Of a stretch of DNA of 64,000 nt, positions 1 to 64,000 are shown one piece after another. A program made the translations under genes and the position numbers. The notes below the pieces were generated by a model. The model searched no databases and was not told the DNA's origin. It was given only the letters and a program-made list of their open reading frames with translations. Each line of letters opens with the position of its first letter. Position 1 is the first letter of the stretch. The stretch lies in contig JBEPYN010000002.1 of the NCBI GenBank assembly GCA_041641305.1, forward strand, positions 64,001-128,000, in the 5' to 3' direction. The DNA comes from Nitrososphaerota archaeon. GTDB lineage: Archaea > Thermoproteota > Nitrososphaeria_A > Caldarchaeales > Caldarchaeaceae.

Positions 1-2
1 GA

Positions 3-479
3 GAGGAGCAGCGGGCCAAGCATCTGCATGCGGTTAACAGAGTCGGGGAGACTGTTGAGAGGATTTGCGACGCGGGATGTGGCACGGCCCTGCTTCTCGA
101 AACAATCCGCGCTAAGCTGGGGCCTGTCGAGTATGTGGGGATTGATACAGCGGCTAACATGCTTGCAAAAGCCGCCTCGAGAGCAGACGCCTACACACAC
201 CTCGTTCAGGCAGACGCCCAGCACATGCCATTCCGCGAAAAAGCCTTCAGCCACCTCTTCTGCCTAACCGTCATCCACCACCTCAACCCCCAGCAATTCA
301 TCCAAGAAGCACAACGCACAACAACAACCAAAATAATCATAAGCCAACACAAACGCTTAAGCCCAAGACTAACAGACATCCATGTTGAAGAAAGTGAAAC
401 AGCGGACGAAATCATCACCATACCTGTCTTTCTTTGGGAAGATTCAGGAGGCGTTGGCGAGGATAGCTTATCCCGATGA
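3..479 (+). CDS. Class I SAM-dependent methyltransferase (5'-partial)
   Basis: Frame open from window edge; reads ...RICDAGCGTALLL (motif I)...YVGID...ADAQHMPF...FSHLFCLTVIHHL. Confidence 0.8.
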   Translation, partial: EEQRAKHLHAVNRVGETVERICDAGCGTALLLETIRAKLGPVEYVGIDTAANMLAKAASRADAYTHLVQADAQHMPFREKAFSHLFCLTVIHHLNPQQFIQEAQRTTTTKIIISQHKRLSPRLTDIHVEESETADEIITIPVFLWEDSGGVGEDSLSR

Positions 480-1026
480 GGATAGGCTTGGAGTTGTTGA
501 CCGTATCTGCGGTGTTGACGCAGCTTATAGACGGGGACGTGTCGCGGCTGCGGCGGTTGTTTACAGCGTTTCCGAAAAGCGTGTGTTGGAGGAGGTTGTT
601 GAGCTTATAGGTGGTAGGACGACGCCGTATATTCCCGGGTTTCTGGTGCTGCGGGAGGGCCCCGCTATGCTGCAGGCTCTGCAACGATTGACAGGTGATT
701 ATGATGTATTGGTTGTTGATGGTCATGGACGTGCTCATCCACGTCGCTGCGGCCTCGCCACGTTGCTCGGGTTCGTCGTAGGGAAGCCATCCATCGGAGT
801 GGCGAAATCCATTCTGACAGGCACACGGCAGTCATCAAACAACCATGACAAAATAGTGGAGAACAACGAGGTGATCGGCCTCGCCAAAGGAAAAACGGTC
901 TACAGCCAGGGATACGGTGTATCCACCAACGACCTCCACAAAGTCTTCAACTTGTTTGGCGGAGCTTATCCTGAGCCGCTCAGGGTTGCGGACAGGCTTT
1001 CACGAGAGGCTGTCAAGAAACTGTGA
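382..1026 (+). CDS. nfi: Endonuclease V (deoxyinosine 3' endonuclease)
   Basis: GVDAAY, PYIPGFLVLREGP, VDGHGRAHPRRCGLA, IGVAKS, PEPLRVAD motifs. Confidence 0.95.
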   Translation: MLKKVKQRTKSSPYLSFFGKIQEALARIAYPDEDRLGVVDRICGVDAAYRRGRVAAAAVVYSVSEKRVLEEVVELIGGRTTPYIPGFLVLREGPAMLQALQRLTGDYDVLVVDGHGRAHPRRCGLATLLGFVVGKPSIGVAKSILTGTRQSSNNHDKIVENNEVIGLAKGKTVYSQGYGVSTNDLHKVFNLFGGAYPEPLRVADRLSREAVKKL

Positions 1027-2268
1027 AAGAGCCTCGTCTTTTCCGAGGATTTCAGCTACTTCGTCGAAGGGTATTGTGGGTTTTATGCGACGTGTTCTAC
1101 CGTGTCTCCCGTAGCTGATGAGGTCGCATGCCACTATTCCTAGCATGTCTAGCTCTGAGACAAGTGTGCTCACCCGTCTGTCGGTGAGTGGGTCAAGTCC
1201 AAGCGAGGCGCAGTATTCGCGGTAGGTGTTGTAGAGTGTTCCGGATGTGGTGTCGGAGCCTTTGCGCGAGAGGGTGTAGACAGCGAGCAGGACGAGACGG
1301 CTGTGTAGAGGAAGCGACGATATCACCTCCTTTACACGGCCCTTCTCTATCAAGCTCTGGGCCCTTCTAACATGCTGCTCCTCAATCCTCTCTGCACTCT
1401 CTCTCTCCGCAACCTCAGCCGAAACACGTAGCAGGTCGATGGCCCTCCGGGCGTCACCATGCTCAGCAGCGGCCAAAGCAGCGCAAAGCCTGATAACATC
1501 TTCACCGACCGCCCCGGGCCTCAGCGCTGCACGGGCCCTTTCCCGTAAAATGTCGGCCAACTCGGTGGCTGTGTATGGCTGGAAAACAACCTCCTCCTCG
1601 CTGAGGCTGCTCAAAACACGTGGGTCAAGCTGCTCCTTAAACAACAGGTCGTTCGAGATGCCGACGAGCGAGACCCAGCCAGAGCCTATGCTTGAGCGCG
1701 TCAACTCATAGAGGAGATCATCGCCGAAGGCCTTGACCAAGGCGTCGACCTCGTCGAGACAAACAACGAAAGAGCTACCAAGCCTCGAGGCACCCATCTG
1801 AAAACGGCGGAAAAGCTCACCCTTAGAAACACCCGTAAACGGGACAGAAACACCCGCTGCCGCACACAGCTCCGACAAAACCCGATACTCCGTCCCTGCG
1901 AGACGACAATTTACATAGACAAACCTAATGCCAAACCCCTTCTCAGCCACAGCATCCGACAACCTGTTGAAAACATACCTAGTGACAGCTGTTTTGCCCG
2001 TGCCCGTTTTGCCGTAGATGAAGAGATTGGAGGGTTTCACGGGCCTTAAGACAGTGGCCAAAACGTTGCCCACCGCTTTGATGTGCTCTGTCCTATGCGG
2101 AAGAGCGTTAGGCACATAATCCGACCTCAAGTATTCATGGTTTACTATGAGAGGAGACCTGTGACTTGAGTATCTGGTAATGATGTCTCCGAGCGGATCC
2201 TCTCCACCCCTTTGCTTCTCGTGAATGGCTATGCTTCTGTTAGATAGTTTTTGTTTATCTGTAGTCAT
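1000..2268 (-). CDS. cdc6: Orc1/Cdc6 replication initiator
   Basis: YVPNALPHR, Walker A GKTGTGKT, Walker B LDEVD, GDARRAIDLL, C-terminal wHTH with GRHGRTR. Confidence 0.97.
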   Translation of the reverse strand: MTTDKQKLSNRSIAIHEKQRGGEDPLGDIITRYSSHRSPLIVNHEYLRSDYVPNALPHRTEHIKAVGNVLATVLRPVKPSNLFIYGKTGTGKTAVTRYVFNRLSDAVAEKGFGIRFVYVNCRLAGTEYRVLSELCAAAGVSVPFTGVSKGELFRRFQMGASRLGSSFVVCLDEVDALVKAFGDDLLYELTRSSIGSGWVSLVGISNDLLFKEQLDPRVLSSLSEEEVVFQPYTATELADILRERARAALRPGAVGEDVIRLCAALAAAEHGDARRAIDLLRVSAEVAERESAERIEEQHVRRAQSLIEKGRVKEVISSLPLHSRLVLLAVYTLSRKGSDTTSGTLYNTYREYCASLGLDPLTDRRVSTLVSELDMLGIVACDLISYGRHGRTRRIKPTIPFDEVAEILGKDEALSQFLDSLS

Positions 2269-2391
2269 GGCTATGCTCCATCAGTTTGTTGTGTGATGGT
2301 GATTTAGAGGAAAAAGTAAAATCTTTTGTATCTTTTACACTATTTTTCCTGGGAAACCTGTAACCAAGCCAATTAACCAGCGATGAAGCCC

Positions 2392-2412
2392 TTCCATAGG
2401 AAAACAAGGGGT
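2392..2412 (+). promoter_or_regulatory. ORB element 1 (TTCCATAGGAAAACAAGGGGT)
   Basis: Matches archaeal ORB pattern TTCCAnnGGAAA-n4-GGGGT. Confidence 0.85.
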
Positions 2413-2561
2413 CTCCCTCAACTCCAATTCTCCGCGGACACTACTCAGATGTTCACAAAAGCGAAATTAACGGTGAAGATAGGTTGTAAAACCTCGTCTA
2501 AACAGATTTTCAAGCCTGTTTTCCTTCATTTGGGGATGTTCACATGTCGCGGTGTTGGTGA

Positions 2562-2582
2562 ACCCCTCCATTTCCTATGGAA
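2562..2582 (-). promoter_or_regulatory. ORB element 2 (minus strand TTCCATAGGAAATGGAGGGGT)
   Basis: Inverted near-copy of ORB1, ~150 bp away. Confidence 0.85.
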
Positions 2583-2857
2583 ACCGCAAAAACAGCTCAA
2601 CACGGGCCGCACCCCTTTCACAAGCTGATAACATGATGTGAACGTGTGGTCGCCGCGGATAGACAGAAGCATTACCTAAAGAGCTTCCATCTTGCTCATA
2701 TGCCAGTAAACAATTTCCCATATGTAGATTTTTGCTCATTTTTTGATAATTCTGAATGGCCAAAAAACTACCATCAACCTTTCACATATTCTTTAAACAA
2801 TACTCTAAAATATGTTAGCGTTTTACCTCTAGATGTTTCATGGTATTTGTTTGCTGG

Positions 2858-3217
2858 CTACTGTTTTCGAAAGGTTTCACCGAGCTTTCTGCTTTCGTGA
2901 AACAGTTTGACGAGGCTTGTTAGTGTTTCTGAGAGCTGTTTTATCTCCTCGGGCTCCGTTGTTTGCTGCAGCAAGGCTGTCAAGGCGTCGAGCTTGGCTA
3001 CGATGGCGTTTTCCAGCTGCGTGAGAACAAGAGGTGTAGAAGCCACGTAAACCTCCGACTCCTCGCGAACCCTGACCACGGGCTTATCGCACCGCAGACA
3101 CCGCATCTCTCCACCTATTTCGAAAAGTGGGCTACTGCAGACAGGGCAAACCTCCGAAAGCATCTTAGCCCCGGAGCGAAGAGCGTCGGACATTCGCTTG
3201 ATGTAGTCGGAGGACAT
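2858..3217 (-). CDS. UPF0148/autoantigen p27-like Zn-ribbon protein
   Basis: LRSGAKMLSEVCPVCSSPLF...CLRC followed by a helical region. Confidence 0.8.
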   Translation of the reverse strand: MSSDYIKRMSDALRSGAKMLSEVCPVCSSPLFEIGGEMRCLRCDKPVVRVREESEVYVASTPLVLTQLENAIVAKLDALTALLQQTTEPEEIKQLSETLTSLVKLFHESRKLGETFRKQ

Positions 3218-3241
3218 CTGCTATTGCTGAGGCGAGACCGT

Positions 3242-3625
3242 TTAAAAGGGTTTTCTCCCCTGTTTCACAATTTTGCTAACGCTTCGTGTTTCTTTGTCGA
3301 AATCAAACCTGCCATGCGGCACGAGGCCTCCGCTGAAAGATTTGGGAATGTGGAGAAGCTCGTGGATAATCACTTCATCCTGAGCCTCAGGCGGCAGCCT
3401 GTCGAAAACCTCCGCAATAAACTCGATTACATAGCAGGGTCTCATCCCGAAGCCGGTGAGAAAAGCTTTACTGACAGAGTGTATCCTTGCTGCAGTAGAC
3501 CGCGAAACAGAGCCATAGCTCCTTACACACCTCACCCTCTCAACATCAACATGATGCAACCCCGCACGCTCAACCAACCTCCTAACACGCTCCTCCAGAT
3601 CAAGGGCCCTCCTATAGCTAATCAA
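3242..3625 (-). CDS. Putative zinc metallopeptidase
   Basis: RSYGS..ARIH, YVIEFIAEVF, VIIHELLHIP (HExxH); TTG start inferred. Confidence 0.8.
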   Translation of the reverse strand: MISYRRALDLEERVRRLVERAGLHHVDVERVRCVRSYGSVSRSTAARIHSVSKAFLTGFGMRPCYVIEFIAEVFDRLPPEAQDEVIIHELLHIPKSFSGGLVPHGRFDFDKETRSVSKIVKQGRKPF

Positions 3626-3747
3626 CCACCAAAAAGAAAACAACCCGGATAATTAAAACTACGCGAAACACAGGCTCATACAACCAGCCGAAATCACGTG
3701 GAATTCATGGTTAAATAATGCACTGGACATCGCAAAACGAAGCACCT

Positions 3748-4059
3748 ATGATGAGGAAGGGTTTGCTGGTACTTCCGCTGGCGCTGCTTCTCGGTCTTCT
3801 GGCTCTTGGTTCTGCGTCTGCGGCTGAGGCGGGCGCGGCCTTGAGCGACGTCGGTCAAAAGACCTTCGCCGCAGCCATCGCGTTCGCAGCCGCTGTAGCT
3901 TCTTCGGGTTTCGGTTTGGCTCGAGCTGGTTCAGCGGGTTTAGCCGCCACCGCTGAGAGACCTGAGGTGAGGACGACGGCTATCATTATCTCTGCTTTCG
4001 CAGAAGCTTTGGGCATCTATGGCATCGTTGTCGCGTTCTTCATACTGGGGGCAAGCTGA
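3748..4059 (+). CDS. atpK: A/V-type ATP synthase proteolipid subunit c/K with N-terminal signal-like segment
   Basis: GxGxxxAGxAG hairpin, AERPE loop, AFAEALGIYG with ion-binding Glu. Confidence 0.9.
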   Translation: MMRKGLLVLPLALLLGLLALGSASAAEAGAALSDVGQKTFAAAIAFAAAVASSGFGLARAGSAGLAATAERPEVRTTAIIISAFAEALGIYGIVVAFFILGAS

Positions 4060-4945
4060 CATAGCTGATTAAATGGGATAGGTAGAAGTAGGCCAGCGCA
4101 ACCCCCATAGAGGTCTGCCACCTCATTTTTTTCGCATAAGCAACAGCAGCGCTAATTAGAAATATCGACATCGTCTGAGATAATACGACAAGTGTATCTC
4201 GCACAAATATGTTGCCTAGGATAGATGTCTGCATAACTCTGTCGACAACTGAGAGGCCTGGAACAAGCCCCATCGGCAGCAGAGCCACCGAGAAGGATGA
4301 GAGAAGCTTTCCCGCCTCTACGAGAGATGTTCTCATCCGTGAGTTCTGAATCTGTTTAAGCGCCGACGACGGTGAGCGGAACCTTCCCGAAAACAGGTAG
4401 CTGAAGACTGTGAGAACGAGGAATCCGGTGAGATATGTGAAGCCTAGAGATAACGCGAAGCTGAAGTGGTTCACGGGAACTGTCTGCCTAATGTTGAGCA
4501 TGAACAACTCATGTCGTCCAGCGAGCGCAACGAAGACGAGGACAAAGAGAGACAAGGGCCCCAGCACCGAGGCCACGACCTTGCTCTCATAAATCGGGGA
4601 GAAAAGCCACATGGGGAAGAACACGGAAGAGACGAGTTCAGCTGTCTTAGACAGTTTTGGAGCAGCCTCTGAGTCGTTTTTCGCTGTGAGAACCCTGTAT
4701 ATCCTGAGCCCATCCTCCGTAAGCATATAGTTCTTCTTATCATCCTGTGCGATGAGCTGACTCATCTGCCGCAGGTTGTAGTAGAGCGAGCCCGTGCTTA
4801 TTCCGAGCTTCTGCTTTAAAGCCGTCGCACCTATCCTCCCCTCCTCACCGACTGCGAGAATAATCGCTTTCCGCACCTTGTGACGCACCAGCCATAGAAG
4901 CTCCTCGTCAGACATCTTCGACGGTGGAGCCTCGAAATCGCTCAT
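4040..4945 (-). CDS. ArsR-type wHTH fused to multi-TM domain
   Basis: HKVRKAII...LGISTGSLYYNL...YMLTEDG then ~5 hydrophobic helices. Confidence 0.75.
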   Translation of the reverse strand: MSDFEAPPSKMSDEELLWLVRHKVRKAIILAVGEEGRIGATALKQKLGISTGSLYYNLRQMSQLIAQDDKKNYMLTEDGLRIYRVLTAKNDSEAAPKLSKTAELVSSVFFPMWLFSPIYESKVVASVLGPLSLFVLVFVALAGRHELFMLNIRQTVPVNHFSFALSLGFTYLTGFLVLTVFSYLFSGRFRSPSSALKQIQNSRMRTSLVEAGKLLSSFSVALLPMGLVPGLSVVDRVMQTSILGNIFVRDTLVVLSQTMSIFLISAAVAYAKKMRWQTSMGVALAYFYLSHLISYVSLPPV

Positions 4946-5111
4946 GTCAATCAGACCCAGAGCCCCAAACAAACCATTCCCGACAATATATTAACGTAAA
5001 GACACCCTGTTAACAGCCCAGGAAATCACGGCCGTTGACGGGGGTTATACGGTATGTTTAGAGCATGGTTCTGGTTTTTGTAAATGTTTTTCGACAGTTT
5101 TCGAGCGGCTT

Positions 5112-5588
5112 TTACGATATCATCCAGACAACAATTTTTCCGTCATGTGTTAGGGCGTATGTTTTCAAGGGTTCTGTCTTCACGCCGCCCATGCCCGGCG
5201 CGCCGGGAGGCATCCCCGGCACAGCTATTCCTCTATGCAGCGGCTTCTCCTCGACCAGTTTTTTCAAGGCCTCGACGGGTACGTGGCCCTCGACGAAGTA
5301 TTGTCCAGCTGATGCTGTGTGGCAGCTGTATAGCTCACGAGGCACGCCGAGCCTCTTCCTAGTATTCTCCAGTTCACCGATGCTTACCACCTTTGTGCTG
5401 AAGGTTATCTGGCTGTTCCTGAGATATGCTTCGTATTCTTTGCAGCATGGGCACTGCGCGGTCCTGTAGACAATCAACTCTACATTCTCCCGGGTGGTGG
5501 ATGAGTTAACTGTCCAGTTGTTGACAATTATGGTTAACGTGATTGCGGCCGCGGCTAAAACTGTCAGGGCGATGATTTTGTTTCTCAT
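5112..5588 (-). CDS. DUF411 (CopG-type) metal-binding protein
   Basis: Signal peptide, CPCC, SCHTA, VEGHVP, GIAVPGMPPGAPGM. Confidence 0.9.
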   Translation of the reverse strand: MRNKIIALTVLAAAAITLTIIVNNWTVNSSTTRENVELIVYRTAQCPCCKEYEAYLRNSQITFSTKVVSIGELENTRKRLGVPRELYSCHTASAGQYFVEGHVPVEALKKLVEEKPLHRGIAVPGMPPGAPGMGGVKTEPLKTYALTHDGKIVVWMIS

Positions 5589-5589
5589 T

Positions 5590-5982
5590 TTAGGCAGCTC
5601 TCCATGTTAGTGCGAGTATCCCGCCGACTATGCCGAGGATGGCTCCGATGAGGAAACCGCCCATTCCGAAGAGACTGACCACAGAGAAGACAAGTATGAG
5701 GGTACCCCATGTCTTTGCCTCGGATGGACGGTTCTGAAGCATCATGGCGCTTGCGATGATGACTATTCCTGAGACGAGGCCGAGTACGGAGAAGGCCGAG
5801 AACCACATGGGCAGCCACCATCCCATCATCATGGGGCCCATCATGCCCCAGCCGCCGCCCCAGTAAGACATACCGCCCCAAGCCATCCACGCAACCATTC
5901 CCATCAATCCTCCGACCAGAATCAGGACACCCGCCACAAGCGAGACAGCGAAAGCTGCCGCGGGCCTCGAGGCATCTGACAT
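5590..5982 (-). CDS. Met/Gly-rich membrane protein
   Basis: 4 TM segments, GMMGPMMMG loop, GGFLIGAILGIVGG. Confidence 0.7.
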   Translation of the reverse strand: MSDASRPAAAFAVSLVAGVLILVGGLMGMVAWMAWGGMSYWGGGWGMMGPMMMGWWLPMWFSAFSVLGLVSGIVIIASAMMLQNRPSEAKTWGTLILVFSVVSLFGMGGFLIGAILGIVGGILALTWRAA

Positions 5983-5983
5983 T

Positions 5984-6700
5984 TTACTCCTCCTCCATGT
6001 CTATCTCTTGTATAAACTGGCCGTGCCAGCTATGGTACCAGACCTGTCCCGTGAACCCGTTTACGCTCAGCATCCCATGTATTTTGTCGTCGAGTCTGTA
6101 GTCCATGGTGTAGTAGCCGTAGAACTTTGTAGGATGCTCAACCTCTAGATCTGCTCTGAACCTGTTTCTCAGGTAGTTGAGGGCTATCTCCTCGGCTTGT
6201 TCCTGTGTTATGGGCATGTCTGCGGTTGGCTGGATGTATGGCCCCATCATGCCATTATGCATTCCGTATTTTGTGTTCCACATCATGTTGGGGCCCGGCT
6301 CCGGATGGACTGCGCCCGTGTAGGGGTTTACGAGAAGCTCGAAAGCACCCCGCCCTGTGTCCGCCTCCACGACGATGGCGTAGAAGTTTTGCTGAAACTC
6401 CATCACCTCCTTCAGCCTAAAACCCTGACCAAGGCCGTTGACATACCTCTCCAGAATCTCCTGAGCCTCCTGCAACGTAATCCTCTGGCCCGTCGACTGT
6501 GGCGCACCTCCGTACCAGCCTGTGCATGGGCATCCACCCATCATTCCACCATGCATCCCGCCCCCATACATGTAGCTGTTAGGAGACTGTAGCCAAAACA
6601 TGGCCGGGGGCTGCTGCATAAATGGCCACGCGTAGGCAGCCACTAAGGCGGCTAACGCAGCTGAAGCCAGCAAACCTGCTGTCAAGACAACGTTTCTCAT
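5984..6700 (-). CDS. Secreted PepSY-like Met-rich protein
   Basis: Signal anchor; two ITxQEAxEI repeats; ELLVNPYTG, PEPGPNMMWNTKYG, LSVNGFTGQVWYHSWHG. Confidence 0.75.
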   Translation of the reverse strand: MRNVVLTAGLLASAALAALVAAYAWPFMQQPPAMFWLQSPNSYMYGGGMHGGMMGGCPCTGWYGGAPQSTGQRITLQEAQEILERYVNGLGQGFRLKEVMEFQQNFYAIVVEADTGRGAFELLVNPYTGAVHPEPGPNMMWNTKYGMHNGMMGPYIQPTADMPITQEQAEEIALNYLRNRFRADLEVEHPTKFYGYYTMDYRLDDKIHGMLSVNGFTGQVWYHSWHGQFIQEIDMEEE

Positions 6701-6737
6701 GTCCAGAAATATCTCAGGGACGGCGATAAAATTATCT

Positions 6738-6764
6738 TGAAACAGTCGTGAAACGGTTTGAAAC
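6738..6764. promoter_or_regulatory. Three helically phased TGAAAC direct repeats in divergent promoter
   Basis: TGAAAC at 6738, 6749, 6759. Confidence 0.55.
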
Positions 6765-6798
6765 ACTTAAAGCATGGGGGCTCCTTTCTTGGGGTGGA

Positions 6799-7248
6799 TT
6801 GGTTTTCAGCCGTGTTTTGTTGGTTTTCTCGGCGGCGGCTGGGGCCCTGCTCCTGACAGTTGTGCTGGTGAGTGTTTGGCAGCATGATGCGGCCATGGGT
6901 GGGATGATGCGAGAGATGATGGGGGTGTCTATGTGGGGTATGATGTGGTGGGTTTATCTGCCGCTGTTGGTTGCGGCGCTGCTTCTCATCGCGCTGCCTG
7001 TTGCGCTGTATCTGTCGGCCAGAGACGTGCCCGTGGTGGCTGGCCTCACCGCGGAGGAGAGGGCTGTGGTTGATTTGCTGAGACGCAGCAACGGCGTCGT
7101 CGAGCAGAGAGAGATAGCACGGGCCCTCGGAATTTCACGCATCAAGACCCACCGCATCGTCGCATCACTCCGCCGAAGAGAAGTTGTAGAAGTAACCCGC
7201 CGTGGCAGAACAAACCTCGTCAAGCTGAAAGCCTCTCCACAACCCTAA
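6799..7248 (+). CDS. Membrane-anchored wHTH transcription regulator
   Basis: 2 TMs with Met-rich loop, then LTAEERAVVDLL...QREIARALGISRIKTHRIV...RRGRTN; TTG start after GGGGTGG inferred. Confidence 0.8.
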   Translation: MVFSRVLLVFSAAAGALLLTVVLVSVWQHDAAMGGMMREMMGVSMWGMMWWVYLPLLVAALLLIALPVALYLSARDVPVVAGLTAEERAVVDLLRRSNGVVEQREIARALGISRIKTHRIVASLRRREVVEVTRRGRTNLVKLKASPQP

Positions 7249-7389
7249 CCCTCTCAATCAACATCCCAAACCTCTAACATCAACCCAAGAATGCACCGTG
7301 TCGTCTCATTTGAAACGTTCTCTCATCCTCTTGCATGTGACTGTGGTTGGGTAGGGTTTTTTATCGACGCGGGTGGATGAGGCGGTGGA

Positions 7390-8334
7390 ATGGATTCCGT
7401 TGTCTGCGAAAACTTGGTTAAAAGCTATGAGACGAGGCGAGGTTTCTTCTACTCGCGTAAACAGGTTGTCAAGGCTGTTGATGGTGTTTCGCTGAGGGTT
7501 CGCCGAGGCTCTGTCTTCGGGCTCGTGGGGCCCAACGGCGCCGGCAAAACAACCACCATAAAGATTCTAACAACTCTTCTCATACCCGACGAGGGCCGTG
7601 CATGGGTTAACGGCTTCGATGTTGTCAGAGAAGCTGACAAGGTGCGTGAGGTGATTGGGCTTGTGCTGGCGCCGGACAATGGCTTCTACCCACGTTTAAC
7701 AGGGTTTGAGAACCTCGTCTACTATGGGCGGCTCTATGGCTTGGACAAGGACGTGGCTGGTAAACGTGCCGCGGAGCTTCTTGAACTGGTTGGCCTCGGG
7801 AGAGACGGTTACAGGTTTTACGAGGAGTACAGCCTCGGCATGAAGGCCAAGCTCAGCATAGCGAAAGCTCTCATCAACGACCCTGAAGTGGTTTTCCTCG
7901 ACGAGCCGACCATAGGCCTTGACCCGCTCTCAGCAAAGAAAATCAGAACCATGATATCAGACCTTTCGCGGCAGGGCAAAACAGTTCTCCTAACAAGCCA
8001 CAACATGTGGGAAGTGGAAACACTCTCCGACGAGGTTGCGTTGATAAACAAGGGCAAGGTGGCTGCGTATGGTACACCTAGGGAGCTGAAGCAACGGCTC
8101 AACCTCTCCTACATCGTCGAGGTCGAGATAATCGGCAACAGCCCAGCCGACATCAAGTATCCGGCCGAAAACGGTGAAAGAGGAAACACGGTGATAAGGA
8201 CGGCGTCAACCTCGCCCAGTGACACACTCCTCGAAATACTTGACGAGCTCAGGTCACGCAACATCCGCATAGGCTACGTCAAAGTGCATGAGCCGAGCCT
8301 CGAGGAGGTTTTTGCCCAGGTGGTCACGGCGTGA
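7390..8334 (+). CDS. ABC transporter ATP-binding protein (DrrA-like)
   Basis: GPNGAGKTT, YSLGM, FLDEPTIGLD, SH. Confidence 0.95.
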   Translation: MDSVVCENLVKSYETRRGFFYSRKQVVKAVDGVSLRVRRGSVFGLVGPNGAGKTTTIKILTTLLIPDEGRAWVNGFDVVREADKVREVIGLVLAPDNGFYPRLTGFENLVYYGRLYGLDKDVAGKRAAELLELVGLGRDGYRFYEEYSLGMKAKLSIAKALINDPEVVFLDEPTIGLDPLSAKKIRTMISDLSRQGKTVLLTSHNMWEVETLSDEVALINKGKVAAYGTPRELKQRLNLSYIVEVEIIGNSPADIKYPAENGERGNTVIRTASTSPSDTLLEILDELRSRNIRIGYVKVHEPSLEEVFAQVVTA

Positions 8335-9104
8335 AGCATCTCAGCCAGTTCACGGCGGTCTTCGAGGCCGAGCTCAAATCCTACCTGCGCGAGGTGGGGC
8401 CCCTCATCTTCGTCGCCGTGCTTCCACTATTCTTCTCTACACTGACCTATAGTATGGGCACTGTGCTCACGGGCGAGGCGGCGCCGGAGAGATGGCTCTA
8501 CCAAGTGATAGGCTTCGGAGTGATGACTGTTTCAATCGTCCTAACCTCGTCTACGGCATGGTACTTTAGGAGAGGCATGTCCAGCGGCAGGCTTGAATAC
8601 GTGATGGCCGCGCCTGCTAACCCCGTGGTCATTCTCATGGCCCATTCCCTCGCAAACGTTCTGACCTCTTTGCTGGCGTTTGTCTTCACAGGCCTTGTCG
8701 GGACATACATAGTCTATGGTCTCGCCAAGTTGCCGGGTTTTCTTCTCGCGGCTGCGGTGACTTTCTTTGCCCTATTGCCTGTTGTCGGTGTAAACCTTGT
8801 GGTGGGTGTGGCGACTATTGTTGTGAAGGAGCCTGAGCCTGTGGCTAACACTGTTGCGGCTGTGGTGGCGGCGACCTCGGGCTTCGCATACCCGATAACG
8901 CTTCTTCCACAGGTTCTCCAGCTCATAGGAATGGTTCTCCCCTTCCACCACGTCGTCGAAACAGCACGCGCAGCCGTGATGACCGGCCTCTCACCCACAC
9001 AGCTCCCCATACTCCTGCTGATGATGCTCTACCTCGTCGCAGGGCTCATGATCTACCGCCATGGTGAAAACCACTATGCCAGAAAAATGGGTGTCAGCTG
9101 GTAA
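8331..9104 (+). CDS. ABC-2 type permease
   Basis: 6 TMs, GRLEYVMAAP, SGFAYPITLLP. Confidence 0.9.
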   Translation: MKHLSQFTAVFEAELKSYLREVGPLIFVAVLPLFFSTLTYSMGTVLTGEAAPERWLYQVIGFGVMTVSIVLTSSTAWYFRRGMSSGRLEYVMAAPANPVVILMAHSLANVLTSLLAFVFTGLVGTYIVYGLAKLPGFLLAAAVTFFALLPVVGVNLVVGVATIVVKEPEPVANTVAAVVAATSGFAYPITLLPQVLQLIGMVLPFHHVVETARAAVMTGLSPTQLPILLLMMLYLVAGLMIYRHGENHYARKMGVSW

Positions 9105-9876
9105 AATCGCCGCCGAGCTCTCACGCGGCCTAACCATTTACAGCAGACAGAGGACATGGCTGCTGGCAGACCTGATACAGTGGCCCTTCTGGATAATCTT
9201 CTTCTTCCTCGCCATACTGGTTTATGCACCGTCCTATCTAGGCGACGTAGAGGTCATGAAAGCAATCTCCTACAGCTTCTTCGTCTTCATCTTCGTCTCC
9301 TCGTTTATGTGGAACGCGACCTCGTTACCCCTCGAGGCCCAGATGGGCGTGGTTGAGCAGCTCGTCCTAACCAAGACACCCATCAGCATACACTTGGTCA
9401 GCAGAATGGTTGTGACGGCTGCAGACATAGCCGTCGGCGGACTAGCCCTTCTCCTTCTCTCATCACTCTTCTTCGGAGCCGACATCTCCATCGCAAAACC
9501 CCTAAACTTCGCCGCCTACCTCGCCATCGCATTCATCTTCTTCCTCTTCTTCTCATCAATAGTCTCCACACTCCTCCTCTCCGTCAAGTCACCATGGATA
9601 GTGACTAACATTCTGCAGTTTGTTGTGCCTTTCAGCAGCGGCGCAATCCCGGTTCACCTACTTCCACCCGAGGCGGCCGCCATCGTCTCGGCTTCACCTT
9701 TCTTCTACATCCTACACCCCATAGTGGCGTCTGCGACAGGCCTCTTCTACCTACCTGAGGCACAGCTGTTTGTGGGCGCCGTAGCTGCGACTGCCATGGT
9801 TGCTGTGCTGTCAGTTTTCGCAGAAAAATATCTGATGAGAAGAGCTTTGAGGACGGGAAGATTAGCTGTCCTCTAA
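9061..9876 (+). CDS. ABC-2 type permease
   Basis: 6 TMs, EAQMGVVEQL, SSGAIPVHLLP. Confidence 0.9.
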   Translation: MVKTTMPEKWVSAGKIAAELSRGLTIYSRQRTWLLADLIQWPFWIIFFFLAILVYAPSYLGDVEVMKAISYSFFVFIFVSSFMWNATSLPLEAQMGVVEQLVLTKTPISIHLVSRMVVTAADIAVGGLALLLLSSLFFGADISIAKPLNFAAYLAIAFIFFLFFSSIVSTLLLSVKSPWIVTNILQFVVPFSSGAIPVHLLPPEAAAIVSASPFFYILHPIVASATGLFYLPEAQLFVGAVAATAMVAVLSVFAEKYLMRRALRTGRLAVL

Positions 9877-10163
9877 AGAAATAGGTAAAACTCATCCAAT
9901 CACGGCCCGAATCTTGTGAATTGGATATAACCTAGTCTTTTTATGTCAAACCTACTCTTATTGGTAACAAGCTAGCCTGGGACACACGTATACAAGAATA
10001 CTCCCAAAGATTTGGAGGAGATAAAGAAAGCTCATCGGTCGAAACTCGGACTCGCACAAAACATCTTTCTAGCACTACAAACAATATGAAAACTGTGAGT
10101 CGCAAAATGTCAAGGTCCGTGTTGTAGCGATATATATATAGCATTAAAAACATTAATTAATGG

Positions 10164-10859
10164 ATGAAATTGTTTTATCGCGTTTCTATCTATGCTCTCT
10201 GTCTCATCTTGACAATCGTAGCCATCATTCCTATTCAAGCACCGTCCACATATTATGCGGGTTATTATTACGCTGGTCGTGAGATCAATGCACCGTGGGG
10301 AGTATATGCAAACATCTTCACTATAGATCCGGTGATACCCTCCTCTTCGGCGGTGGCTTGGTGGGTTACAGTGGTGCTTTCATATAGAAATAATTACTGG
10401 TTGCAAATAGGTTATGAAGAGTCTTATCACTACCCATTGTTTCATACTCATCCACCACGCTACTTTTACGAATGCATATCTAGACTGGGAGAATTCTATC
10501 ATCAAAACTTTCCAGCAGGTCCTTCAAGAGGTACGTGGCATCAGTATCAAGTAGTTTATGCACAGTCAAGCCAATATATAAAAAGGTGGATACTAAGAAT
10601 TGATTTTGGGACCTACCAAGCAACATGTGATGTCGATCCTTATGCTCCGAAAGATTTTCAAGCGGTGGTTGAAATAGTTAATACTGATAGGATTAACATA
10701 GACGGTAGTCATTTCAAGGATCTTTCTAGGTTTTTAGGACAAAGCTGGGGACTCTGGGACCGCCACATCGTATATTCGGATCCGCCGTATGGGGTAACGC
10801 CTATTCAGCGTGGTGACTGTGGCTATAGTTGTGAGTTCAAGGCCTATGGTGGTGGATAA
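10164..10859 (+). CDS. Secreted protein, putative G1/eqolisin-like glutamic peptidase
   Basis: Signal peptide; YYAG / AWWV / WLQIG / YFYE / FQAVVE collinear with G1 motifs; AT-rich DNA. Confidence 0.5.
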   Translation: MKLFYRVSIYALCLILTIVAIIPIQAPSTYYAGYYYAGREINAPWGVYANIFTIDPVIPSSSAVAWWVTVVLSYRNNYWLQIGYEESYHYPLFHTHPPRYFYECISRLGEFYHQNFPAGPSRGTWHQYQVVYAQSSQYIKRWILRIDFGTYQATCDVDPYAPKDFQAVVEIVNTDRINIDGSHFKDLSRFLGQSWGLWDRHIVYSDPPYGVTPIQRGDCGYSCEFKAYGGG

Positions 10860-10860
10860 G

Positions 10861-11517
10861 ATGAGGAGGTACACTATTCCTCTAGTATTGGCTGCGCTTC
10901 TACTCCTATCTATATCGTTATCACAATTTTTCCTGTCAGCAAATAATGGAAGGGAACAAGCACGGTTTGAACCGCCTCTCTATGAAGGGTTTATGTTGCA
11001 AGCAAAGGAGGTGTCGTTAGATGAGTTTATCAATACAATGAAGTCACATGGTATTGAGGTTGTGCTACCTACTCGTCTTCCCAAAAACTTAGTCATAAGC
11101 ACAATTTACTATAAGTGTTGTCCACTAGTTGCCATGGTTGTCTACAGTGCTAGAGGTGAGAAAGACTACAGATACGCAGAGCTAGTGATTGAGATAGCCC
11201 CCAATCCATTCCCACTAAGCGAAGAACATCTACAACAGTTGAACAACACAGCCGTCGACGAATACGTGATCAAAGTCGGAAAAGGGTATGCAAGAATAAT
11301 TCCCAAAGCTCCTTTTGGTGACGAAGAAAGAAACCGTCTCTTCGGCCCTCAGCCCATGGCTATATACTGGGATGGAGGACTGGAATACATTATAGGCGTG
11401 CTACCACCACTCTCACTAGAAGATCTAGAATATGTTGTTAGAGGATTAGAAAAAGCCTCATGGCATCATGAGAAGACGGGGCCGCATCTGAAGCAGGGAT
11501 TGGCCGCTGTATCTTAA
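10861..11517 (+). CDS. Membrane-anchored extracellular protein (DUF4367-like)
   Basis: N-terminal TM; VVLPTRLP...IYWDGGLEY...LSLEDL pattern. Confidence 0.5.
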   Translation: MRRYTIPLVLAALLLLSISLSQFFLSANNGREQARFEPPLYEGFMLQAKEVSLDEFINTMKSHGIEVVLPTRLPKNLVISTIYYKCCPLVAMVVYSARGEKDYRYAELVIEIAPNPFPLSEEHLQQLNNTAVDEYVIKVGKGYARIIPKAPFGDEERNRLFGPQPMAIYWDGGLEYIIGVLPPLSLEDLEYVVRGLEKASWHHEKTGPHLKQGLAAVS

Positions 11518-11581
11518 TCAGTGGGAAAGAACGAATTCTCCAGATAAGAAGAACTTTGAAGATAGTTAGACTCGCTGTTTT

Positions 11582-12166
11582 CTAGAATAGTGGGAGAATC
11601 TCCTTTAGCATGGCGTCGGCTGGCATCTCTGGTGTGAGGATTTTTCGGAGCACGAGGTTTCTGTCGCCGACGTAGATGACCACTGAATGCGCTATGAAGG
11701 ATGCGTTCTCATCTTTCTCCAGCGGCCTGATGTGATATTTTGTCCAGACCTCGGCCAGCTCATCCCATTCACCGGTCAAAGCGACGATGTGTGGGCTGAA
11801 TTTCGCGACGAAGCGTGCGAGGGCCTCCGGCGTGTCTCTCGACGGGTCCGTGGTTATGAGTATGAAGACAACATCGGAGGACTTTGGGCCGAGAAGCTTC
11901 TCCAGCTCGGCGTATCTCTTCAACGCCATGGGGCAGAGGTCGGGGCAGTTGGCGTAGCCGAAGAAGATGAGCACAACCTTTCCCCTGAAAGACTCGAGCC
12001 CAACTTTTCCACCGTCTGTGCCTGTTAACACGAAACGTGGAAGCGGACTGCCGCCCGTCAGAACATCAGTCTGCAGAGCACCGTTTTTCTCATGGGGAAA
12101 CAGTAGAAAAGAAAGTATGAAGGCGGTTGACACGATTGCGACAGCTATCAGAGTGGGTTTTTTCAT
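11582..12166 (-). CDS. SCO1/SenC copper chaperone
   Basis: FFGYANCPDLCP, TTDPSRDTP, AHS. Confidence 0.93.
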   Translation of the reverse strand: MKKPTLIAVAIVSTAFILSFLLFPHEKNGALQTDVLTGGSPLPRFVLTGTDGGKVGLESFRGKVVLIFFGYANCPDLCPMALKRYAELEKLLGPKSSDVVFILITTDPSRDTPEALARFVAKFSPHIVALTGEWDELAEVWTKYHIRPLEKDENASFIAHSVVIYVGDRNLVLRKILTPEMPADAMLKEILPLF

Positions 12167-13617
12167 GTTTTCTTGGATGTTTTTTCGCCGACGTAGACCA
12201 GTAGGCTGAGTGCGCCGAGTCCTCCGAAGAAGACGATGAACGCGGTGAGGTCGAAGGTGAAGCCGATTCCTTGGCCCGCCGAGGAAGGCAGCCCGGCGGC
12301 CGCGTAGGCGACCAACGTGCCTTTCATATATGGATGTATTCCGCAGATGTAGTTGTATTCGCCTTCCTTCTCGATTTTGAAGCTGAACTGCTCCGCGTTT
12401 TTCAGAAGCTGTGACGCAAAGGATGCAGGGCCTTGGATGGCGGCTATGTTATGCTGGCCGGTTATCTCGCCTGAGCCGATGCTGAGAACATCCTCGTTAA
12501 CCCATGTCACGGTTGAGCCGACGGGGACACGGGCTATCTTGGGGTAGAAGCTGTTACCCACAATCTGTATCAGCACTTTTTCGCCGGGCAGGAAGGTCTT
12601 GGACTCGTCTGGGGATGTTGGCTCGAAGGGCGCCACGATACGCTTCGGGTTTGATGGAGGCTGTTCTAACGGGCCGTTGGGGAGGATGACCGGGGTAGGG
12701 GTTGCGTTAGCCGATGCCGCGATATAGCCTGCGGCGCCCTTGATGGCCTGTGTGCCGAATGCGTGGGTCACGATGAGGAAGTTGCCCTCAGCCGGAACAC
12801 GCCACTCAATCACATACGACTCCGTCGGCGCAGCGTTCACCGTCTGCAGCCCAACCTCCACGTTCTCCGGGTTTCCGTTCCGGTAAACATACTCCCAAAT
12901 GCCTCCAACGGCATGGAAGCTCGACACGAGGCTGGGCCCCACGTTGAGGAAGTAGAAGCGGACGTAGTCGCCGGGCCTCGCCTGAATAGGCTCGGTCAGG
13001 TAGCGGAACACGCGGCCGTTGAACATAACGTAGAGAGGTTTGCCGTCGTAGAAGTCACGGCCATTCATGTAGACCTCATGCTGTAAGAGGTAGATTTTGA
13101 TGTCGGGCTCACGGCCCAGCTGCTTCTCCAGCAGATAGCTACCCTTCTTCGGCTCAACAACAACCATACCATACATGCCGGCGAGCGTGTGCGTCAGAAT
13201 TCCATGCCCTCCGGGTGCGCAGTGATACATGTAGACACCGGGGAAATCGGCTTTGAAGACCAGCCGGCCCTCTCCGCCAGGAGCTATGTTGCCGACGAAC
13301 TTGGATGTCTGTGTGTTGGCAGCGTGGAATGACAAACCATGAGTATACTTTCCCTCATTCCTGATAATTATCTCGACAACGTCCCCCTGTTCAACAACTA
13401 TCAAAGGCCCCGGCGAGGTGCCGTTGAAGACAAACGCTTTGAACACAACCCCATCATCTATGACCACATCCTTCTCCGATGCGATGAGTGTGAAGGATTT
13501 GTTGGGTTTAGCGTCTGGCGGAGGGTTGCCGGGAACACCCGGCGCATACACTATAGCCGACGCTGGAGCAGCTAAAGCAAGCAGCAACACCAAACCGAGG
13601 AAAATCAGACCCTTCAT
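12163..13617 (-). CDS. nirK: Copper nitrite reductase with fused C-terminal cupredoxin and TM anchor
   Basis: HGLSFH, MYHCAPGGHGILTHTLAGMYG, SFHAVG, VTHAF; C-terminal HNI...YICGIHPYMKG; terminal TM. Confidence 0.85.
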   Translation of the reverse strand: MKGLIFLGLVLLLALAAPASAIVYAPGVPGNPPPDAKPNKSFTLIASEKDVVIDDGVVFKAFVFNGTSPGPLIVVEQGDVVEIIIRNEGKYTHGLSFHAANTQTSKFVGNIAPGGEGRLVFKADFPGVYMYHCAPGGHGILTHTLAGMYGMVVVEPKKGSYLLEKQLGREPDIKIYLLQHEVYMNGRDFYDGKPLYVMFNGRVFRYLTEPIQARPGDYVRFYFLNVGPSLVSSFHAVGGIWEYVYRNGNPENVEVGLQTVNAAPTESYVIEWRVPAEGNFLIVTHAFGTQAIKGAAGYIAASANATPTPVILPNGPLEQPPSNPKRIVAPFEPTSPDESKTFLPGEKVLIQIVGNSFYPKIARVPVGSTVTWVNEDVLSIGSGEITGQHNIAAIQGPASFASQLLKNAEQFSFKIEKEGEYNYICGIHPYMKGTLVAYAAAGLPSSAGQGIGFTFDLTAFIVFFGGLGALSLLVYVGEKTSKKT

Positions 13618-13653
13618 GTTATAACATGGTCAGCGACCTGTAAAAAGTCCATG

Positions 13654-13670
13654 ATGCAACAATGTTGCAT
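13654..13670. promoter_or_regulatory. Perfect palindrome ATGCAACA-A-TGTTGCAT in nirK/regulator divergent promoter
   Basis: 8-1-8 inverted repeat between divergent genes. Confidence 0.7.
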
Positions 13671-13711
13671 GGCTAAATGCATTTATTTAATGGTATATAC
13701 GGGCCCTTGTC

Positions 13712-14317
13712 GTGAAGGCTTCACCTCATCAGTTGACGGTAGTGGTCCGCAACAGTAACTGCAGGGTTGTGCAGGCTCTTTTTCTGCGCGGTGTTGAGGG
13801 CTCTTTTAAACAGATAAGGGTTGGTGAAAAGTTTTCGAGCCATCTCATACAGTTGTCCGAGTCGGTTTCCGAGCCTCCCCACATCCCAGAAGCCACGGTC
13901 TACACGATGGGGCGCAGGTTTATCTGGGTTGACTCTCCAAGCTGCAAAGCCTGTCAAACACTTTCAAACAACCCAGCCATCCCTTTGAACGTCATTTTTC
14001 TCAAAGGCGTCGGCGTCGTCTTCACCTTCCTTACCCCGGGCCGCCTAGTATCGCGGAAAATCGTCGACGAAATGCGGATGAGGGGTCTTGACGTCGATGT
14101 TCTGAGCAGGAAAGTCTTCAACCTCCGCCAAGTTCTGACGCCGAAGCAGCAGCAAGTCCTTTACACGGCCTTCTTGATGGGATATTTCTCACCCGCCCGT
14201 GAAACAAGCTTAAGCGAGATAGCCGAGCGGCTCGGCCTCTCCAAATCAACGGTCTCGCGGCATCTGAGGACAGCTATGAGGAAACTCGCCGTAATAGCGC
14301 CTCAAGAAGCTGTTTAG
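13712..14317 (+). CDS. HTH-10 (Bat-type) transcription regulator
   Basis: LTPKQQQVLYTAFLMGYFSPARETSLSEIAERLGLSKSTVSRHLR. Confidence 0.9.
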   Translation: MKASPHQLTVVVRNSNCRVVQALFLRGVEGSFKQIRVGEKFSSHLIQLSESVSEPPHIPEATVYTMGRRFIWVDSPSCKACQTLSNNPAIPLNVIFLKGVGVVFTFLTPGRLVSRKIVDEMRMRGLDVDVLSRKVFNLRQVLTPKQQQVLYTAFLMGYFSPARETSLSEIAERLGLSKSTVSRHLRTAMRKLAVIAPQEAV

Positions 14318-14407
14318 CGCCGCGGATGCCTGCCTCTTGTGGGCAAGTGTTTAGCTAAGTTTTAAATGGTGCTTATGCCGTAATAATACCGCGATAAGTG
14401 GTCGTCC

Positions 14408-14623
14408 ATGGTCAAGCACATCCTGGTAACGTTGTCGGACGAGCAGTACAAATGTGTCAGCTTCCTGAGAAACAAGATGGGAAGCAGTGACGCCGAGGTT
14501 CTCCGCAACATTTTCCTTTCATGGCTGGCTGAGAAGGCGATGATAGGGTGTTGGGAGACGGAGAGGGCTGTGGAGGAGTTTCAGAAGAAGTGGATGGAGA
14601 AGAAGGAGAAATCAACGGTTTAG
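14408..14623 (+). CDS. Ribbon-helix-helix (CopG-like) protein
   Basis: ILVTLSDEQY...MGSSDAEVLRNIFLSWL. Confidence 0.7.
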   Translation: MVKHILVTLSDEQYKCVSFLRNKMGSSDAEVLRNIFLSWLAEKAMIGCWETERAVEEFQKKWMEKKEKSTV

Positions 14624-14633
14624 GCGGCACAAT

Positions 14634-15542
14634 ATGACAGTTATTGAGGCGGAGCTTCTCCGAACAGAGTCGGAGGGTCTGTGGCATCTAGTGGGCAAAA
14701 CCCCTCTCCTCAGGCTTAGGTCTTTCGAGAAACCCGGCGTCAAACTCTACGCCAAATGTGAGATGTTCAACCCTGGGGGCTCGGTGAAGGATAGGCCCGC
14801 GCTCAGCATCCTCTTGGACGGCATAAGGTCTGGACGCCTCTCCCCTGGTAAAAGCATCCTCGACGCGACCTCGGGCAACATGGGAGTGTCCTACAGCATG
14901 CTCGCCGCTTCGCTCGGCTACCGCACCATAATGGTGTCACCTTCAAACATCTCACCCATCAAGCTCCGCAAAATGAAGGCCTTCGGCGCCCAAGTCATCT
15001 TAACCGACGCGCTGGAAGGCATCGACGGAGCCATCCGTAAAGTCAGGGAAATGTATGAACAGGAGCCTGAGAAATATTTCTACGCCGACCAGTACAGCAA
15101 CCCGGCCAACCCACGTGCACACTATGAGACAACGGGGCCCGAGATCTGGATGCAGACAGGCGGCAAAATCACGCATTTCGTCGCAGGAGTTGGCACCTCC
15201 GGCACACTACAGGGCACGGCAGCCTTCCTCAAGGAGAAGAACCCGAGGATAAAGGTTGTCGAGGTGCAGCCCGAGGACGAGTTCCACGGTATAGAGGGCC
15301 TCAAACACATGGCATCGGCGCTCAGGCCCAGCCTATACCGCGAAGACATCGCCGACGTCAGATACTTCATCCGCACAGAGGACGCGGCGGAAACCAGCCG
15401 GAGGCTCGCCGTCTCAGAGGGGCTTCTCTCAGGATACTCAGGCGGAGCAGCCTTGAGGGCCGCTGTTAATCTGATGGAGGAGTTGGATGAAGGCGTCGTG
15501 GTCGTGGTTTTGCCTGATAGCTACGGTGACGGGGGGAGATGA
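14634..15542 (+). CDS. cysM: PLP-dependent cysteine synthase (CysM-type)
   Basis: VGKTPL, NPGGSVKDR, ATSGN, QYSNPANP, GVGTSGT, IEGL, VLPDS. Confidence 0.9.
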   Translation: MTVIEAELLRTESEGLWHLVGKTPLLRLRSFEKPGVKLYAKCEMFNPGGSVKDRPALSILLDGIRSGRLSPGKSILDATSGNMGVSYSMLAASLGYRTIMVSPSNISPIKLRKMKAFGAQVILTDALEGIDGAIRKVREMYEQEPEKYFYADQYSNPANPRAHYETTGPEIWMQTGGKITHFVAGVGTSGTLQGTAAFLKEKNPRIKVVEVQPEDEFHGIEGLKHMASALRPSLYREDIADVRYFIRTEDAAETSRRLAVSEGLLSGYSGGAALRAAVNLMEELDEGVVVVVLPDSYGDGGR

Positions 15543-15961
15543 GGCTGGTGGTTAAGCGGCGGGTCTTCGAGGAAATAGCCAAGAAATGCGTAGAGGGATA
15601 CCCGTATGAGACAGCGGGCCTCATGCTCGGCGACCTCGGCGACAGGCTTGTCCTCGACACCATCCCAGTCCAAAACGTCCACGAACAGGACAGGAGAGTA
15701 AGGTACCGGATAGACCCGATGGAGTATTACCGGGCGGAGAAAACCGCCGAGGAAAAAGGAATGACGATTGTGGGCGTGTATCACTCGCATCCAAACGTCG
15801 CCGCCCGCCCCTCAGCCTACGACCTCGAATACGCCCTACCCCCATGGTCATACCTCATACTCTCCGTAAACCATGAAAAAGTCCTCGAATACGCCAGCTG
15901 GAGAGCCGTCCAAAACAACGGCGAGAAAAAATTCATCCAAGAAGAGGTCGTCGTCGAGTAA
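15539..15961 (+). CDS. JAMM/MPN+ (M67, Mec+-like) metalloprotease
   Basis: PYETAG, YHSHPNVAARPSAYD (E...HSH..S..D). Confidence 0.93.
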   Translation: MRLVVKRRVFEEIAKKCVEGYPYETAGLMLGDLGDRLVLDTIPVQNVHEQDRRVRYRIDPMEYYRAEKTAEEKGMTIVGVYHSHPNVAARPSAYDLEYALPPWSYLILSVNHEKVLEYASWRAVQNNGEKKFIQEEVVVE

Positions 15962-16172
15962 AGGCAAGACGATATGTTCAAGCCGTATGGGGAGGACCCA
16001 TAGAAATCCTCTCATCATCCTCCGACATGCCAGCAGCTTATCCGAATTATAAGAAGAACTCGTTTCAAAATATTTAAGCCCTCTTATCTTGATAGCTCTA
16101 TGTGGAGTTAAGGGAGCTGCATCCCCTCTAAACACTAGATGGAGGAGGATAATAATTGAGGGGGAATTTGAA

Positions 16173-16876
16173 ATTCGCTCTTAATCCAAATGTTGTGGGT
16201 TGGTTTATGGCCTGGTATTTATATGCTATATAGGTTTGGCTGTATCGCTCACCTTAGATGGGGGGAAATAGTTGGGCTTTTTAAGGAGGTTAGGTGGTCT
16301 ATCGTGTCCTAAGTGCGGTTGTGGGAGGGGTTGGAGGCATGGTGAGTATGTGGATCGCAGGGGACAGGTATGGAATAGGTATCTATGTAGGGGATGTGGG
16401 GTGATGTTCAACGACAAGACTGGAACATTGCTACACTACTCTAGGCTCAGCCTCCAGCAGCTAGTACTGCTATCCTTCTATCTTGGCCTTCCGTTTATGA
16501 GGCCATCCAATTCCCTTGGGATAGGGTATAAGATGTTTAGGAGGATGTTATCGGCGGTTTCTCGTTCGGGTGATGGATCTAGGCTGTCTGGGGTTGTTGA
16601 GCTGGATGAGATGTTCATAACTGCAGGGCTTAAGGGAAGGGGATACCGTTGAGAGGGGCTCTAGGCTATACACCGACGAATACCCATCATACAGCATACT
16701 GGAGGAGGCTGGATACGGGCATGAAAAAGTAAACCACTCCAGAGGAGAGTATGCTAGGGGAGACGCACATATAAACAACTCAATACCACAAGAGAATATC
16801 CAAGACGAGCATCAGCGAAGCAATAATGGAGGCCATAAAGGTATAAATACCCACAAAAATCGGATTAAGAGCGAAT
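16173..16876 (+). mobile_element. IS1595-family (ISXO2-like) element remnant with terminal inverted repeats
   Basis: TIRs ATTCGCTCTTAATCC...TTGTGGGT at 16173-16200 and 16849-16876; CPKC/CRGC Zn ribbon, VELDEMF, frameshifted YTDEY and VNHSRGEYARG pieces; internally deleted. Confidence 0.85.
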
Positions 16877-17470
16877 AATAAATATTTATCCCTCACGGGA
16901 AAAGTTGCTCCAAGAATTCTTTAGAGGCTCTTCCGGAGTCGCCTACTCTGGCATCTCCCGTTAAAAAGGCACCCATCCACAGCCCGGGTCGCATAGTGGC
17001 GTGGCACAAGATTCGAGCCAGCCAACCAGCCCCACCACTTAACAGAAATAACCAACCACGGGGCGACACGTACTATTGCAGGTGGATTGTTTTGTCCCCT
17101 CACCCTCAATCCGTCAGTTTATTAGCCACAGCTACCGGTAAACCCCGTCCATCAAACAGCTTTGCGTAATTATGGTCAACCCCAATTTTCGCCAATAGGC
17201 TAACATGCTGACAAATTATTGTCACCTCACATCCGTGGAAAACCAAAATTTCCGGGAATTAGCCCCGGGTATTACCTGACCGAAATTAGTCAAAATCTGT
17301 AATACGCCCAGTTTCTGCGGCTTAGAGAGGCTGAATTTCGGCTTTTGGAGGCATTCACTAGAGAGTTCTTAGGAATACCTCGACGGTTGACGATTCCTGG
17401 CGGTCTTTGTGTGTTGGGTGTTATTCCGCCAGTTGTTAGCTTTAGACTCCGGCTTCTCCACCCGGGCTAA

Positions 17471-17656
17471 ATGGAAATGAGATGGGGAGAAGGCCCCAAC
17501 ATCTTGACAAATCTCATGAGGCGGCCCAGCAGGCCAGGGGATAGGAGAGTGATATACCACGTCGCTACAGAGCCAAGAGAATGGCGGGGAGGAAAAACAT
17601 ACATAGACATTGAAACAGGTTTGGGATTCGCTCTGCCAGAAGAGTACGTTCCTTGA
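17471..17656 (+). CDS. Small hypothetical protein
   Basis: 61-aa ORF with plausible composition upstream of the MTase. Confidence 0.4.
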   Translation: MEMRWGEGPNILTNLMRRPSRPGDRRVIYHVATEPREWRGGKTYIDIETGLGFALPEEYVP

Positions 17657-17771
17657 ACGCTTCATGAGCATAGATATTATGATTCGCCGAAAATGCTCTT
17701 GTATGTCCGGTATATGGCCTGCAAAGGTTTTAAGAAACGGCAGGGCTGATTGGTTTGAATAAGATTCGGGA

Positions 17772-20700
17772 ATGAGGTTGGATACTGCTTTCTGGGTGTC
17801 TAAGGCTAAGGAGCTTGGCTACCCTGTGCGGCAGGTGGAGCTCAGCATTGATTATCTCAGGGAGAGCGGAGTTTTCCCAAGGTCCCTTAATGTTGTCCAA
17901 TCTCTGCGTCTGTATCTCGATGATTACATAGAGTTTGTCATAATAAGCGTTGGTGATAAACTGTCTAGGGGGTTCTGCACTAGGGTGGCGCGAGGCTGGA
18001 AGGAAAAACGCCTCATCAGACCTCTCCTCATATTTACGGCTGGTGAAGATGAGAGCTTCATTGTTACCGTACCCGGCGCCGGCAGCGGGGGAGAGGCCAG
18101 GGTTCTGCATATTCAGGATGAACTCTACAGGACCGACATAGAGGTGATTGAGAGCCTCAGGTACACAGGTGACCCCGAGAGCCTTAGAAAAGCATATGAC
18201 AGTGAGATGCTGCCGTATGAAAAGGTTAGGAAAGAGTTCTTTGAAGGCTACAGAAACCTGTATGAGAGGATAGTTAATGCTGTGAAGGATGTTCTGCATG
18301 AAAATGCTGCTTCCTATGCTCAGCGTTTTCTCGGACGGCTGATGTTTCTCTATTTTCTGCAGAGGAAAGGCTGGCTTAAGGGGGATAGGAGTTTTATAAA
18401 CAAGATAAGGGATTACCTTGAGTTAAACCGTCTTTTCTACGAGAGCTTAAACAAGGGAGGCGGTGAGGAGGGTATTCCTTTCTTAAATGGGTCTTTGTTT
18501 GAGCGGGAGGAGTATCTTACGGAGAGGGTTGAGAAGAGGATAGCGGTTGAGATGAATTCGATATTCTATGATGCTAGAAATTTCTTCAACGGGTATAATT
18601 TCACAATCGACGAGGCTTCGCCGCTCGAGGTTGAGGTTAGTGTTGACCCGCTTTTGCTTGGAACCGTTTTAGAGAACATGCTGCCGGAGCATGAGCGTGG
18701 TAAGAAGGGCACCTTCTACACACATGTGAACGCGATAGGTTTCATGTGTAGGAGGGCGTTAGCGGCTTGGCTTGGGTTGGAGGAGACTGTGCAGCAGAGA
18801 GATGGTGAGCTGAGGTTTGTCGACGGTTTGGAGCTGTGTGTGGAGGAGTTGAAGAGGCGTAGGGATGAGAGGGAGATAAGAGAGTTTAGGGAGAGGCTGC
18901 TTTCTCTCAAAGTTCTCGACCCGGCGGTCGGCTCGGGCGGCTTCCTTGTTGTGATGATGCAGACGATTCTTCAGCTCATACAGGGGGTGGAGGAGGCGGT
19001 TGGCTGGAAGTCTGACATAGAGCAGTACAAACGCCGAATAATACCCAACCTCTACGGCTTCGACATAGAGCCGGAGGCGGTGGAGATTGCGCGGCTGAGA
19101 ATTTGGTTATCCCTGATCGTGGACCAGAAGAAGCCGGAGCCTCTTCCAAACCTAGACCTTAACATAGTTACTGTGCAGGATTCGTTGGAGCTTCCCAAAG
19201 GTGTTCAACGGGTTCTCGGCGAGTTCGCGGCTGAGATTGGGTATCTAAGCATAGTGGAGGACCTTGAAGCAGTTAAGGCTAGGTATCTTAACGAGCATGA
19301 CCCAGTAAAGAAGAACGCGCTGAGGAAGAGGATTGAGGAGCTTCAGAAAGAGTTTGTTAAACGCACCGGACTGACTGTTCGGGCGGGGCCTCCTGTCGAG
19401 TTCTTCATGCCAAGCCTAGCAGACATCATAGTGATGAACCCTCCATACGTTAGGCAGGAAGATATCTCCAAGCAGAAAAAAGAATATTATGTAAGCAGCT
19501 ACAGGCTGTACAAGACCTCTGACATCTATGCGTACTTCATGGTGAGAGCCCTGAGGCTTCTTAGGACTGGGGGTGCTGCTGCTTTGATTACATCTGATAA
19601 GTGGCTTGAGGTTAATTACGGCAGGGTGCTCCAACAGCTGCTGAAACCCCACATCGTCGCTATCTATGGCCAGAGAAGGAGGAGCTTCAAAGCCGACGTA
19701 AACACGGTGATAACAGTCCTTAAGAAGGATGAGCAACCAGCTGACAAGCCTATCCAGTTCATCTACTTAGAGTCTTACAGTGATGAGAAGGTTAGGAACT
19801 ACAATGCTATAGAGAGGGGAAGCTCCAGCCGGGGAAGTGGTATTATCTAAGAGTGCCTCGGATATTCGAGGACGTGCTGCTCCCAAGGCTGACGCATAAG
19901 CTCAGGGATTTCGCCGAAATAAAATTCGGAATTAAGACCGGTGCTAATGAGTTCTTCTATATGAAAGACATAAGCCACCTATACGAGGCAGACTACCTAG
20001 CTAACCCAAAGAAGTTCGAGGACTGGGGAGTAAAAGCGCGAAACCAAAAAGAGCTCGAAGAACAAGAACTGATATACATAGAAAACGAAGCAGGAGAAAG
20101 ATTCGTAATAGACAGAAAAGATGTGAAACCAGTCATAAGAAGCCCAAGAGAAATAAGGAGCTATATAATCACAGATGTGCAAACCCTATGCCTATACACA
20201 ACTAACCCCGGAAAATACACGAGAAAATACATAAGATGGGGAGAACAACAAGGTTACCATCAAAGACCAACCTGCAGGGCAAGAAATCCATGGTGGAAAC
20301 TACCAGAATTCAAACCAGCACATGTTCTACTACCAATGTCGTGGATGGATACAATCTACATACCTTATAGCGAAAAACCTGTGATATGTGATGCAAGACT
20401 TTATGCTTTGTACAGCAAAGATTCGTTAAACCTTTGGAAGTATCTCAATTCGACGTTGTTTTTATTGACTGTCGAGCTATTTTGTAGGAGACTTGGCGGA
20501 GGAGCAACAGATATAAAGGTGGAGGATTATGATGATATTCCTGTACCTAACCTTAGCAAATTAGAGATTGAGTTTTCAGCCGAAATCTTAGCTTCCAACA
20601 TTCCACTTCGATACACTGATGAAGTTAAACGTAAAGAAAGACGCGAACTCGATAAGGCCGTGCTCAGAGCCTTAGGCTTCCCCGAATCCGAGCTAGATAG

Positions 20701-20821
20701 GCTTGTCGATGAGCTTCACAAGGCTTTTGTATGGGTCGTTGAGGATCGCCTCATAAAGGCCGGCAGGCCTTTAACAAAAGATGAAGAGGAGGAGGTAATA
20801 GAGGTTGGCGAGGATAATTGA
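17772..20821 (+). CDS. Eco57I/type IIG-like N6-adenine DNA methyltransferase (DrmMI-like), frameshifted at ~19816
   Basis: RLMFLYFLQRKG, FLNGSLF, GTFYT, DPAVGSGGF, NPPY, FGIKTGANEFFY; ORFs 17772-19850 and 19853-20821 join if one G is added to the G4 at 19816-19819. Confidence 0.85.
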
Positions 20822-23800
20822 CAACGTTAGGAAGAGGTTGGCAGAAGTCCTCAACGAGGAGCTCAGGACCCTAGATGAGGTGGCCATAGCCTCGGCTTAC
20901 TTCAACGTAATGGGCTATGGCACCATAGCCGATGCGCTTGGCGACAAGCCGCTGAGACTACTCCTAGGCCGCGAGCCAACCGAGACCATCAAGTGGGAGG
21001 ACGAAATACTCAGAGAAATCGAGGAATACGAGGACGACGCCGAATACTTCAGACTCCTCCTCCGGTGCATAGAGTATTTCAGAGACGAGAAGCGCCAAGT
21101 AAGAACCATCGAGGGCAGGTTCTTCCACGGCAAGGCCTTCATAGCCGCCACCCCAAGCCTAAACGAGGTAAAACACGGCATCGGGATAGTCGGGAGCAGC
21201 AACTTCACCTACGGTGGCCTCGTCTCGAACAGGGAACTAAACATGCTCAACACGGACAGAGAAGTAGTCCAAGAGCTAAGCGAGTGGTTCAACGACCAGT
21301 GGCTCGCCTCGACAGACTTCAAGGACAAATTCCTCTCAATGCTGAGCAACTACGTAACCACCTGGAGCCCATACGAAGTAGTAGCCAAAGCCCTCTACGA
21401 GACCTATAAAGGACACATCATCGAGAGGGAAGAAAGACTACTCAAGAACCTATACCCGCACCAGCAGCTAACCTACATAGACGCGAAGGAGAAACTCGAT
21501 AAATATGGCGGCGTAGTGATAGCGGACTCTACGGGCCTAGGTAAATCGAGGGTAGCGTTAGCCCTAGCCCACGAGGCGATAAGAGAGGGAATACGCCCCC
21601 TCCTCATAGCGCCAAAATCGATACTGGAAACAACATGGAAGCGCGAAATGAACGAAACCCTCATAAGAATTGACACACTTTCCACAGAAATGCTTTCACA
21701 AAACCCCGACATAATAGATGACTATGCCGGAGAAAACGGCCCACATCTAATCATAGTCGACGAGGCCCACTACTTCAGAAGAAGCTCAACTAATAGATAC
21801 ATAGCGCTAAGAGAACTGGTGACAAGGAACCAGGCGGATATAGTGCTGATAACCGCGACCCCTGTCAACACGAGCCTCATGGACCTCTACTCCCTCCTAA
21901 GTTTATACCTACCAGACAACTGCCTAGCAGACCTAGGCCATGCATCGCTATATGCATACTTCGTGACCCAGCAGAAAAGCTGGCTAGCTGGAGAGCCAAT
22001 AAACATGGACGACATACTCCGCAGATTCATAGTGAGACACTCTAGAGAGCTAGCAAAAGCCCTGGATAGAGAAGGTAGGATAAAATTCCCCAAAAGAGCC
22101 TTCGACGAAAAGATAGTGAGATACTCCATAACCATAAGCCTTGATGAAATCTACAAAAAACTAGAAAATCTGAGTCTAGCATTCTACGACCTCTCGGTCG
22201 AGAGGCTATCGGCACAATTCAGGCTACCCGACGGGACAAGAATCGAAAAGAAAGAACCAACACAGATAGAGAACCTGAAAACACTAGTGAAAACCATATT
22301 CATAATAAACCTCTTTAAGAGACTCGAGAGCAGCTACGCGGCATTTGGAGAGACGTTGAGAAGGATGTTAAGCTATATAAGAGCAGCGAAGCATTACGCT
22401 AAGCAGCACTCAGTATTCATACCGCCCAAAATGAGAGGAGACATACTTAACCTGTTCCCGGATGTGGAAGAGATTGAGGATGAGATACCGTTGGAGGCGC
22501 TGCCGGCTCCCGAGCAGCTCTTCTCAAAACCAAAATACAAAGACCTATACGATGGATGCAGGTTAAGCAGAAAGGAAGCCGAGGAATTCGTAGCCAGTTG
22601 CTCCAAAGACGAAGAAGCCATAGAATCGCTTCTGCGCATGATACCCGACCACGATGAGAAATACTTCCTACTAGAGGAGAGGCTCCAACAGATTATGAAG
22701 CAAATAAAGGAGCCGAACGGTGTAATAGTCTTCACACAATACGCAGACACAGCGTATTATCTCTACAGGAGGCTTAAAGCCTCCTTCAGCCGGGTGATGC
22801 TAGTGACCGGGGCAGGCGGCTATGATGACAAGGGCGAAAAAGCCTTAGAGGACCAGATTGTAAAACGATTCCAGGACGTGGGCGGGTTACTCATAAGCAC
22901 AGACGTTCTAAGCGCTGGACAGAACCTACAAAACGCCCAATACGTAGCCAACTACGACTTCCCATGGAACCCGGTCGTACTAATCCAGCGGGTAGGCCGG
23001 ATAGATAGAATAGGCTCAAACTACGACACAGTTTATCTAATCAACGTCTTGCCCAAGAACGGAGACCCTGATGACCCAGAAAGCCTAGAACACTTTCTAG
23101 GGCTAATGCAGAGACTATACCAGCGCCTAGAGATGATAAGAGAAACAGTTGGATTGGATGCGTCGACTCTGGGTGAGGAGGCTGCGCCGAGAGACTTCTC
23201 GATACAGGTCATGATAGCGAGAAACGACGCAAGAGTGCTAGAGATACTTGAACAGAAGATAGAACAGTTCACTAAAGACCCAATAGACATTCTAGCAAGA
23301 ATACTCAACGAGAAGGGTTTACAGTGGGTCGAGAGAATCCCCAATGGCATAGGGGCGATAAAGAGGAGCTCCTTCAACGGAATTTTCGCGCTTTTAACCG
23401 ATGGGAGCGATTTTTATTGGCGCCTCCACATCCTAGACAAGGATAAAGAGAGGGTAATCATCTCCCCAACCGAAATAGTAGACCTTCTGCTAGAGGGCGA
23501 GAGCGATAACAGAGGGGAGAAGCTTGAGTATGATAAGCTAATACCTCTCTTGGTCATGGTTAAGGTATCACTCAAGAATGAGCTCGAAGAAATCATGAGG
23601 AGAGAAACCACGGCAATGGGACCCGTAAGAGTAGATAAAAGAATACGCATTATATTCGATGCGCTCAGCCAGTTCGGCGACGAAGGTGAGAGGCTAGCCG
23701 CCATGTTCCGCAGAGTAGCTTCAAGACCGGCGATAGTTAACCATCTCTACAGAGCATATCTGGAGGGGAAGCTTCTAGAAGAGGCGAGAGAAATACTGCC

Positions 23801-23885
23801 CAAAGCGGTGCAGGAGATAGAAACAGCCAACCCTGAGACAAAGGAGCTAAGACGCGTCTGCTGGTGCTACTTCACAAAAATCTGA
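20805..23885 (+). CDS. PLD-nuclease + SNF2-like helicase (DrmD-like)
   Basis: FHGKAF...GSSNFT; ADSTGLGKS, DEAH, TATP, GQNLQ, PWNP..QRVGRIDR. Confidence 0.9.
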   Translation: MARIIDNVRKRLAEVLNEELRTLDEVAIASAYFNVMGYGTIADALGDKPLRLLLGREPTETIKWEDEILREIEEYEDDAEYFRLLLRCIEYFRDEKRQVRTIEGRFFHGKAFIAATPSLNEVKHGIGIVGSSNFTYGGLVSNRELNMLNTDREVVQELSEWFNDQWLASTDFKDKFLSMLSNYVTTWSPYEVVAKALYETYKGHIIEREERLLKNLYPHQQLTYIDAKEKLDKYGGVVIADSTGLGKSRVALALAHEAIREGIRPLLIAPKSILETTWKREMNETLIRIDTLSTEMLSQNPDIIDDYAGENGPHLIIVDEAHYFRRSSTNRYIALRELVTRNQADIVLITATPVNTSLMDLYSLLSLYLPDNCLADLGHASLYAYFVTQQKSWLAGEPINMDDILRRFIVRHSRELAKALDREGRIKFPKRAFDEKIVRYSITISLDEIYKKLENLSLAFYDLSVERLSAQFRLPDGTRIEKKEPTQIENLKTLVKTIFIINLFKRLESSYAAFGETLRRMLSYIRAAKHYAKQHSVFIPPKMRGDILNLFPDVEEIEDEIPLEALPAPEQLFSKPKYKDLYDGCRLSRKEAEEFVASCSKDEEAIESLLRMIPDHDEKYFLLEERLQQIMKQIKEPNGVIVFTQYADTAYYLYRRLKASFSRVMLVTGAGGYDDKGEKALEDQIVKRFQDVGGLLISTDVLSAGQNLQNAQYVANYDFPWNPVVLIQRVGRIDRIGSNYDTVYLINVLPKNGDPDDPESLEHFLGLMQRLYQRLEMIRETVGLDASTLGEEAAPRDFSIQVMIARNDARVLEILEQKIEQFTKDPIDILARILNEKGLQWVERIPNGIGAIKRSSFNGIFALLTDGSDFYWRLHILDKDKERVIISPTEIVDLLLEGESDNRGEKLEYDKLIPLLVMVKVSLKNELEEIMRRETTAMGPVRVDKRIRIIFDALSQFGDEGERLAAMFRRVASRPAIVNHLYRAYLEGKLLEEAREILPKAVQEIETANPETKELRRVCWCYFTKI

Positions 23886-24602
23886 ACACACCTCCCAAAA
23901 CCCTCTCCAAATCCTCCTAGGCTTTTCCGAAGACGGCCAATCATTATGAACACCGGCCTTCGACGGCCAGATAGTGCAACACAGACTCCAACAGTTCCAG
24001 GATTCGCCCCAGGAGGAAAGTCCGTAGTCGGGTCATCAGCTAGAGCCAGACACCCTTCGCCGTGACGCATCTAAGAACAACTACGTTTTTCTCATCCACG
24101 GAAATGTTTTGACCAGAGGCAGGAGCCCGCTGAGGGGCCGAAACTACGTAGAACATCTCCTCACCAATTTCAGCCTCGTCTCCAACCCTGAACCTGTGAA
24201 GCCATTTCTTCAGAAGCTTAAGTGTCGGAGCATGCCTGACGTAGACAACAACCTCATCATACTTCCTAGAATCAGCCGAAAGCTCGTCAGGAGAAGAAAA
24301 GCTAACCTGTATACAGAAGCTTGGAAACAGGCTTGAGAACGCGGATGGCGGCAGAGACGGCTACACCTTGAGAACGCGTTTCTTGCCACTCACACCATTC
24401 AGGTCTCATCTGTTGCATAAAAGCGGTGTAGGCCAGAGCAGCTAAATCGCGCATAACCTTAGTGCAGAGGGTTCTTGAGAAAGCCGATGGAGTTGGATAG
24501 GGTGGAACCATCCAAACGTCCTTCGCCACCACTTTTTGCACAGAACTCAGATATGTAGTCGAAAACTAGGGGTCCGAGAACGGGTCGAATAGTTATGGCG
24601 GC

Positions 24603-25332
24603 TTAGATGAAGGCTTTAGTTGAATTATTCCATATCAGGTCAAAGATGGAGTCAAGATTTCCGACTCCATCTTTCCTAAAAAGTAATCCGACCTCGAAGT
24701 TACTCATTAGGGAGTGTCGTCTGAACTCCCACGACCCAATGTAGGCTAGGTCACTGTCCGCTATGACCATCTTTGCGTGGAGGCCTGCAATGAGAAGACC
24801 CCCGACGCTTTGAGCAAAAACCCTGCATTGGAACTCTCTTCCAAACCTGTTCTCTTGTACGCCTCCCATATCTCGCTAAGCACTGGTTTCAGCGAATGAA
24901 ACCTCTCAGACCGCGTCAAGAAGCGCACCTCTACGCTGCTTGCAGCTAGCCCTCTAAAATGCGGGACCAGCATGGATAGGGTCGGCTGGTCATCTAAATG
25001 CGAGCATATGCGCAGTACATGCCTAGCCTGCTTCACTATTGCGAGGAAGGCGCTGAGCATATCGAAGCATCTTTGGCTTGGGACCTGCCCTAGACCTAAT
25101 CCTGGAATGTTTGCCACAATCTCTACCTCTGGCTGCTCAGCAACTCTGCGAAGCTCCTCGGGCGCGTGCTTTGGAGGTTTTAGGATGAGCTTCCCCCGGA
25201 AAGCTCAGCATCAAGGTATCCCATCTTCACTAGCGCAATAGCGCGAAGCTGAGTGATTCCCCTCTCTTCTTCGGACACGCAGCTGAGCAGGTCTTCAAGC
25301 TGTAGAGAACCTCTAGAAACAACTAGGTTCAC
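24603..25332 (-). pseudogene. drmC: Phospholipase D-family nuclease (DrmC-like), multiply frameshifted
   Basis: LHAKMVIADSDLAYIGS...NFEVG HKD motif; pieces in several frames starting at the drmB stop. Confidence 0.75.
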
Positions 25333-26747
25333 TATGTCTTTATCCCCAATTGCCTGAGCACCAACTTCCTGTCAAGCTTATCGTTCGGCACGAAGTACCC
25401 GCTAGTGGGGTGGCATAGTGGGTCTTTCACGTATAAGCAGCCCACGCAAGCGTTTCTACAGTCATATTTGCACGACATGAGCATCCGCTGGGCCTCTACA
25501 AAGACCTCGGTTAGCTTGTGGTCGAACGCATATGATAAACTCCCCTTATCATCTTCGGAGCATTCGTAGATGAGAATAACATTAAGGTCGTCCAAGACCT
25601 TGCCTATGAACGACCCGGACTCCACCCCGGCGAGAAGGTGAAACGATTTGGTTAAAGCGTGCTCAAGTGTATGAAGGAACGTAAACTTATCTTCGTCGTT
25701 GACAAGAAAACCGCGCACCCTAAGCAGCACGGCTTCCCCCTCAGCAATGGCCACGTATGCCTTGTAGTGTTTCCTAAAGTTCACGTCCCGCTCCTCCCAG
25801 GGTTGTATAACAGCGTCTTTCTTGGCGTAGTATCCATAGCAGACTATGGCGGCTTTGACATTCCCGAGCAAGTAAATGTTGTCCGGGTCTATGCCCAATA
25901 CGCGTATAGACTCGGCATCTTGACTCTTGAGGACGTCGGTACCTCGCCGGATAGCCTTCCGCCTCCCGTCCAAAATGTCTCTAGCCACATCTTCAACATT
26001 TAGGCCTTCTATGCTAACAGCGCTTACGATAGCTGGCTTAAGCGGGTTTACGGCGACAGTTTTGATGGACATCTGTTGCATTTTTTGGTTGTCTGCAACA
26101 CCTGTTCGCCCTCCTGTCTGGCACCCGCAACCCATATGAGGCCTCTCTTGCTCCCCGCATTTTTTGCAGAACCACCTTGACTCGGATATCTTCGCCCGCC
26201 TAACCTCAAGCCCTATCCTCCCAACCCCGCACTTTTTACAAGTGAAGGTCCCATCTGGGTTACTCTTGGCAAACTTGAACGGGGGTCTCAAAGCCTGTAT
26301 CTTGCTACACGATAAGCAAACGTGGACGATGCCAAGCTGGTCGAACTTATCTCCACCACATTCCCTGCACTTTGCGAGAGGCAAGGAACGTCTATCCAGC
26401 AAGTGATAGGCCCTGCAATTCTTATTGAGACACACGAGGCTAAGAGGCCAGAGCTCCAGCAGGCCACTTTCAGGCTGGTAAAGGCGGACCCTTTCCGACA
26501 CCACGCGGCTGGCGTAAGGAATACCTAGCTTTTTTGAGATGCTTGCTAGCGCCTCTTCCTCCGCCTCCGATGGTTGGCGATACTTCAATAAGGCTTGGCT
26601 GATGGCCTTTGCTACCACCGCCCTCAAGTTATCATCATCCACTTGGTTGCCGTATAATTCTGAAACCTTCCAGCAGTAGCCCGAGTACTGTAGAGGGGCT
26701 CCGGGGAACCGACTCTGAATGGCTTGGATTGGGGTCACCTGCACCAC
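25332..26747 (-). CDS. drmB: DUF1998/MZB-domain protein (DrmB-like)
   Basis: Q..SRFPG, several CxxC ribbons, HTLEHAL, ILIYE, CKYDCRNACVGCL...CHP...NDKLDR. Confidence 0.8.
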   Translation of the reverse strand: MVQVTPIQAIQSRFPGAPLQYSGYCWKVSELYGNQVDDDNLRAVVAKAISQALLKYRQPSEAEEEALASISKKLGIPYASRVVSERVRLYQPESGLLELWPLSLVCLNKNCRAYHLLDRRSLPLAKCRECGGDKFDQLGIVHVCLSCSKIQALRPPFKFAKSNPDGTFTCKKCGVGRIGLEVRRAKISESRWFCKKCGEQERPHMGCGCQTGGRTGVADNQKMQQMSIKTVAVNPLKPAIVSAVSIEGLNVEDVARDILDGRRKAIRRGTDVLKSQDAESIRVLGIDPDNIYLLGNVKAAIVCYGYYAKKDAVIQPWEERDVNFRKHYKAYVAIAEGEAVLLRVRGFLVNDEDKFTFLHTLEHALTKSFHLLAGVESGSFIGKVLDDLNVILIYECSEDDKGSLSYAFDHKLTEVFVEAQRMLMSCKYDCRNACVGCLYVKDPLCHPTSGYFVPNDKLDRKLVLRQLGIKT

Positions 26748-26761
26748 TATCTGTTTATGAC

Positions 26762-29566
26762 TCAGCCACCATCACCCCCAATATCCTCATCTTCGCCTAA
26801 CTCAGCGCCCAACCTTAGCATGCGCAGCAACTCCAATCCCGATGTTGGTTGGAGTCGCACCAACCTCCCGCCACCGCGTAGAGATGGCCACCCCTCGCTA
26901 AAAAACACGTCGAAGCCGCCGCTTTGAGCTCGCGCAACCCTATCTCCAACGTCATATAAGAAGTCGCTGATTATCACTCTAATCGATTTCTCTAGTCCGG
27001 CATCCATGCGACACTCTTCTGTCAAGTAGATGCCGCGCAATTCGTCGGTTAGCTCTCCGAGCTTTGCCATGAGGGTTTGATGCAAGGCTCGCCTTGCTTG
27101 TCTCCAGCCTCCTGCTTGGTAACCATAAGTGAGGTACCGCGACCTTGCCAACGCGTTGAAAACGAGCGGCAACGTCGCCTCTATTGCTGCAGTATTGCAA
27201 GGTTCGACCACTTCGGGCTCAAAGGCTGGGTCGGTGAACCAAGTCACGAAGTTTTCGTAGATCCAGCTATCCCTGGGCATCTCGGGAACGAGGTGTAGAA
27301 CCACCAGCGCGGGGGCTTCCTGAGCTATGGCTAGGCGCCCTACTCTGCCTATTACTTGGAAGAATTCGTTGCTGCTTGTGGGGGCCCCCCATATATGTGC
27401 TACGTTAAGCCACGGCAGGTGAACCCCCCACCCGAGAGTCTTGGTGGCGATGAGCAGCCCTAACACGATTTGCTGAGCCAGCCTCTTCATCTCAGCTAGT
27501 GCATCTGGACTCAAGTCGCCGTGGAAAAATAGTAATTCATTCTCCGGCAGGTTGATGTCTATGCCCGGCTCCGATGCGAGCTTAGGGACATACTCTAGGA
27601 GGTTATGCCCGTCGGTTTTACGTTGCACGTAGAGCAGTTGCTTACCATACATGGACTTATACTCACCTCCTTGTTTTTTCACATAGCTGTACAGCGCTAA
27701 GGAGCTCCAGCTAACGCTTCCTAGTGTCGAGACATCCCATGGATATATGGCAACCACCCTCTGCCAGAGGTTGGGGGACTGGGAGAAGTAGCGCCTTCCA
27801 TCCAGAACCTCCACTGCTTCCCTACCTGCCCCAATTAGCTTGCATGCGAACTCCTCAGGATTAGCCGCAGTCGCGCAAGCCAGGTAAAACAGCGTCCCGC
27901 CCTCAAGGCCGTAAAAGCTCCTTAAGGACTTCAATAGCCTAATGAAGTGGGATAGCCTGTTAGCCGGCGCGCCAGAAAATAATGTGAACTCATCTATGAA
28001 CACTAGGCGTATGTCTGACTTTAGCTGTGTTGCGTGGGTTATCGGTTGTTTGCAATTTGGGCACGAGACGGCGCCTCCTGAGGCAGGGGATACGCGACCG
28101 CAACTGCTACACCTCAGGAACCTAGCCCCTATTAGGGCATGGGAGTTCTCATTGCGGGGGAGCTCATAAATTAGCTTGTCAGGGGTTGCAACGATTATGT
28201 CAGGGCAGAAATTCTCGGTGTCCCTGCTATCCAAGAACACATAGTCTAGGACAGCGCCACACTTCTTGCACTTGGGTACGCGAACCCCGGATAGCTCGAC
28301 CGCGTCGAAGGATTCGTTCTCGCCGCAATTTGGGCACTCCGTTATGAGTTGTTGGGGATAGTAGTTGGCAACTTGGTCTTCCGATTTTTCAATATATCCC
28401 TTTCCTATGTAAAGGCCCAGCCTAATCTTGCCCCCTTCCCTGAGCTGGTTAAGGTCGAATAGATACTTAGAAATCGCAGTAACTTGCTGAATGGTCAATA
28501 TGCGGGTTGGGAAGAGGAGTAAGACCTTTACCCCATCGCCAGGCGCTAAGGCCGCGGTTGCTACGGCCATAGCGGCGGCCGTTAGCGTCTTGCCTGCTGC
28601 TGTCGGAACAGCGCTGACAAGCACCTTTGTCGCCCGATTGTCTTCAAACAAGAATTGCACCAGCCTGCGCAGGGAGTCCAGCTGGTGCTTATGCAGGGCT
28701 TTGATATTCTCCCTCCTCTTTATAATCTCGGTGACTTTCTTGAGCTCCTCATACCTGCTATACAGCTCCTCCTCCTCGCTTGTGTCTGCAGGGTGGGGGG
28801 AGAAAGAGTATCTATCAAGCACTATGACCGGCGCAGCGAATACTACGTTTTTTTCTCTGCGGCTAACCCGCGTGAAGCAGTTTAGGTTGTAAAGCTTTGA
28901 CCTTGCATGTGGTGGGTTATCTTGCGTGACGACCTCGTCTATCTCGCCATCGATTATAGCTTGTACGAGCGGCGAATAGAGGGCGTGGCAGGACCTGTAT
29001 TCCACCTCCCGTCTTGCTTTATATATGCTGCTCACATCTGTGGTGTTCATGAGTTTAGCGGTGACTATGTAACCATCATCTTCGGCGATTTCAATCCTGA
29101 CGTGAAGGGCCGCTTTAAGTCGCACCTTTTCGTTAGCCGGTAACTCTGCTTGGTATTCTTTGCTGATTGGCAAATCCTTTACGCTCAATGTGGCCTCTAT
29201 GGCCCCCATCCGCAAAGACGATATTGTGGGGGCCTTCAAGTTCTCGAAAGTGGGGTAAAGGAACAAAGCCTTTACAGTCACTGCTCTAAGCCTACCCCTA
29301 ACTTTGAATTGGGATTGAACAAACCACGGCTTTGCGGATGGTCTCAAGGAGTCGTCGGAAATCAGCTGCTGAGAGACTTCCTTGGGGTAAAGCCTGCCTG
29401 TCAGGGCGGCGTCCCTCTGTGGGTTGAGCTGGTTGAATAGGGCGGAGGTAACGGACTCCAATGATAGCTTGCCAATCGGTTTGTCGAACATAGGGTCCTC
29501 CAAAGACATTTCAAGTATTTCCCGAGCCAAATCAGCAACATATTCAGAGCCAGGTATGCGGGACAT
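26762..29566 (-). CDS. drmA: SF2 helicase (DrmA-like)
   Basis: PTAAGKT, PTRILTIQQ, TPDK, DEF, CAT, ATKTLGWGV, QVIGRVGR, PRD..YE; upstream of DUF1998 and PLD genes; start moved to ATG 29566. Confidence 0.8.
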   Translation of the reverse strand: MSRIPGSEYVADLAREILEMSLEDPMFDKPIGKLSLESVTSALFNQLNPQRDAALTGRLYPKEVSQQLISDDSLRPSAKPWFVQSQFKVRGRLRAVTVKALFLYPTFENLKAPTISSLRMGAIEATLSVKDLPISKEYQAELPANEKVRLKAALHVRIEIAEDDGYIVTAKLMNTTDVSSIYKARREVEYRSCHALYSPLVQAIIDGEIDEVVTQDNPPHARSKLYNLNCFTRVSRREKNVVFAAPVIVLDRYSFSPHPADTSEEEELYSRYEELKKVTEIIKRRENIKALHKHQLDSLRRLVQFLFEDNRATKVLVSAVPTAAGKTLTAAAMAVATAALAPGDGVKVLLLFPTRILTIQQVTAISKYLFDLNQLREGGKIRLGLYIGKGYIEKSEDQVANYYPQQLITECPNCGENESFDAVELSGVRVPKCKKCGAVLDYVFLDSRDTENFCPDIIVATPDKLIYELPRNENSHALIGARFLRCSSCGRVSPASGGAVSCPNCKQPITHATQLKSDIRLVFIDEFTLFSGAPANRLSHFIRLLKSLRSFYGLEGGTLFYLACATAANPEEFACKLIGAGREAVEVLDGRRYFSQSPNLWQRVVAIYPWDVSTLGSVSWSSLALYSYVKKQGGEYKSMYGKQLLYVQRKTDGHNLLEYVPKLASEPGIDINLPENELLFFHGDLSPDALAEMKRLAQQIVLGLLIATKTLGWGVHLPWLNVAHIWGAPTSSNEFFQVIGRVGRLAIAQEAPALVVLHLVPEMPRDSWIYENFVTWFTDPAFEPEVVEPCNTAAIEATLPLVFNALARSRYLTYGYQAGGWRQARRALHQTLMAKLGELTDELRGIYLTEECRMDAGLEKSIRVIISDFLYDVGDRVARAQSGGFDVFFSEGWPSLRGGGRLVRLQPTSGLELLRMLRLGAELGEDEDIGGDGG

Positions 29567-29602
29567 TTCTGAACTGAGGTAGCTCTTCGACGAAGATAAG
29601 CG

Positions 29603-29618
29603 TTCCGACGAGTCGGAA
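29603..29618. promoter_or_regulatory. Palindrome TTCCGAC-GA-GTCGGAA in divergent drmA/wHTH promoter
   Basis: 7-2-7 perfect inverted repeat. Confidence 0.5.
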
Positions 29619-29661
29619 GGCTGTTTTCCAACGCTCCGAAGCCTTAGCAAAGCGCTTATAT

Positions 29662-30516
29662 GTGCAATGTATATCTCTATTAGCAACCCAGGGGCCGCTC
29701 TTGGTAGATGCAAACCCATGCATCCTATTGCTGGATGAGCGCGTGGTCTACGACTATAGGGTATCAAGTTTGATTAGTTTCTTGCAGGATAGTACTGCCT
29801 TCGGCCGTGAAGTCTTTTGCCTTTATCTCAATAGCAGGCCCGTCGACTTGCTAGGTAGCCAGCCACCATCCCTAGGCGGCAGAATCAAGGTTTTGAAAAG
29901 AATGATTGTTAATCCTGTTGAACCGGCGGAGAATCGAAGCTCGCTTAAGGAGGCCTTGCTCAGCTTTTTTGCGGCGGTAGGGATTAGGAGCGGGGTTAGA
30001 CTCGGCGTCTGGATATGCGCTATGTCGCCAAACCTTTACCAGTACCCATTGGAGGCCTTCTATTGGGCCCTCTACCTCGTCGGTTATGAGATAGCGTTTG
30101 TTAGGAGGCTGCTATTATCGGAGGATGAAGCATATGAGGTCCCCCACACGCTAAGCTTCTCCGCACGCTTCGCAAATGAAAAGGTGCGGGAGCTTCTGCT
30201 GATGGCTCTAGCTTATCTAAGCGTTTTCAGTAGTGGTAGAATCCACTCAATAGCTAAAAAGATAGAAGAAGTAATTCCGGGCAGGTACGGTGACTCTGAT
30301 ACGATACGCAAGGCTTTGAAGCCGACTCTTGAGGACGCCTATATGTACTCTCTGGTAGAAAAGCTCAAGCCCCGCATCAAATCTATTGAGTTCAGTTTAA
30401 CGCGATTCGGGAGGATAGTTACAGACGCAATTCTGGACAGGGACATACTCGACCACTTACCCAACGATGACGTACGTGGCTTCGTGAACCTGATTGCTGA
30501 GGAGGCTCGCGGATGA
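29662..30516 (+). CDS. Hypothetical protein: Rossmann-like N-terminus + C-terminal wHTH (possibly Csa3/CARF-like)
   Basis: C-terminal GRIHSIAKKI...TIRKALKPTL...SLVEK...FSLTRFGRIV; start probably ~29701. Confidence 0.5.
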   Translation: MQCISLLATQGPLLVDANPCILLLDERVVYDYRVSSLISFLQDSTAFGREVFCLYLNSRPVDLLGSQPPSLGGRIKVLKRMIVNPVEPAENRSSLKEALLSFFAAVGIRSGVRLGVWICAMSPNLYQYPLEAFYWALYLVGYEIAFVRRLLLSEDEAYEVPHTLSFSARFANEKVRELLLMALAYLSVFSSGRIHSIAKKIEEVIPGRYGDSDTIRKALKPTLEDAYMYSLVEKLKPRIKSIEFSLTRFGRIVTDAILDRDILDHLPNDDVRGFVNLIAEEARG

Positions 30517-31844
30517 GAGGGTTGGTAAAAATTTGCATCGAAAACTGCATACCAAGGGAGAGGGGGTGGTTTGTTGAGGTTAGGTGGGGGGAGATAGCCT
30601 ACCTCGGCCCGAAGAGTGATGAGGAATACATGGTAGCTGTTGAGGCATGCGGTGAAGTTGGTGGGACAGAAACGCGCGACTCGTTTGTCCTCGACGACCC
30701 GGTGATGAGAAATTCTTTCATAACCCTGCTCAGGACAAAGAAAATCAAGGTTCACTCCTTGGAAGATCATGCCATCTCTCTAGAGCGATACATTGAGGCG
30801 GCATACGAGTCGATAAAGCAGCAGCTCCCGCGGCTGCATTCCGAGTACCCGCGGGGGCCGCTCGAGGTGCTTGACACGCAGACAAGGAGGTGGAAAATAC
30901 TTGAGGACGCCTGCGATGCGCGGTATAAACCGTTCTCAGTTCTCCGTGGAGGAGGCGCTTTTTATGTCTCCTATGGCGGCGCTTTTAAGAAGGTTGGCAA
31001 GCGCGAGGCGTACATAGTAGCGCTTAGGGAATACACCATGAAAAGCGTGAGGCTAGCCCTATCAGATGGGGGGTACTTTGGGGTGAACCTGTCTGAGCTG
31101 GGGCAATTGCCAGATGAGGTGTTCAACGCCCTCGTTAGGTTCCAGCAAAAACTTATCAAGGGCGCCGCCATCCTGCTATACCGCACCCCCGCCCTATCGG
31201 CGGTATGCAGGGTGCTCGCCATAGCCAGGGTGACCCCTATCCTCACAGAGGGGGTCGTCAGGTTGCGCCGTATGCATGGGTACAAGGAGGTTCCGATAAT
31301 GGGCACCAAGCTTTGGGCAAACCTAAGCATCATATCCAGGATATTTGAGGGCTTGGGGTATGGGGTTGAGTCGGGGGATAGATGCATTACGGTTGAGCGG
31401 GATGGCTACAGGCTGGCCATCTATGTTTCCAACGAGAAGCGGTTTATCGCCGGCGAGCTGGAGGACGGCTCCAAAGCCGTCTTTTTACCTGCTCCGTACC
31501 TGGAAAGCTTCTTAGGCCTATTGGAAGCGTTGAAGAATATGCGCACGTGGGGCTTCGCTCTGATAACTGGTGATGCGTGGCCCCGCGTTATGCAGTTATT
31601 ATGCATTCTATGCAACAGCGTTGGGCCGGGAGATGAAAAAGCTGTCGCTGAGGCATTAGTGCTTGCAAGGAAGGATGAGGGCGTTATGGACGCTATCAGG
31701 AGCAACATCAACATTAAAACCACAGCGTTGAATGCTTTAGAGTCGGCATTGGTTGGAAAAAGCAATACCGTCCTAGATAAGCTATCACAGGAAGAGCTGC
31801 GCAAGCTTTGGAGGCTGGTCAGAGCGGGCCCTAGCCCCCAATAA
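30513..31844 (+). CDS. Hypothetical protein (443 aa)
   Basis: Long ORF overlapping the upstream stop (ATGA); no motif recognised. Confidence 0.75.
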   Translation: MRGLVKICIENCIPRERGWFVEVRWGEIAYLGPKSDEEYMVAVEACGEVGGTETRDSFVLDDPVMRNSFITLLRTKKIKVHSLEDHAISLERYIEAAYESIKQQLPRLHSEYPRGPLEVLDTQTRRWKILEDACDARYKPFSVLRGGGAFYVSYGGAFKKVGKREAYIVALREYTMKSVRLALSDGGYFGVNLSELGQLPDEVFNALVRFQQKLIKGAAILLYRTPALSAVCRVLAIARVTPILTEGVVRLRRMHGYKEVPIMGTKLWANLSIISRIFEGLGYGVESGDRCITVERDGYRLAIYVSNEKRFIAGELEDGSKAVFLPAPYLESFLGLLEALKNMRTWGFALITGDAWPRVMQLLCILCNSVGPGDEKAVAEALVLARKDEGVMDAIRSNINIKTTALNALESALVGKSNTVLDKLSQEELRKLWRLVRAGPSPQ

Positions 31845-32496
31845 TGTTGAAATATTTGCAGATTTTCCTGGCAGGGCACTTTGAGCATTCGGGGTGATGG
31901 TGCTTACATACCAAGGAGCCGAAATCTAGAAGGGCGTAGTTGAGCGCGCGAGGGTTCATGCCCCTAGTCCTTAGCGCCTCCTTTAATCCAGCCAGCTCGT
32001 TACGGCCCAGCTTTTCACGGCCTAGCAAGACGCGCGCGAGGACCCTCGACACGTTTGTGTCCACCGCTATAAGCCTCTTGCTGTAAACGTGCACCAGCAC
32101 TGCTGTCGATATGTAGTCGCCCACTCCGGGCAGATGGGCTAGCGTGCTTTCGCCCACTTCCCCCCTGCACAGCGCGCTGGCTATGCGCAGCAGCTCCGCA
32201 GCCCTAAACCTGTAGAAGCCTAGAGGTTTTAGGACAGCCTCCAGCTCCTCTGGACCCGCTTTCTCAAGCAAGCACGGGTTAGGCCACCTTCTCATTATTT
32301 CGGTGTATGCGCCCGCCGCCTGCTCCGCCCTCGTCTGCTGGAGGAGCTTCTCTGCCACTATTATCTCATACAGCCCTGAAGCCTCGCGCCAAGGGAAGCT
32401 TCGGCCGTTCTTCTGATACCACGTCATCACTGCGTTCGATAGTCTGATGAACCTGCGGCGAAGCTCTGTTACGGCTGCCTTTTTCAACTTGTTCAT
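31831..32496 (-). CDS. HhH-GPD DNA glycosylase with 4Fe-4S motif (MIG/MutY-like, candidate T:G mismatch glycosylase)
   Basis: WY..NGRSFPWR, AEKLLQQT, LPGVGDY, VDTNVSRV, CKHHHPECSKCPARKIC; no MutY C-terminal domain. Confidence 0.85.
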   Translation of the reverse strand: MNKLKKAAVTELRRRFIRLSNAVMTWYQKNGRSFPWREASGLYEIIVAEKLLQQTRAEQAAGAYTEIMRRWPNPCLLEKAGPEELEAVLKPLGFYRFRAAELLRIASALCRGEVGESTLAHLPGVGDYISTAVLVHVYSKRLIAVDTNVSRVLARVLLGREKLGRNELAGLKEALRTRGMNPRALNYALLDFGSLVCKHHHPECSKCPARKICKYFNIIGG

Positions 32497-32500
32497 AAAC

Positions 32501-33547
32501 CTACAACGCTGGCTGGTTATAGTTGCCTGTTATCTCCCACTTTACGGATCCAGCGCCGCCGGCGAGTCTCGGCCTCCACCTAGCTCTGAGAAACATAAAC
32601 CCTCCAGCACTGCTCTCACTAATCTTAGCAGCTTTCAATGACTTTGCAACGGCCAAAGCAACAGGCGGCGGGACGGCGTTTCCGACGAGTCTATATTTAG
32701 CCTTTATTCCCCCTAAGAAGCTCCACCATTGCGGGAAGCCTTGTAACGCTGCGCACTCAAACCAACTGAAGCGCCTGTAGTGCGATAGGGGCGCTGTCGG
32801 GGCCCATCTTCCACCCCTTTTCTCCAGCGGGGGCGAGTCCGGGTGGAGCGGAACGTGTCTGCAGCTGGCTGGGATAACCCAGCTGACATCGTCCCAACAG
32901 CGCCTCCTGTTTCGACTCCAGTACACGGGGCTAAAGGACTCAAAGCAGACATCGTCACCCTCTGGTGGAGGCATGCCCTTCAGCGCCTGGCCAATAGTGA
33001 CGTAGCTCCTCCCAGCCAGAGGTCCGTGGGTAGGCGTAGGGACCTCGTATTTTACGTCTAGAGATTTTTTGAAGCCGATGAAGAATATTCGTGTCCTGCT
33101 CTGCGCTACACCGAAATCCTTTGAGTTAAGGGCGAAGTAGGCAACGTTGTAGCCGGCGGACTCGGCTAGCCTTAGAAACCTTCTGAGGTATACCCCCCGA
33201 TACATCGTAGCAAGCCCTCTAACATTTTCCATCACAAACCCGTAGGCATCGCATTCCTTCACGACTTTTATGAAGCGGCGGAACAGCGTGAATGGTTTGC
33301 GGTGCTCTATGCTGCCCCTGTAGTTGCTCACGCCCTGGCACGGCGGGCCTCCTATAACGAGGTCGGCTTCTTGAAACTCTTCCTGCATGACGTCTACGCA
33401 TTTCGCCTCAATCCCCATGCTCTCCGAGTAAGTTAGGCATGCCCACCTATCGGAGTCGGCCGCCCGCAGTATCGAGAAGCCGGCCCTGGCAAATCCGTAG
33501 TCGAGTCCACCAGCCCCGCAGAAAAGGGATACAACACTACTAATCAC
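32501..33547 (-). CDS. DNA cytosine-5 methyltransferase (DrmMII-like position)
   Basis: FCGAGG, GGPPCQ, ENV, QSRTR, GNAVPP; TRD SRNRR..W...HVPLHP. Confidence 0.95.
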   Translation of the reverse strand: MISSVVSLFCGAGGLDYGFARAGFSILRAADSDRWACLTYSESMGIEAKCVDVMQEEFQEADLVIGGPPCQGVSNYRGSIEHRKPFTLFRRFIKVVKECDAYGFVMENVRGLATMYRGVYLRRFLRLAESAGYNVAYFALNSKDFGVAQSRTRIFFIGFKKSLDVKYEVPTPTHGPLAGRSYVTIGQALKGMPPPEGDDVCFESFSPVYWSRNRRRCWDDVSWVIPASCRHVPLHPDSPPLEKRGGRWAPTAPLSHYRRFSWFECAALQGFPQWWSFLGGIKAKYRLVGNAVPPPVALAVAKSLKAAKISESSAGGFMFLRARWRPRLAGGAGSVKWEITGNYNQPAL

Positions 33548-33631
33548 AACCTTTTTCTTGTAATCTCAGGTATAAAAGAATATCATGAACGACGCGTTGT
33601 CTGTCGTGTCTGCGCTTATTCCCTTATATGC

Positions 33632-33895
33632 ATGGCGCCTTCTGAGGAAGGAGATGTGTTTCTGAGGCGTGTTCGTCTGACAAGCGATGTCCACAGGCTG
33701 GTGGGAAGATACGAGGCGTGCTCCGCCAACTGGCAGGTCTACGTCTTGGTGAAGGAGGACTCTGTTTTGGAGCATCCGGAGCACAGGGCGCTCACTATTC
33801 CGCCCGGCGACTACATATTGTCACGTGTAAGTGAGTTGGATAGGGAGCGGTTTATCAACAACTCGGAGAGGTACACGCGGGCTGTTTCTGATTGA
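33632..33895 (+). CDS. Small HxEH protein (usual partner of DUF6745-type proteins)
   Basis: EGDVFL...LEHPEHRALTIPPGDY..RVSE...RAVSD. Confidence 0.6.
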   Translation: MAPSEEGDVFLRRVRLTSDVHRLVGRYEACSANWQVYVLVKEDSVLEHPEHRALTIPPGDYILSRVSELDRERFINNSERYTRAVSD

Positions 33896-34776
33896 GCGTA
33901 GTTAAGCTTACCACTCGTCCCTGGTATGTTAGGCTGGCACCGGTTTATGTCTGGGCCTCAGCCTCTCTAGCTGTCGCGTTTTCCCTATACATCCTTCTGC
34001 CTCTACCCCTGGTGTTGTTGTTCAGCCCTATATGGGTTGCCGGCAGCGTGGCGGTAGGGTATGTGTTTACACGTCATCTACGGGAGCGGTTGTGTAAGTG
34101 GCTCTATCCCGCAGACCATCATGACTTCTCAACCATAAGGCCCAAGAGGCTTATTCTCGAGGATGGGCGGCTCATGGGCTTTACATGTTACAGGGTTGTA
34201 CGATGCGGTTGCTGCAAGAAGCGGTACAGGTTTATCCCGGTGGGGGAGGACCATTTGACCCGTCTGCTGAGAGAGTTTTTCTGGAGAAAAGGGAGGCGTT
34301 CTGACGACCTTTTCCGGTCCGATAAGGCGTTGCTTGCAGGCGAGCTGAAAGGCTATGGGATAAGGCTTGAGACCGAATACACGGCTTTTTTCCGCAGGTT
34401 CTACTCGCTGAAGTACGGCGGCTCCCATAAGGTGCTTACGTTTTACAGGCCTCCGAAGGAGCTGGAGAAGATGACGGGTATAAGGAGAGCCGTGTTACAG
34501 GTGCTGGATAAAGCCAGCGGAGGTGACGAGAACGGGGTAATCTACCTCCTAGCTGTCAAAATCAAGATAGACGACAGCCACTACACTATGTCGACACACC
34601 TCCTAAGAATCATGAAGAACGGCCATGTCTGGCTGAACCAGACTCCTCACATGCTCCCGCCAAGGCTGGACGACCACCTCGCGTGGATTATGGGGCTTAA
34701 CCCGGGTGAAAGGATGGAGGCTGACCGTGGCGAGGCTGTGTGGCGGCCTCCGAGAAGGATACGCGGCCAGGGCTAA
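33892..34776 (+). CDS. Membrane protein with Zn ribbon and divergent DUF6745-like C-terminus
   Basis: 2 N-terminal TMs, HHD...RCGCCKK, C-terminal LPPRLDDHLAWIMGL. Confidence 0.5.
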   Translation: MSVVKLTTRPWYVRLAPVYVWASASLAVAFSLYILLPLPLVLLFSPIWVAGSVAVGYVFTRHLRERLCKWLYPADHHDFSTIRPKRLILEDGRLMGFTCYRVVRCGCCKKRYRFIPVGEDHLTRLLREFFWRKGRRSDDLFRSDKALLAGELKGYGIRLETEYTAFFRRFYSLKYGGSHKVLTFYRPPKELEKMTGIRRAVLQVLDKASGGDENGVIYLLAVKIKIDDSHYTMSTHLLRIMKNGHVWLNQTPHMLPPRLDDHLAWIMGLNPGERMEADRGEAVWRPPRRIRGQG

Positions 34777-34850
34777 TACCCCTAGCAGTTGCACAGCAAC
34801 TCTCGCACTTTCGCGCCACTCTCTCAACTTATCAGAGACCCTGTGCTGAC

Positions 34851-35139
34851 ATGGTTATGGCTACGTATAGGGAGAGGCTTGAGCAGGAGCTTGAAGGCTG
34901 GAAAAAGTTTAGGGAAGCATTACTAGCCGATGAGAGGGCCGCCTTCGACGACATGGTTAGTTGCTCGCTTAAGTATGCTGGTGGCTCAGAGGCTTACAGG
35001 GAGAGGAGAACCTTCGACCTGCTAGTCATGTCGTCACGGATATCGCATGAGGAGGGGATTGAGGAAGTTGGATGAAGGGTTGAGAACGAGGATGCGGCTC
35101 GACAGCCGGATTGACGAAAGTTTGTTGAGCAGGAACTAA
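34851..35139 (+). pseudogene. Small helical protein resembling the PolB2-associated (arCOG07300-type) family, 3' frameshift
   Basis: TYRERLEQELEGWKKFREALLADERAAFDDM; tail continues in another frame. Confidence 0.55.
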
Positions 35140-35168
35140 AGAACGAGTTAATGAGCAGGACAGATGAA

Positions 35169-36086
35169 CTATGTTATTGCTGCGGATAGCGTTTCTTTTA
35201 GTTCTTCTAGGTTCTGGTATTTTTTGTTGGGTATGTGTTTTAGTGCTTCCGCTACTCGCATCCTCTTTGTTGGTTTGTGGTCGAATAGTTTCCATCCCTG
35301 CTTAGCTATTATTTCGTCCTTGGTTGCTGGGAATGTGGTGTCCTCTGCTAGGACTTCCACGAGAGACTCCAGACCAATCTTCCCAGTCACAGGCGGCATA
35401 GTCCCAGTCATCCTGTATGCCTTGAGCCTGGCGGCGTCCACATACATCTTGAGCCCGTGGAACGACAGCATAACCCTCTTGGAGGGGGCTTTCTCAGCCT
35501 TTGAATTTATTTCTATAAGCTCTTGGTCGTCGAACTGGTATATGTTATTTCTTCCCCTGCCGAAGAGCCTTGTGTAGGTGAGTTCGGGGTCATAGTACCT
35601 AGGCTCCACCCTCGACAGGTCTGCTACATGTATTATCCCCATGTCCCGCATCTCCCTGTAGCAGGAATCATCGACAAGGCCCCTAACCTCAACACCAACC
35701 CTAACACCCCTCGAATCGACTGAGGAGAAGAACCTTGTGACCCTTTCCGCATCGAGCCTAACGCTTCGGGGAACTTCTAGGATGAGTAAAGGGGCGTTTA
35801 GTATACGGCATATCCCAACCATTTTCTCAAATGCTTTGTAGGCCTCCTCAACGGGCCTAAGACCATGCACATGGGTGACAACCCTGCTACACTTAACTGT
35901 GAATATGAAGTTCTCCGGAGCCCTCTTTCTCCAATTGTGGCAGAGGCTGGCGGGAACATCCCTGTAGAATGTCGTATTCACCTCCACAAAGTCGAAAGCC
36001 CTAGAGTACTCCCTAAGCCTATCCCACGCAGGTATGTTGAAGTACATCCAGCCACCGGTTCCTATCAGGACCTCGCCAGCCATCAA
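35169..36086 (-). CDS. DUF72 family protein
   Basis: IGTGGW, FDFVEVNTTFY, FTVKCSRVVTH, VEVR, YTRLFG. Confidence 0.9.
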   Translation of the reverse strand: MMAGEVLIGTGGWMYFNIPAWDRLREYSRAFDFVEVNTTFYRDVPASLCHNWRKRAPENFIFTVKCSRVVTHVHGLRPVEEAYKAFEKMVGICRILNAPLLILEVPRSVRLDAERVTRFFSSVDSRGVRVGVEVRGLVDDSCYREMRDMGIIHVADLSRVEPRYYDPELTYTRLFGRGRNNIYQFDDQELIEINSKAEKAPSKRVMLSFHGLKMYVDAARLKAYRMTGTMPPVTGKIGLESLVEVLAEDTTFPATKDEIIAKQGWKLFDHKPTKRMRVAEALKHIPNKKYQNLEELKETLSAAIT

Positions 36087-36127
36087 AGAGGATTCTTAAA
36101 TCCCCGCTCATAACCATTGACCATGGT

Positions 36128-37294
36128 TTGTCAACCATACTACTTGGTACTTCTGGGTGGAGCTATGATGAGTGGGTTGGACCTATATACCGTAGCAGGG
36201 ATGAGCCAAGGCTTAGAAGGTACAGCATGTTCTTCGAGACAGCAGAGATAGACTCCACCTTCTACTCATACCCAAGAAAAGAGGTTATCACGTCTATGAT
36301 TAGGAATGTTTCCAGCGGTTTCATCTTCACGGCCAAGGCCCCACAGGAGGTTACACACAAGAGGGCCTTGGATGTCAAGGCCGAGGCACATGAGGCGATG
36401 GACAGGTTCCTAGACCTTATGAAGCCCATGAGAGACTCGGGGATGCTTGGATGCATCCTCCTACAGCTACCTCCAAGCATGCGTCTCAACTTGGACAGGC
36501 TGGAAAGCTTCCTCCAAGAGATAGACATGGAATTCAGGTATGCCGTCGAGTTCAGACATCCAAGCTGGATAAGGGATGAAGTTTTCCGAACCTTGAGCAA
36601 GTATGATGTAGCCTATACTGTGGTCGATGAGTCGCTTCTACCCCCTGTTGTTGAGGTTACGGCTGATTTCGCATACGTCAGGTGGCATGGGAGAGGCTCA
36701 GACCCATGGTACAACTACCTATACAGCGACAGCGAGCTCACGCCATGGATACCCAGAATAAGGAAACTGTCGGAAAAAGCCAAGACGGTATACGGTTATT
36801 TCAACAACCACTTCCACGGATACGCGGTATACAACTGCATCAGAGTGATGGAGATGCTGGGAATAGCCGAAGAAAAACACACAAAACTCAAAACACAGAT
36901 AGAAAACTACTTCACACTAGCAGGAATATCCCCTGAAATGAACAGGGAACCGGACGAGGTTGAACACCTCCTAACAACCCTCTCAGACCAAAAAAGAATA
37001 ACAAGAGCACATCAAATAAACGACCAAGACGTGAAGATAACTAGGTTAGATGATGATGTGGTAGAGGCCATTGTCAAGGAATACCCCGTACAAATAGACA
37101 TACAGGGAAAAACTATTAGACACAACTGCCCAGACTGGCACAAAACATCAGAAGAAAGAAAACTATGCAAACACATAAACAAACTCCTCCTCACGATACC
37201 AAAAGAAAAAACAAAAACAATACTACAAAACATCACACAAACACCACACAAATGGAACCTAGAAAATCCACAACAGAACCAAACGGAACGGTAA
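36128..37294 (+). CDS. DUF72 family protein with C-terminal SWIM-like Zn finger
   Basis: GTSGWSY, EIDSTFY, LLQLPPS, VEFRHPSW, YVRWHG, YFNNH; HNCPDW...CKH. Confidence 0.9.
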   Translation: MSTILLGTSGWSYDEWVGPIYRSRDEPRLRRYSMFFETAEIDSTFYSYPRKEVITSMIRNVSSGFIFTAKAPQEVTHKRALDVKAEAHEAMDRFLDLMKPMRDSGMLGCILLQLPPSMRLNLDRLESFLQEIDMEFRYAVEFRHPSWIRDEVFRTLSKYDVAYTVVDESLLPPVVEVTADFAYVRWHGRGSDPWYNYLYSDSELTPWIPRIRKLSEKAKTVYGYFNNHFHGYAVYNCIRVMEMLGIAEEKHTKLKTQIENYFTLAGISPEMNREPDEVEHLLTTLSDQKRITRAHQINDQDVKITRLDDDVVEAIVKEYPVQIDIQGKTIRHNCPDWHKTSEERKLCKHINKLLLTIPKEKTKTILQNITQTPHKWNLENPQQNQTER

Positions 37295-37374
37295 AAAAGC
37301 TAAAGTTATCGGAATTAAGCTAAAAAGTAGCCCGACCAAAAAGGCTAAAGTCGGCCTTTAAAAATACAAAGGTA

Positions 37375-39098
37375 ATGTGGCGTCCTCTCCATCTGGGAGT
37401 GGTTGTGTTATTTATGCTGAGCTTTTTCCCTCCCACAACTGCTCAACAAATTGATGAAAGGGGGTTTTCTACGTTAGAGTCATTATTTTCAGTAGCTCGG
37501 ATTGGACATCGGTTACCCTGCTCGGTGAAGAAAAGCTTGTGAATGTTAGACACAGACTTATTGAGGGTGATGCCCCCGTCGACGTAGCTTGGGAGGGCAA
37601 GTGGTTTGGTGTGAGTAGATGTTGCTACCCGGAGAAGGTTATAAACGCTACGGTTGAATTCCAGCTCCTAATAACCAACCTAAACCCTGATGGTGTTATC
37701 AGGATGCAGATGCAGAAAGGAGACGTAGGCACTACCATAATCGCAATATATGACAGAGAGGGGAGGACGATTAAGCAGATAACTCATAGCGGGATTGTCC
37801 CAGGCTCTGGAGGGAGAAATCAGCTGAACTTTACAATAGACTCTGCGAGCGTAGCTTCCTCAGGCATGGTTACTATGCTTGGAAAGAGTGGCTACGATAA
37901 AATGGTTTGGGCCGCTTATTACCCATGGTATTTCAAAGAAAGTTGGAGGGATGCTAAGATGGCGGATAGGCCTCTGATAGGTGAGTATGCATCTGATGAT
38001 GAGAATGTGATCAGGTTGCATATACGCATGGCCAAGGCAGCTGGTATAGATGGTTTCGCGGTCTCTTGATGGGGTCCTAACACCTTCACCGACAAAAATC
38101 TGATAAAAATCCTCAAGATCGCGGCTGAGGAGGGCTTCCATGTTGCGGCGTATCTAGAGTCGCTGGGAGGTCGGGGAGAACCAAGACCATTAGCCGAGCT
38201 TGAGAGCATGTTGGAGTATCTGCTCACATTTTACGGCGGCTATTCAGCATACTACAAGCTCCATGGAAAGCCTCTGGTGTTTGTTTGGGCGGCATGGTCC
38301 CATGAACTGGAAGAATGGGGTACAATATTTGAAAACCTCAAAGAAAAAGGAATAAGAGCTATTTACATCGCAACCACTCTAGACACAAAGTATCTTTCGT
38401 CCTTTGATGGTTTACAAAATTATGGCGGCGACGAATTGGATAGGATTACGCAGGTGTATGGTAAAGTAGGGCCTATTGTTAAAACTTATCACATCTTATA
38501 CGGTGGTGTGGAGAAGATATGGGTACCGTCGGTCTGGCCAGGTTATGATGAGCGTCTCCTACCTGACCGTATGGGGCTTTTCTTTGATAGGGAAGAGGGA
38601 CAATATTATCTAGGGTTCTATTCTGCAGCTAGAGCTAGCTATCCAGACTGGATATGGATAACTAGCTTCAACGAGTGGTGGGAGAATACACACATAGAGC
38701 CGAGTCACAAGTATGGCTACAAGTATCTCTTCCTAACAGAATACATAGTAGCCAACTTTAAAAACAAACCCATCAAGCCCGATAAACTACTAGGTATAGT
38801 TATCGATTTAGAAAGCCCATTGAGGACTATAACTAAGTTAGCTGTTTCAACCATTACCGTTACCCAGCAACTGGAGACAACAAGATTCATACATAGTGTA
38901 GAAACTAGGACAGTGGAGGTTTTCAGAACCGTAACCACGGTCTCCACCCTTCTGACGGAAAAAAGAACAGTAGAGATAGCCGATATCATATTGGTGACCG
39001 CACCACTGCTGCTTGTCGCCACGCTGTCTACTGTCTACGCAATTAGAACTAGGAGAAAACATGCCTCTCTACACCGGAGAGAAACAAGGATCAAATAA
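37375..39098 (+). pseudogene. GH99/GH71-like glycoside hydrolase, membrane-anchored; G5 frameshift and in-frame TGA
   Basis: Signal peptide at 37375; YYPWY, AGIDGFAVS*WGP, PGYDE, ITSFNEWWENTHIEP; Thr-rich stalk + TM. Confidence 0.8.
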
Positions 39099-39432
39099 AC
39101 ACCAAGCAACCACCATACTCCTCCCCTAACTGGAAACGGAGGAATATATCACTCACAGTATTGGATTTTAGCTCTTAAGGGGAAAGATTTTATGATTCGA
39201 TAAATGAAGCAATGTAACAGTTGTTTTCCTCATTTTCCTGGGATGAGTGGAGATCCGACAAAATTTACACCCATAATAATAACAAAGAAAACGTCATAGA
39301 TACCTATGAAGATAGCCCTAATCAACAACCTGAGACTAAAGATCGTGGGGAGGGGGGAGTAATGCATTGTTGACGGCGCCAGGCACACAATAGCCAAAAA
39401 CTTATTAAGCCTCTTATAAAAGTATCAAAAAA

Positions 39433-40683
39433 ATGCAATCCTACAGTCAGTACATTGAGATGGGTGGTGCTCTTAGACTTGAGGGGGTCTTCCTTGAAAG
39501 TATCGTAGCGGCTTACTTATTAACAAAGGGTGAGGAGATAGTCCCAAGTCCCGAGACTAGGGGGATCCAACATGATGTATTAGTGAAGCGAGTTGATGGA
39601 TTCATATTTTACGAGTGCACGGGGCTTTCGGAAATTTCCTCCCAGAAAATCCATAGATTCAGCGACGACGTGAGAGAGTTAAATAAAAGGCTACAAGAGA
39701 GCGAAAAGAAGGGTCTAACAGCAGCGTATTTTGTTGCTGCAGTCCATGAAAATGCTTGGACATCAGAGGCTAAAGATGCATTTCAACGCGTTAAGACACG
39801 GTTACGTGAGAAGTTACGAATAGATGTAAGACTCTTACAGGGTGACGAACTATTACTGGAATTATTGCGTTCAGGAGTTTTGGGGATTAGGTTAGTTAAA
39901 GATAAAGTGTATTGGGCAGGACCAGAAGACCTTGCAATAAGGTATAATGCTCAGAGCAACAGTTTTCAATATGGTCGTTGGAACGAGCACTATGTATCGA
40001 AATTCAACATGCTACACTTCTCATTGCTTCCATCATTTTACTGGGAAAGCTACTATCGCCCGCTTTTCGAAGAAGCTGTAAAGGATAAATTGGAATTACC
40101 ATTATCGGTTTTCACTTACCCTGACCAAGAAGGACTTACATGGCGTAATATAAGAGACGCGGTTGAATGCTTTGCGTCTTATCTTAGCAGACTAAATCGA
40201 ACGTATGTTTGGGAAAAAGGAGAAGACTTCATTCTTGAACTTCATACGAGTAAGAGAGGTTACGATTCTTATATCCTGTACTTGTTTACATCAGGTGAGC
40301 AGAAGAGTCAATCTCCATACGAAGCTAGATATGTTTCCTTAACTCTATTATCATCCCTTAAAGGAAAGGCAGAAGACCTAATAAGCAAGTTTAAAGAGGA
40401 TGGTAAAATACCGAAAGAGGAAAAGGTCAGCGTTATAGTGGTTTCTACCACACAATACTGGTCTCCTCGGGCATGGGGTGCTGTGAAAAAGATCCCTGAA
40501 ACATATAGTGAGGAGGTGGGTTATTCTGAGCGGATTCCCGGAAATGAGTTATTAACACGGCTTTTTAACGCAGGCATTTTGGGGTTTAGGTTTAAGGAGA
40601 AGAACCAAGTGGCAATCGTAGGAGATGGAATCCCTGCTGTTAGAAAGACTGTGGAAGGATTGAAGGTTGCATCTAACGGATAA
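39433..40683 (+). CDS. Tandem Mrr-like restriction-endonuclease-fold protein
   Basis: G.FLESIVAAYL..KG, HDVLV...YECT; internal repeat GDELLLELLRSGVLG / GNELLTRLFNAGILG. Confidence 0.6.
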   Translation: MQSYSQYIEMGGALRLEGVFLESIVAAYLLTKGEEIVPSPETRGIQHDVLVKRVDGFIFYECTGLSEISSQKIHRFSDDVRELNKRLQESEKKGLTAAYFVAAVHENAWTSEAKDAFQRVKTRLREKLRIDVRLLQGDELLLELLRSGVLGIRLVKDKVYWAGPEDLAIRYNAQSNSFQYGRWNEHYVSKFNMLHFSLLPSFYWESYYRPLFEEAVKDKLELPLSVFTYPDQEGLTWRNIRDAVECFASYLSRLNRTYVWEKGEDFILELHTSKRGYDSYILYLFTSGEQKSQSPYEARYVSLTLLSSLKGKAEDLISKFKEDGKIPKEEKVSVIVVSTTQYWSPRAWGAVKKIPETYSEEVGYSERIPGNELLTRLFNAGILGFRFKEKNQVAIVGDGIPAVRKTVEGLKVASNG

Positions 40684-40748
40684 TCCTGACTGCGACAATT
40701 ATAGGCGGTAACACATATATGCTTGTGGCGGATATTAAACGTCATAGT

Positions 40749-41546
40749 ATGACCATAGTAATAGGTTTGAGATGGCAGTATAGGGACTCTGACGCGATAT
40801 TAATCACCTCCGACTCCAAGGTCACTACTTCTCTTGGCATAACTTATGAGATGAGGAAGGTTTACCCGATTTTGTTTAATGATGAAAGGCCTGTGGCTGT
40901 TGTTGGGGTTGCTGGCGATGCTCCTTTGGCTAAATACGGAGTGGAAGTAGTTGAGGATGTCTTACTAGGCTATGCTGAGGAGGGACTACCGCTGGAATAT
41001 GGCAAGTTCAGGTTAGCAGTCAGGGAGGTTGAGCGCCGGCTTATTCGTCACTTCAGCGAGCTCAGAACTCACGGTATTGACCCAAGCTTCCAGATGCTGC
41101 TAGGCGCCGTGGACCTGAAAGGGAAAGGTTCTCTCTATCTGTTCGACAGCAGGGGACTCTCCGAACCCGTACACGATAACCCGGGCTACGGTATCATAGG
41201 TTCGGGGATGATTACTGGAGGGATTCTGCTGCTTAGGATGATAGGTTTTGAACCTGGGCTAGAGCTAGGACTGCTCTCCGCATTCATAATAGACTCGGTT
41301 AGCGAGGTTGATTCATCGGTTGGCCGGTTCATAGGAGACAGCTACCTAATGAGGTTGGAGACTGAGAACAACGAGAGAAAAATAGTGCTGGGGCCGTTAA
41401 AGGAAGAGGCGCTTATAAAATACAAGGAACAAATACGTGCGAGGAGAGACATAATAGGGAGGATATGGCGGTTATGCGACGAGCTAGGAGAAGAAAAAAT
41501 AACAGAGGTTATCAACAATGTTGAAAAACATAAACATTCATACTAG
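40749..41546 (+). CDS. Proteasome-beta-like Ntn (Thr) protease with helical C-terminal extension
   Basis: M-TIVIG (Thr1), SDSK, RK, GVAGD, LLGAVD, LYLFD, IGSG, DSSVG. Confidence 0.85.
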   Translation: MTIVIGLRWQYRDSDAILITSDSKVTTSLGITYEMRKVYPILFNDERPVAVVGVAGDAPLAKYGVEVVEDVLLGYAEEGLPLEYGKFRLAVREVERRLIRHFSELRTHGIDPSFQMLLGAVDLKGKGSLYLFDSRGLSEPVHDNPGYGIIGSGMITGGILLLRMIGFEPGLELGLLSAFIIDSVSEVDSSVGRFIGDSYLMRLETENNERKIVLGPLKEEALIKYKEQIRARRDIIGRIWRLCDELGEEKITEVINNVEKHKHSY

Positions 41547-41560
41547 GTGAAAAGAATAGC

Positions 41561-41932
41561 ATGCAGGAAAGCACTCCATGGATAACTAACTACATCGAAT
41601 ATCTGGTAAATAGATACTTTGGGCCGTGTGGCTTGGCAGATGATGCTTTAAGGGAGCTCCGAAATCTTCCAAAGGGCCTCTCTCGACAGCTTGGTAATGA
41701 CGAGAATTTCTGGCGAGGGTATTTTTCTAACCCGACGAGACTGAACTTGATTGAAGGGGCCGTTAGATATGTAGGCGAAAGTGCTCGCCGACGCTCAGAA
41801 GAGCATGGCAGAAATCCGTGCTATTACCTCAACCTCGCGTTAGATAAGGAGGAGATGACAACATGGTTGGCGGGCTATCTACAAGTCTTCCTGCCGTATG
41901 AATTCTCCGAGAATAGAAATTCGTCGGAATAG
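41561..41932 (+). CDS. Small hypothetical helical protein
   Basis: 123-aa ORF 14 bp after the protease, GGTGA RBS. Confidence 0.7.
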   Translation: MQESTPWITNYIEYLVNRYFGPCGLADDALRELRNLPKGLSRQLGNDENFWRGYFSNPTRLNLIEGAVRYVGESARRRSEEHGRNPCYYLNLALDKEEMTTWLAGYLQVFLPYEFSENRNSSE

Positions 41933-42159
41933 ACGTCTAACGCGGATTAAACATAAACTACTTTATCCATTATCGTGACATTACCGGTTAAAGGACGCGT
42001 ATACCCCGAATCACAATAAAGCATATTGTCTTCATCACGCTAAATACAAAATCTTCTTACCCATGACTTGTATAATCTTGGAATGATAGAGCTGAGGTCC
42101 CTGGTCAAGTTGCATCCTCGCACAGTATTTACAGCTTGTGAGGGAGTTGAAAACATCTC

Positions 42160-42357
42160 ATGCGTTGGCTTTATACAGGAGAGAGGCTGGGGCAGGACTT
42201 TGAAGACTGGAAAAGATTCAGGGAGGCTTTACTGGCTGAGTTAAGGTATGCTTTCGATAGCATGGTCAACCACCCGCTGAGGTACGCTAGAAAGAGGCTC
42301 AGGACCCTAGAGGACGGCCGGAAGGTGAGGATAACTCTATACAGTGTTATAGAATGA
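42160..42357 (+). pseudogene. Degenerate second copy of the 34851 gene
   Basis: ERLGQDFEDWKRFREALLAELRYAFDSM aligns with the 34851 product. Confidence 0.6.
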
Positions 42358-42402
42358 AGGGCTGTAGCCAGCCTGCTTATTTCGGTGATACCGTCTGCAC
42401 CT

Positions 42403-43452
42403 TTATGAGGTTTTTATTAGCTCTAGTTTGGCTAGGATATTGTTTATTTTTTGCATGAGATTGGATGCTTCTAATACGTCTTCGACAGTCAGGTATGTGA
42501 TGTTTCTTCTGAAATCCTCTGACAGATCCTCTATCTCCTTCTTAAACTTATCCAACCCATCTGTGTTAGATACTATGATTATCTTCTGCACTGATTGATC
42601 CTTCTTCGCCTTCATGAGGTTCAGTATGGCTGAATCTATAGAGCCTGACTTATGAACTTCGAAGACATATTTTATAACTCCTAGGTTGCCTATCTTAGCC
42701 CGCCAGACGGCATCCACCCTAGCTCCCGTTGACACTGTCCTCTCGCTTTCGACTTCGAAACCAAGACCTGCACCGAGCTCAACAAGCTTCTCCACTATCT
42801 CGTCATGATCAAAGTCATAAACTTCTGATACACGGACCTCACCCTGCTCAGCTCCAAGCTGTATATAGTATAGGAATACGTCAACATCTAGCAAGTCTTC
42901 TCCTAAGCCCTCAGCCTTTAACTCTCTTTCTATTTGTTTAGCGATATTTAAAAACCTCTCGTACTCCTCTCCAGATATCCTATACTTGTTAACAGGTATC
43001 TCGTTACCAAGCCCTAAAACTCTGAGAGCACGTCTGCTCATCTCGTTCCATATGGCATACTCCGTCGGCCGAGCAAAACACATTATCTCTGTTGTTTGGG
43101 CAGGTCCCAAGCCCTTAACCCTCTTAAAGAACCTGTCGAACCTATCTCTAAGGCTGTCAGAACCCCATAAAAGGTCCTTAAACATCTCCCTCAAATTTCC
43201 TACGTCATTGTTCTCTAGGACCCTGTCAACAACGTATTGTTTATTAATCCAAGAGGCATTTGCCCAAAGCTCCATTACAACACGCGAGAGAACAGATACA
43301 TCGAGTTCATTTAACTTGTCAGCCGAAAATATCTCGGCATAGCGTTTACTCCTCTCCTCCCTTTCATACAACCATCTCCTCCCTTCCCCATCGATAAACT
43401 TCCTATATCCGGACAACTTTTTCTTTACTTCCTGAACAATCTCCATTTTCAC
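42403..43452 (-). CDS. HhH-like DNA-binding domain + PD-(D/E)xK nuclease
   Basis: KGLGPAQTTEI..FARPTEYAIWN; HDEI...GAGLGFEV, RVDAVW...VFEVHKSG. Confidence 0.7.
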   Translation of the reverse strand: MKMEIVQEVKKKLSGYRKFIDGEGRRWLYEREERSKRYAEIFSADKLNELDVSVLSRVVMELWANASWINKQYVVDRVLENNDVGNLREMFKDLLWGSDSLRDRFDRFFKRVKGLGPAQTTEIMCFARPTEYAIWNEMSRRALRVLGLGNEIPVNKYRISGEEYERFLNIAKQIERELKAEGLGEDLLDVDVFLYYIQLGAEQGEVRVSEVYDFDHDEIVEKLVELGAGLGFEVESERTVSTGARVDAVWRAKIGNLGVIKYVFEVHKSGSIDSAILNLMKAKKDQSVQKIIIVSNTDGLDKFKKEIEDLSEDFRRNITYLTVEDVLEASNLMQKINNILAKLELIKTS

Positions 43453-43687
43453 TTCTCTCTGTAGCTAGACACTATATAAGTCGCTCCATTGACTTAGCAC
43501 TTCAGCTATCTCGTCCTTTTCCCATTGTAGGTCTAAAAGGGATTCGGAAATAACATCAAAAGCCATACAATGTGGAGCCCATGGTACGATGGGGTCAGCA
43601 GTCGAGGATCCGCAACATATAAAGCCTACTATAAATTGGTAGATAGTGTCCGGATAAGCATCTTTACCCACCTCCGTTCCTGATGGT

Positions 43688-44165
43688 TTAGTAGTACAGC
43701 GTGAAGAGGTTCAGGAACAAGTTCAGGTTCTTTATTCTCTGCTCGTAATCCCTTGCGCTCAATTTGTTGTGGAACACCATCGTCCTCTCCTTGAGGTACC
43801 TGAAGAACCTCTCTCCCCTATTCCTAATTCCGAACCTCTGGTGCTCGTACTCTAGCCCAAGCCTCTGCAACGCCCACGGATACCAAGGGCCCCTATCGAC
43901 TAAGGCTTGTTCAGACACATCTTGAGGGCCTTCTTGAGGAAGTTTAGGGCGTTCAGGCAGCTCCTGCCTTACGAAGCCTCCGTGTACTGTGATTTGTTTA
44001 TTGGCTCTAGAGCTATGCTGAGCACCTTGGAGACCTTCCTGCAGCTTCCGCGGAACATGTAATCCAGGACAGCTAAGACCTTCACTCCACGGCTTTTTTG
44101 TTGCGCTTGAAGCAGCCCGAGATCAGGACCACTAGGTCCACACAGATTATCATCAAAGACCGGCC
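43688..44165 (-). mobile_element. IS6-family transposase remnant (internally deleted)
   Basis: [16 protein letters not shown]...[14 protein letters not shown]; upstream [22 protein letters not shown] fragments with stops. Confidence 0.8.
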
Positions 44166-44284
44166 TTTAAATGTAGTCCCTTATCCGGACACTACCGGAG
44201 GATAGATATGATCCGCGGGTTTTCGAGGAGTTAAAGGAGTGAATATTTATTAATAGAACAGCAGTAAAGAGACGAGATAGGCAC

Positions 44285-44827
44285 ATGGTTGTTAAGGTGT
44301 ATCTTCCGACGCCGCTTCGCCAGTATGCCGATGGCCGGGACATGGTTGAGCTGGACGGCTCAACCGTTGGAGAGGTTCTAAACAAGCTAGTAAGCCGCTA
44401 TAACGCGCTTCAGAAGCATCTATTCAACGAAAACGGGGCAATAAGGAGCTTTGTAAACGTTTTCGTCAACAACGAGGACATCAGGTTTCTCGAAGGCGTC
44501 AACACCAAGATAAAGGACGGAGACGTCGTCTACATCATCCCCTCTATAGCTGGTGGACTGAGCATCGCGGCTCCGGCTGCCGTGGCGAGGAAACTGGGCA
44601 GAACGGTGAAGCAGCACGGCAGAATAACCGTTCCCGCGAAGCTTCTCAAAAAAGCCAAGAAAAACGAGGTAACAGTCATCATAGACGACGTCAAATACCT
44701 CTTCGAACCCGACAGATATAACCGCATCTACCTACCCCCTGCTCTCCGGGAAAAGATACTGCACATGTCATCCTTCGAGTTCACCTTGTCCGACGGCGAG
44801 CTCATCCTCAGGTTCAGAAGGTTTTAA
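44285..44827 (+). CDS. MoaD/CysO/SAMP-like ubiquitin-fold protein with 89-aa MraZ/AbrB-like extension after GG
   Basis: VNVFVNNEDIRFL...IIPSIAGG at aa 91; extension has KQHGRITVP and DRYNRIYLP. Confidence 0.9.
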   Translation: MVVKVYLPTPLRQYADGRDMVELDGSTVGEVLNKLVSRYNALQKHLFNENGAIRSFVNVFVNNEDIRFLEGVNTKIKDGDVVYIIPSIAGGLSIAAPAAVARKLGRTVKQHGRITVPAKLLKKAKKNEVTVIIDDVKYLFEPDRYNRIYLPPALREKILHMSSFEFTLSDGELILRFRRF

Positions 44828-44851
44828 GAGCAGGTAGACATAGGACTTTCC

Positions 44852-45256
44852 ATGGTTAAGTTTGTCGTAACGGTTGAGACGGAGGATGATGTAGAGGTTT
44901 CTCTCGAGGCCTCTTCTAAGGAGGAAGCTTTGGCCAACCTTGACGAGCTTCTCGCGTTGACACGCGCAGTCGCGGAGAGGCTGAAAACCAAGCCGCAGCA
45001 CAAGGCCCCGAAAAGACGTGGAAAATCCGAGGCGGTTAAAGCACTAGAGATAATCGAACAGAAACTCATACCCTCCTCCTTCTTCAGCACCGCGAGAACA
45101 ACAGCTGAAGTGAGACAAAAAATCATCGAGCAATCTGGTCTACCGTTTCAGAGCCGCAAAGTTAGCCAAGCACTGGGTATACTCTATGACAAAGGAACCT
45201 TAACACGTGTCGGGCAAAAAGGCAACTACAGATGGATACTCCCGAAATCGCCGTGA
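44852..45256 (+). CDS. Hypothetical wHTH protein
   Basis: FFSTARTTAEV...VSQALGIL..KGTLTR.G.KGNYRW. Confidence 0.65.
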   Translation: MVKFVVTVETEDDVEVSLEASSKEEALANLDELLALTRAVAERLKTKPQHKAPKRRGKSEAVKALEIIEQKLIPSSFFSTARTTAEVRQKIIEQSGLPFQSRKVSQALGILYDKGTLTRVGQKGNYRWILPKSP

Positions 45257-45300
45257 AGTGGATGAACCCATAAATAAAGACCAAGTAGTAAACTTCCCGG

Positions 45301-46173
45301 ATGAACGTGGCCGAGACGGTTAGGGTCTATTTTTCGCTGACGAAGCCCAATGTCTGGTGGCTTCTGGCTTTCACGGGGGCGGCGGGAATTTTCGCCGCCT
45401 CCAACGGGTTACCCGACCCCTATCTCTTCACGGTCGCTATTCTTTCAATAACTTTTGGTGTTGCTGGGACGGAGGCTGCTTCAAACTATCTTGAGATGTC
45501 GCTTGACTCTGTGATGAGGAGGACATCGAAGCGTGTTCTTCCGCGGGGGTTGATTAACCCGCCTTGGAAAGCTCTAGTGTTTGGTCTCGTTTTGATGACG
45601 ATTTCTCTCATTTTCGCTATTTTCATCAACCCTGTGACATTTTTCTTCATGGCTTCGGGGATGTTTGACTACTTGGTTGTCTATGTCATGTGGAGTAAGC
45701 GGCGGACGCCGTTGAACATTATTCTCGGAAGCTATGCGGGCGGAGCTCCTCTGATGGCGGGATACACCGCTGTGAGCTATTGGCCGACGCTGGAAGCCTT
45801 CATCCTCGCCGCCTTGATAGTTCTCTGGATTCCGCCGCATATCTGGAGCCTTGCTCTCATATACAAGGAGGACTATGCGAGAGCTCATGTGCCCATGCTC
45901 CCCGTCGTAACCTCAGAGGCCACAGCAATCCGCTGCATCTCCTCAACAACAATAATCTCAGTCCTCTTCACATTCCTCCTCTATTTCCTCTATCCAGAGA
46001 AGTATGGACTCATATATCTTGTCGCAGCCGTGGTCAGCGGGTTGATGATTGTTCTGCCAGCAACCGCGCTGATAGTTAATCCAAACCGTAAAACAGCTTA
46101 CCTACTGTTCAAAACCACGAGCCCACAGCTGTTCATCATTATGCTCGCCGTGGTACTGGACACTTTTATCTAA
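45301..46173 (+). CDS. cyoE: Protoheme IX farnesyltransferase (heme o synthase)
   Basis: LTKP, DSVMRRTSKRVLP, KRRTPLNI, WIPPHIW, DYARAHVPMLP. Confidence 0.95.
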   Translation: MNVAETVRVYFSLTKPNVWWLLAFTGAAGIFAASNGLPDPYLFTVAILSITFGVAGTEAASNYLEMSLDSVMRRTSKRVLPRGLINPPWKALVFGLVLMTISLIFAIFINPVTFFFMASGMFDYLVVYVMWSKRRTPLNIILGSYAGGAPLMAGYTAVSYWPTLEAFILAALIVLWIPPHIWSLALIYKEDYARAHVPMLPVVTSEATAIRCISSTTIISVLFTFLLYFLYPEKYGLIYLVAAVVSGLMIVLPATALIVNPNRKTAYLLFKTTSPQLFIIMLAVVLDTFI

Positions 46174-47495
46174 CCAGGTTTAATCCACTGGCCCTCGGCA
46201 GATCCGCTGGGCTCTCCGTCGACTGCCACTATTTTTCCGCGTAGTATTGTGTAGCGGTGTTTGGCGAGGATTTCTCTGCCGTCGAAGGGTGTGAAACGGT
46301 GTTTGCTGTGCAGTTTGTCTGCCTGTATCTTCGAGGGTGTCCGTGGGTCGAAGATGGCGAAGTCGGCGTCCGAGCCTATCAACAGCCCCCCTTTCCGCGG
46401 ATACAGTCCAAAAGTTTTCGCCGGGTTTGTTGAGAGAACTTCAGCCACTTTCTCGAGTGGGATATATCCACGTAGGGCCGTGTCAACCATCAGGGGCCCA
46501 AGCAGCTCTACGCCAAACATGCCTGCGGGGGCCTCGAAAACGTTTCTGCCTTTTTCCTCTAAGGTATGTGGAGCATGGTCAGAGCCGATGTTGGTTATCA
46601 CACCCAGCCGCAGGCCCTGTAGAAGCTTCTCCCTGTCTTCTGGGAAACGTATTGGCGGGTTTACCTTCATCAGGTTACCGAAGCGCTTGTAGTCGCCGCT
46701 GTCGAGCAATAGATACTGTGGGCATGTTTCGACAAACACGGATGGGGCCCTATTCAGGCGGAGATAGTCAACAGCCTCGCCGCTGCTGAGATGCACAATC
46801 AAGGCACGGCCCCCTGTCTTAGCTGCGTAGTAGTTGATTTTGATGACGGAGTCGACCTCACATATCGCAGGCCTCGCATATAGGTGCGACAGTGGAGAAA
46901 CAGGTTCTCGCCGTGCTTTTTGTTCATAGTGGTGGACGAGGTAACGGTTTTCGCAGTGGAAAGCTATTGTGAAGCCTTTTTCACGGGAGAGTGTGAGGGC
47001 CTCGATGATTGTTGGGTCGCTGGGCTGCTCGATGTCTCCTGTGGTGGGTCCGAGAAACGCCTTGAAGCCAACCGCCCCTGCTTCAAGCATCTCCTCCAAG
47101 TTGTTTAGGCTCTGGTCGGTCAACACACCGTATAGCCCATAATCCACCCACGACTTGCCGCGCACACGCTCCGCTTTCATTCTAAGTGTTGACGCGTCGG
47201 CTACGGGTGGAACCGTGTTGGGCATCTCGAGAACAGTCGTCACACCTCCCGCCGCTGCTGCGGCAGAGCCTGTCGAGAAATCCTCTTTCCACTCGTAGCC
47301 AGGCTCCCTGAAGTGGACATGCTCGTCAACAAAGCCTGGAAACACATACATCCCCGACGCGTCAACAACATCCACGCCACGTATGTCAAACCTCTCACCA
47401 ACCGCCGCAATCTCTCCATCCTCGACATAAATGCTGGCCCGGACAACGCCCTGTGGTGAAACTATGTATCCATCCTTGATTACGAGCTCTGACAC
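46170..47495 (-). CDS. Cyclic amidohydrolase (allantoinase/dihydroorotase family)
   Basis: DEHVHFREPG, MPNT, HCE, HLS, ETCPQYL, KVNPPIR, SDHAPH. Confidence 0.9.
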   Translation of the reverse strand: MSELVIKDGYIVSPQGVVRASIYVEDGEIAAVGERFDIRGVDVVDASGMYVFPGFVDEHVHFREPGYEWKEDFSTGSAAAAAGGVTTVLEMPNTVPPVADASTLRMKAERVRGKSWVDYGLYGVLTDQSLNNLEEMLEAGAVGFKAFLGPTTGDIEQPSDPTIIEALTLSREKGFTIAFHCENRYLVHHYEQKARREPVSPLSHLYARPAICEVDSVIKINYYAAKTGGRALIVHLSSGEAVDYLRLNRAPSVFVETCPQYLLLDSGDYKRFGNLMKVNPPIRFPEDREKLLQGLRLGVITNIGSDHAPHTLEEKGRNVFEAPAGMFGVELLGPLMVDTALRGYIPLEKVAEVLSTNPAKTFGLYPRKGGLLIGSDADFAIFDPRTPSKIQADKLHSKHRFTPFDGREILAKHRYTILRGKIVAVDGEPSGSAEGQWIKPG

Positions 47496-47555
47496 ATGTT
47501 TTCACCGGCTGTGAAGCATTTTAACCTTAAAAAGGCGTCATAGTTCACGTGGGTT

Positions 47556-49847
47556 GTGAGTGTTGACGAAGAAGCTTACAGCGTTATCCAGGAGTGGCTT
47601 TCGCGTGACAGGTTCATAGTCGTGAAAAAAGACGTCGTCAGACACGAGTCTGTCGCAGGTGTCAGGGGGATGCTTCGCTATGTCGAGGACTATGTCGACG
47701 GCCGCTGTCTCCACGCACGCATCGTGAGAAGCATGGTTCCACATGGGTTGCTCAAGTCAATCAAGTTAAATGACTCGAGTGGACACTTGATTACGGCCCG
47801 TGATGTCCCGGGTGAGAATCAGGTTGGTTACACGGTGGCTGACCAGCCTGTTCTCGCCGAGAAGAAGGTAAGGTTCTACGGTGAGTCTGTCGCGCTCGTG
47901 GTTTCGGACAACGGCTACTCTGCCGAGGATTTGCTTGAGAAAGTTGAGGTAGAGATTGAGCCTCTGCCAGCTGTTTACGATGTTTTCGAGGCTATGGAGA
48001 ACAGGGTTTTGATACATGAGGAGAGGGGCTCCAACATAGCTGTGACGGCGCATGTCAGGAAAGGAGATGTCTCGGTGGGCGAACGCGAGTCTGATGAAGT
48101 TGTGGAGAAGACCTATGTCCTCTCGCCGCAGGACCACGCCTACATGGAGACAGAGGCTGCTCTGGCCATCCCCAGCCCCGACGGCGTAACCGTCATAAGC
48201 CAAGCACAGTACCCACATCTAGCCCAGAAAACCGTCGCAAGAGTTCTCGGCATCCCGTACAGCAAAGTCGCCATCATCCAGCCCGCTATAGGAGGTGCCT
48301 TCGGTGGAAAGGATGACATGGGCCCGATTGTCTCGGCACAGGCCGCCCTCGCATGCTGGAAACTCGGTAAACCAGTCTACCTACAATACAGCCGTGAAGA
48401 AAGTTTCACAAGCCACTGCAAACGCGACCCCGCGGTAATCAAATGCAGAACAGGCGCCTCCCGTGATGGCTTGCTCAAGTTCCTGGATGCAGAGGTTATT
48501 TTTGACAGCGGAGCCTATGCAAACAGGGGCCCCTACACGCTCTGGCGAGCATGTGTCCATGTCGCGGGGCCCTACCGGATACCGCATGTAAACGTTGTCG
48601 GCAAACTTGTATACACAAACAAGGTTTACCAGGGAAGCTTCAGAGGGTTCGGCAATCCGCAGGCAGAGTTCGCGGCTGAGCGGCAGATGGATGAGCTGGC
48701 CCGTCGCCTCGGCATAGACCCAGTAGAGTTCAGGCTCAAAAACCTCCTAAGGCCCGGAGACCTTTCCGCCACCTCGCAGCCCATGCCCGAGGACACAGGC
48801 ATCGCGCCGCTTGTCGAAAAAATGAGGAACACTCTACACATCCCCAAGAAGAAGAGAGAAAACGGCTACCGGTATGGATACGGTTTCGCAGTCGCGTGGC
48901 ACGGCATAAGCACAAGCCGCGGCGTACCCGACTGGGGGTCGGCGACACTAACCGTCCTGAGGGATGGGAGCGTGGTTGTCTCAAGCGGCGTAGTGGAGTT
49001 TGGACAAGGGACGCATACAGCGATTAAGCAGGTTGTAGCGGAGGTTTTGGGCATACCGTATGAGTGGGTGAAGCTCGAGGGTGGAACAAGCTACGCCCCA
49101 GACACGGGTGCGACGCACGGCTCCCGTGGACTGACCCTCGGCGGCTCAGCCGCTCTTGTGGCAGCGGGCCGTGTGAGAAAAAGGGTTGTGAAGGTGGCTG
49201 CGGAGATGCTGGAGGCCAACCCCGACGACATCGAGATAGCCGACGGCAAAGTGTTTGTGAAAGGTGTGGAAAACAAGATGCTTGACTGGCGCGACATCGT
49301 CGCCGCATGCTACGCACGGGGAGTAGACCTCACCTCGAGCGGCTACTTCTTCCTCAAGAAGGACAAGTTCGACGAGTCCCGTGGACAGGGCCACGCCTAC
49401 ACCATTTACTCTTTTTCCGCAGTCTTGGTGGAGGTGAGGGTGGACACTGAGACGGGCAAGGTCGAGGTCACGAACGTGTGGCCCGGTGCGGCATGCGGCA
49501 GAATAATCAACCCGGGCATAGCTTTGGGCCAGATACATGGGTCGGTTGTCCAGTCTCTCGGCTACTCGTTGACTGAGCGCATGGTGTTTGAGGAAGGGCG
49601 ACTCCTCACGGCGAGCTTGATGGATTACCTCATCCCCTCGGCTGTCGAGACACCGCGGATACATGAACCCATATACCATGAGGACATCTGCCCACACGGG
49701 CCCCTCGGGGCTAAGGGCTTGGCTGAGCTGGCCCTGATACCCGTCCCCGCAGCCGTGGCCAACGCCATCAAAGACGCCGTCGGAGTAGATGTCGACGAAA
49801 TCCCCGTAGTCCCCGAGAAACTGATCAAGCAGCTACACCAACGGTGA
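47556..49847 (+). CDS. Xanthine dehydrogenase-family molybdopterin-binding subunit
   Basis: QDHAYME, IGGAFGGK, FRGFGNPQ, GQG, HGSR, GAKGLAE. Confidence 0.93.
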   Translation: MSVDEEAYSVIQEWLSRDRFIVVKKDVVRHESVAGVRGMLRYVEDYVDGRCLHARIVRSMVPHGLLKSIKLNDSSGHLITARDVPGENQVGYTVADQPVLAEKKVRFYGESVALVVSDNGYSAEDLLEKVEVEIEPLPAVYDVFEAMENRVLIHEERGSNIAVTAHVRKGDVSVGERESDEVVEKTYVLSPQDHAYMETEAALAIPSPDGVTVISQAQYPHLAQKTVARVLGIPYSKVAIIQPAIGGAFGGKDDMGPIVSAQAALACWKLGKPVYLQYSREESFTSHCKRDPAVIKCRTGASRDGLLKFLDAEVIFDSGAYANRGPYTLWRACVHVAGPYRIPHVNVVGKLVYTNKVYQGSFRGFGNPQAEFAAERQMDELARRLGIDPVEFRLKNLLRPGDLSATSQPMPEDTGIAPLVEKMRNTLHIPKKKRENGYRYGYGFAVAWHGISTSRGVPDWGSATLTVLRDGSVVVSSGVVEFGQGTHTAIKQVVAEVLGIPYEWVKLEGGTSYAPDTGATHGSRGLTLGGSAALVAAGRVRKRVVKVAAEMLEANPDDIEIADGKVFVKGVENKMLDWRDIVAACYARGVDLTSSGYFFLKKDKFDESRGQGHAYTIYSFSAVLVEVRVDTETGKVEVTNVWPGAACGRIINPGIALGQIHGSVVQSLGYSLTERMVFEEGRLLTASLMDYLIPSAVETPRIHEPIYHEDICPHGPLGAKGLAELALIPVPAAVANAIKDAVGVDVDEIPVVPEKLIKQLHQR

Positions 49848-49853
49848 GGCAAC

Positions 49854-52148
49854 ATGCTCAGATATGTTGCAAAAGATAGACCACGGCGCGACGCTGTATA
49901 CCGTGTAACAGGCCGCATAAAATACACGGCGGACATCCAGCCCGCCAAAACACTCCACGCAGCTCTTCTCCACTCACCCTACCCACACGCAGTCGTAAAG
50001 CAAATAGATGTCTCAAAAGCTTTGAAGACACCTGGCGTAGCAACGGTTCTGACACCTTTCAACGTCCCGCAGCACAGGTTCGGCAGAACATTCTCACCGG
50101 TGCCATGGAAAGTTATAATGGACAGGAAACTCATAGACAGGGTTCAGCGCTTCGCGGGCGACATAGTCGCAGCCGTTGCAGCCGATTCTCTCGAAACAGC
50201 CTACGACGCCGTGGAAAAGATTGAGGTGGATTACGAGGTCCTCGATTACGTGGACTCTGCTGAAAAAGCGTTGCAGCCAGATGCGCCGCTTGTGCATGAC
50301 GAGATAGAGGTAGGCGGCGTCGTGAAAAAACTCGAGAGCAACATCGGGTTCATGGACACCGTAGAGATAGGCAGCAGAGAAGAAGCCTATTCACGTGTCA
50401 CGAAAACCTATGAGGACAGCTTCCGGACACAGATTCTCTACAACGCCGCGATAGAGCCGCGGGCCATAATTGTTTCACCGAGGCCGGATGGGACGCTTGA
50501 CGTTTTCTGCACAACCCAGTCTATCCATGGAACACGCTACTGGCTGTCCAAGGCTCTTCAGATGCCCATGAACAAGATAGTGGTCCATGGCATGACACTC
50601 GGCGGCGGCTTCGGCGCAAAGTACAACCTCGCCATCCATGAACCCGTCATCGCTTATCTGGCCTACGTAACAGGCCGCACAGTAAAATTCGTCTCAACAC
50701 GTCAGCAGGATTTCTACACAACCGCGCGGAGAGCCGCATACATGGATGTCAGGCTCGGTGTGAGCCGTGAGGGCCGGATTGAGGCTATGGAGATGAAAGC
50801 TGTTCTCCAGAGCGGCGCCTACGCGGACCACATGTTGGAAGCTGTTACATGCACGGGTGGATGGTTCATCTCCAGCTACGCGGCAAGCTACCGATACTTT
50901 GAGGGCAAAGGCGTCTACACCAACCTGCCCGTATGCGGAGCGATGCGTGGCTTCGGCAACCCGCAGCAAAACTTCGCCCTCGAATCGCTTGTCGACGAGA
51001 TAGCGGAAGACCTCGGCATGGACCCTCTCGAGTTTCGTCTAAAGAACCTGCCGCGTGTCGGCGACATCTACTATGGTCAGGGGCCGACGGTTACAACAGT
51101 TATACGGTCGATGGCTCTCGAGCAGGTGGCCCGTAAAACTGCTGAGGCGTTTGGGTGGACAACGGAGAGACAAGTGGTGGACGGCGTGGCCCGCGCCTGC
51201 GGAGTCGCGGTCGGCCATCACACATCGGGAACAGGTGGAGAAATGTCTGAGCAACAGGACAGACAGGAGGGCGCGGGCGTCGTGCTCAAACTCAACGAAG
51301 ACGGCACAATTTCCCTCAACACAGCCATGGTGGAGATGGGCCCAGGCGAACACGAAACACTCGCGGCTATATGCGCCGAGGCGCTGGGAACAAAGCCCGA
51401 AGACATCTACGTCGAGATAGGCAACACTCAGTACACGCCCTTCGACATGGGGACGCATGCAAGCCGAGGAACCTACGTAGGAGGACTCGCCGTCGTCTCT
51501 GCAGCAGAGAAACTCAGGGAACAAATCTTGACACAGGCGGCTGAGATGCTTGAATGCTCGCCGAAGGACCTGCGCATAGAAGATGGATGGGTCAAACATG
51601 TAGAGGACGAAGGTAAGCGGCTCAGCCTCTCGCATGTTGCTATGCGGTTCAAGACACGGAAAGGGTTTCTACCGATAGCGGTAAGCGGCCTAAGGCCCAA
51701 CGCGGCACCGCCGAGCTGGGCCGTTATCTTCGCACAGGTGGCGGTCGACCTTGAGACAGGCGCCGTGAAGATAGAGAAAATCGCCGGTGGATACGATATA
51801 GGATTGGTCGTCAACCCCTCCGAGGCAGCGGGCCAAGCACATGGAGGAATAGCGACCGGAATAGGCTACGCGTTGCTGGAGGAGGTGGTCGTGCAGGACG
51901 GAAAATACATCAACCCAAGCTTTATGGACTACATGCTCCCCGGCGCCACCGACATCGCAGAAACCCTGGTCTTCTTCGCCGACTCCTACGACCCCTACGG
52001 CCCATTCGGAGCCAAAAGCATAGGCGAGCTCGCCACAAACCCCGTCGCATCAGCCATCGCCAACGCCGTCTCACGAGCAATAGGAAAACGAATGAAAAAA
52101 CTGCCCCTAAGCCCTGAAACAGTCCTCAACGCAGTCAAACTTTTTTAG
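49854..52148 (+). CDS. Xanthine dehydrogenase-family molybdopterin-binding subunit
   Basis: VTGRIKYTAD, LGGGFGAK, AMRGFGNPQ, HASR, GAKSIGE. Confidence 0.93.
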   Translation: MLRYVAKDRPRRDAVYRVTGRIKYTADIQPAKTLHAALLHSPYPHAVVKQIDVSKALKTPGVATVLTPFNVPQHRFGRTFSPVPWKVIMDRKLIDRVQRFAGDIVAAVAADSLETAYDAVEKIEVDYEVLDYVDSAEKALQPDAPLVHDEIEVGGVVKKLESNIGFMDTVEIGSREEAYSRVTKTYEDSFRTQILYNAAIEPRAIIVSPRPDGTLDVFCTTQSIHGTRYWLSKALQMPMNKIVVHGMTLGGGFGAKYNLAIHEPVIAYLAYVTGRTVKFVSTRQQDFYTTARRAAYMDVRLGVSREGRIEAMEMKAVLQSGAYADHMLEAVTCTGGWFISSYAASYRYFEGKGVYTNLPVCGAMRGFGNPQQNFALESLVDEIAEDLGMDPLEFRLKNLPRVGDIYYGQGPTVTTVIRSMALEQVARKTAEAFGWTTERQVVDGVARACGVAVGHHTSGTGGEMSEQQDRQEGAGVVLKLNEDGTISLNTAMVEMGPGEHETLAAICAEALGTKPEDIYVEIGNTQYTPFDMGTHASRGTYVGGLAVVSAAEKLREQILTQAAEMLECSPKDLRIEDGWVKHVEDEGKRLSLSHVAMRFKTRKGFLPIAVSGLRPNAAPPSWAVIFAQVAVDLETGAVKIEKIAGGYDIGLVVNPSEAAGQAHGGIATGIGYALLEEVVVQDGKYINPSFMDYMLPGATDIAETLVFFADSYDPYGPFGAKSIGELATNPVASAIANAVSRAIGKRMKKLPLSPETVLNAVKLF

Positions 52149-52179
52149 ATAATTCTCCACAGGTTTTCCGTGATTTTTT

Positions 52180-53217
52180 ATGCGTAAAGTGGTGTTGATA
52201 AAGGGGGATGGCACGGGTCCTGAGCTTGCGGCTGCGTTGAAGAAGGTTTTGGACGCTGTTTCCCCACCTCTCGAGGTTATAGAGTGTGAGGCTGGTTCTG
52301 AATGGTGGATGAAACATGGCGGTAACAGCATGATACCTGCGGAAACGTGGGAGGCCATTAAGTCAAGCGATGCATGCTTCAAATCACCGACAACCACTCC
52401 ACCGGACCCCAACGCTCCCAGAAGCGTCGCCGTCTCAATCAGGCAAACCATGGATCTCTACGCAAACATAAGACCAATCAAAACCTTCAAAGGAGCCGAA
52501 AGCCCGTTGTCAAACATTTTCGGGCCCTTCGACTTTGTCTGTGTCAGAGAGGCGACCGAGGGGCTTTACTCAGGTCTTGAGCACAGGCTCAGCGACGATG
52601 TCTCCATAGCAATAAGGAAAATAACGCGTAGGGGGAGCGAGCGGGTTGCGCGCTGGGCCTTCAAGATAGCGGCGGAGAGAAACTGGAGCAAAGTCATCGT
52701 CATAACCAAGCGCAATATTCTCCGCGTAACCGACGGCGTGTTCTGGGAAGCTGTCGAAAAGGTTGCGAAAGAGTTTCCCGGCATAAGCTACGAAGAATAC
52801 TACATCGACAACATGTCTCAGCAGCTAATCAAAAACCCAGACCGCTTCAACCAAAATGTTCTCCTCAGCACAAACCTTTTCATGGATGTTTTGTCGGAGG
52901 CTGCGGCGGGGCTGGTGGGCAACATCGGCATGGTTTACGCAGCCAACATAGGCGACCGCTACGCCATGTTCGAGCCGGCGCATGGAAGCGCTCCCAAATA
53001 CAAGGGTATGGATAGAGTGAATCCGACGGCGACAATCTTGGCCGGTGCATGGATGCTGAAATACCTCGGACTAACCAAATACGGTGAAGCAATCGAGAAA
53101 GCAACCGAGCAGGTAATAGCTGAGCATAAGGTTGTAACCGTCGACCTCGGAGGGACGGCGAAGACATCGGAGATGGCTGCGGAAATAGCTAAGAAAGCGG
53201 CGCAAATTATTTCCTAA
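52180..53217 (+). CDS. Isocitrate/isopropylmalate dehydrogenase family
   Basis: GDGTGPE, LYANIRP, REATEGLY, K.N, EPAHGSAP; next to sdh, so IDH is plausible. Confidence 0.9.
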   Translation: MRKVVLIKGDGTGPELAAALKKVLDAVSPPLEVIECEAGSEWWMKHGGNSMIPAETWEAIKSSDACFKSPTTTPPDPNAPRSVAVSIRQTMDLYANIRPIKTFKGAESPLSNIFGPFDFVCVREATEGLYSGLEHRLSDDVSIAIRKITRRGSERVARWAFKIAAERNWSKVIVITKRNILRVTDGVFWEAVEKVAKEFPGISYEEYYIDNMSQQLIKNPDRFNQNVLLSTNLFMDVLSEAAAGLVGNIGMVYAANIGDRYAMFEPAHGSAPKYKGMDRVNPTATILAGAWMLKYLGLTKYGEAIEKATEQVIAEHKVVTVDLGGTAKTSEMAAEIAKKAAQIIS

Positions 53218-53270
53218 AAATTTTATCCATAATTGTTATAAATCATCATATCCCTGATTTTTGCGTAAAA

Positions 53271-53462
53271 ATGCCTCTTGAGGCAACGGTCTACATCAGG
53301 AAGAAGAGACACGCGAGCGGGAAAACCTATCTCTACATCCACATCCCATCAAAGATAGCGTCTGACAGCATGTTCAAGTTCCGCGAAGGCGATAAGCTGA
53401 AAATGGTTGTCGACCCACGGAGAGGACGCATAATTTTGCTCAAGCAGATGAAAAAGAAATGA
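53271..53462 (+). CDS. AbrB/SpoVT-like small protein
   Basis: YLYIHIPSKIA.D..F.FREGDKL. Confidence 0.75.
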   Translation: MPLEATVYIRKKRHASGKTYLYIHIPSKIASDSMFKFREGDKLKMVVDPRRGRIILLKQMKKK

Positions 53463-53507
53463 AGAATAATTACCGTTAAATTGTGCTGGTCAGAGTATAA
53501 ATGATGT

Positions 53508-55223
53508 ATGGGCGCTGATGTGGATGTTGATGTTGCGGTTATTGGCTCGGGGCTTGCGGGTCTTCGGGCCGCGATAGAGGCGGCTCGTGTGGGCCGTGAA
53601 AAGGTTGTTGTCGGGGTGTTCACAAAAACGCAGGTGATGCGTTCACATTCGGTTTCGGCGGAGGGTGGGACGGCTGCTGTTCTCTATCCCGAGGAGGGTG
53701 ACAGCCTCCAGTCTCACATGTATGACACTGTCAAGGGATCGGATTTTCTCGCCGACCAAGACGCCGTCGAGTTGTTTGTGAAAAAAGCGCCGGAGGAGAT
53801 TCTGCAGCTTGAGAGATGGGGGATGCCATGGGCGAGACGAGAAGATGGAAAGATTGCGCAGCGCTTTTTCGGTGGACAGAGTTTTCCACGCGCCTGCTAC
53901 GCGGAGGACAAGGTTGGGTTCTTTGAGATGAGCACCCTCTATGACACGGCTCTCAAATACGATAACATCCATTTCTATCCCGAGTGGGCTGCGGTCAGCC
54001 TCTTGGTGGAGAACGGGAAGTTCAAGGGGCTTGTGGCCCTCGAGCTGAAGACGGGAAAAATACATACGGTCGCGGCTAAGGCGGGTGTTCTCGCTACAGG
54101 AGGAGCGGGCAGGCTCTACTCATTCGCCACCTTCGGATACTCCTCAACACCTGACGGCCTCTACATAGCTTACCGAGCTGGCGCACCGCTCAAAGACATG
54201 GAGTTTGTCCAGTTCCATCCCACTGGCCTCGTCCCATCCGGCATCCTGATAACCGAAGCCGCACGCGGAGAAGGAGGAATACTAACCAACGCCAACGGTG
54301 AAAGATTCATGAAGAGATACGCTCCAGAGAAAATGGAGCTCGCACCTCGAGATATCGTCTCACGCGCCATGTATAACGAGATTGCCGAGGGCCGTGGAGT
54401 AGAGGGCCCCGGCGGCGTCAAATGCCTATACCTCGACCTAACCGTGCTGGGCGCGGAAAAAATCAAGAAAAAGCTTGCCGGCATACGTGAATACTGTATG
54501 CGTCTCGCCGGCATAGACCCCATCAACGAACCCATACCTGTCAGGCCCGTGGCCCACTACTACATGGGAGGCGTGGACACAAACATCGGAGGAGCAACAG
54601 CCGTCAAAGGCCTCTGGGCCGCTGGCGAGGTTGCATGTGTATCCATCAACGGGGCCAACAGGCTCGGCTCAAACTCCACAACAGAGTGCCTCGTATGGGG
54701 TGCCATCACAGGAAAAGCAGCTGCAGAGCATGTCCTCGCCAACCACAACCAAACACCGGTCAACAAATCCGACGCCGCCACCATCGAGAAACACATCTAC
54801 GACGAGCTGCTGGGCAAAGCACCAAAAGAAAACCCCTACGACATCAGACAGGAGCTGCAGACAACGATGGAGCAAACCTGCCACATCTACCGCGAGGAAA
54901 AAAGCCTCTTTCAGGGCATCGACCAAGTCAGAAAAATCAGGCAAAAACTATTCAGAGGAGTGGTTGACAGCAGCCGCTACTACAACACAAACCTCATGAA
55001 CGTGCTCGAGATAGAGATGATGATTGAGGTCGCCGAAGTAATTCTAATCTCGGCTCTGAACAGGAAAGAGTCGCGTGGAGCGCATGCACGTGTTGACTAT
55101 CCCAAACGAGACGACGTCAACTTCCTCAAACACACCCTCGCATACTACACCGAGGATGGGCCGCGGATAGAGTACATAAGCCCCGTCATCACAGAATATG
55201 CACCAACGGAGAGGAGGTATTGA
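53508..55223 (+). CDS. sdhA: Succinate dehydrogenase flavoprotein
   Basis: GSGLAG, RSHSVSAEGG, QFHPT, TEAARGEG, HYYMGG, GANRLGSNS, ESRGAH. Confidence 0.97.
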   Translation: MGADVDVDVAVIGSGLAGLRAAIEAARVGREKVVVGVFTKTQVMRSHSVSAEGGTAAVLYPEEGDSLQSHMYDTVKGSDFLADQDAVELFVKKAPEEILQLERWGMPWARREDGKIAQRFFGGQSFPRACYAEDKVGFFEMSTLYDTALKYDNIHFYPEWAAVSLLVENGKFKGLVALELKTGKIHTVAAKAGVLATGGAGRLYSFATFGYSSTPDGLYIAYRAGAPLKDMEFVQFHPTGLVPSGILITEAARGEGGILTNANGERFMKRYAPEKMELAPRDIVSRAMYNEIAEGRGVEGPGGVKCLYLDLTVLGAEKIKKKLAGIREYCMRLAGIDPINEPIPVRPVAHYYMGGVDTNIGGATAVKGLWAAGEVACVSINGANRLGSNSTTECLVWGAITGKAAAEHVLANHNQTPVNKSDAATIEKHIYDELLGKAPKENPYDIRQELQTTMEQTCHIYREEKSLFQGIDQVRKIRQKLFRGVVDSSRYYNTNLMNVLEIEMMIEVAEVILISALNRKESRGAHARVDYPKRDDVNFLKHTLAYYTEDGPRIEYISPVITEYAPTERRY

Positions 55224-55227
55224 GGAG

Positions 55228-55698
55228 ATGAGCAGGCTATCCCTTGCTCTGAAAACTTGGCTGTTTCCCGTCCGCTATGGGCTGGAGCGCTGGAGCTACA
55301 CTCTTCAACGCGTCTCCGGTGTGGCGATTATACTTTTCTTCGTGTTGCACATCGCGGAGACAGGAAATGTTGTTGGGGGCCCAACGGTCTGGACAATTCC
55401 GCCCTATGAGTATGCGAAGCAGGTGTGGAACGAGACCAAAGAGTTTCTCTCCAACCCGTTATTCGACATAGGCCTTGTCCTCCTCGCCTTCATGATATTC
55501 TTCCACACATTCAACGGAATACGACTAACACTCGCCCACTTCGGCATACTGCTGGAAAAACCCAGGCGACCCGAATACCCCTATCACCCCGGCTCGATGT
55601 CAAAAACCCAGCGCATCCTTTTCTGGATAAGCATCGTGTTGGCTACCGCGGCCATCATCTATTCTATGGATGTTTTCTTTAAGGTGCTTCAGCCATGA
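55228..55698 (+). CDS. sdhC: Succinate dehydrogenase membrane anchor C
   Basis: LQRVSG...LHI, FHTFNGIR; 3 TMs. Confidence 0.9.
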   Translation: MSRLSLALKTWLFPVRYGLERWSYTLQRVSGVAIILFFVLHIAETGNVVGGPTVWTIPPYEYAKQVWNETKEFLSNPLFDIGLVLLAFMIFFHTFNGIRLTLAHFGILLEKPRRPEYPYHPGSMSKTQRILFWISIVLATAAIIYSMDVFFKVLQP

Positions 55699-56048
55699 GA
55701 GAGAAAACGGTTCAACTCCTTCATTACATAACGGGGATAGGGATACTGGTGGCTGGGGCTATTCATCTGGCTACGGTGTTTCTCCTCAGCCCCTACGAGG
55801 CGAGCATGGCCTTTGATGGACACCCATTCTCCGTCATCTCCGTCTACCGCAACATACTGCTGGCCGCATCTCTCCAGGCTCTCCTCGTCTTCGTGGCTTT
55901 CCACGGCTTCAACGGCGTCCGAACAATCCTCTCAGAGCTCTACCAAGGAAAAACATATCTCAGAATAGTGAACATAGCAGTCACAGTCGCCGCCTTGGCC
56001 GTGGTAATCTATGGCACACGCACCATAGTGATAGCGCATTTGTTGTAG
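55695..56048 (+). CDS. sdhD: Succinate dehydrogenase membrane anchor D
   Basis: HYITG...IHL, FHGFNGVR; 3 TMs. Confidence 0.88.
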   Translation: MREKTVQLLHYITGIGILVAGAIHLATVFLLSPYEASMAFDGHPFSVISVYRNILLAASLQALLVFVAFHGFNGVRTILSELYQGKTYLRIVNIAVTVAALAVVIYGTRTIVIAHLL

Positions 56049-56059
56049 AGGGGGATGCT

Positions 56060-56773
56060 ATGCAGGAAGTAAGGTTCAGGGTTTTCCGATACGACCCAGA
56101 CAAAGATGGCCGGAGAAGCTACCAGACATACACCGTGCCAACGTTCAAGGGGATGACGGTTCTACAAGGCCTTCTCCACATAAAGGAAAAGATAGACCCA
56201 ACGCTGTCGATACGTTTCTCATGCAGAATGGCGACATGCGGCTCCTGTGGCATGATGATAAACGGGCTGCCACGGCTCGCATGCTATACCTTGATAGAGG
56301 AGCTGAAAACACGAACCATCGTTGTCGAGCCGCTCCGCAACTTCCCCGTAATCAAAGACCTCGTAACAGATTTCGAAGAATTCTTCAACAAACACAGATG
56401 GGTCAAACCCTACCTCATAAGACTAGACACGTATGAGCAGGAGAAGAGCAACATCTCCTATAAACAGAGCGACGAAGAACTTGAACGATACATCCAGTTT
56501 GCATACTGTATCAAATGCGGCCTCTGCTACTCAGCCTGTCCCGTGACAGCGACGGACAAGGATTTTCTCGGGCCACAGGCCCTTGCCCAAGCATACCGCT
56601 ACTACGCAGATTCGCGTGACGAAGGAGGTGTGGATAGGCTGCGGCCTCTCGCCGAAGGAAGCAGGCTTCTGAGATGCCATTTCGCTGGCTCCTGCAGCAA
56701 AGTCTGTCCAAAAGGCGTCGACCCAGCTCTCGCAATCCAGCTACTGCGCCGAGAAGTTCTCCTGCGAACATAG
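56060..56773 (+). CDS. sdhB: Succinate dehydrogenase Fe-S subunit
   Basis: SCRMATCGSC, CIKCGLCYSACP, CHFAGSCSKVCP. Confidence 0.97.
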   Translation: MQEVRFRVFRYDPDKDGRRSYQTYTVPTFKGMTVLQGLLHIKEKIDPTLSIRFSCRMATCGSCGMMINGLPRLACYTLIEELKTRTIVVEPLRNFPVIKDLVTDFEEFFNKHRWVKPYLIRLDTYEQEKSNISYKQSDEELERYIQFAYCIKCGLCYSACPVTATDKDFLGPQALAQAYRYYADSRDEGGVDRLRPLAEGSRLLRCHFAGSCSKVCPKGVDPALAIQLLRREVLLRT

Positions 56774-56776
56774 CAC

Positions 56777-57700
56777 TTGAACCCGGTTACGTTACTGCTT
56801 CATCCGTCAAAAGCCAAATCCATAGATGGTTCACGCGAAATCAGGAAAGCGCTGATAGTTTTCGCTTTGGCTGCGCTGAGCCAAGCCGCGGTAGCCATCT
56901 ACATCTATCGCTTCAAAACAGTTTACGAGATAGCGTTGGGGCCCTATTCGATTGTTGAGCTGGAGCTTTTTCAGCCGGATTACCTGTTGATGGCGAGTTT
57001 GACAACGGTCTTCATAGCCCTCGTCATCATAGTGGGCGTTGGACGGATATTTGGCAGGCTTCTCGGCAGAAACCATGCATCGATGCGTGACTTCCTCACC
57101 GTTTTCCTCTACCTCTTCACGGTCTTCGCCATAATTAACGTGGTTATATTAGGCGCGTCAATACCCTCAGCACCCGAGAAATACTATGTATTCGGCGCAC
57201 AATTCTCAGACGTAATCTTCAGAAACGCGACGCTGACATGGGTTGATGGAGACATAGCGAGAACAATCGAGGCAGAGCTGCTCTACGCAAAAAGAGCCAA
57301 CGTTACACGGATGTTAAGTGACGGGAAAATGGTTGAAACAGGCGGATACACAGCGGAGGAGATACAGAGAATAATTTCAGAGAGCGTTCTCACCGTTTCT
57401 CTTCAAAACCCCGCCGCTCCGCCATATAGTTTGCCGGAGAGCATCACTCTGGAGGATTTTGTTTTCCAGGACATCACTCCCCGTAACACACTTCTCACAT
57501 CCATAGCAGCTGTCAGAGACCAGCCCGGAGCATACATTCCCACCATCAGCGTTGTGAAAAACTTTGCCTGGCGCATTATCATGTCCATATACACGGGCCT
57601 TTTTGTCATGTATCTACATAACACGTCACGGAAATCAGCCTTTCTCGTGATACTGCTGACCTACCTCGCCGTCGCTAACCTTGTTCCAGCGATTTCCTGA
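56777..57700 (+). CDS. Yip1-like membrane protein with inserted soluble domain
   Basis: LLLHPSKA start, 5 TMs, beta-rich insert. Confidence 0.5.
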   Translation: MNPVTLLLHPSKAKSIDGSREIRKALIVFALAALSQAAVAIYIYRFKTVYEIALGPYSIVELELFQPDYLLMASLTTVFIALVIIVGVGRIFGRLLGRNHASMRDFLTVFLYLFTVFAIINVVILGASIPSAPEKYYVFGAQFSDVIFRNATLTWVDGDIARTIEAELLYAKRANVTRMLSDGKMVETGGYTAEEIQRIISESVLTVSLQNPAAPPYSLPESITLEDFVFQDITPRNTLLTSIAAVRDQPGAYIPTISVVKNFAWRIIMSIYTGLFVMYLHNTSRKSAFLVILLTYLAVANLVPAIS

Positions 57701-58376
57701 GCTTCCCCAGCACCGTAATCTCACCCAGCATGACACGGGTTGATGAAACTGGCTGCCCATCCTCAGCCACCACGAGAGGACATATCCTGACATCGAGCTG
57801 GTTGAGGTTTCTCTCAGCTCTTTTCATGTTTATCTCTGAGGCGCGGTACGCCGTGGCGGGGCTTGTTACTATGAGTTCGACGGCTGGATCGTCAAGCGTT
57901 GGGCCATAGGGGTCTTCGAGAGCAGTTATCCTCGCCCTCTCAAGCCATCCATGTTTGCCGAGAAACTCCCGCAACTGTTTAACCCTCTGCTCGTAGGATG
58001 GTATTGGATATTTTTTCCCGAGTTTTGCGGCGTAGCTGTCGGATGTGACGCCGACGATCACTTTCTCCGCTCTGGTGAATGCTTCGGCGAGCAACGCCAT
58101 GTGACCCACGTGGATGACTGAGAAGGTTCCGCCCAGCGCCGCGAAACCATACTCCATGTCCTTTTTCTCAGCACAGTTCTCCAGCATCGCCAAAACCTCT
58201 TCACCGGTTTTACGCAGCTCCCAGAGAATAACCATCGCCTCCCCTCTTGTTACACCAAGACGGTTAACCACCTCCTCCACGGAGATGTTGGGCTTCGCCA
58301 GCAACATCTTATCCCGCACATATGCCATGTGGCTACGGTAAAGCGGAAGAGACTTAACCACCTCAACCAAAGTCAT
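57675..58376 (-). CDS. coaD: Phosphopantetheine adenylyltransferase (archaeal type) with N-terminal extension
   Basis: ALGGTFSVIHVGH, VGVTSD, LEDPYGP, IN..R, VSSTR. Confidence 0.9.
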   Translation of the reverse strand: MTLVEVVKSLPLYRSHMAYVRDKMLLAKPNISVEEVVNRLGVTRGEAMVILWELRKTGEEVLAMLENCAEKKDMEYGFAALGGTFSVIHVGHMALLAEAFTRAEKVIVGVTSDSYAAKLGKKYPIPSYEQRVKQLREFLGKHGWLERARITALEDPYGPTLDDPAVELIVTSPATAYRASEINMKRAERNLNQLDVRICPLVVAEDGQPVSSTRVMLGEITVLGKLRKSLEQG

Positions 58377-58516
58377 CCAATCAGCCGACAACCCTGGATA
58401 ACACATCCACCATCGTTTGGGGCGAGGCTTTTTAATAGTTTAGCCACGTTGTCCTGTCGGATGCGGGGGTTTGCGAAAAACTTATTACACCTATAAAGGG
58501 TGAGAAAAACGGCGGA

Positions 58517-58771
58517 ATGGCAGCCGATACCGACTACATGGAGAAAGCCTTGACAGAGCAGCTGGAATACTGTGAAAAAATGCTTGAAATGGAGGCGCGT
58601 CTCGACCTCGTCGTAGCCATGCTTGAGGAAATAATCAACGAGCTCTCCACGCCGAAGACATGGCTTTCCGAGGAAAAACGCAACACACTCCTCGAGAGAG
58701 CCAAAATATCCTACTACAGGGCCAAAACCCTTCTCTACCTCACCGAAACAACCCGAGGCACAAAATTCTAA
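58517..58771 (+). CDS. Hypothetical helical protein
   Basis: 84-aa ORF after a TATA-like element. Confidence 0.65.
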   Translation: MAADTDYMEKALTEQLEYCEKMLEMEARLDLVVAMLEEIINELSTPKTWLSEEKRNTLLERAKISYYRAKTLLYLTETTRGTKF

Positions 58772-58896
58772 ACCAGATCTAGCAACCGTCTCCCCCGCAT
58801 AATGTAAACTTCTCGGAAACCTTTCGAACGTTTCTGAACGGTTTTGACGCTTTCTACATGGGGTAAGGTTTTTCGGCGTCTTTTCGGAGACAAGCA

Positions 58897-59745
58897 GTGA
58901 TGAGGGCTTCGGCGTTTATGGCGGTTCTGGTGTCGGCGGCTGTTCTGGCTACGGTTGCTTTGGCTGCTGCTCAGGAACTATCAGATGTGTCGTTGGGGCA
59001 GCGGATTACCGAGGAGCTTAGGTCAATAGTGGTTGAGCATAGAGAGGCCGTGAGAGAGGCGTTGCTCGAGTTCAAGCTAAAGCTGGAGCAGGTGAAGGAG
59101 AATCGGACGGAGCTGATAGCCCAGTTTCTCGAGGAGCGGCATAACAGAATAGAGGAGATTAGGACAGAAATAGAGAACCTGCGACAACAATACCTCGCGG
59201 GAAACATTACAAAAGAAGAGTATCTGGCGTCGTTGAAGGCCCTGCAAACAGAGCTCAAAGCCTTAGCAAAATCATCCGAGAAACTCGGCCAGAAGATGCA
59301 GGAGCTTGTGAAAGACCTGAAGGATGCTGTGAAGGAGAAGGTTGAGAGGCTGCGGGAAATCAACAGAGAATTTGGTCAACGGGTCGCCGAGGAGGCTAAG
59401 AAGCTGGGCGACCTTGCAAAGGAAGAAGTCGAGAACAGTGGTCTGGGCAACGGCAGGGGAAATGGCCGGGGTAACCCGCATAGAGATAACTCAACAGAAA
59501 CAAGCGACGTCGGCAACAGTAACAGAGGGCAAAATAATGCTGTTGATGAGCGGCCCGGCAACAGCGGCAACTCAACAGACACAGGCAACGCCGAAAACAG
59601 AGGAAGAGGGCAAAACAACAGCGGCGACGATGAGCCAGGTAACCGGAATAACAACCCGCACCATGATAACGCAGCGGATAACGGAAACAACGGTGACCGA
59701 GGCAACTCGGACAACGGAAGAGGCAGGGGACGCGGCAGAGAATAA
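58897..59745 (+). CDS. Secreted coiled-coil protein with Asn/Gly/Arg-rich low-complexity tail
   Basis: Signal peptide, heptads, GNGRG / NRGQNN repeats. Confidence 0.8.
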   Translation: MMRASAFMAVLVSAAVLATVALAAAQELSDVSLGQRITEELRSIVVEHREAVREALLEFKLKLEQVKENRTELIAQFLEERHNRIEEIRTEIENLRQQYLAGNITKEEYLASLKALQTELKALAKSSEKLGQKMQELVKDLKDAVKEKVERLREINREFGQRVAEEAKKLGDLAKEEVENSGLGNGRGNGRGNPHRDNSTETSDVGNSNRGQNNAVDERPGNSGNSTDTGNAENRGRGQNNSGDDEPGNRNNNPHHDNAADNGNNGDRGNSDNGRGRGRGRE

Positions 59746-59790
59746 CATCCTCGGGAAACCTATATACACAGAGATGCATAAGCCATCCAC

Positions 59791-60663
59791 ATGATTACCT
59801 CTCTCTTTCTTCTGCTCATGCTCGCATCCTCACAGCTTCCCTCATACGCAACCCTGTACATAGTGGAGCTAAGTGCTGATGGTTCAGCGACTTGGCAGAT
59901 ATCCCACGCCTTTCCGCTGGCCTCTGTTGAGGAGGCTGAAGCATTCAGGGCGCTGGCTTCAAACATGTCTCTTCAGAGTGGTGAGTATTTGGCGAGGGTT
60001 GAGAGGCTTGTCTCCGATGCAGCGGCTGCTACGGGTAGAGAGATGATGGTTGAGAATTTCCATGTTGAGCATGAGGTTGTTGAAACGGTTGGGGGGATGC
60101 TTGGCGTTGTTAAAGTGGTGTTCCGGTGGAGCGGGTTCGCCAAGAAGCTGGATAACAGGCTCGAGGCTGGAGACGTCTTCGTCGGGGGAATGGTTTTGCT
60201 CGACGGCGAAACACTTAGAATAACTTTTCCACAGAGTTACAGGGTTGTCGAGGTCAGGCCCACGCCCGACGGCACGGGCGACGGGTTTCTCGAATGGAGA
60301 GGACGCAGAGTATTCGGCGAAAAAGAGCCACACATCGTTCTATCCTCGTCCAACATCATTCCCGCTCCACCCAGCTTTCTCCAAAATGGCTGGATAATGT
60401 TTCCGGCTCTGTTTTCTGCAGCCGCTGTAGCAGCTGTTGCCTTGTTTGTGAAGCGGCGTAGGCGTGTTTCCGGTGACGAGCTCTTGGTTGAACGTGTTTT
60501 GGCTGTTCTCAGGAGGCATGGCGGGGAGATGAAGCAGTCGCAGATAGCACGGGAGCTCGGTCTTCCACGTTCAACAATCAGCACCGTGATGAAGGTTTTG
60601 GAGGAGCAGAGAAGGGTTTCAAGGGTTAAAGTGGGCCGCGACGTCATCGTGAAGCTGCAGTAA
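59791..60663 (+). CDS. Membrane-anchored wHTH regulator with extracellular domain
   Basis: Signal, beta-rich ectodomain (DGSATW, FRWSGFA, GDVF), TM, QSQIARELGLPRSTISTV..KVGR. Confidence 0.8.
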   Translation: MITSLFLLLMLASSQLPSYATLYIVELSADGSATWQISHAFPLASVEEAEAFRALASNMSLQSGEYLARVERLVSDAAAATGREMMVENFHVEHEVVETVGGMLGVVKVVFRWSGFAKKLDNRLEAGDVFVGGMVLLDGETLRITFPQSYRVVEVRPTPDGTGDGFLEWRGRRVFGEKEPHIVLSSSNIIPAPPSFLQNGWIMFPALFSAAAVAAVALFVKRRRRVSGDELLVERVLAVLRRHGGEMKQSQIARELGLPRSTISTVMKVLEEQRRVSRVKVGRDVIVKLQ

Positions 60664-60670
60664 CGCTGCT

Positions 60671-61939
60671 TCAGCGACGATGGCTATACCAGCCCTCCAT
60701 CTTCTCCCAGCTCCAGCCATAGCTCGACGGAACAGCATACCCGAAGACGATGCAGCCCCTCCACACAGCATACTGAGGCTCTGCTGAAAGCTTCACAACA
60801 GGGTTCTCAACACCTCTTTGCCTCAGCTCATGTGTGAGACGCATCTCGCTGTCAACCGCTACTCCACGCAGCCTCTGCGGCGCCTGCCACGAAAAATTCC
60901 CACCTGAGAGAATAACTTGGCTGTAGAGAAGAGGCTGAAGCTCTGTGGGGCATTTCTCGACAGCTTGGATGATTGTGTCGACTATGCTGAGTGTGCCGTA
61001 GAAGACCACGTCACCGACCTTCGTGTCCGAGGGCCTCGGCATACCTCTACGGTGATAGCTCTCGAAGATTTCGTGGTTGGGGTTGAAGACGTATTCACCG
61101 ATGAGGAAACGCGCCCACGAGTCTTTTCCGAGGTCGATTTTTATCCGCGTCCCCGGAGGCTGATACACCGTCTTCAACTCGTCTGGATAGTTCTTCGCGA
61201 AAGCCAGCGCCTTATCCAGCTCCAGCGGCAACAGACCTATGTTTTCCTTGACTTTTCTCACGAGCGCCTCTTCCTTCACGAGGTCGCCGTAGCCAGCGTC
61301 TTTGAGTATCTCAGCGGTTATGGCGTTGGCTGCGCTTCCTCCTCTGTTGAGGGCGATGACCGCCTCGCGGATGGGTGCTCTCGATATCGGCGAGACCTGT
61401 GTGTTGCCGTGTCCGCTTTCGACTACGACGCATGAGGTCTGCTTATGCGCTATCGCGACGGCGAGGGGCTGGGGAATGATTGTCGATGAATGTATAAGAC
61501 CTTCCGCGGCCAGCTTGTCATAGATGCTGAAGAGCCGTTCATACATGTAGCGGGGAGCGGTTGCGGAAAGTGCTGCGACGACGTAGAAACCTTTGAACCC
61601 GAAGCCGCCGGGTTTGAACTCGGCGAGGCTTTGTCGGGTCAGCTCCTCGACAACACGCCACGCCCTCTCATCATCCCGTCCAATCGCCCCACTCCTCATA
61701 GGGTAGACAAGACGTATAGAGAGCTCCGACCCCGCGCCGAGAAAAAGCGTAACATCTTTCCCCACGACAACCTCCTTCTCCACACCCAACAGCTCCGAGA
61801 CAATAGACTTCTCCGGAAAATATCCCCTATTGGCCGTGACAAGAGGCTTATCACCCTGCGTGATAGGGCCATACTTGAAGTCACTCGTCCCATAGTCGCA
61901 TCCAAACACGTAACGCCGCCGATAATCCTCGTCGAACAT
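60671..61939 (-). CDS. Crenactin (archaeal actin homologue)
   Basis: DYGTSDFK, YPMRSG, PQPLAV, VESGHGNTQ, LSGGN, PQYAVWRG. Confidence 0.92.
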   Translation of the reverse strand: MFDEDYRRRYVFGCDYGTSDFKYGPITQGDKPLVTANRGYFPEKSIVSELLGVEKEVVVGKDVTLFLGAGSELSIRLVYPMRSGAIGRDDERAWRVVEELTRQSLAEFKPGGFGFKGFYVVAALSATAPRYMYERLFSIYDKLAAEGLIHSSTIIPQPLAVAIAHKQTSCVVVESGHGNTQVSPISRAPIREAVIALNRGGSAANAITAEILKDAGYGDLVKEEALVRKVKENIGLLPLELDKALAFAKNYPDELKTVYQPPGTRIKIDLGKDSWARFLIGEYVFNPNHEIFESYHRRGMPRPSDTKVGDVVFYGTLSIVDTIIQAVEKCPTELQPLLYSQVILSGGNFSWQAPQRLRGVAVDSEMRLTHELRQRGVENPVVKLSAEPQYAVWRGCIVFGYAVPSSYGWSWEKMEGWYSHRR

Positions 61940-61971
61940 CTAAACACAGGAGAAACTCGCCATAATTAACT

Positions 61972-62592
61972 TCACTTTTTTGCGGATAAAAGCTCGACCC
62001 ATGGGTTGTCCTCTATGAAGGATGGCAGAGCCTCGGTCCTCGTTTTCTTCGCCTTGTTTTCGCTTTTGACGGGTTGGACAGCTGGCTGCGGCTCCACCCG
62101 TACAGGCTGCTTACCCAATTCCTCTACCCTCTTCTCCAACTCTTCTACACGTCTCAAAACCGTTGACAGCATGTTCTCCAGCCTCTCAACCCTCTCAACA
62201 TATGCAGCTATCTTTTCACCCACGGCAGGCCGCTGCTCCTCAACCGTTTTACTAGCCTGCTCCACCTCAACAATCTCGACAACGCCCCGCTCATCATAGA
62301 CCAGCACACCAATCCTGTTTACGCGAAAAGCATAGTCACCGACCCGCGAAACAAACCCCACAGGCATACAGACATAGGCCATTCTCCCACCACCCGAATC
62401 CATCGCAGCCTGAATAATCGTGGCCAACATCTCATCCCGGCTAGCCAACTCATCGACAACCCTGACAACCGTCTCAGCTTCTCCGCAGAAAAACCGCAGA
62501 AACCCATCGGCCACAGATTTCTCCACAACCCTGCATCCCTTCTCAGCAAAATGGCTCTCAACCCACTTCATCAACATGCTGCGGGCCGGCAT
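61972..62592 (-). CDS. Arcadin-2-like protein (crenactin regulator)
   Basis: Directly upstream of crenactin; C-terminal EDNPWVELLSAKK resembles the arcadin-2 actin-binding helix. Confidence 0.7.
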   Translation of the reverse strand: MPARSMLMKWVESHFAEKGCRVVEKSVADGFLRFFCGEAETVVRVVDELASRDEMLATIIQAAMDSGGGRMAYVCMPVGFVSRVGDYAFRVNRIGVLVYDERGVVEIVEVEQASKTVEEQRPAVGEKIAAYVERVERLENMLSTVLRRVEELEKRVEELGKQPVRVEPQPAVQPVKSENKAKKTRTEALPSFIEDNPWVELLSAKK

Positions 62593-62634
62593 CTTCCTCC
62601 GAAAAATGCCCCCGGGGGGGCGGATTAAGGTTTT

Positions 62635-63525
62635 CTATGCGGGGACCCTGCTTTTGATTTCTCTGTGGACTTCAATCACTTTGGCGAGGAGCTTTGACTT
62701 GACTTCTTGCCAGCCGCTTGCGGGCGCGTCGAAAACTATGGCGACGATGTAGTATGTTTTGTCGCTCTGCTCCTCGAGATAGATGTCCTTCACCTCGGGA
62801 AACTCTGCCAAAGCCTGTCTCAACATGCTCAACGTATTCTCTGGGCTGATGTCTATGGGAAACTCGTACCGGAGCATCCGCTCACGGCCGGTGACTTCAG
62901 AGTAGTTGGCTATCGCGGAGTTGGCGAGGATAAGGTTGTTGGGAATCCTGATCACCAGGCCATCGTCTGTGACGAGGGTTGTGTACATGAGACTCATGTT
63001 CTCCACCACACCCGAGTAGGCGGGGACGACGTAGTCTCTTGAAAAGAATTTGTAACCGGGTAGAAATGCCCATTGATAGGGGATACTGCTCGTGACCACT
63101 GCTATCCTGTCACCTATCTTGAAGGGCCTTGACATCAGCAGTATTACTCCGGCGATGACGTTTGAAAGAGTTGTCTGACCGGCTAAACCTATCACAAGCC
63201 CCGTGACTGTCCCACCAGCGAGAGCCGTCTCAGGAGATATGCCCAGCATGGACAGCACGAAGACCGCTATCAAGATGTATCCGATTATCTGGATGATGAG
63301 GCCTCCTCCAACAGCCTGTTGGCCAACAAGTGGCCTGAAGGTTTTGACGACATGGGTGGAGGTTATTCTAATGAGGTATATTCCCACAAGCACGGCAGAA
63401 GCTACAACCACAACCCTCTCTGCGAGAGGGGGCAGATACCCTAGGTTAACTGAGGCGAATATGGTGAGGTAAAGACCGACAGCCGCCAGAACCGCTAGGA
63501 TGAAGCGTGTCCTGAACCCTGCCAT
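62635..63525 (-). CDS. mscS: Small-conductance mechanosensitive channel
   Basis: GLAGQTTLSNVIAG..SRPFKIGDRI, IPNN. Confidence 0.92.
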   Translation of the reverse strand: MAGFRTRFILAVLAAVGLYLTIFASVNLGYLPPLAERVVVVASAVLVGIYLIRITSTHVVKTFRPLVGQQAVGGGLIIQIIGYILIAVFVLSMLGISPETALAGGTVTGLVIGLAGQTTLSNVIAGVILLMSRPFKIGDRIAVVTSSIPYQWAFLPGYKFFSRDYVVPAYSGVVENMSLMYTTLVTDDGLVIRIPNNLILANSAIANYSEVTGRERMLRYEFPIDISPENTLSMLRQALAEFPEVKDIYLEEQSDKTYYIVAIVFDAPASGWQEVKSKLLAKVIEVHREIKSRVPA

Positions 63526-63615
63526 GTGAACAATAGCCGACCAGAACCATATAAAGGAAAACCTGGCAAATTTTTTAGCTCCCCTCTAGCGATGTAATGT
63601 GTACAAGGTTCCTCC

Positions 63616-64000
63616 ATGTTAAGAAAAATTGCAGAGTTTCTTTCCAACGGTTTGAAGAGTATTCGGCTGAGTCTTGAGATATCGGGTACGAATGTTGCTG
63701 TCCGGAGGTATTTTTTCAGCAACTCTTTTGATGGTGTGTTGACCGTTACGGGGCTTTGTCTGGGAGCCGCGGTTGCGCCGGGGACAAAGGTTTCGACAGT
63801 TGTTTTCGCAGGCCTAGGAGCCTCTATAGCCATGCTTGTCTCAGGCTTCACCGGTATCTATGTGACCGAAAGCGCCGAGTCACGGAGAAGGGTTCGGGAA
63901 ATTGAGGAATCCATGCTCCGCGACGTAAGCGACACAATCATCGGGAGAGCAGGCATGGTTGGCCCGCTCATCGCCTCGCTAATCGGCGGGTTATCCACCT
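63616..64000 (+). CDS. VIT1/CCC1 family transporter (3'-partial)
   Basis: RRYFFSNSFDGVLTV...GASIAMLVSGFTGIYVTESAE; not in ORF track because it runs off the end. Confidence 0.8.
   Translation, partial: MLRKIAEFLSNGLKSIRLSLEISGTNVAVRRYFFSNSFDGVLTVTGLCLGAAVAPGTKVSTVVFAGLGASIAMLVSGFTGIYVTESAESRRRVREIEESMLRDVSDTIIGRAGMVGPLIASLIGGLST

Follow-up and report, generated by a model that had tools for sequence, protein, structure and literature searches.

Nine genes within a 64,000-nucleotide stretch of DNA from a Nitrososphaerota archaeon (hereafter the window) raise the question of whether they form a single DISARM system or several units that happen to be neighbors. An earlier note on this sequence had listed all nine, and its gene list stands in order and orientation: an Eco57I-type N6 methylase and a PLD-SNF2 gene on the + strand, drmA, drmB, and drmC on the - strand, two divergent genes of unknown function, an HhH-GPD glycosylase, and a C5 methylase. 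Its headline was a hybrid of class I and class II DISARM, with both methylase arms serving one core. We find instead that the real unit comprises seven of the genes and is not such a hybrid (Table 1). It is an undescribed DISARM-like variant, the core of which is already covered by PADLOC models and in which two genes without known family (X and Y) occupy the place of DISARM's usual accessory gene.

Table 1. Features of the locus (window positions; the prefix C2 marks a position elsewhere in this genome)
Feature	Position	Strand	Remarks
Eco57I/IIG-like N6-adenine methyltransferase, outside cassette	17772..20821	+	one gene, 1014 aa
PLD-SNF2 helicase-nuclease fusion, partner of N6 methylase, outside cassette	20805..23885	+	1026 aa
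Small gene of unknown function, left edge of exchangeable site	24040..24438	-	three copies in this genome
Whole cassette: 5mC methylase, T:G-mismatch-type glycosylase (probable), Y, X, then divergent drmA, drmB, drmC	24,603-33,547		
drmC (PLD family) pseudogene, cassette gene 7	24603..25350	-	three frames
DrmB-like zinc-binding (DUF1998-type) partner, cassette gene 6	25332..26747	-	471 aa
DrmA-like YprA-family SF2 helicase, cassette gene 5	26762..29566	-	934 aa; two zinc ribbons in RecA1
Divergent intergenic region, candidate operator for X	29567..29700	.	two AT-rich boxes and an imperfect inverted repeat (7-locus alignment)
Gene X, cassette gene 4	29701..30516 (ORF open from 29,662)	+	about 271 aa
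Gene Y, no known family, cassette gene 3	30513..31844	+	443 aa
HhH-GPD [4Fe-4S] glycosylase, probable T:G-mismatch (Mig) type, cassette gene 2	31831..32496	-	221 aa
C5-cytosine methyltransferase (drmMII role), cassette gene 1	32501..33547	-	348 aa
Two-gene unit (87 and 294 aa), right edge of site	33632..34776	+	second copy at C2:424,016-422,803

The neighboring N6-methylase/PLD-SNF2 pair

In the hybrid reading, the N6 methylase and the PLD-SNF2 gene would be drmMI and drmD serving the adjacent core. The methylase (PF07669, E 2e-28) does match DrmMI at E 1e-15, and the SNF2 protein matches DrmD at E 7e-33, but for both genes non-DISARM models outscore the DISARM ones. For PLD-SNF2, the best PADLOC match is C3a139 HKD+Snf2 (E 2e-46), ahead of DrmD, and in NCBIfam it reaches 125 bits against the DrmD cut-off of 610; NF042964 scores 125 bits against a cut-off of 1100. 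A Freyarchaeia DISARM with drmD, drmE, and drmMII has been reported (PMC11529989), and the PLD motif of the pair is preserved where drmC has been lost, which makes nuclease borrowing possible. Against this, the pair and the core are convergent and not co-operonic, and a second copy of the pair lies elsewhere in this genome. Nor would two methylase types in one system be new, since they have already been described together in class 1 (bioRxiv 2021.12.28.474362).

The earlier note had held that its reading would fail if the pair never accompanied this core elsewhere. We found the pair beside 0/15 metagenome drmA loci and 0/4 other genomes (15-18 kb flank); of these 19 drmA-family loci, only 7 extended >3 kb in the relevant direction. 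Seven of 59 relatives (8/60 genomes) carry the PLD-SNF2 gene, none of these seven having a full-length drmA; among the four drmA genomes, three show no PLD-SNF2 match and the fourth has a 35% match ~645 kb away. Eleven matches of only about 75-120 aa were discounted, being generic helicase motifs. Since a closed congeneric genome (G009) has the pair intact but no drmA family, and since none of the 19 other loci, seven of them with >3 kb of flank there, has it alongside, the pair is an independent module, and we regard the hybrid as extremely unlikely. Run X2 has pieces of both modules on contigs of their own that differ in depth, which was disregarded as no measure of copy number.

The methylase is printed in two frames, broken within the run of G at 19,816-19,819, a point that had been overlooked. 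The break is an assembly error, for the copy in a second assembly is intact (P0196). Explaining all three frameshifts of the locus as homopolymer errors was rejected: this holds for the methylase alone, those in drmC being real.

Conservation and probable exchange of the seven genes

Across Thermoproteota, the seven genes keep their order even where DrmA identity falls to about 30%. The same genes, order, and strands recur in L013, L015, L016/L017, L019, and G873 (DrmA identity 89, 45, 47, 46, and 30%, respectively), and in L024 the strand of the glycosylase is the sole difference. X and drmC are absent from G246, and G961 lacks the 5mC methylase and the repair gene and has a Y of 294 aa. Y adjoins drmA in 9/9 metagenome loci with enough flank and in 5/5 genomes; drmC is present in 11/11 metagenome loci reaching it and in four of the five genomes; the C5 methylase is found in 8/8 metagenome loci extending that far and is adjacent in three of the five genomes. 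Sequence identities of Y, X, methylase, and glycosylase follow that of DrmA, with Spearman coefficients of 0.92, 0.84, 0.94, and 0.94 over 28 non-independent pairs.

Over 9.8 kb that take in the cassette and the left-edge gene, window and L013 agree at 89%, and in G009 about 2.7 kb of other DNA lies between the same flanks. Further copies of the left-edge gene (76%) sit at C2:425,718 and C1:521,554, and the gene is common to G009 and L013, both of which also hold remnants of the right-edge unit. No tRNA genes were found in the window. Other loci have restriction genes, integrase, or proviral genes as neighbors. Presence of the drmA family is patchy, with 3/400, 1/351, and 3/401 genomes positive in profile searches; peptide-pattern scans of genome contigs gave no drmA relative, the exact patterns being too strict. 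For the complete copy most distant from the window, proteins identical to its DrmA, Y, and X are recorded at NCBI under the name of the cultured species Nitrososphaera viennensis. We consider it probable that the seven genes are a horizontally exchanged DISARM-like defense cassette of Thermoproteota, at a variable defense site beside an unrelated N6-methylase/PLD-SNF2 restriction-type pair; defense as its function is what we infer.

Core and accessory proteins

DrmA matches PADLOC PDLC02573 (E 1e-73), and its family profile retrieves YprA 6znp (E 5e-13) and DrmA 7s9v_A (E 4e-6); a PDB profile search gave no sequence match for the N-terminal 300 residues, the part compared for the EVE-like domain and trigger loop of class 1 DrmA. 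Its start is probably ATG 29,566 rather than 29,767, another point that had been missed. The motifs described as divergent (PTAAGKT, DEFT, and ACAT) are all present, but they are clade features rather than decay, since DEFT and ACAT are invariant in 12/12 family members and Walker A reads PT[AF]GKT. DrmB matches PDLC02581 (E 1e-40), with invariant H358/H359 and C-terminal cysteines in 11/11 rows. The Pfam DUF1998/MZB model misses the window protein but matches a homologue (E 1e-5), and the family profile retrieves Serratia DrmB 7s9v_B (E 6e-4). Curated NCBIfam cut-offs are missed by DrmA of the window (DrmAS, 47/950 bits) and by DrmB and DrmC of L013 (17/240 and 38/133). Grouping with families such as Dpd, Druantia, or Hrq1 had been put forward as an outcome against DISARM. 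Dpd, Druantia, and ARMADA are defined by a helicase fused to an OB-CON-DUF1998 module (PMC12458937); here, helicase and DUF1998-type partner are separate genes throughout, in 13/13 metagenome loci reaching drmB and 5/5 genomes.

The window drmC is a true pseudogene, overlooked earlier. Compared with the intact L013 gene, it has single-base deletions near 25,195 and 24,835, an ATT start codon, and the changes GSGE to GSWE and SPFAD to SHLDD, and these lesions are real because the second assembly has identical letters. The gene is intact (249-250 aa) in 4/4 close relatives. The PLD consensus has Asn where DrmC reads GS[GA]E, a motif found in 9/9 sequences. The five lesions, together with an X that lacks the ATG present in L013, could mean that the cassette is dead and decaying in this strain, only methylase and glycosylase still mattering. 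We deem this very unlikely: the remaining six genes are open, and in each of them synonymous codon differences from L013 exceed nonsynonymous ones (120 to 100 in DrmA, 74 to 62 in DrmB, and 45 to 32 in Y).

The C5 methylase (PF00145, E 2e-56; DrmMII model, E 2e-55) has M.HaeIII as closest solved relative (E 9e-49), with the target-recognition region inside the alignment; genome-wide word counts were uninformative on its target (observed/expected 0.89 for GGCC, 0.50 for CCWGG, and 0.27 for GATC). As judged from sequence, the glycosylase is probably a Mig-type T:G-mismatch enzyme. Its best PDB match is Mig 1kea (E 3e-22), with MutY close behind (9e-22), and it lacks the MutY C-terminal domain. 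Ala57 and Tyr187 stand at the positions of Mig A50/L187 and MutY V45/Q182; its LLQQT motif is MutY-like, Mig having LLRRT, and the G873 homologue has LLRRT and Leu. In the G113 locus, Vsr takes the place of the glycosylase.

Y is probably a rare, non-catalytic, zinc-binding multidomain protein. Among 1.84 billion representatives it accounts for 21 clusters; plasmids yielded no Y. It has no match in Pfam, PADLOC, or NCBIfam, and a PDB sequence search with its profile gave only E >= 0.15. The structure model (pLDDT 87.8) predicts a C2H2 zinc site, two small alpha/beta domains, a degenerate nuclease-like domain, and a helical tail. At E <= 1e-3, Foldseek found nothing resembling either X or Y, and fold likenesses of Y reach only Z 5-6, a level the tool rates common. 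Residues 265-352 compare with the PD-(D/E)xK nuclease fold at Z 4.5-5.4, the catalytic residues being reduced across 19 rows to one partly acidic column and no conserved Lys. "Tandem HARP" is a guess for the alpha/beta domains, because Pfam HARP is absent from all 19 Y sequences searched and the two domains share no profile similarity. Orphan Y genes exist: four of the seven genomes having Y show no drmA-family match, and the orphans sit among housekeeping genes. One of them adjoins a helicase fragment, upstream of a probable DNA polymerase gene (names given by reading the sequences). A Cas8-like assignment of Y (Atlas clusters 0.93-0.94; recognition 1972, below 2300) was dropped, as fold searches gave no support.

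Could the cassette be a mobile DNA-repair or element-maintenance module rather than an antiviral one, pairing a YprA/MrfA-like helicase with a glycosylase and a damage-binding Y? The helicase profile's best solved relative is the repair helicase YprA, the third domain of Y is similar to a region of a TFIIH subunit, with a weak likeness to MutS-beta as well, and there are the orphans just described. Yet split helicase and DUF1998 genes followed by a PLD gene are the DISARM arrangement (PMC12458937), the repair gene follows the methylase and not the helicase, and presence is rare, patchy, and at defense sites. We consider this module improbable and retain the defense cassette.

X is a probable regulator. 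Its model (pLDDT 84.1) shows an alpha/beta domain plus a PadR-type winged helix (Z 10.6 for the latter). The whole chain weakly resembles CARF-wHTH proteins (Csa3, E 3.5e-3); many top Foldseek rows are CARF proteins, none reaching E 1e-3 (TM 0.30-0.36), while VIA lists are occupied by the winged helix, and Atlas offered no usable match. Distant X genes link weakly to near ones (hhalign probability 31%, E 5e-4). In the divergent intergenic region, GGAA-N6-12-WTCC occurs in 7/11 cases versus 1-3.5% of shuffles, a motif picked after seeing the data; a sigma-70 promoter scan, with a model unsuited to archaea, stayed at chance level.

X and Y together make about 715 aa, and an ordinary class 2 DISARM, in which they would be a split, unrecognizably diverged DrmE or mere passengers, has to be weighed. 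Core, 5mC methylase, and position agree with it, drmE is only occasional in class 2 (bioRxiv 2021.12.28.474362), and the PADLOC DrmA/B/C models already span the clade. However, as the earlier note had said, no drmE is recognizable: DrmE models miss X, Y, and 11 homologues in PADLOC, and those tested in NCBIfam. Moreover, in every locus seen to have both, X and Y form two genes, transcribed away from drmA, and their co-divergence with DrmA speaks against passengers. Ordinary class 2 is therefore unlikely; what is supported is the earlier note's own alternative, in which a class II-like variant lacks drmE and has an independent methylase-helicase system as its neighbor.

Proposed mechanism and relation to known systems

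The C5 methylase, assigned by its fold, would mark the host's own DNA, possibly at sites resembling GGCC. T:G mismatches arising from 5mC deamination would be repaired by the Mig-type glycosylase, whose place Vsr takes in one locus, as its residues and the gene exchange suggest. By analogy with Serratia DrmAB, DrmAB may load on DNA that is unmethylated and has a single-stranded end, blocking or unwinding it. Y, which is co-inherited, may serve as a non-catalytic DNA-structure-binding partner in DrmE's class 2 place, to which we give a little under an even chance; X, given the modeled winged helix, may repress or tune the two divergent promoters, for which the balance tips slightly in favor. 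DrmC, with its nuclease fold, would have an accessory role; the gene is dead in this strain, and the system may still work without it since DrmC is dispensable in both tested classes (PMC9142583 and bioRxiv 2021.12.28.474362). A bolder version, which we hold doubtful, would be a third, archaeal DISARM class: DrmAB would be aimed by Y as a zinc-binding junction/mismatch sensor (XPB-damage-recognition/HARP-like domains, dead nuclease fold) and switched on via X as a CARF-like nucleotide-sensing winged-helix repressor, with no active PLD nuclease needed, and Y would have been domesticated as a stand-alone DNA-maintenance gene in one ammonia-oxidizer lineage.

For target choice and the roles of accessory genes in DISARM, the variant offers a compact, conserved test case: two small unannotated families replace DrmE or DrmD, and a repair enzyme is added for the cost of 5mC. 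Since identical DrmA, Y, and X proteins are recorded under the name of cultured N. viennensis, methylome analysis and protein biochemistry are feasible. PADLOC would probably not call these loci class 2 because its type II definition requires drmE (PMC9252829).

Like class 2 DISARM of Bacillus paralicheniformis (drmE, drmA, drmB, drmC, and drmMII), the cassette has the drmA-drmB-drmC core order, a separate DUF1998-type gene, and a C5 methylase, and lacks drmD and drmMI. Unlike it, the cassette has no DrmE match, has conserved X, Y, and T:G repair genes, and is laid out in two parts, divergent/convergent; its methylase is nearest M.HaeIII and not shown to be CCWGG-specific, its DrmC reads GS[GA]E, and its core lies far below NCBIfam cut-offs. 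A 5mC methylase directly followed by a T:G repair enzyme is known from MthTI with Mig.MthI and Dcm with Vsr; here the two are attached to a helicase system, and the cassette has no cognate type II endonuclease. Druantia type II (DruM, DruF, DruG, and DruE) likewise combines a 5mC methylase with two accessory genes and a DUF1998 helicase, and the cassette methylase matches DruM2 models at E 1e-66, but helicase and DUF1998 are fused in DruE, and DruF and DruG models miss X and Y.

Class 1 DISARM with drmMII, from Serratia sp. SCBI, shares the core, its DrmA and DrmB (7s9v) being those retrieved by our family profiles, and illustrates that one locus can hold two methylase types. In that system, drmD and drmMI are integral and lie ahead of the core (bioRxiv 2021.12.28.474362), whereas the SNF2 gene here has an N-terminal PLD domain, faces the core, and is inherited separately, without the co-inheritance of drmD and drmMI that marks class 1. 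The neighboring pair resembles PADLOC C3a139 and Type-2 BR systems, in which an N-terminal HKD nuclease on a SNF2 helicase accompanies an N6 methylase (PMC12839542), but consists of two genes only. Among the rows listed in the supplement of a YprA survey, there are "DISARM-like helicase" entries for Nitrososphaerota and Bathyarchaeia, and the available part of its text gives no account of the gene neighborhood or of X, Y, and the repair enzyme (PMC12458937). That survey's "Uncharacterized DISARM-like classes" and PDLC02573/02581/02600 probably correspond to this clade, two DrmAs of which score 1021-2467 bits with PADLOC models (2467 for G873).

A co-inherited seven-gene cassette

Gene calls on the window recovered all nine genes named by the earlier note, in the order it gave. 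Seven of them form a cassette (24,603-33,547) of a C5 methylase, a glycosylase, the genes Y and X, and the divergent drmA, drmB and drmC; an N6 methylase and a PLD-SNF2 helicase lie as a pair to its left. The host genome is 1.66 Mb and 99% complete, and its description as a thermophilic archaeon fits the nearest named relative of the N6 methylase (85%), a Ca. Caldarchaeum subterraneum protein. PADLOC matched DrmA (E = 1e-73), DrmB (E = 1e-40), DrmMII (E = 2e-55) and, from the last drmC fragment, DrmC (E = 8e-11), while X and Y had zero matches in PADLOC, Pfam and NCBIfam model searches.

We collected 15 metagenome drmA loci, or about 10 at 90% DrmA identity. In all nine loci whose upstream DNA is long enough, Y adjoins drmA; the other six stop inside drmA or within ~500 bases of its start. 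X was recovered by tblastn in seven of these nine, and the remaining two carry an ORF at its position (the one in L024 aligned to X at 20%). Among loci reaching each gene, the methylase and glycosylase are present in 8/8, drmB in 13/13 and drmC in 11/11. Profile searches found the cassette family in 3/400, 1/351 and 3/401 genomes, five distinct ones with the window's own included. Among the other four archaeal genomes, the cassette is complete in G873, arranged and oriented as in the window, at 30% DrmA identity; G113 carries drmABC together with X, Y and the methylase, with Vsr in place of the glycosylase; in G961 drmABC and X are accompanied by a short Y, and no 5mC methylase was found beside them; and in G246, where X and drmC are absent, Y overlaps drmA and drmB comes next. 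For each of Y, X, the methylase and the glycosylase, identities between pairs of loci track those of DrmA (Spearman 0.84-0.94 over eight loci, with non-independent pairs). These findings show that the seven cassette genes are co-inherited.

Three neighborhoods drew our attention. In G246, the place of drmC after drmB is taken by a phosphoribosyltransferase-like gene (PsyrT/ShosT models, E = 1e-13) together with an unknown gene. The G113 cassette borders a provirus-like run with portal-, capsid- and terminase-like ORFs, identified by eye, which suggests carriage on a virus. The nearest relative has, 1.3 kb outside its cassette, a DUF262-type gene that is split (HEC-05 models, E = 9e-21 and 2e-13).

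Coordinates of features in the window, in its genome (G000; other contigs C1 and C2) and in related loci
Feature	Position	Remark
X	29,701-30,516	divergent gene, no family match
Y	30,513-31,844	divergent gene, no family match
Flank genes of variable sites	window 24,040-24,438 and 33,632-35,075; C2:418,400-426,100; C1:521,200-530,300	
Transposase-like remnant	window 16,175-16,700	relative at C1:442,516
DUF72 genes	window 35,169-37,294	two, divergent
Glycosyl hydrolase family 99-like gene	window 37,539-39,098	split in two ORFs
Low-GC stretch	window 39,433-43,452	GC 42-47%
Phosphoribosyltransferase-like and unknown genes	L033:13,392-14,936	G246
Provirus-like run with cassette	L031:1-14,100	G113
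DUF262-type gene	L013:3,001-4,611	nearest relative
Stand-alone Y homologues	L056:8,859-10,193; L057:9,223-10,617; L058:9,702-11,045; L059:4,081-5,415	55-58% to P0020

The methylase-helicase pair is independent of the cassette

The earlier note had proposed a hybrid of class I and class II DISARM, which is not borne out, the pair being a unit separate from the drmA core. The PLD-SNF2 gene occurs in 8/60 genomes searched (own genome counted) and full-length drmA in 1/60 of the same genomes. In the closed genome G009 the pair is intact (~85% identity) and is accompanied by the same left-edge gene; ~2.7 kb of other DNA separates this gene from the right-edge gene, and that genome has no match to Y or to PDLC02573, the DrmA model. 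The pair occurs twice in the window's genome, the other copy being on contig C1. The pair is beside none of the 15 metagenome drmA loci, of which only L013, L020 and L021 (the latter two near-duplicates) extend 3.8-7.8 kb beyond drmC. It is also absent within 15-18 kb of drmA in all four other drmA genomes; genome-wide, three of these have no PLD-SNF2 match and one has a 35% homologue ~645 kb away. Together, these observations show that the pair is independent of the cassette.

In the window, the N6 methylase is split over two reading frames and drmC over three. A contig from run X1 spans 16,274-35,000 with 0 substitutions and one gap; as the run may be the source sample, this counts as another assembly and not another sample. 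Because an intact 1014-aa protein from a contig of equal length matches both methylase pieces, the gap corresponds to the methylase split, which is an assembly error within a G run. Both assemblies therefore share the drmC lesions, namely two single-base deletions, ATT as start codon, and GSGE to GSWE and SPFAD to SHLDD changes. DrmC is intact (249-250 aa) in four close relatives. Of the two broken genes, drmC alone is really broken, and it has been lost in the window's genome.

The small flank genes of the cassette recur in the genome, bounding three variable sites, each with different restriction-type cargo (the cassette, the second pair, and a further probable methylase accompanied by an SNF2 remnant); these look like a family of exchangeable defense sites without an obvious integrase. 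Left of the N6 methylase is a decayed transposase-like remnant (zinc ribbon and LDEMF motif by eye) with no Pfam match. To the right, the DUF72 genes are also paired in G009, ~9 kb past the same site, and the split hydrolase gene possibly reflects a further frameshift or assembly error. The low-GC stretch has unannotated ORFs, some of which look restriction-endonuclease-like by eye, and extends the defense island rightward.

Properties of the cassette proteins

In the X model (pLDDT 84), an N-terminal alpha/beta domain is followed by a winged helix of PadR type (Z 10.6, rmsd 2.6, 90 residues). In whole-chain Foldseek searches many of the best rows were CARF proteins, e.g., Csa3 (E = 3.5e-3, TM 0.30), none significant, and the link between distant and near X genes was weak (probability 31%, E = 5e-4). 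In 7/11 loci the short X-drmA intergenic region contains two AT-rich boxes plus an imperfect inverted repeat, a motif picked after viewing the alignment and missing from L015 and three distant genomes tested. On the simplest reading, X would be a regulator of two divergent promoters.

Searching 1.84 billion representatives with a Y profile yielded 21 clusters. Thirteen were aligned with six locus proteins (19 rows); the alignment omitted four that nearly duplicate locus rows and four that were short or weak hits. C8 (13 rows), C12 (14), H81 (17) and H86 (17) suggest a putative zinc site, and W127 and P200 are the same in every row. Domain resemblances of the Y model (pLDDT 88, pTM 0.69), all modest, are to ACT/ferredoxin-like folds (Z 6.2), TFIIH chain residues 164-293 (Z 5.5, rmsd 2.7, 65 residues), which we take to be the XPB damage-recognition region, and VRR-NUC, Bax1 and Hjc nucleases (Z 4.5-5.4), with no conserved catalytic residues of the nuclease-like domain in the 19 rows. 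Y was found in 7/400 genomes sampled; four of these, members of a single family, lack any drmA-family match, which counts against a dedicated role. In those four it sits among housekeeping genes, possibly as a domesticated defense accessory gene.

The closest solved relative of the C5 methylase is M.HaeIII, recognition region included, and GGCC is our guess for its target. Words strongly avoided genome-wide relative to Markov expectation are GATC (0.27), GTAC (0.46), CTAG (0.49) and CCWGG (0.50). The glycosylase best matches Mig (1kea), with MutY almost level, and lacks the MutY C-terminal domain; its Ala57 and Tyr187 correspond to A50/L187 in Mig and V45/Q182 in MutY (PMC2714593). The strongest sign that it does T:G repair is the swap with Vsr. 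DrmA motifs DEFT, ACAT and QVIGRVGR are invariant (12/12). DrmC has HAK-x4-D-x6-GS[GA]E in 9/9 aligned homologues; since Glu replaces the Asn of the PLD consensus, nuclease activity of this family is uncertain.

Comparison with DISARM

Archaeal DISARM is known from Freyarchaeia and proviruses (PMC11529989, PMC11705971), and a YprA survey describes a DISARM-like clade with many uncharacterized classes (PMC12458937). The PADLOC DrmA model, which scores 2467 bits on G873 DrmA, appears to be built on the cassette's own clade. The literature searched (subscription papers mostly outside its scope) yielded no description of the seven-gene arrangement, X or Y. Both methylase types are reported within one Serratia DISARM locus (bioRxiv 2021.12.28.474362). 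DrmAB reportedly binds DNA that is unmethylated and carries a 5' overhang, DrmC not being required (PMC9142583), and by extension the cassette's DrmAB would do likewise, acting without DrmC. Class 2 is reported to require drmA, drmB and drmE (bioRxiv 2021.12.28.474362); Y may be a functional stand-in for DrmE. The cassette is not a hybrid; we consider it to be probably a DISARM-like variant that is class 2-like in its working and differs from DISARM class 2 in falling short on drmE.
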